DNA of 64,000 nucleotides from Massalongia carnosa (lineage: Eukaryota): positions 1,302,001 to 1,366,000 of the forward strand of contig OZ287075.1 of the NCBI GenBank assembly GCA_965645245.1, read 5' to 3'. Made by a program: the position numbers and the translations under genes. The notes beneath the pieces were generated by a model that was given only the letters and a program-made list of their open reading frames with translations, searched no databases and was not told the DNA's origin. The stretch's first letter is position 1. Every line of letters begins with the position of its first letter. Shown here in pieces: positions 1 through 64,000 of this stretch.

Positions 1-21
1 AGCAATATATCTAGGTCTGCC

Positions 22-348
22 AGCAGCAAGAAAAGAAAAACCGCCCCAGCCGGCTCTCATGAAGTATCGCCGGCAGGCCCAAGCCGCCCAACAGGAACGT
101 CGTGGAAGGACACAGAGATCATGAAGCCCATGAACATGCAAAGAGCAATGGCAAAGCCCATTCTAGGCAGACCACCCAACACGTCAACGACGATGGCTGC
201 AACACCCGCCCCCACCCGCACCAATCCCGCCGCCCACCCGCTGCAACCCTCCCCGCCGACCCCCGACACACCTCCCCCCCTCGACGACCAAGGACTAATC
301 ACCCGCACCGCTCCTGCAACGGACGTAATGGAAGAAGGATGTTTATGA
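22..348 (+). pseudogene. C-terminal remnant of LINE ORF1 (gag-like)
   Basis: Open frame from the element's 5' end (SSKKRKTAPAG...ILGRPPNT...VMEEGCL*); its stop lies just past the ORF2 ATG, as is usual for LINE ORF1/ORF2 junctions. Confidence 0.6.
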
Positions 349-3300
349 AGGACACAAACTCCATTAACATACTACAGTACAACGTCAGAAACGACCGAGT
401 AAGTACAATGATACCACTTTTGGCAGATTCAAACACGCAGGACTACGACGTTATAGCAATACAGGAACCATGGCGGAGCACGCACGCCCCGACCACTCTT
501 AGCTCTCACCAAAGCGGATTCCACCTTCTATATCGCCCCGGCGGCGACACACGCGTATGCTTCTACGTCAACGAGAAAATCGACCCGGAAAGCTGGGAAG
601 TAGAATTCCCAACCGCAGACCTATGCACGTTGAAATTGAACGTGAGCACCGACGGTGTTACGAGAACGTTGCACATTCATAACGTGTATAACCCGTCCCC
701 GTCTTCTTATTCATCCACAGACAGCCCCTCCACGCTCCCGGCTGTTCGTCAGCAACTCGCCGCAGATGCACAGCACGTCCTCCTCGGCGATTTCAACCTT
801 CACCATCCATTTTGGAACGGAGTCACAAGGCCAACGCAACACGCAGCCGCGGACCAACTACTGGATATAGTAGAAGAATTCGATCTCTCACTTACACTGC
901 CCAAAGGGACCGTTACATGGGAGGCTCGGAACTCTTTTAGCACCATAGACCTAGTATTTATGTCGGAATTCCTGACGGAAAGACTAGAACACTGCATGTC
1001 GAGACCGGAAATGAACCAATCCTCTGATCACATCCCGATTTCCACCCGCATTCTTCTCGGTAGTGAACAGCTAACGCAAGTCAAGCGCAGAGCATGGAAA
1101 CTGCTGAACATGGAGAAACTGAGAGAGGCAGAAAGCAACGCCCCGCCCGTCACCCACCCTCGCTCCGCCGAGGAAATTGACCAGTACGCTCAGACAATCC
1201 AAGAGTATCTTCAGAAAATCATAGCCGCCTCCGTCCCCTGGGCCAGACCCAGCGAATACGCGAAACCTTTTTGGAACGAAGAATGCAATCGCGCCATCCG
1301 TGAGACTCGCAAATTGCGCCGTTCCTGGTCGTCATCGCGTCACATGGACGACTGGAAAGCGTACATGAAGTCCAACGACAAGAAGCAAAAGATAATCCGA
1401 AAAGCAAAAATGCTCTCATTCCGCAAAGAGATCAGTGCAGTCACCGAGTCGCCGCTGGGCATATGGAAGCTGGCAAGATGGGCAAAAGATAGAAGCCAGA
1501 AGCCCCGCGAGATACTGAAAATGCCGCCACTGAGGCACGGAGGGCAGACGGCGGAGACGTTCGAAGAAAAAGCGGAAATGCTGAAAGCCAAGTTCTTTCC
1601 CCCACCACCGCCGGCGGACCTGAGCGACATACCTGGGTCATTCTACCCCGCTGCCGCGGATTGTCCCATGATGATCACAAAGAACGAAGTGATCGCAAAC
1701 ATACAATGCCTCAAGTCCGACAAGGCTCCGGGTCCTGACGGGATCACCAACAAAATCCTCAAGGCATGCTCTACAAAGCTAGCAGAATTGCTAACCCCTT
1801 TATTTCAGGCGTGCGTCACGCAAGCGTATCATCCTCGCGAGTTCAAAAGAGCGAACACGATAACGCTCAAAAAACCGGGAAAGAAAGACAACACCAGCCC
1901 AAAGGCATATCGGCCCATAGCTCTCCTGAACACAATGGGTAAAGTTCTAGAAGCGGTCATCGCAAAGAAAATCACCCACATAGCGGAACAGCATCGGCTC
2001 TTGCCCGACACGCAAATGGGTGCTCGGCGAGGGCGATCCACCGAGTCCGCACTCGAGCTTCTCACAGAACAGGTATACACCGTATGGGGACAAGGCAACG
2101 ACAAGGTGGCAACCCTACTCAGCATGGATGTGGCAGGTACGTTTGACACGGTGTCTCACCATAGGCTAATACACAATCTACGGAAAAGGAAAATTCCGAA
2201 ATGGATCACAGACTGGACAGCAAGCTTTCTGGAGAATAGGAAAACCACATTAGCAATAAATCGGCGAGCAACCGGGGAGTTCGCAGTGCGCACGGGCATT
2301 CCTCAAGGCTCGCCCATTTCCCCTATTCTGTATCTGTTCTACAACGCGGACCTATTAGAGATATGCCAGAGACCCGGCACGAACACGAGTGCGCTGGGAT
2401 TCGTAGACGACGTAAACGTGTTGGCATACGGTAAAAGCACGGAAGAAAATTGCAGAACTCTTGAAAGAATTCACAGGAAATGCGAATTGTGGGCGACACG
2501 GCATGGCTCCGTATTTGCACCGGATAAATATGAACTCATTCATTTGTCAAGAAATCCAAAGAAATTCAACATGACGGCCACTATTCAAATTGAAACCAAT
2601 CTGATTGAACCAAAAACGGACATAAGAGTACTGGGCCTACAAATCGACACAAAACTAAAATGGGGAGCTCATATACGGAAGACGCAGGAAAAGATGACGT
2701 CGCAGTCGCTAGCGCTCACAAAAATCTCGGCATCCACCTGGGGAGCATCCTTCGCAAAGGCCCGGCAGGTCTACACCTCCGTCGTCCGCCCGGCAATGAC
2801 ATACGGAAGCGCCGTGTGGCACACGCCCAAGGAAATCAAGAAAAACAAGGCCACGATGTCCAAACTCAGTGTCATGCAGAACAAATGCCTACGCACTGTG
2901 GCAGGAGCGTTTAAAGCAACACCCGTCGAGGTTCTCGAAGCGGAAACTTTCATCGCCCCTATGGAGCTACACTTGGATCATCTGCAGATGAAAGCAAGAT
3001 ACCGCCTACGGGCCTCAGGGCAAGCGAAACTGATCACCACTGCCTGCAGCACAATAGCGAACAAGCTACGAGGCAAGGCAGGACGCAAAAGAATACAACG
3101 CCCCACCCTAGGAGATTTAAAACACGAATGGGCCAGCAAGATGCTAAACAACGAAGCCCCAGCCGCAATACCGCCGCCGCCCCGACCCTGGTCAGGACCC
3201 GACCCTGTCCGTCTCGAGAAATACATCACGGCACGCCGAATTATCGGAAAGCACGCAAAGACCATTACAGTACGAATCAAGGAGCGTTGGGAGACCAGGT

Positions 3301-3707
3301 GGAAGGCGTATCAGGACCGCGTTCCCTACCCAACAGAGGCACAGCTCGGACCACTCAACAGAACTAGATCGAAGATTCATGACAACTTGATGAAGGCGGA
3401 AAGCGCGCTAACCACGCAAATCCGCACTGAGAAAATAGGTTTGGCAAACTTCCTGTTCAATCGTCGGGTTCCGGGAGCTATGACTCCAGCTTGCTCGTGT
3501 GGCTGGCAGAAACAGACTGCCAAACACATCATATTACACTGCAGACTAATCGAAGGCAGATATGAGCTGCTCAGACAATTGGGCACCCACGACTACCGGA
3601 CGATTACGCGTTCGTCGAAAATGCTGAAAAAGCTAACTGCATGGATAATAAAAGCAAACTTGTTAACACAGTTCTCACTAGCATCGCAAATGTTATACGA
3701 GATATAA
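339..3707 (+). CDS. LINE ORF2: AP endonuclease + reverse transcriptase + C-terminal CCHC finger, uninterrupted
   Basis: APE motifs ILQYNV, IAIQEPW, LLGDFNLHHP, SDH; RT motifs KAPGPDGI, YRPIALL, GIPQGSPISPILY, FVDD; CSCG...HIILHC. ATG at 339 chosen over the GTG at 102 given in the ORF track. Confidence 0.93.
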   Translation: MFMKDTNSINILQYNVRNDRVSTMIPLLADSNTQDYDVIAIQEPWRSTHAPTTLSSHQSGFHLLYRPGGDTRVCFYVNEKIDPESWEVEFPTADLCTLKLNVSTDGVTRTLHIHNVYNPSPSSYSSTDSPSTLPAVRQQLAADAQHVLLGDFNLHHPFWNGVTRPTQHAAADQLLDIVEEFDLSLTLPKGTVTWEARNSFSTIDLVFMSEFLTERLEHCMSRPEMNQSSDHIPISTRILLGSEQLTQVKRRAWKLLNMEKLREAESNAPPVTHPRSAEEIDQYAQTIQEYLQKIIAASVPWARPSEYAKPFWNEECNRAIRETRKLRRSWSSSRHMDDWKAYMKSNDKKQKIIRKAKMLSFRKEISAVTESPLGIWKLARWAKDRSQKPREILKMPPLRHGGQTAETFEEKAEMLKAKFFPPPPPADLSDIPGSFYPAAADCPMMITKNEVIANIQCLKSDKAPGPDGITNKILKACSTKLAELLTPLFQACVTQAYHPREFKRANTITLKKPGKKDNTSPKAYRPIALLNTMGKVLEAVIAKKITHIAEQHRLLPDTQMGARRGRSTESALELLTEQVYTVWGQGNDKVATLLSMDVAGTFDTVSHHRLIHNLRKRKIPKWITDWTASFLENRKTTLAINRRATGEFAVRTGIPQGSPISPILYLFYNADLLEICQRPGTNTSALGFVDDVNVLAYGKSTEENCRTLERIHRKCELWATRHGSVFAPDKYELIHLSRNPKKFNMTATIQIETNLIEPKTDIRVLGLQIDTKLKWGAHIRKTQEKMTSQSLALTKISASTWGASFAKARQVYTSVVRPAMTYGSAVWHTPKEIKKNKATMSKLSVMQNKCLRTVAGAFKATPVEVLEAETFIAPMELHLDHLQMKARYRLRASGQAKLITTACSTIANKLRGKAGRKRIQRPTLGDLKHEWASKMLNNEAPAAIPPPPRPWSGPDPVRLEKYITARRIIGKHAKTITVRIKERWETRWKAYQDRVPYPTEAQLGPLNRTRSKIHDNLMKAESALTTQIRTEKIGLANFLFNRRVPGAMTPACSCGWQKQTAKHIILHCRLIEGRYELLRQLGTHDYRTITRSSKMLKKLTAWIIKANLLTQFSLASQMLYEI

Positions 3708-3929
3708 CTTCTCATTTTCGTCAAGGATTCTAAAGAAAAACGATCACAGAGAGCAGCCTGTTGCCAGCGAGGCTCCGGAGGTAGTGCGTAGTCTACGGGG
3801 TTTTTATTCCCAAGAAGGGTTTTCCTTGTATGATAAACATAGACAGCCCGCATGGGCCGGCCTTCGGCCGGTGTCATATCGGAATAAGAATAAATCAATC
3901 AATCAATCAATCAATATCTAGGTCTGAAT

Positions 3930-5600
3930 TGACCTACTGATCATGCAGTCCTGGAATAGGGTTCTACGCTGGGAAGATCTGTCTTTCTCCATTTCTTAAA
4001 CCTGTCATAAAAAATTTTTCTCCAAATAAGTCTAGGAAGATTTCCTATTTCCCTTCTCCTCTATACTTGCGTCGTTGGATTCTCTCGGCTAGCAGTTTCG
4101 ATGCTCTGATTCTCATATTGTAGATACTTCACCAAATAATGTTGGGCGCTACCTTATCGCATTGGACGATATGACGAAATCGTCAGACAACCCAGCAATA
4201 AAGGGACGGAGGAAACTGGTGGCATGGTGTGAGATTTGCCCGCCTAGAGAAACTTTCAGATAGAGAAGACATTCTCCTTCGCTGTTTCAACTATGCCTCT
4301 ACTAGCATGGTTCGTAAGTCGCCCTGACTCTATGCTTGGATGCTAATCACTCGATAGATCGTAGTGAGAATCTCGGCGCTGGGTCGGTAAGTTCAGGCAA
4401 TACATAAAGTATAGAGCATAGACGCTGATGAGAAAGCCCAACGAACTGATCAAAGACCTTGCCCTCGCCCTGATCTCAGAGTTCAAACGAGGCAAGAGAA
4501 CCGAACGGCGCCACCCAGGCAATCGCCTCGAAGTGCAAGTAATGCGCGACATGATCAATAAAGATCGCCAACTCTACCTTGATATGAGTAAGAACCAGAA
4601 GTATTAATTGGACTCCCAATCTAAGAACTCTCGTAATGATAAGTTTTTCAAAGAACTTATAACACATTGCAAGTGAGATTTGGGCGCGAGGTTAGGATAA
4701 GTCTCCTCGAAAATCGTTTGTCTTCAGACGGGATAGTCCAGATCTCTTGAATGGTATTGAGTCACCAACGCATAGTCAAATTCTCTTTATAAAACCTTGA
4801 CTGACATAAGCTATATCTGCATCAAACGAACATGTCACTGATTACAACAGCTTGTAGACTTTGCCATACAAGCACTTCGAGGCCCTCCCAGGCAAGAACG
4901 TGCTCAGCAAGTTCATCGATGGGTTGAATGGGTGGTTGAATGTGCCTACACAATCCCTCGCTATCATCAACGAGATAATCAAGCTGTTTAACACGATTCC
5001 TCTTGGAGTATGGATAGTATAGTATAACCCGTGCTTTTGGTATGAGCGTTTCTCGGCACTAACTACGGTGCTTTCCAAGGCTCGAAGACATTGAAGACGG
5101 ATTGTTCCTTCGTCATGGGCTACTAGCTACACACCATACTCTATGGCCGGGATTAGCCGATCTACGTCAAAGCTGAGGCTATACTGCTAAACCACTAGAA
5201 CGAAAAGTGCAAAGAGATCTTCGTCTGCATATGCCCTTTTTTATGGCAGTAAGTCGGAAATAAGAAACAACGGACTCTCCTAGACGAAATTGAGAATCCG
5301 AAAATCGGCTAAAATCTGGACCTTTATTGGGGCTTCCATGGCCGTTGCCCCTTTGAAGGCGAATATTTTCGCATTGTTGATCTGAAAACTGGAGGTCTTT
5401 TTCGATTGAATGTTTTTCTCATGGAGATGCGAAGCCGTCGAGTCCGTGTCTCCTAGAGCTCATGACGCTGCTGGGTCGATACTATCAAGTTCATGATGAC
5501 TATTAGAATCTCATATAGGGAAATTTTCATGCTGCATTCGATCCATCTCCTCTTTAACGTGTTGCGGTAGACCCTTCTCCATTAAATGGATTCAACGACC
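3930..5600 (-). pseudogene. Possible decayed coding sequence of unknown family
   Basis: Long protein-like stretches on the minus strand (e.g. AYADEDLFALFVLVV*QYSLSFDVDRLIPAIEYG; IQPIDELAEHVLAWEGLEVLVWQSLQ; TIFEETYPNLAPKSHLQ) broken by stops and shifts; family not recognised. Confidence 0.3.
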
Positions 5601-6707
5601 TGTCCACTCTTTTCTTGTCTTTTATCCTATCTGCCGAACGCCATCGTTCTCTTAGCGGCCAAACGATAACCACGCAAAGCCAACACCAATCCAAAAAACA
5701 CAGTATGCTTTCAGAAAAGGGTTTTGCGAAGGTCTTTCCGCACCCAGTTTTCGCTGCCTCAAATCTGCCTTCTCCAGTACTCCTCGCACACCATGTTCAA
5801 CTGTTTTTATCGTGCTCATCTTGATGTTGGATACCTAAGATAGCCTGAATGTCGTAACTCATTATCATCGAACAACACCGTCGCTTTCATAATTGACTTT
5901 TATGACTTCAAACTCATCCAAAACCCCCTTTGCCTGGATACTTAGTCCTCGTCCGCCTAATTGAGTTCCAAATTAGTGTACACTCAACATCGCAATATCT
6001 AACGGAAAAAAGTTCCTTCTGAGAACACTTGTTTTCATCATTTAGTTACGTATTACCATAAAATAAGTCAAAACCCACCGGCTAGCTAGCTAGCTTATAT
6101 GTTGTGGAAAGGGGGGATGGGGGTTCTGGTGTGAGAAATCCATCTAGATTTCCAGCATGTTTCATGTACCATTACTAAATTATTAGAGTCACATTGAAAG
6201 TCCCACATTAAGTGATAAAACATACTCCTTTGGGAGAAAGATGCTGATCCCGGCCATTTTATCAAAGCGCCTTTGTGCAACAAAATAAAACACAAAGAGT
6301 TCTCTTTACAACGCATCAGCCCCCCTCCCTCGCTCAAGATGGCCATGGCATGCTTTTATTCTGCACACAGCCAACCAAATACGTGCTTTGAATCCGACCC
6401 TCCAAATCGCCGTTTATTAAATTTCTCGCCAGCAAGACTTGTTCCCCGTACACACAGTGGACCTTTTTGATATGGAAAAAAAGCCGGCCCTCCCTCCCTC
6501 CATCCCTTCCTGTACATATGGATATCAAAAGCTCACAACGCACAGCCCAGGAGTAACAAGACTGATGAGATGCACCATTTAATGACAAGGGGATATCCAG
6601 CCACAACACAGCGCCCGCACATCAGCACATGCCCAACTAAGGAACGCCTGGAATGCGAAAAATGCCCTGACCCCCCAATCCAATTGGAAGAAAATTAACT
6701 CATTAGC

Positions 6708-8260
6708 TTAGCCCCACACGGACGCTTGGACACCTAGAGAGTTTTTGCCCCAGACTCCACTACTGCTTCCCCAGGCCATGCTGCCCACGGTAGAGTCCTT
6801 CACTCCAGCAGGAGGGTTAGAGGCGGCTGATGTGGAACGCTCGTTTCCTGTCGAGATGGCGGTTAGGCTTTCGTTGGGAGCAAAGCCATAGCTGAGAGGA
6901 GAAGGAAGCGGTGTAGTCGAGCGTTTGTTAAGAACTGGGTTGACTGCCTGATTTTGAACTGGACGGGTCCCAATTGGAGCAACGCCTGTACCAATAGGAG
7001 CGGTCGCAGACTTTACCTGGCGCGGTGGTGATCCACCAGGGGATGAGGTAGAAGTTCGGCTTGACTGTTGGGCAGTATTTTCGAAGAGGCTGAAACTCTG
7101 TGGATTAGACGCCGGGGACGAGGTACTATTGGCGCGGGAGCGTTGCGGTTGCGGCTTTGGGGAAGGACCCGCAGGCGCCTGCTGCTGGCTCTGCTCTGCG
7201 GTAGGTTCGGAGGCCACAGGTTGCACTTGGTTTTGAGTGATTCCAAACGAGTTATATGTGAGTGGGGATGGTCCGCGCCCGCTGGTGGTAGACGCGGGAG
7301 CTCCGGCTGTTTGAGCGGACGCCCGGGGTGTATGGCTTTCATCTCCGAAATTGCCACTTTCAAAAAAAGAATTTCCATCGTTACCATAGAGTGCTCGATG
7401 CTGACGTGCAATTAGCTCCCGACGCTCCTCGTCGCTCATGGTATTGGGGCTGATAGCACGATCGTTTTTGTTTTGGGTAGAGATATCTAAATAAGAACGC
7501 GTGAATTAGATATACTTTCCCTCTGGAATGGAGACCCACTTCGGTTGTATTGCTGTTCCTGATGATAGTTTCGAAGTTCACGCTCTCGTTGGGCAGCCAT
7601 ACGACGCTTGGCTTGCATCATTTGTTCCGCTTCGTTAGCTCGAGGTTGGTGCCGCTGATTGGCATAATAGTTCTGCAGATTGGATCCAGCATGCGAGCGG
7701 GTAGGATCATATTCGGTGAGGGAATGGTGACGCTGTGTCATGCTGGATATTCGAGGATCTTGAGGAGCATCGTCAGCAAGCTTGAAAACACTCAAGTAAT
7801 TAATTACAAACCAAAATCAGGATAAGGCCTAGGGGCGGCGATCATTGGCATTGATTCTCGTCTTGATGGCGTATTGAAGAGCTTGCCACTTTTAGAGAGA
7901 TTATCCAGGGCGCGCTCAACCTCTAGAAACAAGTAAGTAAACATTCAGGAGACATATCATGGCCGTGCTCAAAATAGCTTATCGTAACATGTTGAGAAGA
8001 TCGGCCAAACAAAGCCAAGGCTTGAACTTGAGCTCTCGCCTGGTATCTCTGGTGAGTTTTCATGTCTTACCTTCGATCTGAATATCAAAAGCAGTTGTAT
8101 CCTCTTGCTGCATGGTCGAACTCGTCCCTTCAACGTGTCAGAAGATCTCCATTATCAACAATTCCATCCATGACGTACCGGATCGAGATGGAGGCGGAGG
8201 CTGCTCCCATGAAGTTTGACGAGCTGGCACCTGCCAAGATTGGGCTTCATAAAAGGACAT
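6708..8260 (-). CDS. Conserved Pezizomycotina hypothetical Q/S/P-rich protein, multi-exon
   Basis: GCCACC-ATG at 8260 (MSFYEAQSWQ...EQPPPPSRSG); GT-AG introns join exons containing ERALDNLSKSGK, EQMMQAKRRMAAQRERELRNYHQEQQYNRS and MSDEERRELIARQHRALYG...GVQASVWG*. Confidence 0.75.
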
Positions 8261-11200
8261 GGTGGCAAGAGAGCTTGAGCTTAGAACGAGGTCTAAGTGT
8301 TTCGCCTCGAATGCGATCCACGCTGCCAGACTCAAGGGAAATCGTGGGTGTATTATTGCTTACGCTTTACAACACCCACGTTAGCATGAGGCGATTCCAA
8401 AGCCCTGCATACATCAGAATGGTTGATTTTTGTCGGTAATAAAGGGATCGGACGATACGAAATCTTCGCGGGGGAGTAGCGAAAAAAAGCAAATTAGACT
8501 TACAGTTAGTGAACACCCTGCGGACTGAGGACTGATCACTCGTAAGAATGAACGGGCACTTACGAAGACTCAACAACGCATCTGACAATAGATACAGAAA
8601 TGAGGTCCAAAATGAATGGACGAAGGAGTTGGTTGACGAGGCGAGGATTGAGGAGAGAAAGGGTTCACCTATTATTATTGTCTCCGTGTTGGTGGGCCGT
8701 TAGGGACAATTAAGAGATGAGCAGGTCGGGGGAAAGAAGCCGGGATTCACTAGCCAAATTTGACGGGAGCGAGGAGCAATTTGCCTTATGGTGGGGAAGG
8801 TACCAAAAAAACGCCGTAATTTCCGTATCAAAAGTATGGTAGGAAAACCCAATACTCCTTGCCTACAAGCTAGAGGAGATTGCTTTGCAATTTTGCCAAG
8901 GATTTCAGAGCTAAACACTGTTAGCCTTTTGTAATATAGGGTACCTATCAAGTACGAATAAGTCCGTCATGTCGTACATTCAATCTAGATATTTAAGGGT
9001 TTGAACCTGTAAGTGCAAACAGCAACAACATCATAGTAAGTTACGCATCAACCAAACAACAATATCAACAAACGTCATAAACCGTTGTGACGGTACGAGG
9101 TCCCGGAGGTTGATCAGTCATGTCAAGACGTTTTGCCGTATCGTCCGGAAATACATAACAGGTACATCACGTCGTAGCCAAAGTTTCCAGCGGTACCCAG
9201 AGACTAACTAGTTACGGGTCGGCTAGTTGGGCTAGTACCGGGTATCGAGGAAACAATTCCATGTGGGAAAACATCCCCTTAAATCAACTTCATCGACTAG
9301 GCGACCACCAGCTAACATATATCGCATCTTCTTTGGATCATCAACACTTTGTCTTACACCTCTCAATGCTAATCGGTCAAAAAGTGCAAGGCGCGAAAAG
9401 AAATGCATTTCTAATCGATACTCTTTTTACGCATCTACTTCGTACACATCGACATACCCCGCCACGGATGCTGTGAACCTGTCGCTTGCGCGCAATACCG
9501 CGTGACCGCCCTTTTTCACCGTCTCACACGTTGCCACTTGAGAATGACCGCATGAACTCCACATGTCTCGTGTGTAACCTGCATACATCTAGCTGGTAGG
9601 CGATAGATAAGCGGAATGCTCAGTTACCGAACTCGCTTCTGGAGAATGGGGAACGGCGAACAAGGAGAGTCCTCCGCAGACATGCCGCATCAGCGCATTG
9701 GCTACTCGAGTTTTCCTTTTGCTCGCAGCTTTCCGCGATCAAAGGCTTGGCGAGTCTTTCAGCCTCATTCGAGCAACGGCTTGATCTGGACGTTTCAAAA
9801 TTTATGCAGCTAGTTAAATGGTATATCAGGTAGGGAGGAGAAGACTGCATGAAGGTGTGTTCTATTGAGATCTGTCTACATGGCTATTATATACTGCCTA
9901 GCGCGCCAAGGCTCGCAGGGCTGCGCTACACCTATAAAGGGGGTTGGAGGATAATTTAACACAGCTACCAAATCAGTCATAATGTGGGGATAAAAATGCA
10001 AATTAGAATACCTCGAAATTTGAGGGTTGAGCATCGACAAAGATTTATTCCTAATACCTTTCCCTATCTTTAAAGGTGCAGGACACTACTTAGTTCGCTT
10101 GCGAGTATCTCGAGATCTTACTTCGTGGTAGAATCTGAGGTACTGTAAAGATTGGTCGTCTAAGTAGATCTACTTCGTTTTTGTTATGTTACCCGCTCTT
10201 ACTTGCTAAGAAGCTCCCTTCAAGACTCAAGTTTCGCTGATGCTAGACATTGTCTGCTATCTCCTTGATGACTCAAGATCACAACCTATGCGCATGTTCT
10301 AGTTGCTGGGCCACAAACCGCTATTTCCTAGTATATTGCTATCTCCATACCTGCTGGCAAAGTTAGAGAACTGCCTGACGCGAAATTAGATTAGCTAGTT
10401 GAATTTTTCAGGGGGGGTAATGTATCATACCCCTTTTCAGTCTTCTTCCCTTTAGTTTTATGCTGATATTTGTACCTCCAATACACTGTAACCTTGAGCA
10501 TCTAAAAAACCATTCGAGACGAGAATTTACCACCACCTCGAGAAAAGTCCATGGAACGAAAGTCAAACCATTGAATCCTATCGCATTGCACAATTGCCTG
10601 TTAAGGGGTCAATACTTCCGATGCATCTGATGAGGATTTTTTGTGGAGAAACATGCCAGCAATTTTATTATGCGGAGGGTCTTCTGGATGCAATATCGGG
10701 ATTCCCCATTGCTCCAAATCACATGCTGCTGTCACGCAGTTTTCTAAGTTGGGAATTCCTAGCTTCGCATCGCGAGTGGTACTCAGATCCGTGACGTCAA
10801 AGCCAATCGCAGCTTCTCTAAAGGCAGCATCTGTCCAGGCATGTTTGGATCTTTCATCTCATCTTGTGCCATTCGTAATGATTCTATGAAGCAGGAATTC
10901 GCTGCCTGCCCACATACGGGATTTCATAGGAATACTGCAGCCCCGTGATGACGGTGCTTCGGACGTCACGATCTGTGTCCCCAGGGTTTCGGCCACTATC
11001 CCAAGCTGTGACTTTGACAATTATGAATGGCATCACATATATTACATAAATTCTTGTTATCACTAAGTGCCAAAGACAGGTCGGCAATGTTTACAAAATA
11101 GAACCCATTAATAGCTTCTACAGGATCCCAGAGGATTGTGCTTTACACTAAGTGACCGATAACGCTTATAATCGAATAACTGACAAATCCTCCCTGAACT

Positions 11201-11631
11201 CGAGCAATGAAACAGAATCAATCTTGCTATTTCACGAAGGCGGTCCGGCGGAAAATTCCAATGCGCTTGGTTGGAGGCCAAGGACGGTGCCTTCTCAACG
11301 GTGATTTTACATAATGGATACTAAACTGAAGGAAGACTTGTAAGTAGATACACTCGGTTGCTTTATATCATGGAGAGCACTAGTGTTCCACCTTTCTTTT
11401 AACAAATAATATCGCACTCCATTACGGCTAGCCTTCTTACCTCAGCGATATTCAAGCGGCAGCTTGGGACCAGGGTGCGTCCACTGTTCTACTTTTTGTT
11501 ATCGTAGCTATGATAAGTTATGTCCTCAGTCCCTGTGGGCATCACCATGAAGGCAGCCTCGCAGTAGTGTGGTTCGCCGAATATCGAATTTTTTTAGTTT
11601 TGAAAAGTAAACAACCACCTTTCAATCCATC

Positions 11632-12734
11632 ATGCCACCACCACGTACCTCTAAACAACCCAAAACTATGCGCAAAGAAGTGCCCGTCAAAAGCAGAGCT
11701 GAAATGTACGGTATTGGCCTCGCCGGCGCCTCCGTTAGTACTATACACGAGAAGTTTCCGCAACGGGGTCGTTCCATCATAGGAGACACTTTGAAGAAGG
11801 CTACAACACGCGACGATCACAAATTGGAAGTACGATCTGGTCGGCTCAAAATAATCACAGCACGAGAAGATCGTCATTTGATACTAGCAGCGATTAAATC
11901 GGGGTCAAAGGGTCGTCACAGCCTCTGGGGGAGTTGCAAGCTAACATTATGCCCGATGTTTCTCGAATCATCATGAAACGACGTCTTCGAGATCAAAACG
12001 TTCGCAAATGGCGCGCAGTTAATCGTACGATGTCAACGGAAGCTCATGTTGCTGATCGGCTGAGCTGGGCACATCAATATGAGGATATTTCGAAGGATGA
12101 GGGGGCTCAAGTATGTTGATGTGATGAGATGTCAGTTTGCAAACAGGATGGGAGTGAGAATGTGTGAGTTTTTCGACTTCCAAATGAGAAATGGAATCAA
12201 GAATGCTTCGAACCAGTCAACAATGAATCGAGAGTCACAAAGATGTTCTGAGATTGCTTTGCAGGCAATCGACGAGGTGGTCTGACCTCGTTGAAGCCCG
12301 ATTCAGATCGTACGGAAAAGAAAAATATCACTGGGTTGATTATACTCGATGCCTATAAAGAACATCTTTCTATGATGCTCGATGACGATTCGGGCATTTT
12401 TTTCATGCAAGATGAAGCTAAAACACACAAAATTCGAGAGACAATGGACAGGTTCAAAGAAAAGGGGTACACGGTCATGAATTGACCGACCTACTCCCCC
12501 GATTGGAACCTCATCGAGATGATATGAAAGAGAGTGAAGAACATAGTCTTTAGAAGACATCCCGAATTACGCATTCTGTCAGCAAGTGTCTCAAAAATTC
12601 AAGAGGCCATTGTTGATGCTGTCTTGAAGGCATGGGACTACATAACGGAGGCGTTTTTGGAAAGTTTAATGTGGTCAATGCCTCATCAAGTGCAAGCAGT
12701 CCTGAATACAAATGGAGGTTATACTAAATATTAG
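11632..12734 (+). pseudogene. Degenerate Tc1/mariner (IS630-Tc1) transposase
   Basis: Fragments in shifting frames: N-terminal HTH region, CDEMSV, FMQDEAKTH, N*PTYSPDWNLIE, SMPHQVQAVLNTNGGYTKY*; stops and frameshifts; TIRs not confidently found. Confidence 0.88.
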
Positions 12735-12836
12735 CTATATGTATACAAATAATCGCATCATTTTAATGAAACGTTGATTTTGTAGCAGCAAGCACAGATA
12801 ATTCATACTGCTATGAAATTCGTTTTAAATTTGCTT

Positions 12837-15800
12837 ATGCGAGGCCAATTTTTTTTTGGGGGCCGCGGGGTTGAGATTTAGCGTAAAAAATGCTGGCTTG
12901 GCGGTCCTTCGCAAAGTGGCCTTATCGCCTGTGACTTTGGGGTATAAACCCACTTATAGGCGTGACCCTGCAAAATCGTCACGCTGTATGGACAACATCG
13001 CCCCGTGACCAAGCTCCATACCACGATTTTCCTCCTCGACCCATTCAGTCGAACTGCAAAAAGCCTGCCTGTCCCCGTTTTGCGCCGCGAGCGACTTGCT
13101 GATCAACGAGCGTTCTACATACCACGGATAACTACCCTCTTTGGCGGCCGCACGATGGACCCGGGCCCCTCCGCTGCAGGCCCCGCTGTCGCAGATCCGG
13201 AGACGGCGGCGCCTCTTTCTTGGCCTCCTCCTGAGGCTTATGTTGATGTCGACGCCGTCAAGCGTGAGTCTCAGGCCTATGCCACCCACGGCAACAACGA
13301 GGCCGCCATGGCCGCCACCATGAGGCGCGTCCGCGGGATGCGGGAGGAGGATCGGAGGGCCAACACCCTTAAGACGTACCGCAAGTGCTGGCATCTGTGG
13401 GAGATGACTACGATAGGTATGCCCTGCAAATTTGGGCCTACGCTAACATCCTACAGAAGTGGTGCCGACGTCGCAATTTTCCTGACGGCGTCCTTGTGTG
13501 GGAGCGGAAGATGCTTCTCTTCCTCGAAGAGGTCGTCCTCCGCCTGCGCTTCGTCCCACGTCCCAAGCTCACAGGCGCAGCATCGCAGGCCAGGCGGCGG
13601 GATCAGAATCGCCAACGGCAGGCTAAGCGCCGCGCGTTGAAGAGGGGGAAGGAGAAGGCGATGGAGGCGGTGGAAGCCTCGCCAGCGGTAGAGGGAGAGG
13701 AGGTTGAGGAGGTGGAAAAATTCGAGGAATTCTCCGACGGCGAGGAGCTCGTTGAGACGGTGAGTCGCCCTCTGAACTCGAATTCAGGAATAGAATCATC
13801 TTTTTGTAACTTACTGACTCGTCTTGCAGCAAGCTGACGATCTTTTATCCCGGCCCCTGGCGCCCGATAGCGTGGAATCGGGCTACGTTTCTGCCCTCTG
13901 CGCCCTCTTCGATGACCAGCATCTCGAAGAGAATTTGGTGGTGCCCCATCAGAGAGGGAAGGCCATCAAAGCCCTGATGACGCGCTTACGCATTGATTGA
14001 AGCGCTTTCAAGCGGGCCTCGTTCGAGGATCGCGCAATTCACGGCCTCACCGACGGCTACACGACTGAGCAGGCCGCTCAATTTTCGGCAATGCTGCTCG
14101 CCAGGGGCAAGTTTTTGGGGGAGGAGAACGTGGCGGCGGGCGAGTGGCACCTCCTGCGGACTCGCCTCGACTTCCTATTAATGCATTCGATGATGCTGCG
14201 GGGGGAGTCAACGCGGAGGGCTGAACTACCTGACCTCTGCGCCTACGACCTTCCTAACGAGGGGTCCGAATGCCTTGCGTTGATCCTTCGAATTGGCCAG
14301 GGCAAGAGCATTCCTCTGGCGGACGGGGGCAACTCGCGCCGTCAGCATTATCATGATGCTTTGCGGAGTAGAGATGTCGTCCTCTATCCTCTCGGCGCCC
14401 TCGCTCATTGGCTCGTCTTGCGCTGGGACCTCCTCCTGGAGAAGCGGCCGAACTTCCGGGATCGATCTTCGTGGTATTTCACGAAGGTCATCTCCGGGAG
14501 TCTGGCGCGATCTAAGGAGGAGATCTCCGACAAAACACAGGCCCGATGGATTAAGCCGGCTTTGGATGCTGTCGGCGTCGACAGCTCCAAGACGGTCCAC
14601 ATCATGCGGCAGTCCTCGTCACGGCTGGCCGACATGTGAGAGGTCTCCACGGACCAGGCAAGTACTCTACGATTCATGGCCTCTTATACTTACTAGCATT
14701 ACCCTTATACCAACTACTACAGATCATGAGAGCAGGCGGATGGGAACGTGGCGTCTGGGCCACTAACTACCTCACCCATCTGCCGCGTGTCTACATGCGT
14801 CGCGCCGCCGGCTTTGGCAACTCCCTCGGGAGTTACTTTTTGAGAAGAGGAGGACACTCACCGGATCTGGCCCTGCAGCGGCAGGTGTGACCTTGGGTGG
14901 ATGACGCTCTGGCGGCGTACAAAGGCGGTCTTTTTCCTGATGCGGATAAGGCAGGGAAGAAGGTTCTGGAGATGTTGCTGCGGCTGCGTTGTGTCTTCCT
15001 GCAAGACGCGGCGCTTCTACAGCCTCAGTTTCCTGAGCTTTCGCTCTGGAGACATCAAGTCTTCAGAGATCCTCTTTGGCCTGCGTTCGCGGCGAAGATA
15101 CGGGAGTTGAAGGCCGTAGAAAAGGAACCTTTGCACGTGGCCATTCACGGCGTGCTGCCTCTTGTTGCTGACTTCGTTGATGGCGTCAGTAACAAGGTCA
15201 GCGGTGTTGCGATCAAGCAAGATCGCACGCTCAACGCTGTGGAGAGGTTGCTCTCCGGGCAGAGCCAGCTGACGATCATCTTGAGTGCGCTGCCGGCGGC
15301 AAATGCTCAGGAGATAGCTCGAGTCCTGGGTTCGCAGCTCTCACAGTTGCAGGCCACGGTCTCGACGCTATCTCGATCCTTTCTGACGGTTCCTGTGGAG
15401 GCTGTTCGGAGGGACTGGCTGTTGGACGAGGCTTCTTGGCGAGGGCAGGCGACTGCTCTTGCGACGGCGGCGCACTCCGTTGGTGAAGAGCCTGCTGCGT
15501 CGGCGTCCTCGTATGTCGACGCAGTCGCTTCTCTCCTTCCTACACCTTCTGTCGTCCTCACTTCCGTCCTCACTTCCGTCCCCGGAGAGGCGTCTACGGT
15601 CTCTGCGCCCTGTGGCTCCCTCCCTCAAGAGGGGCCGCCTCAACGTCCTCCTGACTGCCCGGCGGAGCCCATTCTCGGCGGCGTGACCTCGGCGGAGGCG
15701 GTGTTGGAGGAATTCGCGGTGGGGACGTTGGTGGAGGGGGTCCGGCGTACGTCTCTCGACGAGTTGGACCGCCTCTTCGGGGCTAAGTGGAGGTACACTC

Positions 15801-16495
15801 CTGCCCTGAGGCAGCAGTTCTACGTCAAAAGACGGATTCGTCGATATCTTCAGGGGAAGGCGAATGAGCAGGGGAGGGATCCGTGGAATATTGCGCGGGA
15901 AGTTGACAGTTTGAGGCTCTCTGGACATCAGATCTCTAAGCGTATTGACGCTGGAGAGGATCTGCTTCGTAGATAGATCAATGATACTACTCTTTCTCTC
16001 TACGAGTACTAGTCATGAAGGCCTGTAACACCGTTCTTATTAAGAAGCGATCACTCGTAATGTGCCCGTAGTACCTCCTTCTCGTTCCTGTGACTGAGTG
16101 GGACATCTTGTGACGAGGCGTGCAACTGCATCACGTATCGCGTCATCAGTGCTACGTTAATTCTATTCGGGGTAAGATACTTCTTCTATTCAGAAGAAGC
16201 TCTTTTCAGCAAACCCAGTTTCAAAATTCTAGCAAAACTCCTTTGTGGTTCGATTGCGAAGCGCAAATGTCGACTTTCGCAAATCAGACAATTCAGGCAC
16301 GGGTTTACTCGTTGAAGGATGCTCTATTTAACGGTTTAAATTGCTTCAAAATAAAAAATTTTCTAGACTACAACTTCGGGTTACTAATGGCGTGACAAGA
16401 AAAAATCGCGGGATTTGGGATTTTAAACGGATAATTATGGCCTATCCCTACAATAGTATAATCCAAGCCATAGCACAAGTATTGTGGTCTCGCAT
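12837..16495 (+). mobile_element. Crypton-type tyrosine-recombinase DNA transposon (boundaries tentative)
   Basis: GC-rich block containing the YR gene; tentative ends ATGCGAGGCCA (12837-12847) and TGGTCTCGCAT (16485-16495) form a 10/11 inverted pair. Confidence 0.6.
13155..15976 (+). pseudogene. Crypton tyrosine recombinase (Ndc10-domain-2-like) with C-terminal GCR1_C-like domain, disrupted
   Basis: LRTRLDFLLMHSMMLRGESTR, NEGSEC, YPLGALAHWLVLRW, KTVHIMR, RAGGW, TNYLTHLP, LRCVFLQDAALL, C-terminal SLDELDRLFGAKWR...QQFYVKRRI; introns near 13420, 13760 and 14660; frameshift near 14000; TGA at 14637-14639 and 14888-14890. Confidence 0.85.
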
Positions 16496-17264
16496 TCTCG
16501 ATTACTTTTTTAGCTGCGCTGCAGAAAAGATAAGTCATTTAGGATGAGTAGCCCACCGTGCCCACCCAGCAAATTCTACCCTGCATGCTCATATCTTACA
16601 TACATGCTTTCCAACTGAAGGCCGCCGTCTCCGCCGACAGACAGCCTTCACCGTACCATATCCAACCGACAGATAACGTACCTTCAGCTCATTCTCACCA
16701 ATCTATGACCGTGGCTATAACTCATAGAAGCGCTTCTAAGGGCTTATTTTTTGCGGCTTTGATTCTCAATCAGGGGGTTTCAGTAATGATCAAGAAAGGG
16801 CCAATCAGTGTTGAAACCGACAACTGGAAACGCTGCGAGCTCAACTCCCTACAGCTAGTAACTTCTCTTTCATCTAACGATGCCTTTGCCCTGGATTTCT
16901 TGGGGATCGACAAGAAGACATTGTTTGCTATAACAACTTCACCAGCCAAGGGTGAGGTCGGATGAAGGATATCTTATCACTAATGGCTTCGTTATTTTTA
17001 AGGTTAACTCCTCGCAGTCCATCCTGTTAGTTTAGTGTTACGTCAGCATGGAGTTGATTTCCAAAGCCCGAACGTTCCTGATTGGCGTTGAAGGAAGCAA
17101 TGATGATAACGTGATGTGATTTCCCCACCATTTGATGTCGGGGACGCCATGAGTATTTTCACATTATCCACCATTCGCCCTCATCATTAATCCATTGTCG
17201 CCATCCTAGACCTATTGATCTTAACTCTATCACCCAATCAAACACCTTGAATTCTGTCGTGAAA

Positions 17265-18371
17265 ATGGTCAAAGCCGGTAAGCTTGCCCTAATACATCTT
17301 TGCCCCTCCATTGGGATAGGAAACGAGCTCTTTTGAGCAAATTCATTGAGTACCATAATGGCACACGCAGCATCTGAAAGCACCAATCACACCTCTACCG
17401 TCTCCGTTCTCCTCCCGATCCCTCCCCACTCCTCGCTTCCCCCCGCTCTGCCTCCCTTTCAAACCATTCCGAGCGTCAATATCCACCCCATGCTGACGGC
17501 GACCCTTCATCCCGGGAGTCATAGTTGCGGTTCTCCGTGGTGCTTCCTCGGTGGGCGGCACCGTCACCTTTGAGCAAGCCTCCGAGTCCTCCCCTACGAC
17601 AATCAGGTACAACATCAAGGGCAACGACCCCTCGGCCGAACGAGGCATGCATGTGCATCAGTTTGGAGACAATACTAATGGCTGCACAAGTGCGGGGCCG
17701 CATTGTGAGTTTTCTTGCTTCTCTTCCTTTCGGGAAGGGGAAATTTTCTCTATAGTAGGCCAAGGATAAGTCAGGCTGGGAACGAGATTTTTCGATCCTT
17801 CACACACCAAGACTGAATCCCACCCCTTCTTCTCTCATTGCCAGAGTCGCGCTATTACCTCCTCGAACCCCCAAACTCTAACCCCGAAGAAACACTCGCT
17901 AACTGCTCCTCCACTTCCCATGTAGTTAATCCTTTTTCCAAAACCCATGGTGCTCCCACCGATGAAGAGCGTCACGTCGGCGACCTAGGAAATTTCAAGA
18001 CCGATGCACAGGGAAATGCCGAGGGCACTATTACAGATAAGCAGATCAAGCTGATAGGTCCTGAGAGCGTGCTTGGCGTACGTATGTTCTACCTTTAAGG
18101 ATAAAAAATCGTTAACGGTTTGTTTAATATAAAGCGGACCATCGTCGTCCACGACGGCACTGACGACTTGGGAAGGGGAGGACACGAACAGAGTAAGGCA
18201 ACGGGTAATGCAGGGGGAAGGCCTGCTTGCGGTGCGTTTTCCTTATTTTATCCCTTTGGATTCTTTCGAGCTTCTCTAGTTTTCCTCTTTCCCCTTGTAC
18301 TGTCCTTGTATAACGATTAGCTGTGTCTAAGGCGAAGAGACAACACAGGCGTTATCGGCATCGCGGCATGA
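17265..18371 (+). CDS. SOD1: Cu/Zn superoxide dismutase (5 exons)
   Basis: MVKA|VAVLRG...[43 protein letters not shown]...|[16 protein letters not shown]...[16 protein letters not shown]; metal-ligand His/Asp and both disulfide Cys present. Confidence 0.97.
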
Positions 18372-18670
18372 AAATCCTCCCTTAAACGTAAAAAGCTCAC
18401 TAGTGAAGGGAGATAGGGTTATCAGCTTTATAGGGGTGAGGGAAGGGGAGAGCAACAATGATGATGACAATGATGATGTGAAATAGGACATGGAAGTTGA
18501 ATTCACGTTCGCTATTACCAAAACATCCTTTCAACTTTTTTCGCCAATGAAAGATTGATATAATGTGTCTAACGCTATTAACTTTTTATTCTCCCCGAAG
18601 ACAGCTGCGGGGGATATTAGGGGGGGGAGGAATTGAGTTTTCTGTCCTTCATACTCTTTCCTCTACCTCT

Positions 18671-18810
18671 CCATACAACCAAAGGCAGATCCATACAACC
18701 AAAGGCAGATCCATACAACCAAAGGCAGATCCATACAACCAAAGGCAGATCCATACAACCAAAGGCAGATCCATACAACCAAAGGCAGATCCATACAACC
18801 AAAGGCAGAT
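18671..18810. repeat. Perfect minisatellite, 7 x 20 bp (CCATACAACCAAAGGCAGAT)
   Basis: Seven identical adjacent units counted directly; no spacers. Confidence 0.97.
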
Positions 18811-19927
18811 AATATGGTCCTACTGGGTTTGATCGTTTGATTTACCTTAAAGACGGCTGTTCCGGGGAAAAGCCTCGTCTTTCGTGCTTCCTACTCCTGT
18901 TCACCCTCCCTCTCCTATCATGCAGTCACCAGTGTGCACCATCTCTGGGCAATGCTCCTCCTTCAATAGACCACCACCCCCACACATCCAGATTCAGGCC
19001 TCCCATTATTTTCCATATTCCTCTCCTACCCTCCTTCCCCTATGAATGTAAGTTAGCCTGTGATTGTTTTTAGTTGTGCTTTGATAAGTGAAAAAGCGAA
19101 ACCTGATAACCAGGTGTTGGCAACCAAGTATTTATAGGTTCAGCCGGGTTGAGCGGTTGGGCTAGCATATGCTGGTTGCTACAATGAGGAGTATTGCAAG
19201 TCTGTTGGATTATGACTCAACCGACTCCGTATTAGAGGAATATAGGGGTACATGCATGAGTTTACTGCCACCAATGAAGGTTCGAGCCAAAAGTCACTAA
19301 ACCCAAAGAGGGTTTTCTAGTTCATCGACGAACGAAATTCGCACGTAACAGTAAATCACTTGGATAAAAAAACAAAAAAAAGCCCTGCTAAGCCAGTTCA
19401 AGGCTTCTAAATTCCCTCAACGAACAGCCCGAGACACGAACATTTTGATCCATCCTTAGGCTGACTAGCTGATTCCATCGTTGAACAGCCGGAACAAAGA
19501 TTATTGTTGTCGCTACTCGCAGATACTCGTTCGTCCAGAAGTGCTCGGTATTTTTTGTACACCAACCCCCACAAAACCGAGGTAAAACGAGCGTTGGAAA
19601 AAAGGCAAGACTGACTTAAAGGGTTTCGGAGTTTGGCGATAAACGAACGGCATCACACGGAAGCAGCTTCAATGTTCAATTTCTATAAAGGACAGAGCTG
19701 GAGATATATGAATGGTAAGTACTCCAGATTAATAATTCTGGTGGTTGTTTTCCTTGCGAACTCGTGGAAAAAGAGCATCAGCATCGTTTTCGACCGCGAA
19801 ACTATCAACTTAATTCAATCGACGAATCGCCAAGAAAAAAAAAGAGCCTACACTGTAGTTCGGTACTTGTACGTATCCATCCTCCGTTTAACCATCTTCC
19901 CTTCTTCATCCTCAAGCCACATGCTTG

Positions 19928-22791
19928 TTAATCCTCCGTCAAATCACCATACTCCCAAACGCCCAAATGATGATTATTAGCCTCCTCCTGCTTCTCCCGT
20001 AACGTAGCCACCCATGTCCTATCCAACCCAGCATCCGTTGTGGCGGGTACCGTAGCAAAGCCCGCTTCCACAACTGCGCTGTTCATATCCACCTCCCCGA
20101 CATAGACCACAACCTTTAACCCCCCACTTCCCCCAGCCTCGCTACCGCCAACCACCTTGACAACACACTCTTTTTCCCCAATATTCTCCTCTAAATATTT
20201 TACCGCCTCCGCCAAATAATCCTCTCGCTCAGGAAATCTCAAGCCAGCCATGACGGCATCGATGGCCTGCGACTTCAGCTTCTGCAGGCTGAATTCGGGT
20301 TGTGAGAGCGTGCGTAGGGACAACCAGGGGACAATCTCAGTGTTGCCGTAGTCGAGGAATAGCACATCAGCGTGGCGAGCCTCGCGGTCGTTCCGTCGTA
20401 CCCGCGCACGATACCACTCCCCATCGGCCGAGTACTTAGCCGCGACTAGGTCGCCCGTTTTCGGCGGCCCAGGGAGCGCAGAGGATGCTGCAGCGCCGCC
20501 AGGGGAAAGATGAAAGGCGCGGAAGGCACTCATAAGCGAGGCAAGGGGCACTGTCGTTGTAGGGGAGATAAGTTGGATCTTCAAGGTGCACGTAGCCTGG
20601 TCTATATGTGTAATGAGAGCGTCTCGGTAGTCCTCTTGCGCCGGGGCGCCATTAGCTGCCGTTGACCCGGACGCCGCAGTCGAGTTGGAGGGTTCTTCGG
20701 GGTTGGAAGGCGAGGTGACAGTAGGGTCGTGATCATGCCATAGACCTTTCCGGGCATCTTTGGCTTTCTGCTCGGCTGCGAACAGCTCGGTCGCGTTACC
20801 GGATTGTTCGGCCGAGTAGGCGTGTACAGTTGCAAGACCCTCTTCGAGCAGCAGCTTTGCGAAATTCTCGCGGTTTATGTATAGCGTGCCGATAAAGCCA
20901 CCAACTTTGTCCGTGTTTTCAACGTCAATCTCAACATCTCGTTGCATGCAGCGGCGGCTTGCAAACTCATGGGCTTCTTGGCCGAACGCCTCGGGCTTCT
21001 CATTAGGATTGCGGGCAGAGCGGGGGGCGCGGATACCGGAGAGGACAAAAGTGAGTTTGGCGTTTTCCCGAGGGATAAGGATTGTAAATCGAGATCCGGA
21101 TTTGACGAAATCAACGATAGCAGGGACCCTTTTCTGTCGTTGGAGGACGGAAGATTGGATCTTTGCTTTTTGAAGATTCTCAGAGTAATCCTGGTAGGTT
21201 TTTGTAGCGGGTTGATTGGGTGACCACATTCCTTTTTCGTCTTTCTGGGCGGCTTCTTCGGCAGCGAGGAGCTCGTCGTAGAAAGGACTCCGATCATCTG
21301 AAGAGGTTGTTAGTTTTGCTGGAGCACCATCACAATGAAGGCAGATATACCATCGTCTCGTCGATGGCGAATAACTGACGCATACCCTGCTTCAACTAGC
21401 AACAGAGCAGCATTCTTATTATTTGCATGAATCGTGACCACTTCACGCTCTTCATAGCCTTCTGAAGCTACCTTCTTTCCATCAATAGTAACCCGTACAT
21501 GTTTGCCAATCAATTTCTTTCGTAGGAACTCTTTTGCATCGGCTTGGAAAGGGGCTTGTTTAGGATCTGTTGGCTTTGGCTGCCTAATACTGCTAAGGCT
21601 GGCTCGCTTTTCAGCACCTGACTTGTTCCGATAATAAACCGTGTCGGCTGTTTGGATGCGCGTTACTGTAGCATCCACTGCTCCAGCAGATGGTGCTTTG
21701 GTGTTTACATGACCTTGGAAGATACCAAGCTTGTTGTCCTTCGCGTACTTCTCGGCTTGCCGAAGAGCTGTCATATCGCCTCCAATCAGTGTAGAATGAT
21801 GATCTGTGCAACGTGCGAGACCAGATTTAAGAACAAACTCCCCAATGCTGCCGTTTGGATGTTTGACAACGCTGATAAGCTGCCCTTGCGCGCTGATCCC
21901 GAGCACCTCAACTCTGACATTACGCTGCAAAAGTCTACTCTCCACGAAATGATGCGCCTCAGTACCAAACGGTTCGGCAGGCTGCTCCTTTCCGTCCGAC
22001 GTATTTGTTCGTTTTGTGGTTGGCGCGCGGATACCGGCAACGAGAACTAGAGTTTGCAGATGCTTAGTTGCCGACAGGAGCAAACGCACAAACAACCGGT
22101 CTCCGCTTAAAACTCGCTCAACAATGGCATCTAGACTCTTTCCTTTCTGCTGCTCCGCAAATTCCTTCGGGTTCGGTATGTCATATACAGTCTCAATTCG
22201 GCCTCCTTCGGACGCCCAGAGCCCCTTAGAATCCGCCCTAGCCTTTGCCTCTTCCAACTCTAATTTCTCTAGAAGTCGCTGCGATTCCTCAGATTCATCT
22301 TTACGGCCAGCATCATCTCTAAGCTTAACCCATCCTTCAGAGACCGCAGCGTCAGGCAATGTTTCACCAGTCTGAAGCACAACTGTTCCATAGTCTCGTT
22401 TCACACCTGAAGGGATAGTGTAAAGAACTACAAACTGTACAACTTTACCAACAAGCAAACGACGGAGAAAGTCTCTCGATGCAAAAGCAAAGGCCTATGG
22501 AGAACCAGGATTAGTGCTGATCAGGTACCAGAAAATATTTCTCCTGCCTAGATTTTCAAGCATTTCTACCAGTACCCGGAGACTTATCCATCATCACTTT
22601 CCTCCAAAACCTGTCTTCATGAGGTAATAGTGGTAAAGAAAGCGACTGACCTCATCACCCTCTCTCCGGAGTCTAGGAGCACTGACGAATGGCAGGCTCA
22701 ACGTCCTCTCCTGGGTTGGATTACTGATACTTGTAAGGATGATAGTATCACCGGAGAGAACACTTTTGACTCTTGCTTGCGAGATTGGCAT
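19928..22791 (-). CDS. SND1: Tudor staphylococcal nuclease (Snd1/p100), multi-exon
   Basis: ARVKSVLSGDT start, repeated SNase domains (IVERVLSGDRL, AIVDFVKSGSRF), Tudor domain (AAKYSADGEWYRARV...FLDYGN), end LGVWEYGDLTED*; introns near 22495-22650 and 21298-21350. Confidence 0.95.
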
Positions 22792-24329
22792 AATGAGAAC
22801 GTAGACCGCGTTGCTTAGAAATGTAGACGCGTTCCGAAAAATTTTATATATCCAACAAACAATTCTGACTGCAGACGGATAAGCTTCTTCACCGAACTTT
22901 TCTAAGGAATTTTGTAAGAAATCAGGATTCGTCGTCTAAAATGGCTCATGTTTCTCAATAATTACAGCCCAATAGCCAATATGTTCTTCTGCACACGTGA
23001 TCATGCAAATGATTCCACACCTAATGCCCTGGCACGCAAACAAAGATTATAGATTATACCCAAGTATATTTTAGCTCGCGAGCGACAGGTGTAACGTAAT
23101 AGGCATTATCGATTTGATAAACAAAAGAAACCACTACCTTATGAAGAAAAAGACACATACCTTTGACTTTATCTGATGGGAGGTTAGATTTCAATGTGGG
23201 TAAGGATTTGGATAGTGTTCGTTGGTCCCAGTTCCGTGGATGGGTTTTTCCGACGGCGGGATGGTTCTTCCCTTCCTTTCCCTTTTTGGATGTCCATGCA
23301 CGTCATCGTGGACAGAGATGCGGTTATGTAACAGAGAATACATCTCCAACCTTTGCACCCTCGATTTACGAGACTCAATATATTCCTCATTTCCAGTAGC
23401 CTTGTGAGTCGGAGGAAGATGTCATATCTCTCGTTCAAAGACCATCATAGGTAACTAGGGCGTTCCACATCCGGGATGTCGGGCAGTTCTTTAATTTATA
23501 CGGTATTGTTTTCACACTTCTTGCAAACATGGACCATGAACTGATCCAAAATCCAAACGTACCCCGGCATTTTAGTGCATGTGAAAAGACTGAAATAGTT
23601 GGTACGCCAGATTCCATTTTGTGATCGGGCTACTTGCTTGAAACAGAATAACTTCAGCGGATTGAGCTTGCTAACTGAGCTTGCCAACCAGGAGAGTAAA
23701 GGTCATCACTCATACATATTGCTCACCTAGATACTTCTAGAACCATAGCCATCTGTCGGCTTGAATCTTAAGGAAGGAAGTCATTGGGCTAATAGTCATA
23801 CTGCTGGTCAAGACCCTGGCGTGTTGCGGAATGCTTGTGGTTAAGAGCTGCGAACAGCAGGTAAATATATAAAATGTAGAATAGCTATTGCGATTACTAC
23901 GCCCAGTATAAGACAGGGGGTTAGAATGGAGTTGAGAGAGTAAGATGCATCATAAGGAAGACCAATAGAAGGGCTGCAAGGGAAGGAGCCATGTTTAATC
24001 TCTGTTCTCAATATTCACTCATTGCGAGGTCGAAGGGACAAAGAATAAATAGATCAAGTAGATTTGGTCCGTTTATAGTTAAAGCTAACCAATTATCGAT
24101 ATGTTAGTTTTACATTCTTCACATTTAAACACCATCGGCAACAATCGTCCTAAGAGGCGCTCCTCATTGGTTTCAGAACGTAAACTGACACGGCTGATAA
24201 AAAATCAGCTGGGGAAATCAGGGATATCCGCACCCAGCCCCACCAAAATCCCAAGTGATATCTCTGATGTCTCACGGTGAACTTATAGCCTGCTACCATA
24301 TAAATAAATCACCTACTGCCATCTAACTA

Positions 24330-25200
24330 CTAGTTTTGCCTCAGTACCTCAGACGTGTCCGGCTAAGCCCCTTCGGGTTAGCCTTATAGAACGTTAAGCC
24401 CCTTCGGGTTAACAGGCAGCACATCTGCCTCAATACACAGTATGTACCTCAGACGTGTCCGGCTAAGCCCCTTCGGGTTAGCCTTACGGAACGTTAAGCC
24501 CCTTCGGGTTAACAGGCTGACTACCTAGCACATCTGTAGACTCAAGATTACGATCAGATATGACTTAACGATCATGACAAGAACGATTTCGACCTCATAG
24601 AACAACGTCACAACTTCATTGTTTTCATGTTTGTAAAATCGTCGTCGCTTGATATGATCATGATCAATGTATTTTTGATTTTTTCGTTATAAGTTTCAAT
24701 CTTTGTTTATGTTTATAACGTGCAGAGCAATTTTACATACATCTTGTTATTTGCGTTAAGTCGATTCTCGATTTCTATGCGAAGTGCAATCAGATTGCCC
24801 CACATGAACTTTACAACGAACAGGAATTTCACGAAATTTTCTATATAAATTCTACCTGAATTCTTTCGAAGAAATAGCCCGTGTCAAACGAAAAAGCAAG
24901 ACGTCAAAATGTCGAAAAACCGCAATAATACACGATTTATTACGAATATCTGACCGTAATATTGAGTTTTGCGCTCAGACGTGCTATCGCAGCCACGTTA
25001 GTCAGCTGGAACGCTAATCCGAAGGAGCTTAGCGACCCGGACGGGCTTAGACGGCTAGAGCCACGCACGTCTGAGGCAAGCTCAGACGTGCTATCGCAGC
25101 CACGTTAGTCAGCAGGGACACTAATCAGAAGGAGCTTAGCGAAATAGGCTAACCTGGAGAGGTTTAGACGACTCGTAGAGCCACAGCAGAGGCAAACTAG
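24330..25200. mobile_element. Non-coding nested foldback (MITE-like) element with tandem hairpin modules
   Basis: Ends CTAGTTTTGCCTC / GAGGCAAACTAG; 100-bp-period duplication on the left, 107-bp-period on the right; inner 22-bp inverted repeat at 24540-24561 / 24946-24967 (20/22). Confidence 0.7.
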
Positions 25201-25380
25201 GGCTAATCTGATGAGTAAGCGAAAAGCGTGATGTACAAGGTAGTTATCAAAGAGAGTTTAGCGATCTCCGCCCGTATTGTACTCCGTACGTGGGGCAAAC
25301 CCCTCATTGTGGGAATAAAAGTCGGATCTGTCCAGTTACTTTCTTTAGTACTCTATCTGTACCTCATACAATTCTGCATC

Positions 25381-26554
25381 ATGTCAACTTCACTGGACCA
25401 ACTGAAAGCTACCGGTACCACGGTTGTTTGTGACTCCGGTGACTTCGAGACCATCGGGAAATACAAGGCTCAAGATGCTACAACAAATCCCTCCTTGATT
25501 TTGGCTGCGTCGAAGAAAGAAGGGTATGCTAAACTGGTTGATATCGCCGTTGATTATGGCAAGAAGAACGTCAGTGATGCTGTACCTATAACGAGAATTT
25601 TTCGAATACTACGCCCGATGTCATTGACGATTGGATAAGCTGATTGGTTGATAGGGTAAAGATATAGATGACAAGGTTGATTCAGCACTCGATCGATTAC
25701 TTGTGGAATTTGGAAAGGAGATCCTGAAGATTGTGCCTGGAAAGGTGTCTACCGAAGTAGATGCTCGCTTCTCTTTCGACACGAAAGCCTCAATCCAGAA
25801 GGCAACACACATCATCGACGTAAGCAAACTGTCTTGTGAAGCCAAAAGTGCATAAATAATAAAAGGCAACAGCTTTATAAACAACTTGGCATTGGCAAAG
25901 AGCGAATCCTGATCAAGCTTGCGTCAACATGGGAAGGAATCAAAGCCGCTCAGATCTTACAGAAAGATTACAACATTAACTGCAACTTGACACTCATGTT
26001 CTCTCTCCCTCAAGCTATTGCCGCCGCTGAGGCCGGCGCGTTCCTTATTTCGCCTTTTGTTGGCCGTATCCTAGACTGGTACAAGGCCTCAACGAAAAAG
26101 GATTATAGCCCCGAGGAAGATCCTGGGGTCAAGAGTGTGCAGGCCATCTTCAATTATTACAAGAAGCATGGTTATAAAACCATTGTAATGGGGGCAAGTT
26201 TCCGAAATGTAGGGGAAATTACAGAGCTCGCGGGCTGCGACTACTTGACAATCTCGGTTTGTTCAGCCATTTCTCATTGTCCAAACCAGCGCATTATCTA
26301 ACTATCCCCATTTCTAGCCCAATCTCCTCGAGGATCTCTTCAACTCGACCGAAAAAGTAGAACAGAAGCTTGACTCCAAAAACGCTTCAAACCTCGACAT
26401 TCCCAAGAAATCCTACATCAACGACGAGTCACTGTTCCGGTTTGAATTCAACGAAGAGACCATGGCGGTGGAAAAGTTACGGGAAGGCATTTCGAAGTTC
26501 GCTGCTGATGCGGAGACTTTGAAGGGTATTCTCCGTAAAAAGATTGAGGCTTGA
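25381..26554 (+). CDS. TAL1: Transaldolase (4 exons)
   Basis: [60 protein letters not shown] (catalytic Lys), [32 protein letters not shown]. Confidence 0.97.
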
Positions 26555-26910
26555 TCGTTTGATATTAATGATAGTGCATGTATTAATGATATTCTTTGTG
26601 CTACAGATTGACAAAAACAAGCCAGGTAGCTCCAAGTAGATGTTGATCAGCACTCCCGTGTTATCACTGTTACCTTATTCCCATGCGTCTCGATATCAAA
26701 CCGACGACTCAACATCTATATAATCAGAAATCTATTTATATTCGGCAAACCTTCCCCAATTCTTAGCGCCGTCTTATCTGTTGCTAAATATGTCCGAGTT
26801 CAAGTATCCAAACGAGAAGTCGTGTAGTAGAGACCATCAGCTCGTTTGAAAGGGCCTCCAACCTATATCGTGCCCTCTCAGCCCTAGAAGCTTCCTCGCA
26901 AGCTCCGTCT

Positions 26911-27856
26911 ATGGATTCATCCCTTGCAGGCCGAACTGCAATCGTCACCGGCGCGGGCTCAGGTACGGATACATAAAGCTTGATACATTACCCCTTGCTT
27001 GCCCCTCGTCTAGTTAAAGTTGAATTTCGCAGGCATAAACCTTGCCTTTGCACGCGCGCTCCTGGCGAAGAGCTGCAATGTCGTCTTCGCAGACTTCAAG
27101 CTACGAAGGGAGTTGGTTGAGCATCATTTTCACCCCTCCACCCTAAGCTCCTCCATAAACTCCTACCCCACCGCAAGAGCCGTGTTCCAAGAAACAGATG
27201 TAAGAGATTGGCGGCAGCTAGAGCGTCTGTTTGAGGTAGCAACCAAGGAGTTGGAGGTGCAGATATTGTTTGTCCGGGTGCTGGAATTTATGAACCAGCG
27301 CGTATCCTTCAACTCTAGCTTTGAGGCTTCCTCTTCGTTAGAACTAAATTTCCGTCTCCCCTATTGTTCTAACACGTACACAAACAAAACTAACTTGTCA
27401 CCTTCCAGCCATTTCCCAATTTCTGGCTCCCGCCCGGCCAGCCGCCTTCAACTGACACCCCCTCTACATATGCAACCATTGACATAAACCTCACCCACCC
27501 AATCCGTACCACCCAACTGGCCCTTTCGCACTTCCTCTCCACCCTTCTAAAGTCAATAATCCACATCTCCTCCATGGCAGGCCAAGCGATTATCGTCGCT
27601 AACCCGATTTACAACGCCACTAAACATGCCATAAACGGCTTCGTGCGTAGCCTCGCGCCCCTCGAGGAGCGGCTGGGCGTGCGCGTTATGGCGGTCGCGC
27701 CGGGCGTGATCAAGACGCCGTTGTGGACGGATAACCCGGAGAAGTTGAAGATGATCGGGAAGGCGGTTATCTAGGTAACGGCGGAGGAGGTAGCAGAGTT
27801 GATGGTTAGATTGGTGGAAAGGGGGGAGATAGTGGTTTTGAGGGGCAATGAAACAG
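26911..27856 (+). pseudogene. Short-chain dehydrogenase/reductase, 5' part, interrupted by the composite MULE
   Basis: MDSSLAGRTAIVTGAGSG|INLAFA, GGADIVCPGAGIYEP (after a 1-bp frameshift near 27250), IIHISS, YNATKH (YxxxK), VAPGVIKTPLW; TAG at 27772-27774 where Trp is expected. Confidence 0.9.
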
Positions 27857-29733
27857 CGAGATGCTTAGGGACAGTCCCCCCGACCGTCCCCCCCCTGTGT
27901 AAATCTTTACTAGTAACAGTTACACTACGTATTAATAATGTTGACTAAGTGTATTCAACATCTACAAAGCTACCTATTGCTATGAGTTCAACTCCAAAAA
28001 CTCGTCAGCCAATTGCGATAAATCATCTTTTCTAGGCTTCATGGTTTTAGCCACTTTTCTCATCGCCGTTTTCTTTCTCGCTTGAGCCCTAGCCTGTTTG
28101 ACTGATTTCTCGACTCTTTGCTGAGATTCCAACTCCAACTGAGCCTTTGATTTCTACGCCACACCCCGAGACCTTCCCGTTGTTGCAGAGGAAGTAGGGA
28201 GAATTTGACTGGCGCGCACGTTTTGGCTAAGACTATAAAGAGATGGAGGCGGCGCTGCCTGAGGTAGGGCTTTTTGACTATGCTTGGCAAGCACATCGTT
28301 AATATCTTCGAGCGCATCCGACGAGGCTTCTGATGTAAGAATAACATCATTGTCGTCATTCGAAGGAAGCATAAGACCCATAGAACGACCGAGAATGGGC
28401 TGAGTGCTTATACTCTGCACCTCGTCATCGTCTTCGGAGACGATAGACGCGTTTTCGATTCTCTCCATAACTAAGTTTTCTCCTAAACCTATTGTACCCA
28501 ATATTAGCCGACCCGAGCGCAATAACTTTGCAACATCGTGAGTTTTACCTTCTGTTTCACCTTCAACCTCATCGTCGCCCCCAGCACGCAATCTATTATA
28601 TCTAAGCCTCCTCCCTTGTTCAATAGAGTCCCTTCGCCTAGTACGTCGCTGTTCAGTTTCTCTGGCCTCAGCTGCCTCGCGACCAGTGTAGGCACGTCGA
28701 CGACTCCCTCGTTTCTTATACATGAGGTTTTCTTTGGGCCGAATTTCGTCGGGGAATGTGATGGGGATGAGAGGTCTTATCAGCTCCTTCTTTTGCCATT
28801 TCTTATTGAACTTTTCAACGATGTGAGGATGCTCGCGAGCGTACTCCTCCCTTCGATGAGAATCTTCTATTGATTGATGCAGGTCAATAGATTGATATGC
28901 CACAGAATGTAGCAAATCAAGGCGCCCGCGGCGAAATCTATCCTCACTCAACACGCCTTCTTCGAGCTCGAGCTCATCCTTACATATTCGCCTCAATCTC
29001 TCTCGTCCCTTCGACCTCATCGACGATCTTTTCGACCTCGGGCTCCGAGCCGCGAGATCGAAGGTCATTTGTCAAGAGACCGCATAAGGTTGGCCATCAA
29101 AAAACCAGCGGGGGTGGGTGAGGGAAACGGGAATAGGGATCGAGTCGATGATGCATTATACAATCAGCATTTGCATGGGAGACCGTACCTTAAAGGCAAT
29201 TCACAATCATAAACACAGCTTTCATCATCAGGGACAATTGAAAGGATTCGTTCAGCTAATGCTTTGGCGGCATCGAGTGCTCTTGGAACGAGGCCAATGG
29301 CATGATGCGTAATTTTCCCAATGAGTAGCGTAAAAGCATTTTTATCTATCAATTTAGGATTGCGTATTCGCTGTTGATTGCACAAAATCTCCTGATCTAA
29401 TTGTTTTTTCCGCACCTCATCACATATTTTCTGCACCGATTGTCTTATAGAAGTGTTTCTATTGATCACATTTTTAATCAATGAATGCAGACCTTCTGAA
29501 CGCTGTGTGTTGTGTGCGCCTAAATTAGGGAGTTTAGTAGTATATGCATGCACGAATTGAATTTCTTGATGTTGATATAGAAATTCATGAGATAATCCTG
29601 CGAAAGAGATAGCGTTAGCCGAGTAGGATAATTATAAGTAGCAATAACACGTCATACGATTTAAACCGAAAAGAGTTTAATGTGCTGTTGACAGTTGCAT
29701 TACTAGCTTGTACGCACCCTAGATGAGCAGTTG

Positions 29734-30252
29734 TATTGGAATTTGCCGAGATACCTGAATATTTGCGACCGAGGTTCTTTTGCCTCCTGCTTACTAATTT
29801 CCAGATTAGGCAATCATATGCTATATGCGAAAAGCTTCAGATATCGGCACGACTTCGGCAACTACGAGGAGGCAAAGGTATGCAGCAAGAATGCTACATT
29901 TCGGAGGCAATTCAGCTGTTCATGATCACTGAGTGTCTCGGTGTCTCCGGTCAGCAGTGAGGTGTATTTTGCCCAGCTGAAAAGGTTTAAAGGAAGCAGG
30001 TTCATGCATTTGATATAGGCCGAGATGGAGGCCCTCAAGCAGTATAAAGAGACGGTGATTCCTCATGTAATTTAGCTATTCAGTCGTTCAGAATTCAGCT
30101 CAGCAGATAGCTAAATTTGAAGTATCTTCACTGGAAATACGGAGTACCTGCATCACGTTTGCCAAGCACTTCTCTTTGCCTATCCTTGATAGCCCTAGAC
30201 CCTCTTCTCCTGCATCCCGCTGCCGTATGCCTGGTTGATTTTTTGTTCAACA
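29734..30252 (+). repeat. Copia 5' LTR
   Basis: TATTGG...TCAACA; matches 34638-35156 with one difference seen by eye. Confidence 0.95.
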
Positions 30253-30397
30253 GGTTATGAGCCCGGATAGCACTCTATTCAAATCCAGGAGTATTTATCA
30301 CTAGATCTTTTATCTTAGGGGATATAGCCCGTGTGCTTGTTTGAACTCCTAGCTATCCATTTCGGCACTCGAATAGGACGACTCCTTCACCACCAAA

Positions 30398-33300
30398 ATG
30401 TCTGCCTCAGAAGACAGCCAAGATACCGGAGGTGCCATGAGGGCATCCACCACCCCCGAGGCTAGCAAGGCCTCCTCATCAAAGGACAAGGGCCTAGCGG
30501 CTATGATAGCCATTGATGGGGGATATAAAAGGGGTGCCGGTGTGAAAGGTGAAGTAAAACTGCCAAAACTTACTAGCGACAACTACAGGCTGTGGTCCCA
30601 CCTTTTGAAGGTGCACTTAATTGCCAAAGGGCTCTGGAAAGTAGTCAGTGGAGAGATACTCGAACCACCAGGAAGCATGCCTTTGGATAGAGACTCGTGG
30701 ATCTTTGATGATGCCACAGCAATCACCATCCTCATGGGAGCCATGGACGAAAGGCAGCAGAAGCATGTGCAACTGCAGCAATCTGCCAAAGGGGTATGGG
30801 ATGCCCAAAAGGAAATTCACGGCAAAGACTCCAGGACACGCTTGGTCCCCATGCTCCGCCGATTTCATACGTATAAGGCCAAGGCAGAGGAAGGAGTGGA
30901 TGAGACTGCAGCAGAGCTAGAAGATATGAGAGATATCATCGCAAACATCAACCCAGAGGTGAAGCCATCCGATATCATGATGGCCCTAGTCCTAATGGAT
31001 TCGGTGGATCACGAGCGGTTTAATGCGGTGAAATTGCAATTAAACGACTTGGAAAACCTCACGTTTCGGAAGGTGATTGAAAAATATAAGGAAATCGAGC
31101 AGATGGCCAGAGATAACGCGGGGACCCCCTATGAAATCGCTAATAAGGTCTCCGCCAAGCCCTATAAGTTTAAGGGGAAATGTTACCACTGCAAGAAACC
31201 TGGTCACGTGAAAACCAAGTGTTTTGAATGGCTTGCCAGTGACGAAGGCAAGGCCTACAATGAAGATACCGCCAGCACGGCCCAATCAAAGGGCAAGAAA
31301 GCCAAGGACGGAGGTAAGGGAGAGGAAAAGTTAAGGGATGGCAGACGTGGCAAGGGCCGAGGAGGTCACCTTGCACGCAAAGCATCCGGCACAAGGGACA
31401 GCGACAGTGAGGATAGCGACGACGAGTCAGTGTACGGTCGCATGGCCATTGACCACGTGGACCAGAGCGACCATGAGGATTACACCGACTACGTCAACAA
31501 TGGGGCGCGCTATCGCACTTCCCAGAAGTGCTCCTCCCCTAAGAGTTTTGCTAGAGTGGCAAAACTCACTTCCAAAGTAATACCCCCGAATGAGTGGATT
31601 ATTGACTCAGGGGCCAGTCGCCATATGACGGCCAATCGGAAGCTATTCACAAACTTTACACTGCAGGTAAGTTGGGTGACGATAGCTAATGGGGTAAAGA
31701 TTAAATCACCTGGTAAAGGTGATGTGGCTGTGGAGCTGGAGGATAAGAAGTTCAAACTCACAGAAGTGTTATACGTACCTGAGCTGGATGCGAATTTGTT
31801 GTCAATTTCGGCATTACAAGCTAGAGGAATGATTGTGAGGTTTGGATTGAGTTGCGTCGAAATTTTGAGGAGAGGTACCTGCCTCGCCACCGGGTTTTTG
31901 GTGGGAAAAACGTACCTGCTCCGATCCGCAGGAAGCGGAGTGGCCCTGATAGCCACTGAGGATCCCGAGGAAGAAATCCCTATTACTTCTGATCCAAATA
32001 TCAGCGAAAGATCGTCCGGAAATCAGAATTTGCCAAGAATGCCAGAAAATGCAAAAGACAACAAAAAAGCAATTAGCACTCGGTCCCAATTAGAAGGAGA
32101 CCGATACCTACTATGGCATGGCCGCATGGGGCACGTGGGAGCATACAGACTCACTGTCCTCCATGAAGCCACTAATGGAGTGGGAGCCAAGTTACATGAC
32201 CATGAGAAGGAATGCAAATGCATCACATGTACTCAGACGAAAATGACTCGAATAATCAACCGAAACCCACCAGAACGGGCTACCCGCCGTCTGGAACGAG
32301 TCTATTCAGACTTTTGGGGTCCATATCGGGTGCCCAATAACCAGGGGACCAAGTATTTTGTGTCCTTTACCGACGAAGCCACCGGCTACTCGGATGTTTA
32401 CCTCGGGGCCAGGAGCGAGCTAGAAAAGCTCTTTCGGATGTTCAAAAATCGTGCCGAGATCGAGACAGGGGAGCGAATCAGGACCTTGCGATGTGATAAC
32501 GCTTTGGAGTATGAAAAACTGGCTAGAACGATATTGCCGGAAGGAATAGTGGTGGAGTTTACCACGGCCTATACCCCTGAGCAGAATGGGGTTGCAGAAA
32601 GACTCAATAGAACGCTGATGCAGATGGTATCAGCGATGCAGATGTGGTCTGGGTTGCCTAGGTCATTTTGGGGGGACGCAGTACTGACTGCCAATTATCT
32701 GAAGAATCGGCTTCCGTCGAAGCGGTTTGATATGAAGACCCCATATGAGATGTGGCACCAGAAGAAGCCAGAGGTAGGCCATATAAGGACCTATGGATGC
32801 CTCGTACACGTGCACGTTCCTAGCGAAACTCGTGCGAAGATGGATAAGGTATCCCATCAGGGAATTCTCGTTGGATTCCGGTCATCAAGACAGTATAAGG
32901 TGCATAATCCTGATACGAAAACAGTGGGAGTACATACCTCAGTGAAGTTTTTCGAGGATTGGCCAGGAGGCCCTTTACTGAACGCACCAGTGGAACCGGG
33001 TGAGTGGGAGTTAGATGTTGCAGATTCGGACTACGAACTGGATGAGGAACAAGGAGTTCCTACGCACAAACTTACCAACCCTGAGACAGCCTTAGAGTTT
33101 CAGGGAACATCAAACCTAGAAAATGACGACGCAATAGTTCTAGGCGATAATGTTCCCGGAGAAAGTATTGAGGGTGCAGAGAATCCCTCACTGAATGAAG
33201 GCGATATTCCCGGAAATCGCGAAACTCCGGGAAATCAAGAAGAAGGAAACGAGACCTCGGAAACTGAAATCCGAGCGCCAGAATTCGAAGGTCTGCCGAC

Positions 33301-34327
33301 TACTGGGCGAAATTCGCCAGAGCCAGCACAGAATTCAAAAAGGGGGCAGAAAGCCACGCTCCCACCGAAAAATCAACAGCTTGTTTCCGCAGCATCTTCC
33401 CGGTCAAGACGCACGAAAAAGCCGTATGACTCCAAGGCATTTGATAAGTCAAAAGCACCAATGGCTATCGTTTATATAGCTCGATTGCCTGAACCGGCTA
33501 CCTATAAGGAAGCCATGACTGGACCAAATCGCCGTGAATGGAGGGGGGCAACGGAAGAAGAGCTGGAAGCGCTGCGGTGGAAACGCACGTTTATTATCGT
33601 GCCGAGGCCGAAAAACCGTGAGCTAATAACTTCGAAATGGGTGTTCAAAATCAAATACACATCCGCCGCAGTTATTGAGCGGTTCAAGGCCAGACTTTGT
33701 GCTAGAGGTTTCAATCAGAAATATGGCATTGATTACGAAGAGACATTTGCACCCACCTTGAGGTTCGAATCTCTGAGAATGTTAATGGCAATTACTGCGT
33801 TACTGAACCTGGAAGCACATCAAATGGACGTTTCAAATGCCTATTTAGAAGGTGAGTTGGAAGAAGAAATCTACATGGAAATACCAGAGGGAATGGATGT
33901 TCCGAACGAAAAGAATAAGGCCCTTCTACTGCAAAAAGGCCTTTATGGTCTCAAGCAATCCGGCCGAATCTGGAGCAGAAAGTTCAGAAGGTATCTGAGA
34001 TCCATTGGATTCGAACCAATCTCAGCCGACAATTGTGTGTTCATAAACCTCCAAGCCGGCGTCATTATCTCAGTATACGTCGATGATCTTCTCATTTTTA
34101 CCGCCAAAATATCCCGCATCAATGCAGTCAAGGCACAGCTAAAACGGGAGTCTAAGATGAAGGATTTGGGAGAGGTGGACCACATCTTGGGAATGCGAGT
34201 GCGGAGAAACCGAAAATCTAGAAATCTAACACTAGATCAGTCAGTATACATCAACAACTTCAATTCGAAATATGGGATGGAAAATGCACACCCAGTTTCA
34301 ACTCGATTGATGGATATGCAGCACTGA
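30398..34327 (+). CDS. Copia gag-pol polyprotein (gag, Zn knuckle, protease, integrase, RT), C-terminally broken
   Basis: CYHCKKPGHVKTKC, WIIDSGAS, WHGRMGH..CITC, YSDFWGP/CDNALEY/EQNGVAER, KARLCARGF, YVDDLL; frameshift near 34305, then only the RNase H tail (IAADILTKPL...*, ends 34483). Confidence 0.92.
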   Translation: MSASEDSQDTGGAMRASTTPEASKASSSKDKGLAAMIAIDGGYKRGAGVKGEVKLPKLTSDNYRLWSHLLKVHLIAKGLWKVVSGEILEPPGSMPLDRDSWIFDDATAITILMGAMDERQQKHVQLQQSAKGVWDAQKEIHGKDSRTRLVPMLRRFHTYKAKAEEGVDETAAELEDMRDIIANINPEVKPSDIMMALVLMDSVDHERFNAVKLQLNDLENLTFRKVIEKYKEIEQMARDNAGTPYEIANKVSAKPYKFKGKCYHCKKPGHVKTKCFEWLASDEGKAYNEDTASTAQSKGKKAKDGGKGEEKLRDGRRGKGRGGHLARKASGTRDSDSEDSDDESVYGRMAIDHVDQSDHEDYTDYVNNGARYRTSQKCSSPKSFARVAKLTSKVIPPNEWIIDSGASRHMTANRKLFTNFTLQVSWVTIANGVKIKSPGKGDVAVELEDKKFKLTEVLYVPELDANLLSISALQARGMIVRFGLSCVEILRRGTCLATGFLVGKTYLLRSAGSGVALIATEDPEEEIPITSDPNISERSSGNQNLPRMPENAKDNKKAISTRSQLEGDRYLLWHGRMGHVGAYRLTVLHEATNGVGAKLHDHEKECKCITCTQTKMTRIINRNPPERATRRLERVYSDFWGPYRVPNNQGTKYFVSFTDEATGYSDVYLGARSELEKLFRMFKNRAEIETGERIRTLRCDNALEYEKLARTILPEGIVVEFTTAYTPEQNGVAERLNRTLMQMVSAMQMWSGLPRSFWGDAVLTANYLKNRLPSKRFDMKTPYEMWHQKKPEVGHIRTYGCLVHVHVPSETRAKMDKVSHQGILVGFRSSRQYKVHNPDTKTVGVHTSVKFFEDWPGGPLLNAPVEPGEWELDVADSDYELDEEQGVPTHKLTNPETALEFQGTSNLENDDAIVLGDNVPGESIEGAENPSLNEGDIPGNRETPGNQEEGNETSETEIRAPEFEGLPTTGRNSPEPAQNSKRGQKATLPPKNQQLVSAASSRSRRTKKPYDSKAFDKSKAPMAIVYIARLPEPATYKEAMTGPNRREWRGATEEELEALRWKRTFIIVPRPKNRELITSKWVFKIKYTSAAVIERFKARLCARGFNQKYGIDYEETFAPTLRFESLRMLMAITALLNLEAHQMDVSNAYLEGELEEEIYMEIPEGMDVPNEKNKALLLQKGLYGLKQSGRIWSRKFRRYLRSIGFEPISADNCVFINLQAGVIISVYVDDLLIFTAKISRINAVKAQLKRESKMKDLGEVDHILGMRVRRNRKSRNLTLDQSVYINNFNSKYGMENAHPVSTRLMDMQH

Positions 34328-34637
34328 CTGCCGCCACCCCCACGGAACCCAGGACCGACCAACTGGAGTATCAGAAAAAGCTATGATCCCACCAACGAGA
34401 TAGCAGCTGATATTCTGACAAAGCCTTTGACCAAGGCGGCTTTTGAACGCGGACGTGCTCTACTAGGTATGAAGGAGACCTAGAGAGTTAGCGATAGTTT
34501 ATCGCAACCACATCGGCCCACGAGGGCCCATGGCCTACCTGAGCATCGTGTTCAGATGGGCAGAACGCGGAGGATTTCTTTTAATTCGTTTTCGGGCATG
34601 CGAGGGTATGAAGCCATTCAGATACTCGGAGTGGGAG

Positions 34638-35156
34638 TATTGGAATTTGCCGAGATACCTGAATATTTGCGACCGAGGTTCTTTTGCCTCCTGCTTACTA
34701 ATTTCCAGATTAGGCAATCATATGCTATATGCGAAAAGCTTCAGATATCGGCACGACTTCGGCAACTACGAGGAGGCAAAGGTATGCAGCAAGAATGCTA
34801 CATTTCGGAGGCAATTCAGCTGTTCATGATCACTGAGTGTCTCGGTGTCTCCGGTCAGCAGTGAGGTGTATTTTGCCCAGCTGAAAAGGTTCAAAGGAAG
34901 CAGGTTCATGCATTTGATATAGGCCGAGATGGAGGCCCTCAAGCAGTATAAAGAGACGGTGATTCCTCATGTAATTTAGCTATTCAGTCGTTCAGAATTC
35001 AGCTCAGCAGATAGCTAAATTTGAAGTATCTTCACTGGAAATACGGAGTACCTGCATCACGTTTGCCAAGCACTTCTCTTTGCCTATCCTTGATAGCCCT
35101 AGACCCTCTTCTCCTGCATCCCGCTGCCGTATGCCTGGTTGATTTTTTGTTCAACA
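34638..35156 (+). repeat. Copia 3' LTR
   Basis: Direct repeat of 29734-30252, followed by the TSD AGTTG. Confidence 0.95.
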
Positions 35157-35590
35157 AGTTGAATGGCTGTTTACTAGCTAAGATTTACACAGGGGACGGG
35201 ACTGTCCCTAAGCATCTCGCACTGGGAATGGCCTCACGGAGGCGAAAAAGGAGGATATTACATTATCAGGCTATGCGGCGACAAATTCCCATCAGCCATC
35301 TACGGCGTATCCAAACGCAGCCTAAATTCTTGATTGCAAGCTAACTTAAAGTAAAAGGCACCATCACGCGAAAAAAAAAAACTCTGTCTCACCCGGATCC
35401 TCGCTTAGAGACTGTCAACCTACATCCTGGTTGAACCGTCACATGTCATGTATCTTTATACGCGTACTAAATCTTGATGTATTAACCGCTACGGGCATAA
35501 CATACCTGTTGCTTAGAATACGGGCACGCTGGGCCAAAAAAAGTTTCACATCAAACCTGTGACGGTTCTACCAGGATGTGGAATTGACTA

Positions 35591-36564
35591 CCGAATTATT
35601 TGACAGATAAAACCCCCCTCCAGTCTAAGACCCCCCCTGACCATAAAACCCTGTTCTGATTGACTGATTTCTGACCATGGGAGGGGTTGGCCCATAAAAC
35701 CAGGTCCTTTCGAATGAAAAGGAAAGATACATAAATTTATATGCAAACGTCATTAAAGCTTATGTATCCTTTCTCAGAAATCAATTGAATCGGGAATTTA
35801 ATCCTTCTCCTTATCCTTCAATTCATCATCACTTGCATGTTCTGTTATATGACCTTCGAATATACCTTCCATCACATATTCCATGTCTTCAGAAGCAATA
35901 TTTTCAGCCCCTACCGTCTCCTTCATTCCATTCACGTCTGAATGAGTTTTAAACCTCCATCCTTTTGCTGCTTCCAGGTGGTCTCTACATAACTAACAGC
36001 AGCTAATTTCTGCTCTCTGGTGTAGGAAATACGTCGTCGCACCTCATCCTCGTCATCGAAAGCATTGTTAATTAAATTGTGACCTTCCACCTCGCGATGA
36101 AGACGAAACTGTTCCACAATCTGAGTCTCCTGATCGCCAGAGAAAGAGGTCGGTACGATGGACATGGAAGGCTGAATATACACGTTCTTAGAAATTCGGC
36201 CTGATTTATACTGCGAAGACTTGAAGCCTTCACAGCAGGCCCAGGACGAGGCTGTTTTGAAGCCAGCATAAGATTCTGAGTATGAGGAGGAGCCATAACA
36301 ACAAGAAGAATATGAGTTGCTGATGAACTGAGTCAAAAACGTTTTTTTTCGAGACAAGAGTTCAAAAAATGCACGCAGTTCAGGAGGGTGCACGATGCAA
36401 ATTTAATGCGCGTTTTTCGTGTTTATAGGGGCTGACTAATGCTATCTCGCCCATAAAAATCCCCCTATATGATAGACCCTATAGCCCATAAAACCCTGTC
36501 CCAAATGACCTCCAGGCGATCAATTGACCCATAAGACCAGGTTTTTATCTGTCAAATAATTCGG
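35591..36564 (-). mobile_element. Non-autonomous pogo-like (Tc1/mariner superfamily) deletion derivative
   Basis: Perfect 22-bp TIRs CCGAATTATTTGACAGATAAAA flanked by TA on both sides; internal N-terminal HTH-like fragment (RRRISYTREQKLAAVSY) joined to an acidic tail; repeated CCCATAAAACC-like subterminal motifs. Confidence 0.88.
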
Positions 36565-37377
36565 TATCTACTGGGAAGCTATGCACTAGAAAATATCAAA
36601 GATGCAGAAAAGAAACAAGCAAAAAGGTGCCCTCTTTAGGAGTCTATATAGATAATCGCTTGGCCCGATCCAGCTGCTTGTGTCTCTATCAATAAGTGAT
36701 CAGTTTGGCCAAACAGTCTTTCTGTCCTTTGTCCCTTTCATCTATTTGTGCTTGCTTAGAAGGTCGTTCCGATGCGTCCCTTTTAGTCCTTTCAGACCTC
36801 CGTTGATGAGTTTCTGTAGGTGGAAATAAGGTTTAGCGTCCCGGAGCTTTCAGTGCTTATGTCCGTCCAATCCACCGCTAAAAGGGTTGAGTAACGGAAG
36901 TGGTTAGTGCGCCGGCAGATGCCGTACTTTCCTTTGATTGGCATTGGGTGGATGTGGTTGAATCGTGATAAAACTAAGCGAGACCGTCAAATGTCCAGAA
37001 ATGCAAAGGTTTTAGAGATTTTTCAAAAAATAACACTTCAATATTACTGCTTCAAAACCTATATACAAACTACTTGATATTAAAAGAACAATTCTATAAA
37101 ACTCGGTTTTACAATGTATAAATTTAGTAATTTAATTATCACAATTCTTTGATGTGGAACTTCTTTTGACTTCACGTGACGGGCTTTATTTAGGTGCATC
37201 TACGCAGCTGCGTACTAAGCGGCAAAGAAGCTTAGCGTTATATGATCCGACCCTTTCAATGAGATAATTCTGTAACCGTATTTGCACAAGGCTACATCCT
37301 CCTCGCACTGCTACTCTTCAGTTATACTCTATCTGACGACTATACTCCCACGTCAGGTGTTGAGGTATGTTGCAAAG

Positions 37378-40300
37378 ATGACCTCTCGGCCGTCAGACGA
37401 TGCAATCATGGGCCTTTACGTATGGCATTCCGAATTTGCGGGGCGGGAAGACAGCAAGGCTACGACAGACGAGGCTATCGAGTAAAAATACCAAGGCCTT
37501 CTGATTCTGACTTTAATGCTGATCACTGGTCAGTATCATTGCCGTGCAAGGACTCGGCGCGAGTCCATACTTTACTTGGGTCAAGAAAGTATTGATAGAA
37601 GATCAAGAGGTTAAGCAAGTAATGTGGCTGAGAGATTTGCTTCCGAACTGTGTACCCAATGCTCGGATTGCTACGTTTAGCTATTTGTCAGACTGGTACA
37701 CCTATCGAAAGGGTGTCAAAACAAGTCTTCGAGAATTGGGAGAACAACTGCTTGGCGCGTTACAGCATGATAGGAAAAAATAAATGTTCGTCTATTAAAC
37801 ATGCTCTGTAAATACAATTCAATCTCGCTTATTGTCTTTAGGCTACTCGTCGACCGATCGTTTTCATTGGTCATAGTATGGGTGGATTGGTGATCAAGCA
37901 GGCTTGTATTCACACAGTCAAAATATCATGTATCATAATTCTGACTTGGAGGCTAGGCACTGGTGCTCGCGAGTAATCGACCTAATTATGAGGATATCAA
38001 ACGGTCAACTGCGGGTATCATATTTCTCGGGACACCTCATGGAGGGACTGAAATTGCAGGCTACGCAGCATTTATTGCCAAGCTGAAGAGGAACGATCCG
38101 TCTCTGGTGGAGTCCTTGAAGCCAAGCGATAAAGATCTGTATGAATTATCACTTGACTTTGCAGTCGGATACAAGGATCTACGCATGATGTGATTTTACG
38201 AGAAATTGCAGAATGAGTATATGGATGGGCGTGCAAGAATCGAGGTAGGTATATTATCTGAGCGTCGAATTAGCTCACATGAGAAGTTAGATGGTGAAGC
38301 AGCGTTCAGCAATACAAGAGGGAAAGGACATGATGTATCTGTTTACCAATCATTCAGGACTAAACAAGTTCTCTGGAAACGATGATCCCAATTTTCAAAA
38401 TGTTCGTAAGGTAATTGAAGGAATGACCATGGATGCTTCCTCAACGGTTCGTCGAAATTATGATGGTACAAGCGATGACCCGCAAAGTCTCTGTTATCTG
38501 GTATGACTGACTTCAAGCGTCAAGGATCGGTGAAGATACGATTCACAACGGTGATGCCGTTCGAACGAGATGAAGACTTTGTTGGACGTGAAGATATAAT
38601 CAAAATGATTGATGAGAGCTTTTCGAAATCGCGATTTACCCGTCGAGTAGCTCTAGTTGGCTTGGGTGGTATTGGGTATTAAATAATTGACCTCGAATAT
38701 TCTGCGATTCTCTAATCTCGAGTAGGAAGTCGCAAATCGCGATTGAGTATGCATATCGACTGAGGCTGAGAACTCCTTCGGTTTCGCTGTTATGGGTGCA
38801 CGCTAGTAATGCTGCTCGTTTTGAACAAAGTTATCGTGAGATTGCAATTACAGCCAAGTTATCAGGAGCTGAGGATCCCAAAATTGATATATTAGGTTTA
38901 GTCTCCCGGTGGCTGGGTTCTGATGATAGCAGAGACTGGTTGATGATTCTCGATAACGCCGACGATACAAGCATTTTTTTTAATCCAAGTACCGCTCAGG
39001 TGCCTCGAGAAGGTGGAGAGATATCATCTTTGTCACGTTATCTGTCTTCAAACGCAAAGAGCTTGATCTTAATAACATCAAGAGATAAAAATACAGCAAT
39101 TCGTCTTGCAGGCAATGATGATCGTGTCTTTAGAATTAGTGCAATGGGAGAAGAAGATACCAATACGTTACTTGCAAAGAAATTACCCAATGATCAATCC
39201 AATCAAAGAGATAAGAGCGAGTTGATTAAAGTTCTTGAATATATACCGCTCGCTATTACTCAAGCGTCCGCTTACATTGCTATCAAGGCTCCAAGAATGA
39301 CAATCTCTGGTTATCTAGAACTTTTCCGCCATAATGAATCCAATCTAATATCTCTCTTGAGTAAAGATGGTGGAGATCTACGAAGGGATCCCGACGTTCC
39401 TAATTCTGTTGTGGCAACATGGCAGATTTCATTTGATCAGATCAAAGATCAGAATACAGCGGCAGCTGATCTTCTGTCTTGTATGTGCTTGCTTGATCGA
39501 CAAGGCATTCCGGGATTTCTCTTTTATCAAAGCAACAGCGGGTCGTCGATAGACTTCGAAGATTCGATTGGAACGCTGATTGAATTCTCACTTATAGTTG
39601 AGGAAAAAGAAAAGAATAGTTTTGAGATGCATCGGCTTGTACAGCTTGCGACTAGAAAGTGGCTCGAAATGCATGAGCAGATGGAAAAACAAAAGGAGGA
39701 GGTGCTCAATTTACTAGCAGACCAGTTTCCAAATGGAGAACATAGCAATTGGAAGATTTGTGAAGCTCTTGGACCCCATGCAGAGATTATTCTGAAGTAC
39801 AAGTACCTTTCTCAGCATTGCCGACTCCAACAAGCAGGGATTCTTCATAATAGCGCGTGGTATGCTTTGGCTCAAGGCAAATATGCAATAGCAGAGATTA
39901 GGATTCAAGAAGCTATAAAGATTAAGAAAGAATTACTGGAAATGGAAATTAGAAACACACTTAACAGTCTTGGCTTACTAGCATCGACATTTTGGAATCA
40001 AGGACGATGGAAAGAGGCCGAGGAGCTGGAGGTGCAAGTGATGAGGACGAGCACGAGGGTGCTGGGAGAGGAGCATCCTTCCACGCTGACCAGCATGGCC
40101 AACCTGGCATCGACGTTTTGGAATCAAGGACGATGGAAAGAGGCCGAGGAGCTGGAGGTGCAAGTGATGAGGACGAGCACGAGGGTGCTGGGAGAGGAGC
40201 ATCCTTCCACGCTGATCAGCATGGCCAACCTGGCACACACCTATAAGCTTGAGGGCCGTCACGATGAAGCTATTGAATTAATGGAAAGTGTTGTTAATCT

Positions 40301-40379
40301 ACGTACCCAAAAGATCGGGGCCAGCCATCCTCACACACTTGGGGTTGTTAATACTTTGAAATCATGGTTACACAGTTGA
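37378..40379 (+). pseudogene. Fungal NLR: SesB/DUF676-like alpha/beta hydrolase + NB-ARC + TPR; two apparent lesions in the hydrolase part
   Basis: IIAVQGLG, WLRDLLP, PIVFIGHSMGGLVIKQ, IIFLGTPHGG, NHSGLNKF; PFERDEDFVGRE, P-loop GLGGIG|KSQIA, WLMILDNADD, ILITSR, IPLAITQA, MHRLVQ; TPRs. TAA at 37781-37783 next to an A6 run, and TGA at 38191-38193. Confidence 0.9.
39981..40235 (+). repeat. Two near-identical 126-bp (42-aa) TPR coding repeats
   Basis: Units start at 39981 and 40107 and differ at two positions seen by eye; encode ASTFWNQGRWKEAEELEVQVMRTSTRVLGEEHPSTL(T/I)SMANL. Confidence 0.95.
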
Positions 40380-40581
40380 AACGAGTTTCTGACAAGAGAT
40401 GACTTCGATTTATCCTCCGGCAATAAATTATAAGCACAGCACTAAATATAAGGCTGATAGGCGGCTCTATGTATGCATCAAGATGACCTGCATCGTAAAA
40501 GTAGAGTTGTACGACTATCATGTGTGGGTAAAGATCTTATTTCGAAATATAATGAGTACACGTCATTTCTCTCCCTACTCG

Positions 40582-43500
40582 ATGGAGTTCGATCCCACTT
40601 CTTTGGATGCACGGAAGCAACATGCCATTGCCCTTCTACCCTCACCTCACCTCCTCCCTCCGCAAGAGAATGAGTTATTTTCGTCTTGGAAGGAGGCAAA
40701 GACTCGTCTTCAAGATTATGCCTTCACACAAGGCTTCGCGTTGGTCACGGAAACTCACGATAAGAAAAACCATTTAATCGTATTAGACTGCACACGCCAC
40801 CACAAAAGAGTTAGAAACACTAGAAAAGTAGAGGAGGAAGACCGGGTGCGAGCCAATACCAAAGCTTCGTTCAATGAGTGCCCTTATCACCTCCGTCTCC
40901 AAAAAAAACAAAGACAATGCATGGAGACTAATACGTTACTAACTTCGAGCACAATCATGAGATGGCCACTGATCCCTTTGCATTCAGAGAACATCATAGT
41001 AGGGACCCTGATCGAACAGACGCCCTAGATCAAGGGAAGAGTCTCCGTGCATTGTCAACCCAATATGGTCAAGCAGCGAGAATTTAGGAATCCAAGGACT
41101 CCGTCTATCGAGGAGCGATTATTATAATCTCGCTCATTCGGAGGGAGCTCACACGCCTGAAGAAGAGCTTCTTTTTGCCTTGGGCTCGTTGAAAGACAGG
41201 GGCTTTCATGTACGGTGTAAGGAAAAATATATTGTTAAGAATAATGTGCGTGAGAGACGACGGGTGAGAGAACTTTTTTTTTTGCAATGCGGAGCAAATT
41301 ATGTTAGAATGTACAAATCAGGCTACTTCATTTCAGCCGCACTCACCTTCTACCGCACAAGTATGGCGCACGCTAATGGCTAGACTATCGCTAGTCTAAT
41401 ACTAGCATACCGTACATTGTCTACTATTCCCACTATATACAACAAAAGCAAGCGTTCTATCCTCTAACTACTATACTGCCTTTTGATAAATTAGGCTGGC
41501 TCGACGTTTCGTGGGTGGGTTTTACTTAGAAACGGATGCAACGTTCAATACTAATAAATTGAACTTGCCTTTATCCGTTTTGGTTAGAATCACTAACACC
41601 GATCTTTCGTTTCCCGTCGCTTATTGCTAGTAACTTCCGAATCGGCCGAATGTTTCACTTTTATTTTCGAATGTATGAAAGAGTTGATTTTTCATGATGA
41701 CTGCCCCGGGCCTGGGGTGTTTCTCGGGGATTTTGCAGCTGGGTTGACTATAGCCATGCAAAGAAAAGCTAAAGCTTCGGCAATTGATCTCGATGCTGCA
41801 TTGACCATTACAAGAGAGGTCGCCGAAAATCTAAATCAATCAACGATGAAAGCGGGCGAGGAGAGATGCGTTTTGCAGCTATGCACGTAGCATGCGGCCG
41901 AGGCAATAAAAAAACGACTGATCAAGGCAGGAAAATATCCCCAAGAAGTGCGCAAAAAGCTGGAGACTCTGATAGAACTATGGGATTATATAAAATCCCC
42001 CATTATTGATGAGTTGGATGAGAGACGAAGAAAGTTGCTGAATGAACTTCATCCCGCAGAAAAGGTTAGTAGTGATATATCAAATTAAATTTCAAGCGAG
42101 TTAGGGCTACTGCTAACGCTACCTCTTTCGCAGGATTATCTCATGAATTTCTATCAACGTCAAGAAATTCAATTCGTACATGCATATACTACTAAACTCC
42201 TTAATTTAGGCGCACACAGCACAGAGCGTTCAGAAGGTCTACATTCATTGGTTAAAAATGTGACCATTAGAAACACTTCTATAAGACAATCCGTGCAGAA
42301 AATATGTGATGAGGTGCGGAAAAAACAATTAGATCAGGAGATTTTGTGCAATCAACAGCGAATACGCAATCCTAGATTGATAGATAAAAATGCTTTTACG
42401 CTACTCATTGGGAAAATTGCGCATCATGCCATTGGCCTCGTTTCAAGAGAACTCGATGCCGCCAAATCATTAGCTGAACGAATCCTTTCAATTGTCCCTG
42501 ATGGTGGAAGCTGTGTTTATGATTGTGAATTGCCTTTAAGGTACGGTTTTTCATGCAAATGCTGGTTGTATAAATGTATCATCGACTCGGTCTCTATTCC
42601 AGTTTCCCTCATTCATCGTCGCTGGTTTTTTGATGGCCCACCTTATGCGGTCTCTTGGCAAATGACCTTCGATCTCGCTCGCGGCTCGGAGCCCGAGGTC
42701 GAAAAGATCGTCGATGAGGTCAAAGGGACGGAAGAGATTGAGGCGGATAAGGATGAGGTCGAGCTCGAAGAAGGCGTGTTGAGTGAGGATAGAATTCGCC
42801 GCGGGCGCCTTGATTTGCTAAATTCTGTGGCATATCAATCTATTGATCTGCATCAATCAATAGAAGATTCTCATCGAAGGGAGGAGTACGCTCGCGAGCA
42901 TGCTCACATCGTTGAAAAGTTCAATAAGAAATGGCAAAAGAAGGAGCTGGTAAGACCTCTCATCTTCATCACATTCCCCGACGAAATTCGGTTCAAAGAA
43001 AATCTCATGTATAAGAAAGGAGGGAGTCGTCGACGTGCCTAATCTGGTCGCGAGGCAGCTGAGGCTAGAGAAACTGAACAGCGACGTACTAGGCGAAGGG
43101 ACTCTATTGAACAAGGGAGGAGGCTTAGATATAATAGATTGCGTGCTGGGGGCGACGATGAGGTTGAAGGTGAAACAGAAGGTAAAACTCACGATGTTGC
43201 AAAGTTATTGCGCTCGGGTCGGCTAATATTGGGTACAATAGGTTTAGGAGAAAACTTAGTTATGGAGAGAATCGAAAACGCGTCTATCGTCTCCGACGAC
43301 GATGACGAGGTGCAGAGTATAAGCACTCAGCCCATTCTCGGTCGTTCTATGGGTCTTATGCTTCCTTCGAATGACGATAATGATGTTATTCTTACATCAG
43401 AAGCCTCGTCGGATTCGCTCGAAGATATTGACGATGTGCTTGCCAAGCATAGTCAAAAAGCCCTACCTCAGGCAGCGCCGCCTCCATCTCTTTATAGTCT

Positions 43501-43756
43501 TAGCCAAAACGTGCGCGCCAGTCAAATTCTCCCTACTTCCTCTGCAACAACGGGAAGGTCTCGGGGTGTGGCGAAGAAATCAAAGGCTCAGTTGGAGTTG
43601 GAATCTCAGCAAAGAGTCGAGAAATCAGTCAAACAGGCTAGAGCTCAAGCGAGAAAGGAAACGGCGATGAGAAAAGTGGCTAAAACCATGAAGCCTAGAA
43701 AAGATGATGTATCGCAATTGGCTGACGAGTTTTTGGAGTTGAAGTCATCGCAATAG
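40582..43756 (+). pseudogene. Mutator (MULE) transposase of the right copy, disrupted
   Basis: RLQDYAFTQGFALV (N-terminal DNA-binding region), LETDATFNTNKLNLPL, FLGDFAAGL, LQLCT*HAAEA (CxxH), TERSEGLH, CELPLRYGFSCKCW; stops, frameshifts and a solo LTR insertion; followed by a TIR ending at 43925. Confidence 0.9.
41302..41488. mobile_element. 187-bp insertion, probable solo LTR
   Basis: Flanked by AATTA (41297-41301, 41489-41493); starts TGTTAGAA and ends TTTTGATA; removing it restores transposase AEQIRLARRF. Confidence 0.75.
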
Positions 43757-43925
43757 GTAGATTTATAGGTGTTGAATACACTTAGTCAGTAACAGCAACA
43801 TTAATACGTAGTGTAACTGCTAGCTTGTACGCACACTGGATGAGTAGTAAAATGGCTGTTTACCAGTAAAGATTTACACCAGGGGGGGGGGGGGGGATCG
43901 GGGGGGACTGTCCCTAAGCATCTCG

Positions 43926-44253
43926 ATGAAACAGGAGGGGAGAAGAAAGTGGTGAATGTGAAAGGCGGGATGATTTTAGAGGTTGAGAAGGGAAGGGTTC
44001 GAGTCGTTCAACAGTGAGTTTTTTCTCTTTTTTCCCTTCTACCTTCCATTGTCATTCTTTCCTCCTTTCATTCCATTCCTTCTCTTCCAGGAAGAGAGGT
44101 AATACACACAGCACGCTTACCATTCTGCAACCCTCCCCCGACACCAGGTTCACGGACAAAGGCCTGAGCAGAGACGGAAACTTAGACCCCAGCATGAAGG
44201 TCGTGGAGGATGAGATTTGGGAGCGCTTGCAGAGCGGGGGGTGGGGCCAATAG
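43926..44253 (+). pseudogene. SDR gene, 3' part
   Basis: After the TSD: (NET)GGEKKVVNVKGGMILEVEKGRVRVVQ, intron GTGAG at 44014, last exon FTDKGLSRDG...VEDEIWERLQSGGWGQ*. Confidence 0.8.
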
Positions 44254-45985
44254 ATCAGATTTTGGGGAAGCTAGTGGAAAGGGAGACTGATAATTAGATC
44301 TCTGGGACATATATGCTATTTCAAAGGGGCAAAAGCCAAACGAATGCGGGCTGGTATGCAGGATAAATGCTAATCTATTTTACCGGACTACACCAAGCAG
44401 TATGAATGAACCCAAGCAACGCTGCATTCTATATATACCAGCAACCTTCTACCCCCTTTCTCCCTTTAAATTCCCAGTGTCCCACTCCTCCCCCCTCCTC
44501 CCAGCCAGTCGGCCAACAACATTTCCAATACCCCCTCTCTTTAACCGTCTATAGCTCAGTCTAGAGAAGGGACGAATCCTGTAACTACCATATCATACTA
44601 GTTTGCTTGCGGATAAACGAATCCTTTTTCCCGTTCATCTATATCGCTCCATTCCCTTTCGGGTTGGTTCCAGCCATTCCGCCATACTTAATTACCCCTT
44701 TCGATCTTTCTATTCTTTTTCTCCTCTACGCTAGCTTCTGGGCTTCATCTAGCGTTGTATGTTGGTTGGATGGATGAAGGGATGGATGTCTGTGCTTAGA
44801 TAGGTATATGCATACACGGAAGTATTCTAGAGCTCCCGTTAACCACCGGTGGGGGTGGGGAGGAAGAAGAGGATGATGATGACGATGACAACGAGAATGT
44901 GGAAGGATAATATCAACCATTCACCAATCAGCATCCAATCCACGTATCTATACCTGAACCTCTAAGCCTATATATCTAGCCTGTCTTATCCTCCCCCCTC
45001 GTCTCAGCCCCCACTTTTCCACCCTCCCCTCCTAGCGAAACCCGCGAGCCTCCCTTCCCCGCCGAAATTTCCTATTCTCTCTCCTCTAGCACATAAAAAA
45101 TAGAGCCCCTCGCCCGCCATTCGATTGCCTAGTCTGAGCAAAGTTGATGCTTTGGACTTTGGGTCTTTGGGATAGAGTAGGTTTTGGGGGGAGGTGAGAA
45201 TGAGGGGGAAGAAGGAGGGAGAGACATCTGGCGGCTGTTTAGCGGATAGGGTGGGGTTTTGGGATGATGCTGGCTAGCCCCTGCGACTAATCTCATTCTC
45301 GTTGAAAGTTGTGCGTTTCGCATCCATCATCTCTCAGACGGAATCGTAGCTTGAGCTGCAACAAGAGTAGAGTTACCCCAAAAACAAAGGTAGGAAAGAT
45401 CTGCAAGCAAAATAGATTTCATTAATTTGCAGAACAAAAAGAGCTCTAGTTCTGAAAAGCCCTAGCTAGTTACAAGAGATCTCTAGCGGAGGTAGGAGAG
45501 CATGATAACAGCCTTAGGAAAGGCAGCGACAAGGAAAATTGACAAACTATCTATGTGAAAGAGCCATAGTATGAAAGAACACCATCACCTTCCTCTCTGC
45601 GAGGCATATCCTTACCACCTTGCAAAAAGCCACCCCCGTCCTTTGCTCCTTGGAAAGCCAGAAGTAACTCTCATCTCACCTCGTATGTTCTCTCTTCTTG
45701 AAAGCCATTCCTTCCTAAAAGGGATTTGGTTGTTGCCAAAGAACGCCATAATTGCCAGTAGATGTTGGTTATGATGTGTAAGCCCCTGGTTTCGTTTGCA
45801 AGTAGATGCACTCGGGTAATGCGCGAGCCATGTCCAGATTAGCAAAAAGGTTGAGTCGTAGTAGATGGCGAAGTGCGGTCGAAAAGCGGCCAATCATAAA
45901 TAGCGGTCGCGAAAATGATTAGAAAAGTCGATAAAGCGTAGGATCTTGATAGATAATAAGCCGTAGCCAATGAAGAGACGAGAGG

Positions 45986-48900
45986 TCAAGTGTCGGGCAG
46001 AGGCGCATTGTATGTGAAAAAATCGTCTTGATTATTGCAATCAAAACCGTAAATTAGTTCATTTTCAGCAGAACCGAGATCCTGCAGTGTTTGTTGATCA
46101 GCAAAGGATTCATCTGAAGGATCGTTATTAAATAGGCGATCCAATTGGTCAAGAGTAATACCAAGAATCTCAACTGCTGTTGTCGCCTGTGAAGGAAACT
46201 CAGCCATGATCGTATCGCCAACGATATTTGAGCCAGTTAAGCTAGAAGGCGCCAAACGGGCATCCGAAGTATCAGAAGTAATCGCAGTTTGGGGGTTTTC
46301 CAAAGAGCCAGTCGACTCTAAATTACCATTTACAGGAGCGTTAGTCATTTGAGTGTCATGCGAAGGGTTGGTAGAATCTGAAGTGCCAACACCAGGAGTA
46401 CCTGGAGCACGATCATCACCATCTTGATCCCCGCTATAGGCATCTGCTGCGTCTATGTGAAAGTTTCCTTTCCAATGCTCTAAGGTAGGAATGTTGCAGG
46501 GATTGATGTAACGCGACGTCAAGGCAAATCGCAATTTGCCCATAGGCGTAACATCATGCTGTACTACATTAGCGGGTGATTTCTTAAAAGATCTTAATTT
46601 CAGAAACAAACCTCAAAATACTTTTGCAACTTTTCTCCATGCATAACAACCATGTCGCCGTGTTTGACCTTCATCTTCAAGATAACTGGTGCATTTCGAC
46701 CCTTAACGGTGCGTGCCTCGACATCAAAGGCTGCCTTTGCTTTCCTCCACTGCTCCTGACTTGCAGCAGTAGCTTGCAGAGCGTTGAGTGCCTTACGCTG
46801 ATCATGTAATTGACAACCTTGTAGAACCTCCTTTGTGGGGTTGTATTTCTTTGCGAGGAAGTAAGCCTCTTTCATACGCACTGTCATAAGAGCATCGCCT
46901 CCCAAAGACATGGTGGCTATAGTGGGGCCAAGATCGGATTCACCATCATCATGGTACTACATGAAGTTAGTGGATGGGCAAAAGAAGTGCACGATAAATC
47001 AAGAAGGACAAAGCTTACTCCAATGGCCTGCTTTTCAAAATAGCCCAAGGCTAAGAGCTCATTGAAGTCTTGATAAGTGCCATCTTGAACCACATGTTTT
47101 CCAGCCCAGGTCAGTCGGTTCAAGCCATCCATGATGACCTTGGGTGCCTCGGAGAACGCTCTAGAGTTGACAGACACAATGAACTTATATGGCATCCCCT
47201 ATAATATATTATTAAAAGCCTCCTTAAGACGACTTGATGAAAAATACTTACAAAGTTCGTCGTAAAATGTTTAGTGAGCATTTCACCTTGAACTAAAGTC
47301 ACGTTAACATTCATCTTATAGGTTATGAGATTGGGATAAACCACCAGGGCTGGTTTTCAAAGCAAATCTTTGCAATCCGATGTCAGCTTCTTGCATAGCT
47401 CGAAACATATCATGAGCTCCTCCGGGCTTGTGGTTGATCGTTCTATTTGCCTGAAAGTGAGTCACTGTATTTCCCGGAAATATTTCATAAGTTTCCACAC
47501 GCCAATCTCCATGAAGCTCAGAATTGCAGCGAATGAATGACTTCTCAAATTCGTCCATCGGAATAGCATGCCCGGCGTATTCCATACCATGGTCAGGAAG
47601 AACGGATAGTGGTGATAGTGTTTTGACCTGGATTCTATGAGTGAAGTCGCAGTCGACAGAACCGCACATCCATTGGCGCCAATGGATCCTTGAGTTACAT
47701 CGGCCGCACTTCGGACACACCATTCCTTTCCAGCTTGCGAGAGAATAAGCAAGTTCTGGGTTACCTTCGTCGATTATTAAGGGTGCCGGTTTGAGATCGT
47801 AGAATGGTTTGATGCCCATTGGCCATGGCGTACGCTCTTTCAGGAAGGAAGCACTAAAGATTAGAGTCATTGGCGGTGCTTGACCATTCAAAGTCCAAAA
47901 GGCGGTACAGTCTTCGTTGAGACACATCCATCCCTGCTGATACACCTGGCTGCTATCTTGATTGCACGCAACACAAGTCAAGTGTGGCGCCTTTATGTCA
48001 TAATTGCGGCTTACAGCCGGCATTGGAGAGTCCGCTGGAGCCCACCAGCTTTTTGTTGCAAGATTAAGCTTCTGAAAGCGAAATTTAAAGCAGATTTTCC
48101 CATAAGATTTCTCAGCCCAAATGTGCGTAATATGAAACCAGTCCATGACGCAATATCGATGCGCCACCACAGTGGGACAACTGGCGTTTAAAGATCCTGA
48201 TATAGATTAGCATTATTTAAGGACTAAATATGAACAGGAAAACCCACCAACAATCAAGGCGATGGGAACGTTACGTTCCAAGTTATTATAGAAAGCGGCT
48301 ATGTGTGCAGTGGCTCGATTTTGATCATCAGATTGCTGCATGTTTCCGTCATCGTTTGTCTTGCATCCACCACCCCTAGGTTGGTCATTAGGGCTACAGA
48401 TCAATCTATATCGACAGAGAAATCTTACGCTCTAGTGATCACGATCTCTTCATCCATGTAGGAACGCTCCCCACAATCCTTGTCAAGCAAGAACCCGTAC
48501 GCTAGGCCATTATGGGTGTAACACCCTGACTGAAACGCTCTGTAGTAAGGTACAGACTCGCATAAATTTTGGCGTTCCTAATGAACGGTTAGTTATGTAA
48601 GATGGGTGTTGGTTATTTTACATACCTCCGCCCATACAAGAGGTTTTCCATGCGGCTGAGGACGATTTTCTGGCTGAGGAGCTACTGGCGTTGCTGGTAT
48701 TTTCTTAGCCGGAGAAGCACGCTTACGAAGGTTTGGCTTGGGGCTAGGGGAGGTTTGAACAGAGAGCTGTAGATGATTTGATGCACTTTCAGCCAAAACT
48801 GGTCCTGGGGTGCTTTCGCCCGAAGAACCAATCTTAGCAGTGACAAAACCTGTAGAGAGAGGATTTGGTGAGAAGATATTTAGAAAGCTTGATAGGATTC

Positions 48901-49195
48901 TCTTACCGCGGCCGCTAGTGGTCGACGCTTCTATCACAAGAGATCCTTCACTGTTGGCATTGTCATTCTCATCGTAAAATACAGTCTCTTCAAGTTGCTT
49001 TGACGAGGTTTTGGTAAGCTTTGGCCTCTTTGCGCGCGGCGGAGAATCTATGCTATGTTCTTCGCTCTGGTCGGTGCCCATGAGCGAGACAATATCATAA
49101 GCCTGGCGGCTACCCGATTCTCCAATTTTGGCGGCTCGTGGCAGAGAACGCCTTGCTTTCTTGAGTGCATCAAGATTTGGCATCTTCTCGGACAT
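45986..49195 (-). CDS. Large fungal AlkB-family 2OG-Fe(II) dioxygenase with N-terminal SAD/SRA-like and Cys-cluster regions, multi-exon
   Basis: FNELLALGYFEKQAIG|YHDDGESDLGPTIATMSLG (HxD), HGDMVVMHGEKLQKYFE|H, LRFALTSRYI (RxxxxxR); upstream CVAC..CLNEDC and CPKCGRC; RYCVMDWFHITHIWAEK..FKFRFQK resembles an SRA-like core. Confidence 0.82.
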
Positions 49196-50086
49196 AGTTA
49201 TCTATTAAATACTATGTTAACAACAGATTGAAACTTCTGAAGATCGGAAAAGTGTGGGATAATCCACGGAAACGGTACTTTCAGCTAACAAAAGCGAGCA
49301 CGCAAGACCCACAATTGCTATAATCAAGAAACGATTCAACGGCAGAGTGAAAGTCAACGGAGTAAAGCTCTACAGAGTCTAGACTGAGGTATTCAAGTCA
49401 ATCTTTTTACTACCCTAAGGCTTCTCAGATAGTTCAAGGGTACTATAGTGGTGACGGGAAAGTGACGGGAAAGTGACGTGATGCAGACTTAGATGTACAG
49501 CTAGGAAGAACAGAATTTTGAGTTTGCTAAACCTTTCGTTGCTTCAACTCGGCAGGCAAGTGACGTGAAAGTGACGTGAAAATAATGTGAGGTAGACCGG
49601 GGTGCATGGCTGAAAAGAACGGAAATTCAAGCGTGCTAGACCTTCCATTGCCTTGTTTCGGCACATGAAAGTGGCGTTGACGAAAGGAGAACTGATATGG
49701 ACGGAATGAAGAACTAGCAAGAAGGGAATCAAACTTGACGTGAAGTGACTGAGCGCACTAGACTTACACTGATGGCAATGTCTCTTGTGAAGCCCTTAAC
49801 TTGTGCAGTAGAAGAGATGATAGGGAAGTGGTAATGGGAGGGTAAGGTGTAGATATTCAAAGACTTATGCCGAGTGGTATGCACTTCGGTACACAGCTGG
49901 GATATTTCTATGTCTTGTTAGATCACACCTAAGATGCTTGATGTAGAATATGTCTAGAGAAGATGTGGTGCTTGAAGATGTAACGAACAGGATGGTCTAG
50001 AAAGAAGAAAGAGCTTGGGGTTGGGAAGGGGTGATTAAATAGCCCCCTCAGCCTCTGAAAATGACGTAGCCGTGTGAATTCGTCAA

Positions 50087-50264
50087 ATCCGTGAAGTAAA
50101 GAAGCGCACCAACGTGACCTTCAAATATGATCCGTGAAGTAAAGGGATGTACCAACGTGACCCCAAAAGAGATCCGTGAAGTAAAGGGGTGTACCAATGT
50201 GACCCCAAAAGAGATCTGTGAAGTAAAGGGATGTACCGACGTGACCCAAAAAGAAATCCGTGAA
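50087..50264. repeat. Minisatellite, about 4.2 x 42 bp
   Basis: Units ATCCGTGAAGTAAAGGG.TGTACCAACGTGACCCCAAAAGAG start at 50087, 50130, 50172, 50214 and (partial) 50256. Confidence 0.92.
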
Positions 50265-52701
50265 TTCGAGGAGTCTTTCAGCGTGAAGGTGAATATTCCC
50301 CGGCCAAAGCCGTAGTGCAAAGGAGTCTCCACAGGTGAAGGTAGAAGTTCCTTGAGCTGAAATCTGTGAAGTGAAAAGGTTGCTAAACCTAAAGGAAGAG
50401 ACTCCTCCAGGAGCAAGAATGAAAGCATGATAGCTCTTTTTAATATCGAACGTTACTTACAGATATTACACCCTTGGTCAGATTGATTGGCTATACGGTT
50501 GACCACAGTGGTCAGAGGAGAAGGATGAAAGATGTGGAGATGTAGGAATATTTAGGAAAGAAGAAGGGAAAAAAGAAAACGTAGAAAATAGATTTTTAAT
50601 TAGAAAGGGCTGGAGGAAATCCTAGAGGCACTGAAACAGACAAGCAAAGCACAGATTCCGGACTAGGAATCGGCGCTACGGCTGCTAAGTAAGCGTTAGG
50701 GTTTCGTTTGGATCGGTTGACCCATTAGCTCAACGGATTTAACTGTCTTCTTTCCGGCTAGAGACCAGATCATCTCACAGAAACTGTCAGCTCGTTCCAG
50801 TCATACTTGAGATGGGTGCTTCCTGCGCTCATGCTGATGAAAATCTGCCAGGGGCCCAAATGCCGAGCCTCCAGCGAGCAAGTTTGACTAGGCTTCCGCA
50901 TTGTTAAGCTGAACTCTGAGCGTATTTCAAGCGGTCGTTGATAGACCATCAAGCTCACTTATCAGACAGGCTCCCGGTTCCATTAGACACCACGCCTTCT
51001 TAGCCTTGGAGGAACCTTAGACGAGCCCTTTGCATCGAAACAGACTAACAGAAAAGCCTAAAAGGCGGAGAAGAATTTCGTTTCTAAACAAGCTTTGCTC
51101 CTTTGGTGTGCCTTCAGTGGAGACAAAACCTCAATTCGACAGGCAGCATTCCAAACAGGCCACGGAGTATCGAATCTAATCTATGCTTGTCCGATCTTTT
51201 AGCACATGGGGTGCAGTGAGATATCCGAGCGGATCTGTGGGAAGCATATATACTCAGAACGGTGTCTAGATCTTCGTCTATTGCTGGGAAATAAGGTTGG
51301 CCTATCCCTGGAAGGAGCAGAACTAACACAATCGTCACCAGACATAATGAAATAGACTATCTGCTATTTTGAAAGAGCCCATGTCGGGGTTGATCAAGGA
51401 TCTTCATGGTGAACCAAATACTCCCATTGAGAAAGCTGGTGTGCCAAATTTTGATCTCTAGGTACCAGTTAGAAACACCTTAGTTTCGGCAATACCTTCA
51501 GAACAGTTCCTTAGCAGAATAAGTTTTTGTAATATATGGCTAGCCGGGCCTGTCATCGGAATTTCCAAAGACCAAAGAAGAATGGAGTCAAGTCGCTAGC
51601 TGATCAAGCACTTACAAGGCGTCCCTCGACATAATGCTTGTAATAAAAACCGCCCGACTATGGGGTTAAAACATGGGTTAGGCTTCCTATATCCGAAGAT
51701 TAATGGTACATTCCGTGGGCTTGCTGCGACTGCGAACGGTCGCCAGGGTTGATTTAGTTTCTGATTTGGAGATCCCCTGCACTGCATTGCAACATGCTCA
51801 TTGTGCAACGGCCGCCGGTACAACGCTTTCATTTCCACCTTCAGTAGTAAATTTTCAGTTAAGGTCGACCTTGAGGTGCCGTCTATGCTAAATGGTTGGG
51901 TGCGGTTCGTCGAAATATTGGCTAGCCTTGACGAGACCTTGCTGCAGGCATATATGTCTAGTGCAGTCCCCGAGTTCGCTGCACCTACAGACGGTGGCCA
52001 GGGCCAATCTGGGTAAAGTCAGATGGCCGAGGGAGTCTGTTTTATTTTGTTGGAATGGAGAGGATTTATATAATATATGAAAACACGTTACAGCAACCTC
52101 TTGGAACGGAGCTAGTGAATCGATGGCAAAAGGTGCTGGACTGATTCCGATGCCAATCGGATCTCTATCGTAGTCTACAAGTGAACGAAATATCCAAGTG
52201 ATTCCAGTTCTCTTTGAGCAGACTCATAAAATGACTAGCCGGCTATGCAAGAGTTCCCAGCGTTGGAGTTGAATTTGCACAAAGATGTGCCTGATACACA
52301 ATATCTTCCAGTTGGAGATGAGATTTTTTTGAGACCAGGCCATCAGTTTAATGTGTTACCTAACTCTTCAAAACCTTCATTACTACTTCGTTGTTGTCAG
52401 TTGGCAAGCGAGTGGCCGGAATACGTATGCTCCGCATCCCGGACGTGCATCGCTCACCCTTCACGTGGCAACCTATGTTATGCATAACGAGGCTGGCGCT
52501 TTCCCTGAGAATTTAAACTGCTAGAGCCATGTTTGTCATCTAGATTTGAGGTCTGCAGAGACCGTTGCCGTTTTATACAATCTGCGCCGCAGCCAGTTCA
52601 CCGAGAAGAAGAGCTCATTGATCACCGCTGAATCTACTTACTGGTGAATATTGCCTGAGATACCCAACTCGCTACTAGACGAGATATTAAGGACAATTAG
52701 G

Positions 52702-53435
52702 ATGGTCTTCACAGCCCCGGCTTGGGTACCTAAGCTTCCACTAGACTCTATACCTATAAGCGATTTCATGCTCAACGAGGATCATAGGCGTTATCCTTTA
52801 AATAAATCAAGGGCGCCCTTCATTTGCGGACTTACCGGCCTTAGGTATTCTGCCTTGGAAGTACGTGATCGAGTCGACAAGCTAGCGAGAGCGCTCGCGA
52901 ATGTTTAGGATGGAGTTTGAAAAAAGGCACGGAGTGGGACAAGGTCGTTTGTCTGTTCAGCGTCAATACGGTGCGTATCGAAAGATTCGTAATTGTCCTC
53001 CAAATAACGACATTTGAGAAGCCTTCTCGACACGAGCAAAAAAACCTGCCTAGCAACCACGACTTCACAAACGTTGTGTTAGGCCTGCTACCGCAGAGCC
53101 ACATCTACCCATTAGTTGCCATATGCCATGCATCAGCGTACAGAGGCGACCAAGTAGTTATTCTACCCAGATTTTAGATTCGTCAGTTCTTGAATGCTAT
53201 CCAAAAACTCAAATTGCTTTGTTATACCTGGTAAGCCGTGCCAACATACGGCTGGTGACATGACAAACCATGCCATTGCTTAAATCTCCAAAAAAAAAAC
53301 TTTTCAAGGCTGCCTACTACAGGTCCCTCCAATTATCATTACTATGATTAAAATCAAGATATTGTGCGATGAATACAACTTGAGTTCAGTCACAACAATC
53401 TACACTGCTGCAGCTCCTCTAGGGGTTGAGACGTC
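52702..53435 (+). pseudogene. 4-coumarate/phenylacetyl-CoA ligase-like adenylate-forming enzyme, deleted and truncated
   Basis: MVFTAPAWVPKLP..SIPISDFMLNE, PFICGLTG, EWDKVVCLFSVNT, LGLLPQSHIYPLVAICHA, VPPIII, IYTAAAPLG; the SSGTTG-type P-loop region is missing; stops and frameshifts. Confidence 0.85.
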
Positions 53436-53459
53436 AATTTGACTACGAAAAACCTTCTA

Positions 53460-53700
53460 CTATTTGGTCCTTTCAACCTCCCATTTTTTACATGCTCGGA
53501 GGAAGATATTGGCCTCACGAAACAGTCCTTTCCAGAGTTTCTTTTCGGCGTTGTCGATGACCTGTTGCTTTTTCAATGCGGCCGCTTTAGCTCGGTCCAA
53601 GACCTTCTGTGCCTTTTCCACCTCATCTTCATGTCGTTTGGTGACTTTAGCACGTACATCTCTGGCACGATTAGATCACAATCTCGCTCTACAGTAGTCT
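53460..53700 (-). mobile_element. Fragment resembling a Fot1/pogo transposase C-terminus
   Basis: Minus frame ARDVRAKVTKRHEDEVEKAQKVLDRAKAAALKKQQ...ERTK*, abutting the truncated ligase pseudogene; family assignment from memory only. Confidence 0.45.
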
Positions 53701-55266
53701 TAACATTATGAGGAGGATATTAAGCTTCCTTCTACAACCCTCACTATCTAAGTCTACTACACGTTCTTCTACCAGCAGTCCGGATGGGGAAAGAGTATCA
53801 AGTGTGACTTTTAAAGAATAAACTGACCTCAGCGAAAAACCTAAAAACCTCGGCTCCTGATCCCTCGGCTCTACATTGCTAAGAATGCAACATCAAGCTC
53901 GCCAGTACCTGTAGGTGCAGAGCTATTTTTATAAAGTATATATACTTGCTGGTTGATAAGGAGATGCTCAATCTGAGGCTATCGCATATACTAGGTTGAA
54001 CTTACAGAAGGACGGAGATATATCCCCACCCTTGCAGCGAATGCCATTGAAGCAGCACTATCAAACGCAGAATAAAATCAACCGAACACTCGCCTAGTAT
54101 GTGGAGACCGCGCCGGCCTTGGTTACTAGCAGAGCAAGCAGAATCGAGAGGGAGGTCTGCTATACTGTATATGGCTCAGAACTGGAAAGTCTTAAAGCGA
54201 ATATATTAGAGCAAGGGGATATTAATGAAATTTAGTAAAGCTATTAACAACAAACATTGAAAACTCATAGGAGACTTACAGTTAATCAGCTAGGTTAGCA
54301 TGAGTGAATAAAGTAGATCATAAAAATAAAAATTCAACATACTTACAACACGTAGAAATATCGCACAGAAGAATGTCATCATACCTCTCGAGTAGAAATC
54401 TTTGCCGACATCCAATGCCTTCGTCCATGACACCACCTTGGCTATGACCAAAAGTGCCTGACCATGAAGTACGAGGTGCCGATTGTAAGCCATTGAAGCC
54501 CGCACCAATCAATCCCCTACCGATCCGGTTAGTTTTGACCACAAATTCCTGACCAGAGGGATACTTGCGAAAGCTTAAATGCTATGCACGTAAGGATGGA
54601 ATCTGCGTGCATCGGTGCTGGATTTATCGGCAGTAGCAACGATATTCTCAACTCCGATGGACTCTCAAGAGGAGTCCCTAACACCTAGCTATTTCCTAAG
54701 GGTCCTTCAAAAGAAGAGTACTCAAACGGTGAAAAGGATTAAATCTCCGAAGTCGCAGCTGCAAAGACAGTTGACCAACGGAGAAAGGGTTTCAGGAGCT
54801 GAGCTTGCTGGCTGAAAATATCTCCACTTGACTCTAATATCGTTGAATTAGGGCCCACTTCACATTCTTGATTCTACTACAAGAGCAAGGAGTTTAAACC
54901 TTGACGGATAAGGTTGCCATTAAATCTTGGTCTGTGGATTTATTCGTATGCTTCTGATAGGGCCAGAGATGTTAGAGAAATGGATCCCTACTGCACTTTG
55001 ACTGCGTGAGCATGGTGAGTCGTATTATATTGACAATATCTTCAACTCCCCAATCACAAACTGGGCCGGTCAAACTATTTCCCCTTAGTACATAACCTCT
55101 TCGAAAGTCGCATCAGAAGCTCTCCTTAGCAAAAAGCTGGCATTCCCACACAAGTGTCAATAAAAGTTAGATCATCTCGAATCGGGAAATATGTTACAAA
55201 TAACCTTCTCTCCAATCCATCATATATTCGAGCTTCCTCTAATTTTCACTGAAATGAGGCAGGAGG

Positions 55267-55293
<27 letters not shown>
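55267..55293. repeat. (AAC)9 microsatellite
   Basis: Counted directly. Confidence 0.95.
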
Positions 55294-55297
<4 letters not shown>

Positions 55298-55787
55298 TGG
55301 TCAAAGCATGCTTAGCACTACTTCGATATAAAGGACTGAACGAGAAAAGAGGATAAGTCCCTCAGCTCGATCGTCAGAGAAAGCAATCCCCACTGACAGG
55401 TGGAAATAGGAAGCCCAAATGGCAACGCTTCTCCTCCCCGTGCCTTGAGACTTTTTACTTCTCGTTTCTAATATTGATATATCTAGGAAATCCACCAACA
55501 TACATAATTCTCAAAATCACACCAAAGAAACATACTCATTAGCAGAGGCGAAAGAGGAAGGAAAATATTTAGATCTTTGGACGAATTTCAAACATGCCCC
55601 AAAAGTAAGGGGGGGAAAGCTAAAGAATCCTTGAAATTAAAGTTTGCCTTCTCAAACTTCATCACTACAGTACTAGGCCCCCCACTGCTTTGAATTATCA
55701 ACCACCAAGTTTTTATTTTGATGCCTTGAAACTTCGTACGATGATAACATACATTCTAGCAAGGAATTTGGGCTGAGAAATATATTT

Positions 55788-56123
55788 TTAATATTTCGTA
55801 TACCATCCTTTCGATTGGATGCAAGCTTCAATCCTCCTTTCCATGCTTTCTATTAAACTTCTCAACATTTCCTCATCTATCAAGGCGGTGGTTCGAGGCA
55901 CATTTAATGTCTTTGCAATTTCGGCCGGTACATGCCCCAACGCCTGGGCTCCAATAATCATACCTCTTTGACATTGATTCAATTAGGTATTACGAGGCTT
56001 ATTACCAGAAATTGAAGCCAACGGAGTGCGTGGCATGGTGAAATGATGAGGTCAAAGTTCATGGGTTGGAGGGGTTGAAACGCGAAATCATGGATAGAGT
56101 CGGAAACTTTTAACACGGGACTG
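55788..56123 (-). mobile_element. Tc1-like internal deletion derivative
   Basis: HTH start (QRGMIIGAQALGHVPAEIAKTLNVPRTT) fused to a Tc1 C-terminus (LIESMERRIEACIQSKGWYTKY*); one Tc1-like end TA-CAGTCCCGTGTTAAAAGTTTCC on the minus strand at 56123; the other TIR was not found. Confidence 0.75.
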
Positions 56124-59100
56124 TACCTCCAAAGTCCCCTTGGAGTAATGGAAAATACCCAGAAAAAAATGTACAAGTGGGAAAGGACCAGAAATGTAAA
56201 GCGAAGAAAAATATTCAATGCAGATTTAGAAACCTGAAGAGTGGGAGGCGAGATAACTGTTCCCCTCTTTCGGTACATTGGTCCTCAGACATATATTCTT
56301 AGCTTTTTCATGCACAGAAAACTTTTGAGCATGACCCTACAGAACCAAACCCTTGAAAGAAAAGCCTCAAAAAAGCAACGGGTTCTTAGATATCCAGGAC
56401 AGTCCAATAGTCATGGAACGAGATTGAAGTAAAAGGATTAATTGAAAGAAAAATCGGCACTCTAATTATCTGAGTCTTTGGGCTTTTGCTTCTCTTTTTC
56501 ATTCTCATCACGACAAGAAGGGTTTCGAGGATGAGGAGTAGGTATTCCAGATAGAAAACAACTCTCGCAGGAAAATGACAGTCAGCTATTTAAAGGGAGC
56601 AAAACATTTGGATTGACTCGATGGGCAACGATCGCAAATCGTGCTTCAAGTGAGTTTCTGGAGCGTGACCTTTTATTTCGGAGACTCGAGATAGTTATGG
56701 GTTATAGGTTTGGGAATATCTTACCGTAGCGGCCATAGGTTATATCCAGCCACATAACTCTACATGGAACGTCAAGGCGAATAAGCAATTTTGCTGATCA
56801 AGTGGAGTTGCAAAGACAAAGCCTGAGAAGGGAATAGTCGTCCAGACTTTCTCTTTAGCCCGTAGGCTTATCTATCCGACGTGCGATACACATCCCGTGC
56901 CTCAAGAGATTGAAGGCTTTAACACTGATAGTTATCATATATAGTTCCTAATACGAGTTCTTTTCCGGCAGTACTACTAATTTTTAGACCTGGCAGTTTG
57001 AAAAATGACGAACAGACAACATCCTGTCTTAAAGTGAAAGATAAGAAGGGAACCTGCAGGAATTGTACCCGGGTTGCAGGTGTCAGTTTTTGGGGAACAG
57101 GGAACAGGAACAACAAGAAATTGGTTGCCATTATCGAAATTTTCTTCGCAAATCTAATCAGCTATAATTCCTATCAAGGGAGCCTTTTACTCGGCTTAAA
57201 GGTTCACATGTTCTGACATCACCAAAGAATATCCGGCCCCCTTTTACCTTGGGATAGGGTTTCAAACCTTCCAGGAATACAGTAACTCACAGCCCAATAA
57301 CGCGTGGTAACATCATATGGACCTTCGAAAGGCGCAACCGTTTTCATGTTTGGTAATTAATTGCGCTATCAATGACTCGAGGATTGGGCTTAATATGATA
57401 TATCCCAATTGGAGGACCACAGATAATATCTTTTACTTTCACTCTCGCAGTTGTCTTCAATCGAAAGCGCCAACCAGTGTCGGAACTGACCCTTCGAGTA
57501 AGAGACCCAATAGCAACTGTTTCTTATTCTCACTGGAGAAATATTTGCTGAGTCCGAAATATCGTTTCGAATTTCTAGAACCCCCTAGCTCGGAGACTTT
57601 GAATGAGTGCTCCATAGATCAATGGAATAAGTGCTGAGGGGTGCTGGGACCTTACAAACGAATCAGTAAAGAGCCAACACTTTGGATAGTAGCAGCACAC
57701 TAGAAAAACATAAACTATACATAAACCTTGCTGGTTCTTGTCGGAGTCCTTTATTTTGGTTGTCAGTGAGGCCGATACGTCCATTAACCTGCCAACTTGT
57801 AGGCCTCCATCCCGCCCCGCGCCAGCTACAGCGTGGTAGTCAACCATTCCCCCTTCTCAGGAGTGGGCTAGCTAAATTGGATAGCCATGAGGTGATATAT
57901 GGGTTTGTAGATATGACTTGGGGTCGAAAAGACCGCGCTGGGTGCCCCTAATGAAAAGCCTTTAGTGCATTGGGGCTGTGGAGAGGGACAGAGCCGCAGA
58001 AGATGAAATTTCTAAGGGGTTAGGTAGAAAGTTTCGAGATACGTTTTGGAAGGCTTATCTAAAAGTCTTCGCTTATGGCCGATAATCAGAATCGGAAATG
58101 TTCTACTCCGCGCATTTCAAAGGTCGGAAGAAGATGGCGAGAATTTCATCAAATTTCTCCACCGATTGCTCAAATAAACATATAAGAATTTGGTCAAGGG
58201 CCGACTAAACCCGTTTCTAGGCCTGCTCTTGGTGAACTTTGTGCTTAAACCCAGCGAAACTGGTACGCAGGAGGTAGCTCATGGAAGAGCTGGAACACAA
58301 AAAATCTACCGTGTGACTCTCGCGAAGTCTTGGCCCTCCCTGATAGTTGGTAATAATAATGCTAAATATGTACGTACAATTACAAATCCGACTTGAGAGA
58401 AGCAGAAGAAAAGCACAGCATTTTCGCGAGTGCATTCCAACACAGAAAACGAGCACTTTGTCGTGGGCGGAAATAAATTCAGAAGCTTTCGAGAGGGGAG
58501 GGAGTAGCCAGGTTGGCAGCTACGTACCTACTCCGATGGTAGATGTCATGAACCCAACTCATGGGAGCGGAAGTTTCTCGGCTGCGATAGTAGGTTTGTA
58601 CAACAAAATCGCTAAGAGCTGTCGATAAAGTCAACGGTTGGACAATTCTACGGCATGGAAAACTCACTGCTTGACTATAAAAGCGCCACAACGACCACAG
58701 CGGCTGAGAGGCGCTCGTTCTAACCATCACCCATGGCCATTCCTACCACCATTTCGCAGGCGATAGTCCAAACTTGCTTCAAAGCAGTATCGCCAAAGTC
58801 ACTTGACCAACGTTGCATAATCCACCAATCAAGGGCGTCCAAATGTTCCTATAAGTCAGGGAGGTGCGGGTTACTTTCAAATTCAGAGTGGCTGCAAAGG
58901 AGACCGTTTTCACCCCGGCACTTGATAGAGTTTGTTATAAAATCGCAGGCAGCTTCAGAGATATTTGCAGCAGGAACAATTTTTAACGGAATGGTCGATA
59001 GTTGAATAAAGGGATAGGTTTCAATCCCGGGTACTAATATCCCCGTGGCTTTACAGTCACTCAGACGAAGGATAGACATCAATTTTCATTAGGTATAAAG

Positions 59101-62100
59101 TTATCCAAACGCTCATAAGCGTCGTGCTGTCGACTCCTCTAGCCCCATCCTTAATATATAAGATCTTCTGGGATAGGAGTTCGGAGAGCTGCAGCAATAA
59201 GAAAGAAGAGCAGCGAAGACTTAGCTTGTAGGGGGGAAATGATTGGGTTTGCGAAAAATCTTTTCCTAGGGGGATTCCGAGATTTTTGATCCCTTGATCC
59301 GAATTGTGATCTTGAGAATGTAAGGTCTTTAAGAAGGTAGATTCTAACCGCCCAAAAGAGAAAACCAGGTGGTGTGAAACCTAGTTCGGGCAGGAACAAG
59401 ACATAAAACTCTAGATTGTGCTGAAGAGGTTGATTCCAAATATTGGAAGGCCGGACCTAGCATCTCAAAGGTTTGTTCTACCCCTGCCATAAGTACAGCA
59501 CAAAAGCAGCAAAAATTTATATTATACCTTCAGGGAGTTAATTTTGACAATCGTCCCTTTGCATCAATCAGTTTAATAAGCGTACTCAACCGATCGGTTT
59601 GGGTGCAACAAAATGCATTGGCATGCAATGTTTAATACATAGTCTATCCAGCAGCGAAAGAGTTTGTCCCGTATGGCGGAAAACTTTAATCTGCGAAAAA
59701 TAAAATAAAGGAGAAGTATGAAAACTGAAAATCAAGATAATCCACCAATTTAGCTGCTAGATTTTTTCCTCATCGCACGTAGCACTTAGGTGATACCTTC
59801 TACTAGTAACGTTTTTTGTTGTTAATACTAAATATATTAGTAGGAGGGTAATAATATCCGAATAGGACACAAACGTCACTACGCCGCAGATGGTGGCATC
59901 GGGAGCTGGGAGTCAATGGGTCGCCTAGTAGATGGCTATCGTTTTACTCAAGTCCCTGGATGATAGATAGCGAGGCTGAACATACCGTTGAGAATGTGTT
60001 GAAAACATCGACAAGTCCACCATTTCGAAAACCGGGGAAAGATGCACCAGAACGGCTTTACAGCCAAGTACAAGTTGCCATAGAGAATGGAATAGATTAT
60101 CACTTAAACCAAGGAACGATGTATTTGAATGCATTATGAGAAAGCCTGGGAGAAGTGTTTACCGAAAGCACTACCAGCACATAAATAGACACTGTCTTAT
60201 TACACCTACTAAAATAACTGCTGTACAGGCTCTGCAGCGCCCTATTTTTCCTTAGACATCGATAAATATAAAATAATTCAACTGATCCAGTGCATTTAAC
60301 AAAGAAACACGAAATATCCGATGATATCATTCTCATTTTTGCAAGGTTTTCTAGTTCTTTTTCATCAATACAACCAGAGACACAATAATGAATGGGGGGA
60401 AACATCGTTTACTCTATCTTGATAAGACTGACGCATTTACCCCTACTTTCAAGGAAAATCTCTTCGGGTCCTAGCAAACATAATCTGGAATAGGAAAATC
60501 TCAATAATTTGTTGAAATGTGTCATACTAGGTACATCTATAGCTGAGAGGCCTATGATTGATGACTTTTAGATTGTATTGAGCTAGATCGTCCCTGACAA
60601 GAATGACCGCATTAGAGTATAGAGGAAGAGGTGTATCCGATCAAGGTGGAGATAACTTCTTTGGTAAGCAAGAGCACTCACGCTAAGGGTTACATGGTTT
60701 CTAGCTACTGCCCTACACATCCATCAATCCCAAACACCTGCCGCCCAGGAAGTAGAAGCCAACTAAGAAGAATGAGCACCTGTGCCATAGGTATTCGTTC
60801 AATGAAATTGTCGGGTTCTGAACATCGGTCGTGCAAACGGCGATCAGACTCTTCAACGCCCAATTTATTGGGGCTAAAATAGGGAGCCAACCAGCATCCG
60901 CGATCCTCTGAAATATCAGTGTTGAACGATCTGCTCTTACTAAGATGATATCAAGATAAGAAGATTTTCCTAAAAGCCCTACGGGGTCAACGGCTAAAAT
61001 ATCAAAACTATAGACATCCTAGCAACGGAAAACCCGGTAGTGAAGTAGACAATGGACATAAGCTTATAGGAAGGGGCATTTGATGCCGAGTTATATTCTC
61101 TTAAAAAAAGCATCGAGACTTTGTGAGACCTGAAGAAAAAAATCTACAAATTCGCTCAAAATATACAGGATCTACGCAAGTTTCATCGCTTATGAACCAG
61201 AATCGTATACTTCCGAGCTATAGGAGATATAGGAAAGACTGGGAGGAAAACACTAGATGTTACGAAACAACGCTGAAGAATAAGATCAAATTAAAACGAT
61301 AGGGAATTTTTAAAAAAAAGCTCACCAACGCCCTAGCGTTCTTTTGCCACAACCGTTAAGTTTGAATTTGCCCTTCATCTCCAATGAGCATCTATAGGCT
61401 TAGCATCATCGTCCGGCAATGCAGCGTGACATAGACTGAAGCCTTTTAAATTGTCAATTGCTATACGTTAGGTACGACTAACCTAGTGCAAATCGGAGGT
61501 CCTTAGGAAATATTGAACACAACTCGAATAAATTATTGCTTTGGAAAACTCTTTTTGGTATAGAGATTAGCACGGATCTCCGAGCTCAATACCAGATTTT
61601 TTAGCCCCCATAGATCGCTGATGACGACATGAACAAGCAGGTTTGAAAATGGCTTGCAAGAAGAGTACCGCAAATGATCAATTGACGTTCAGCACAACAA
61701 AATGGTTCTAAAGCTTCCTCGTTGCCACTACGAGATCGCAGGAAGTCTCCAAACATAACATAACATCTGAAAGGAAAGGATCTTAGGAGATGAGTAGAAA
61801 GTGGTTACTTTCAGATTATCTCTCCAGGAGATATCCGCAGCATATTTCTAGTAGAACTAAAAGACAATATACCGTTTTCAAAAGGGCGTCTATTCCATCA
61901 CTAAATAATGAAATATGGTTCAGTTGGCTAGTTTACTTGCTCCTGAAGATATGCACACATCTTGCGCTCTGATTTTCGTACAAGTACCTTTTCCTCTATA
62001 GATCAATTGATGGCTCCGGTTCTCTTTGCCTTTGCATTGATACCTGAGCAGAGAGACAAGAACTGTTGGTAAGCTTGATGCGCTCCCATGGAAGGAAGAA

Positions 62101-62896
62101 ACGGCTGAAAGTGGGGGAACCGAGGCTCAAAGAACAGGGTGATGGATAGGTGGTATCTGATAGGTTCTGCGTCGCGGCCATGTGGCTGTACCGGCCACTT
62201 GTGGATCTTACTGCAGTATTTCGGTTATGGGGTGGTCTGATGCAATCAAATGTACAGAGTACATACTCGATAGATGAGGATGCATGTTAATCGTCAGACC
62301 TTGCTACAGCGAGGATACAAAAATGGAAAAAAGAGGTGAGAGGATATCGTTGCTGATAAGGGTGTTTCTCATTTCTGGCTGCTTCCTGATATAGTGAGAA
62401 ATAACTGACAAAATAGAGCCTAGGTGAAACTGCAGCCCTGCAAGGCTAAGGCACAGTCACTCATCTCTTAACCCCGTTTGATTGACGTTAATTCCGTCGC
62501 TGCTTTTGCGTCCCGGACCTGTCAACTTCAATGTTCAGAGTACAACAGTACTTTCCTCGCCGCAATGGTAGCCTGATTGGATGTACCTCCCCCCCTTAGT
62601 GCGCATAACCCATTGAATCAGCGACTTGAGATATGGTCAAACCTCCAGCAGAAGGAAGGTCCTCGCCCCAGAAATCCAACAACACCTCAGCCCCATGCGT
62701 ATCAGACCAACCTTTTCCAACCACTTTGCCTGCGGTCATCGCAGACACTCCCTTTCTGCGCTCCATGGAGCGTGATTTTTTTCTGCTTGACTCATCCATG
62801 ATTACCCCGCCCTATTTGGCTATTAGTGCATTTCAGAGAACATTGTGTTAGCACAGAGTATATTGCTGTGAGGTGCTACTGCGAACGGAAGCTACG

Positions 62897-64000
62897 ATGC
62901 CTTCGCGGACCATCATTCGAGCGCTTTGTATGGTTGCTTTTTGCCTGTTTTTCTCCATTTCTAGCTTGCGACGACGATACTGGACTTCAGATACGACACA
63001 TCTCGCACCACGGCTTGCTCCTGGCATCGGATTTGATTTGACAACTTCTTATGGGTGTGCTTTCCTACTGTTACAAGGAAGTTTTCCACGCTGACATTCG
63101 TTTAAAAGGACGGCAGTGATCCGAAATCATGACGGGTCGTTTGAGAATGTCGCCAAGGTACAAGCTAGCTTGGAATATAGAAAGATGATGCAACGGCTCT
63201 CGTTGAAATCTTCAAGACATCTAAGGTAGAAAACCGCCCCTACCCGAATCATGTTATTCTATCCGTATCCTTTTCGTTGAGTCTGACAGTTTCAGCCCAC
63301 CATACAGGAAACTAAGAGAATCTTTCCAAGATGAGCCACGACGAATTTGGAGGTCTATAAGAAGGCTATTAGGATTGCCTACATCCTACGAAGTCGGATT
63401 GATCAACGACCTCATCCAGCAGCTGCGTACGAAAACAGAGGCGAAGCTCGGTCACAGCATGGACTCAGTCGTGGTCTCATTCTCACATAACGTCGCCTTA
63501 TACGAAGAAGACATCGTCGATGCCATCCAGTATGCCCGACTCAAGTCTTTGACCAACAAGTCATTTCGGTTCCAACCACACCAGCTTTCTGCAGCATTCG
63601 CTGGAAGCGGCATTGGACTCTGCACTAAGTTTCTCGACGACCAAACCTGCGATAAAGAAGAGGCCGCGTTCCCCTACGAGCAGGTCCTCGCGCTTTCATA
63701 TACGAAGGATGCCTTGGAGGCTTCCCTGTCAACGCTAAAAACTCCATACGAACCCTACGAGCCCGCCCATCATCATCTCATCGACTGGGACTCAGGCCAC
63801 AGCTCCTTGGCCACCCACAGCCGTCCCGATGCCTTCTGGGCCGTAGTCCGTCGCAGGATCCTCGAGCTCAGTTATCGGGACTACCCAACCCGACGCATCA
63901 CGACCGTTCTGTTGCTTGGAGAAAGCAGCACCGACAAGGATTTTCAGCGCGTGCTTGTGGACGCATTGTCCGCGTATCAGGAGCACCTCCCCGTCATCTA
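62897..64000 (+). CDS. Conserved fungal hypothetical protein, probable Hsp70/actin-like (ASKHA) fold, partial at window edge
   Basis: N-terminal hydrophobic segment, GIGFDLTTSYG|TAVIRNHDGS, RLLGLPTS, ALYEEDIVDAIQYA, SAAFAGSGIGLC, VLLLGES; two GT-AG introns; frame open to 64000. Confidence 0.7.

Follow-up and report, generated by a model that had tools for sequence, protein, structure and literature searches.

A block of 16,069 bp (positions 27857-43925) in the Massalongia carnosa contig is probably a chimeric, three-terminus Mutator-like macrotransposon that was inserted in one piece into an exon of an SDR gene. It lies in what we call the window, the whole 64-kb stretch of DNA that was analysed, and it consists of a Mutator-like element (MULE) on the left, element S, a stretch of foreign DNA with an NLR gene, and a second, truncated MULE on the right, element R (Table 1). 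The block, with the NLR inside, behaves as a single insertion by a transposase making 9-bp duplications.

Inverted MULE termini form both outer ends of the block, and the perfect 9-bp target-site duplication (TSD) ATGAAACAG adjoins each of them. A TSD of about 9 bp is the length typical of the Mutator family. The 22-nt terminus CGAGATGCTTAGGGACAGTCCC is found exactly at 27857 (plus strand), 35219 (minus strand) and 43925 (minus strand) and at no further site anywhere in the 64 kb with up to three mismatches allowed; these three matches compare with none expected from 100 shuffles. The three termini have 22-25 identical terminal bases in common and are similar over ~100-135 bp. The inner terminus at 35219 is followed by CACTGGGAA, with no TSD copy there. 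A fourth terminus, even a degenerate one, was not detected in 35220-40620, where the best short match had at most 13 nt (E>=0.19), and a scan of metagenome contigs for the 22-nt terminus gave 0 matches, although so abundant a family should have shown up there had the contigs included the species. The two arms (27857-29620 and 42112-43925) repeat each other in inverted orientation with 94.9% identity over 1724 aligned bases, and the transposase frames in both are directed outward. RIP was considered as the source of the divergence between the arms and set aside, as 52 transitions versus 29 transversions and a GC content of 0.39-0.52 give no strong signature.

The earlier note had described two inverted copies of one MULE, with a single TSD shared by the outermost terminal inverted repeats (TIRs) and none at the inner one. 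The perfect TSD outside and its absence inside stand, as do the inverted arms and their outward frames, but there are three termini, not four, and 5.4 kb of the supposed left copy belongs to a nested copia retrotransposon. The Tn5/Tn10-style pair of complete elements that had been proposed has to be given up, with R having an outer terminus only and being cut near the ATG, and S being a deletion derivative of ~1.95 kb.

Table 1. Features of the block and of the interrupted SDR gene, in window positions.
Feature	Positions	Strand	Remarks
SDR gene, 5' part (adh_short)	26911-27856	+	broken at left TSD
Left TSD copy ATGAAACAG	27848-27856		perfect, 9 bp; within SDR exon
Element S, outer terminus and 1.76 kb of MULE 3' half	27857-29620	-	inverted copy of 42112-43925
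Element S, deletion junction to inner terminus	29621-29702		82 bp
Element S, inner terminus (29703-29733 + 35162-35219)	29703-35219		~100 bp, split by copia
Nested Ty1/copia LTR retrotransposon	29734-35156	+	
Cargo, left part	35220-37378		non-MULE, repeat-rich, high summed depth in runs; begins CACTGGGAA
Non-autonomous DNA transposon	35591-36564		974 bp; ~25-nt inverted ends, TA each side
NLR gene	37379-40379	+	alpha/beta-hydrolase-like N-terminus, P-loop NTPase, DUF7779, TPR_10
NLR 3' flank fused to R	40380-40581	+	translation MTCIVKVELY...SPYS then MEFDP
Element R, 5'-truncated MULE	40582-43925	+	ATG to outer terminus; no inner terminus
Right TSD copy ATGAAACAG	43926-43934		perfect, 9 bp
SDR gene, 3' part	43935-44250	+	exon to 44014, intron, last exon from 44146

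The claim that the SDR gene resumes beyond the TSD in the same orientation and frame was borne out, as the reading frame is continuous across the reconstructed empty site. The gene is contiguous in all eight SDR orthologues of lichen fungi, each of them aligning on both sides of the block, and the exon starting at the right TSD gave a match with E<1e-3 in five of the eight. The 5' part of the gene has a TAG stop at 27772-27774, where run X1 has TGG.

Both outer junctions were found in contigs of sequencing run X1, which represents a different strain (8 differences in 1387 flank bases). Both are also present in X4, and the right junction in X2; the flanks in X2 and X4 are identical to the window, of which these runs may be the source, and they are therefore not counted as independent. 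All three runs covering a junction carry the insertion, and among the contigs listed for run X5 none lies over either outer junction. The joint across 27856/43935 that would mark an empty SDR site is not among the 15 joints listed of 61. No listed run contig spans the whole block, and no independent reads showed its internal junctions. Summed read depth relative to the flanks, which is not a copy number, was ~3-7x over the NLR core and ~70-300x over the MULE arms. The MULE family appears to be very abundant, because in all runs the arms greatly exceed the flanks in summed depth.

Element S is a complete but internally deleted MULE of ~1.95 kb with both termini, the inner one being colinear with the terminus at 43820-43925. 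To the left of its 82-bp stretch 29621-29702 other genomic copies continue differently, with a loose end at 29619, and a motif from this end (the canonical MULE 5' region) is absent from the window. Family members with other internal deletions occur, for example one with a joint 29450 -> 29633 in the runs. The outer terminus of S is without 40 nt present in the other two termini and its competence is putative, which counts against insertion as a unit, as does the 5% divergence between S and R. The copia element, with an ORF (30377-34327) open over 1316 aa, is bounded by the TSD AGTTG at 29729-29733 and 35157-35161; its LTRs (29734-30252 and 34638-35156) show 1 difference in 519 bp, and it is therefore regarded as a later arrival.

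Element R retains ~3.3 kb of transposase-derived sequence, with a DNA-binding region of the AFT/FAR1 type and a MULE core degraded by stops and frameshifts, and its MULE homology ends within a few bases of the ATG, ~200 bp past the NLR stop codon. The AFT domain passed its cutoff (E=4.2e-5, 24.2 bits versus 21.6 bits), and both FAR1 and AFT are present in homologues. The match to the MULE domain PF10551 in the window fragment 41597-41890, the frame of which is broken, is weak and below the 27.6-bit cutoff (E=0.038, 14.9 bits), while full-length homologues of the ORF at 42089-43042 carry this domain in five of six cases scanned, four of them above the cutoff. Membership in the Mutator/MULE group rests on the TSD, the TIRs, the AFT match and PF10551 in the homologues.

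The ~5 kb of non-MULE cargo between the copies had been said to include a hydrolase-NB-ARC-TPR NLR. The NLR gene is indeed present, but ~2.2 kb of the cargo is TE debris or other repeat DNA. The 974-bp element in this part is missing where its flanking sequence occurs elsewhere, given a joint from 35587/8 to 36565 in X1, X2 and X4. The gene itself is identified by TPR_10 (E=5e-36), DUF7779 (E=1.5e-8) and a P-loop, GLGGIGKS, which was recovered by splicing out a GT-AG intron, and it has tandem TPR repeats in 126-bp units at 39956-40207. NB-ARC is weak in the window copy (E=0.054), and PF00931 is carried by relatives 35-45% identical to it. In the N-terminus only a 20-residue exon gave alpha/beta-hydrolase matches, which were weak (PGAP1, E=0.0019), and a hydrolase-like N-terminal domain was found in none of the large NLR homologues examined. 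What does not hold is an intact coding sequence: there is an in-frame TAA, a missing GT donor at 37781, a GC donor at 37902, an intron 2 without a usable donor and an in-frame TGA at 38191-38193. Judged by its sequence, the window copy looks broken, and the ends of at least two NLR paralogues likewise look disabled.

Other copies of the NLR and of its junction with R were found through protein look-ups, with contigs told apart by size as a stand-in for identity. The junction of the NLR 3' flank with R occurs in at least four copies on three large contigs, which measure 2,433,384 bp, 2,241,206 bp (with two of the copies) and 3,767,895 bp; a further NLR copy lies on a contig of 2,110,715 bp. The stretch 40399-40581 is joined to the MULE ATG in the window protein P0142 and also in P0123 and P0124 (contig of 2,241,206 bp) and P0143 (contig of 3,767,895 bp). 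MULE family members P0127, P0129 and P0131 have a different sequence upstream of the ATG, and MTCIVKVELY...SPYS precedes MEFDP only in copies on contigs that also hold NLR paralogues. Two such paralogues, P0121 and P0122, on contigs sized 2,241,206 and 3,767,895 bp, are 97-98% identical over 400 aa, and pieces of the NLR occur in at least five copies on four contigs (an N-terminal exon ORF with five members and four contig sizes). The number of TPR units ranges from ~2 in the window NLR and 2 in P0121 to six or more in P0122. Exact look-ups of ORFs in the protein collection left seven of ten without a match, including all six short ORFs from 35228-37780. The presence of junction copies and NLR pieces on several contigs means that the NLR-R module has been amplified, which is what a mobile unit would be expected to show.

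The unit that entered the SDR exon would have measured ~9.7-10.7 kb and made the 9-bp TSD on insertion. It would have comprised S (~1.95 kb, two termini), ~4.4-5.4 kb of foreign DNA, the last part of which was a complete, intron-bearing genomic NLR gene, and R with its outer terminus only. The reading frame of R's own transposase is broken; a transposase provided in trans from within the abundant family may have paired the outer termini of S and R and moved everything between them. Later, copia would have landed in the inner terminus of S, and then the SDR and the NLR of the window copy would have gained their disabling mutations. The NLR-R module has been copied to several chromosome-scale contigs, most likely by the same mechanism. 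The proposal that the whole block moved as a unit thus agrees with the TSD, the inverted outer termini and the repetition of NLR-R on other contigs, although the ends used would not have been those of two complete elements.

This sequence of events has to be weighed against others in which the parts came together differently. A plain MULE, S-like or R-like, may have entered the SDR gene first and made the TSD, with NLR-R or S added in place by ectopic recombination, by gene conversion with another NLR locus flanked by MULEs or by aberrant gap repair following an attempted excision. So abundant a family offers many recombination partners, the 5% divergence of the arms fits two different source copies, and members with other internal deletions exist. 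Conversion, however, needs homology on both sides, so that a donor with the arrangement S-cargo-R must exist anyway, and the outer termini and TSD are intact with no extra MULE fragments as a recombination scar; we regard assembly in place as unlikely. We think it quite improbable that the NLR and an additional terminus were picked up inside one MULE, in the manner of a Pack-MULE and possibly through template switching during gap repair, so that S and R were never separate and moved as a unit. Acquisition is discussed as one origin of plant MULEs with an extra internal 'solo' terminus (PMC3310237), and the point at which R homology stops, at the ATG and ~200 bp past the NLR stop, is tidy for two chance insertions. 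On the other side, S by itself is built in every respect like an ordinary deletion derivative, both of its termini being good, and the cargo, which has kept its introns, upstream repeats of 2.2 kb and a TA element nested among them, resembles a stretch of chromosome and not a short acquired piece.

An assembly artefact, in which the inverted 1.8-kb arms and high-copy repeats led to the joining of unrelated pieces, would fit a block that is nearly all repeats, is spanned by no listed contig and has internal junctions seen in no independent reads. It is nevertheless highly improbable, given that both outer junctions occur in the independent run X1 from a diverged strain, that the junction of the NLR 3' flank with R recurs on other contigs and that the two SDR halves fit each other exactly.

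A bolder extension of the one-piece macrotransposon is a working 'NLR shuttle', in which MULEs of a very abundant family would drive, in trans, a three-terminus Mutator macrotransposon that has carried copies of a complete NLR to new chromosomes again and again, with later divergence of these copies in TPR repeat number. We consider it possible but doubtful. If true, non-self-recognition diversity in a lichen-forming fungus would arise from a small class II element instead of a Starship. What limits the value of the locus is that the window NLR and the ends of two or more paralogues look disabled, and that dispersal is seen for the NLR-R part. It nevertheless offers a concrete case of extra or single transposon ends creating new mobile units.

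The closest known kinds of element are plant three-TIR MULEs, Pack-MULEs, maize macrotransposons and fungal hAT transduplication. In Ac/Ds macrotransposition in maize, two neighbouring elements of the same family contribute one outer end each, and the DNA between them moves. The pairing of outer ends of two related elements is the same here; Ac/Ds belongs to the hAT superfamily, has an 8-bp TSD and was demonstrated genetically in plants, whereas the present case is inferred from structure only. Compared with Tn5/Tn10, the cargo likewise lies between inverted copies of one element whose outer ends are used, but those transposons need two complete IS copies, while here one flank is single-ended and a functional transposase gene is not apparent.

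Some plant MULEs have an extra 'solo' TIR inside, with a TSD at the outer ends and none at the inner terminus (PMC3310237, Ferguson and Jiang, 2012). They share with the block the Mutator termini, the host sequence between them and the restriction of the TSD to the outer ends; one described type also has stop-bearing transposase remnants, and multiple copies were read as mobility (PMC3310237). Second copies of the solo-TIR types of tomato are rare (PMC3310237). The block differs from what is described there in its fungal host, in carrying a complete multi-exon gene of ~3 kb with flanks in place of a fragment, and in that the extra terminus is part of a recognisable complete deletion derivative. 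The block is a candidate Pack-MULE, a non-autonomous MULE with acquired host gene sequence inside: a host-type NLR gene lies between the termini, but 3.3 kb of transposase-derived sequence is kept and the gene is whole. Whole genes are considered to be moved only rarely by small cut-and-paste transposons in eukaryotes. According to a 2024 survey, Pack-MULEs and Helitrons mostly carry fragments and seldom exceed 10 kb (PMC11162782).

In fungal hAT transduplication, histone H3 was captured as an intronless retrocopy, and ToxhAT is a 14-kb element carrying ToxA (PMC6710886 for histone H3). They share with the block a class II TIR element that spreads a host gene in an ascomycete, with copies that often decay; they differ in being hAT and not Mutator, in having no three-terminus architecture and, for H3, in an intronless cargo versus a genomic NLR with introns.

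Mobile fungal NLRs have been linked to giant Starships, and Starships including Tangerine of lichen fungi carry NLRs (PMC13486527). Both they and the block are mobile elements relocating an NLR in fungi, lichen-forming ones included. The block, on the other hand, has 16 kb versus tens to hundreds of kb and is bounded by TIRs and a 9-bp TSD, and a scan of 16 ORFs in and around it for a Starship tyrosine-recombinase captain gave no recombinase match. Searches of open-access papers and bioRxiv turned up no fungal NLR described as bounded by Mutator ends. A Mutator-bounded unit with a full genomic NLR, the NLR-R part of which is dispersed, would be a second and much smaller route of NLR duplication.

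A 9-bp direct duplication, ATGAAACAG, is present at 27848-27856 and 43926-43934, and a 22-nt terminus, CGAGATGCTTAGGGACAGTCCC, lies directly inside each copy, the two in inverted orientation. Deleting in silico the interval between (the block, 27857-43925), together with one of the two 9-mers, makes the reading frame of the SDR (dehydrogenase) gene uninterrupted (...VVLRGNETGGEKKVVNVKGGMILEVEKGRVRVVQQ). All eight SDR orthologues tested, from lichen-forming and other ascomycetes (top identity 71%), align both left and right of the block, and the exon starting at the right duplication is matched at E<1e-3 by five of them; in the Usnea florida protein, residues 60-228 end at 27846 and residues 241-268 start at 43931. 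The duplication, the inverted termini, the frame and the orthologues together establish that the feature is real and that the block has inserted into a conserved gene, as the earlier note had read from the single outer target site duplication and the in-frame resumption of the SDR gene. The flanking housekeeping genes, at 19928-22494 and 25219-26301, encode an SNase-Tudor protein and a transaldolase, so that the site is gene-dense and no repeat desert.

Parts of the stretch are present in five public sequencing runs: X1, which is a lichen metagenome, three from organism A and one from organism B. Contigs of X1, X2, X4 and X5 were compared with 26500-45500. The left junction is spanned in X1 (to 27886) and X4 (to 27880), and the right one in X1, X2 and X4 (from 43897-43900). 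In its left flank piece X1 departs from the window at 8 positions, so X1 represents another strain and supports the outer junctions independently; X2 and X4, whose flanks show no difference from the window, may be its source. Among the 15 listed of 61 joints none crosses the whole block, and a scan of the metagenome contigs with CGAGATGCTTAGGGACAGTCCC gave no match. With both junctions spanned in another strain, we regard misassembly as very improbable. Summed contig depth, which is not a copy number, is far above the flanks in the arms of the Mutator-like element (MULE) and in the copia element, and few-fold above them in the NLR core. In the window the interrupted SDR gene has a TAG stop codon within 27769-27774, where X1 carries G at 27769 and 27773 and reads Val-Trp; the G at 27773 gives TGG instead of TAG. 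The nonsense mutation, and hence this SDR decay, therefore postdates the insertion and is specific to the window's lineage.

Features of the block and their coordinates in the window
Feature	Coordinates	Description
Element S (left part, internally deleted MULE)	27857-35219	Outer terminus, 1.76-kb MULE 3' half (minus strand), 82-bp stretch (29621-29702), second terminus of about 100 bp
Ty1/copia element	29734-35156	Splits second terminus of S; open gag-pol frame of 1316 aa, RVT_2 E=3e-61
Cargo between S and R	35220-40581	Repeat-rich DNA and NLR gene at about 37379-40379
Non-autonomous DNA transposon	35591-36564	974 bp; inverted ends of about 25 nt, TA on each side, subterminal CCATAAAACC motifs
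Element R (right part, 5'-truncated MULE)	40582-43925	Begins at ATG; AFT/FAR1-type DNA-binding region (E=4e-5), then broken transposase core

The block has three MULE ends. At up to 3 mismatches the terminus occurs at only three sites in the 64-kb window, 27857(+), 35219(-) and 43925(-), where none is expected by chance, and the inner one is followed directly by CACTGGGAA rather than by the duplication, in agreement with the earlier observation. The arms, 27857-29620 and 42112-43925, are inverted copies with 94.9% identity across 1724 aligned bases (global alignment: 1683 matches, 81 mismatches, of which 52 are transitions and 29 transversions, and 72 gapped columns). A C/G run just inside the terminus (27875-27895, 43887-43906) varies in length among the three termini and genomic copies, and many contigs carry indels at 27875 and 27888. 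Without the copia element, which inserted later than the block and has one difference in 519 LTR positions and the duplication AGTTG on both sides, S is a deletion derivative of about 1.95 kb with two good termini; the inner is then colinear with 43820-43925, and the outer lacks 40 nt present in the other two. In R, the transposase core has stops and frameshifts, after which the frame stays open twice, for 317 and 237 aa; the MULE domain is weak (E=0.038), and PF10551 was found in 5/6 scanned homologues of the 317-aa stretch, some also with FAR1/AFT. No inner terminus of R emerged when 35220-40620 was searched sensitively with the terminal 190-230 bp (no match >13 nt). A pair of complete MULEs, as the Tn5/Tn10 design of the earlier note would require, is thus not present, as R lacks this end. 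The nested copia accounts for 5.4 kb of the left part.

The interval between S and R had been taken as NLR cargo, and the NLR gene is indeed there, but part of the interval consists of other repeats. The flanks of the 974-bp transposon are directly joined, without the element, in X1, X2 and X4 contigs, and in X5 the empty-site sequence appears as a loose end. A high-copy repeat without a Pfam-bearing ORF (36644-37277) lies just upstream of the NLR start; its summed contig depth reaches that of the MULE arms, and it has many variable short replacements around 36783-36891. Six short ORFs at 35228-37780 had no entry in the protein collections. Elsewhere in the window, an open 1214-aa frame with Exo_endo_phos (endonuclease) and RVT_1 (reverse transcriptase) domains at 63-3707 is apparently an intact LINE-type retrotransposon, and two adjacent ORFs at 14001-15976 carry NDC10_II and GCR1_C, a combination known from Crypton-type tyrosine-recombinase elements.

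The NLR has an alpha/beta-hydrolase-like N-terminus (GHSMGG and GTPHGG motifs in translation; PGAP1/DUF676 matches weak), a P-loop recovered by a clean GT-AG intron joining GLGGIG to KSQIAIEYAY, and DUF7779 and TPR_10 repeats (TPR_10 E=5e-36); its relatives carry NB-ARC. An in-frame TGA (38191-38193), an in-frame TAA where exon 2 ends and a usable GT donor is missing (37781), and a GC donor at 37902 mean that a full-length protein could not be made from this sequence as it stands. This copy of the NLR is probably dead.

Of the interval whose other copies the note had proposed to seek, the NLR and its junction with R do occur elsewhere. The 90% cluster of the NLR ORF counts three: the window's copy, on a contig of 2,433,384 bp, and two more, on contigs of 2,241,206 bp and 3,767,895 bp. 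That of an N-terminal NLR exon ORF has five members on four contig sizes. The next matches in protein collections reach at most 60% identity, chiefly in the TPR part. The paralogues are 97-98% identical across the first 400 residues and differ in their endings and in the number of 42-residue TPR units, encoded by near-identical tandem 126-bp repeats (window 39956-40207; proteins P0001, P0121, P0122): P0122, which terminates in a frameshifted unit, has at least 6, against 2 in P0121 and about 2 in the window. In an ORF that crosses from the 3' flank of the NLR to R, the first part is MTCIVKVELYDYHVWVKILFRNIMSTRHFSPYS (40399-40581), ahead of the transposase start MEFDP. This junction is confined to four proteins: that of the window, a pair from the 2,241,206-bp contig and one from the 3,767,895-bp contig; P0127, P0129 and P0131, of the same MULE family, have other sequence upstream of MEFDP. 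A derived frameshifted ending is common to the window copy and both 2,241,206-bp-contig copies and is lacking in canonical copies. As the NLR is joined identically to a truncated MULE at no fewer than four loci, the NLR-R module has been amplified.

What is observed is a single insertion that is bounded by MULE termini and a 9-bp duplication, has three such termini in all and contains an NLR, together with a recurrent NLR-R junction. We think it probable that the outer ends of S and R were brought together in trans by a transposase of the family, which would thereby have moved the whole interval between them. The earlier idea of whole-block transposition is largely right, albeit with a three-ended architecture that is not Tn10-like. 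That a simple insertion was reshaped in place through recombination or conversion is unlikely. About as unlikely is a single element that gained, within itself, the NLR plus an additional terminus, and so is no true composite.

Pairing of ends from separate elements is an established idea from maize Ac/Ds macrotransposition, in which two nearby elements move the DNA between them. The likeness to Tn5/Tn10 breaks down on one defining point, the incompleteness of R. No description of a Mutator-bounded NLR in fungi was found in open-access papers and bioRxiv. Gene carriage by fungal class II elements is described for hAT, in histone H3 transduplication (PMC6710886) and in ToxhAT, and Starships carry NLRs, including one in lichen fungi (PMC13486527). 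The closest described structures are plant MULEs that have an additional internal terminus; their duplication is seen at the outer ends and is lacking at the inner one, and some contain gene fragments or a dead transposase (PMC3310237).
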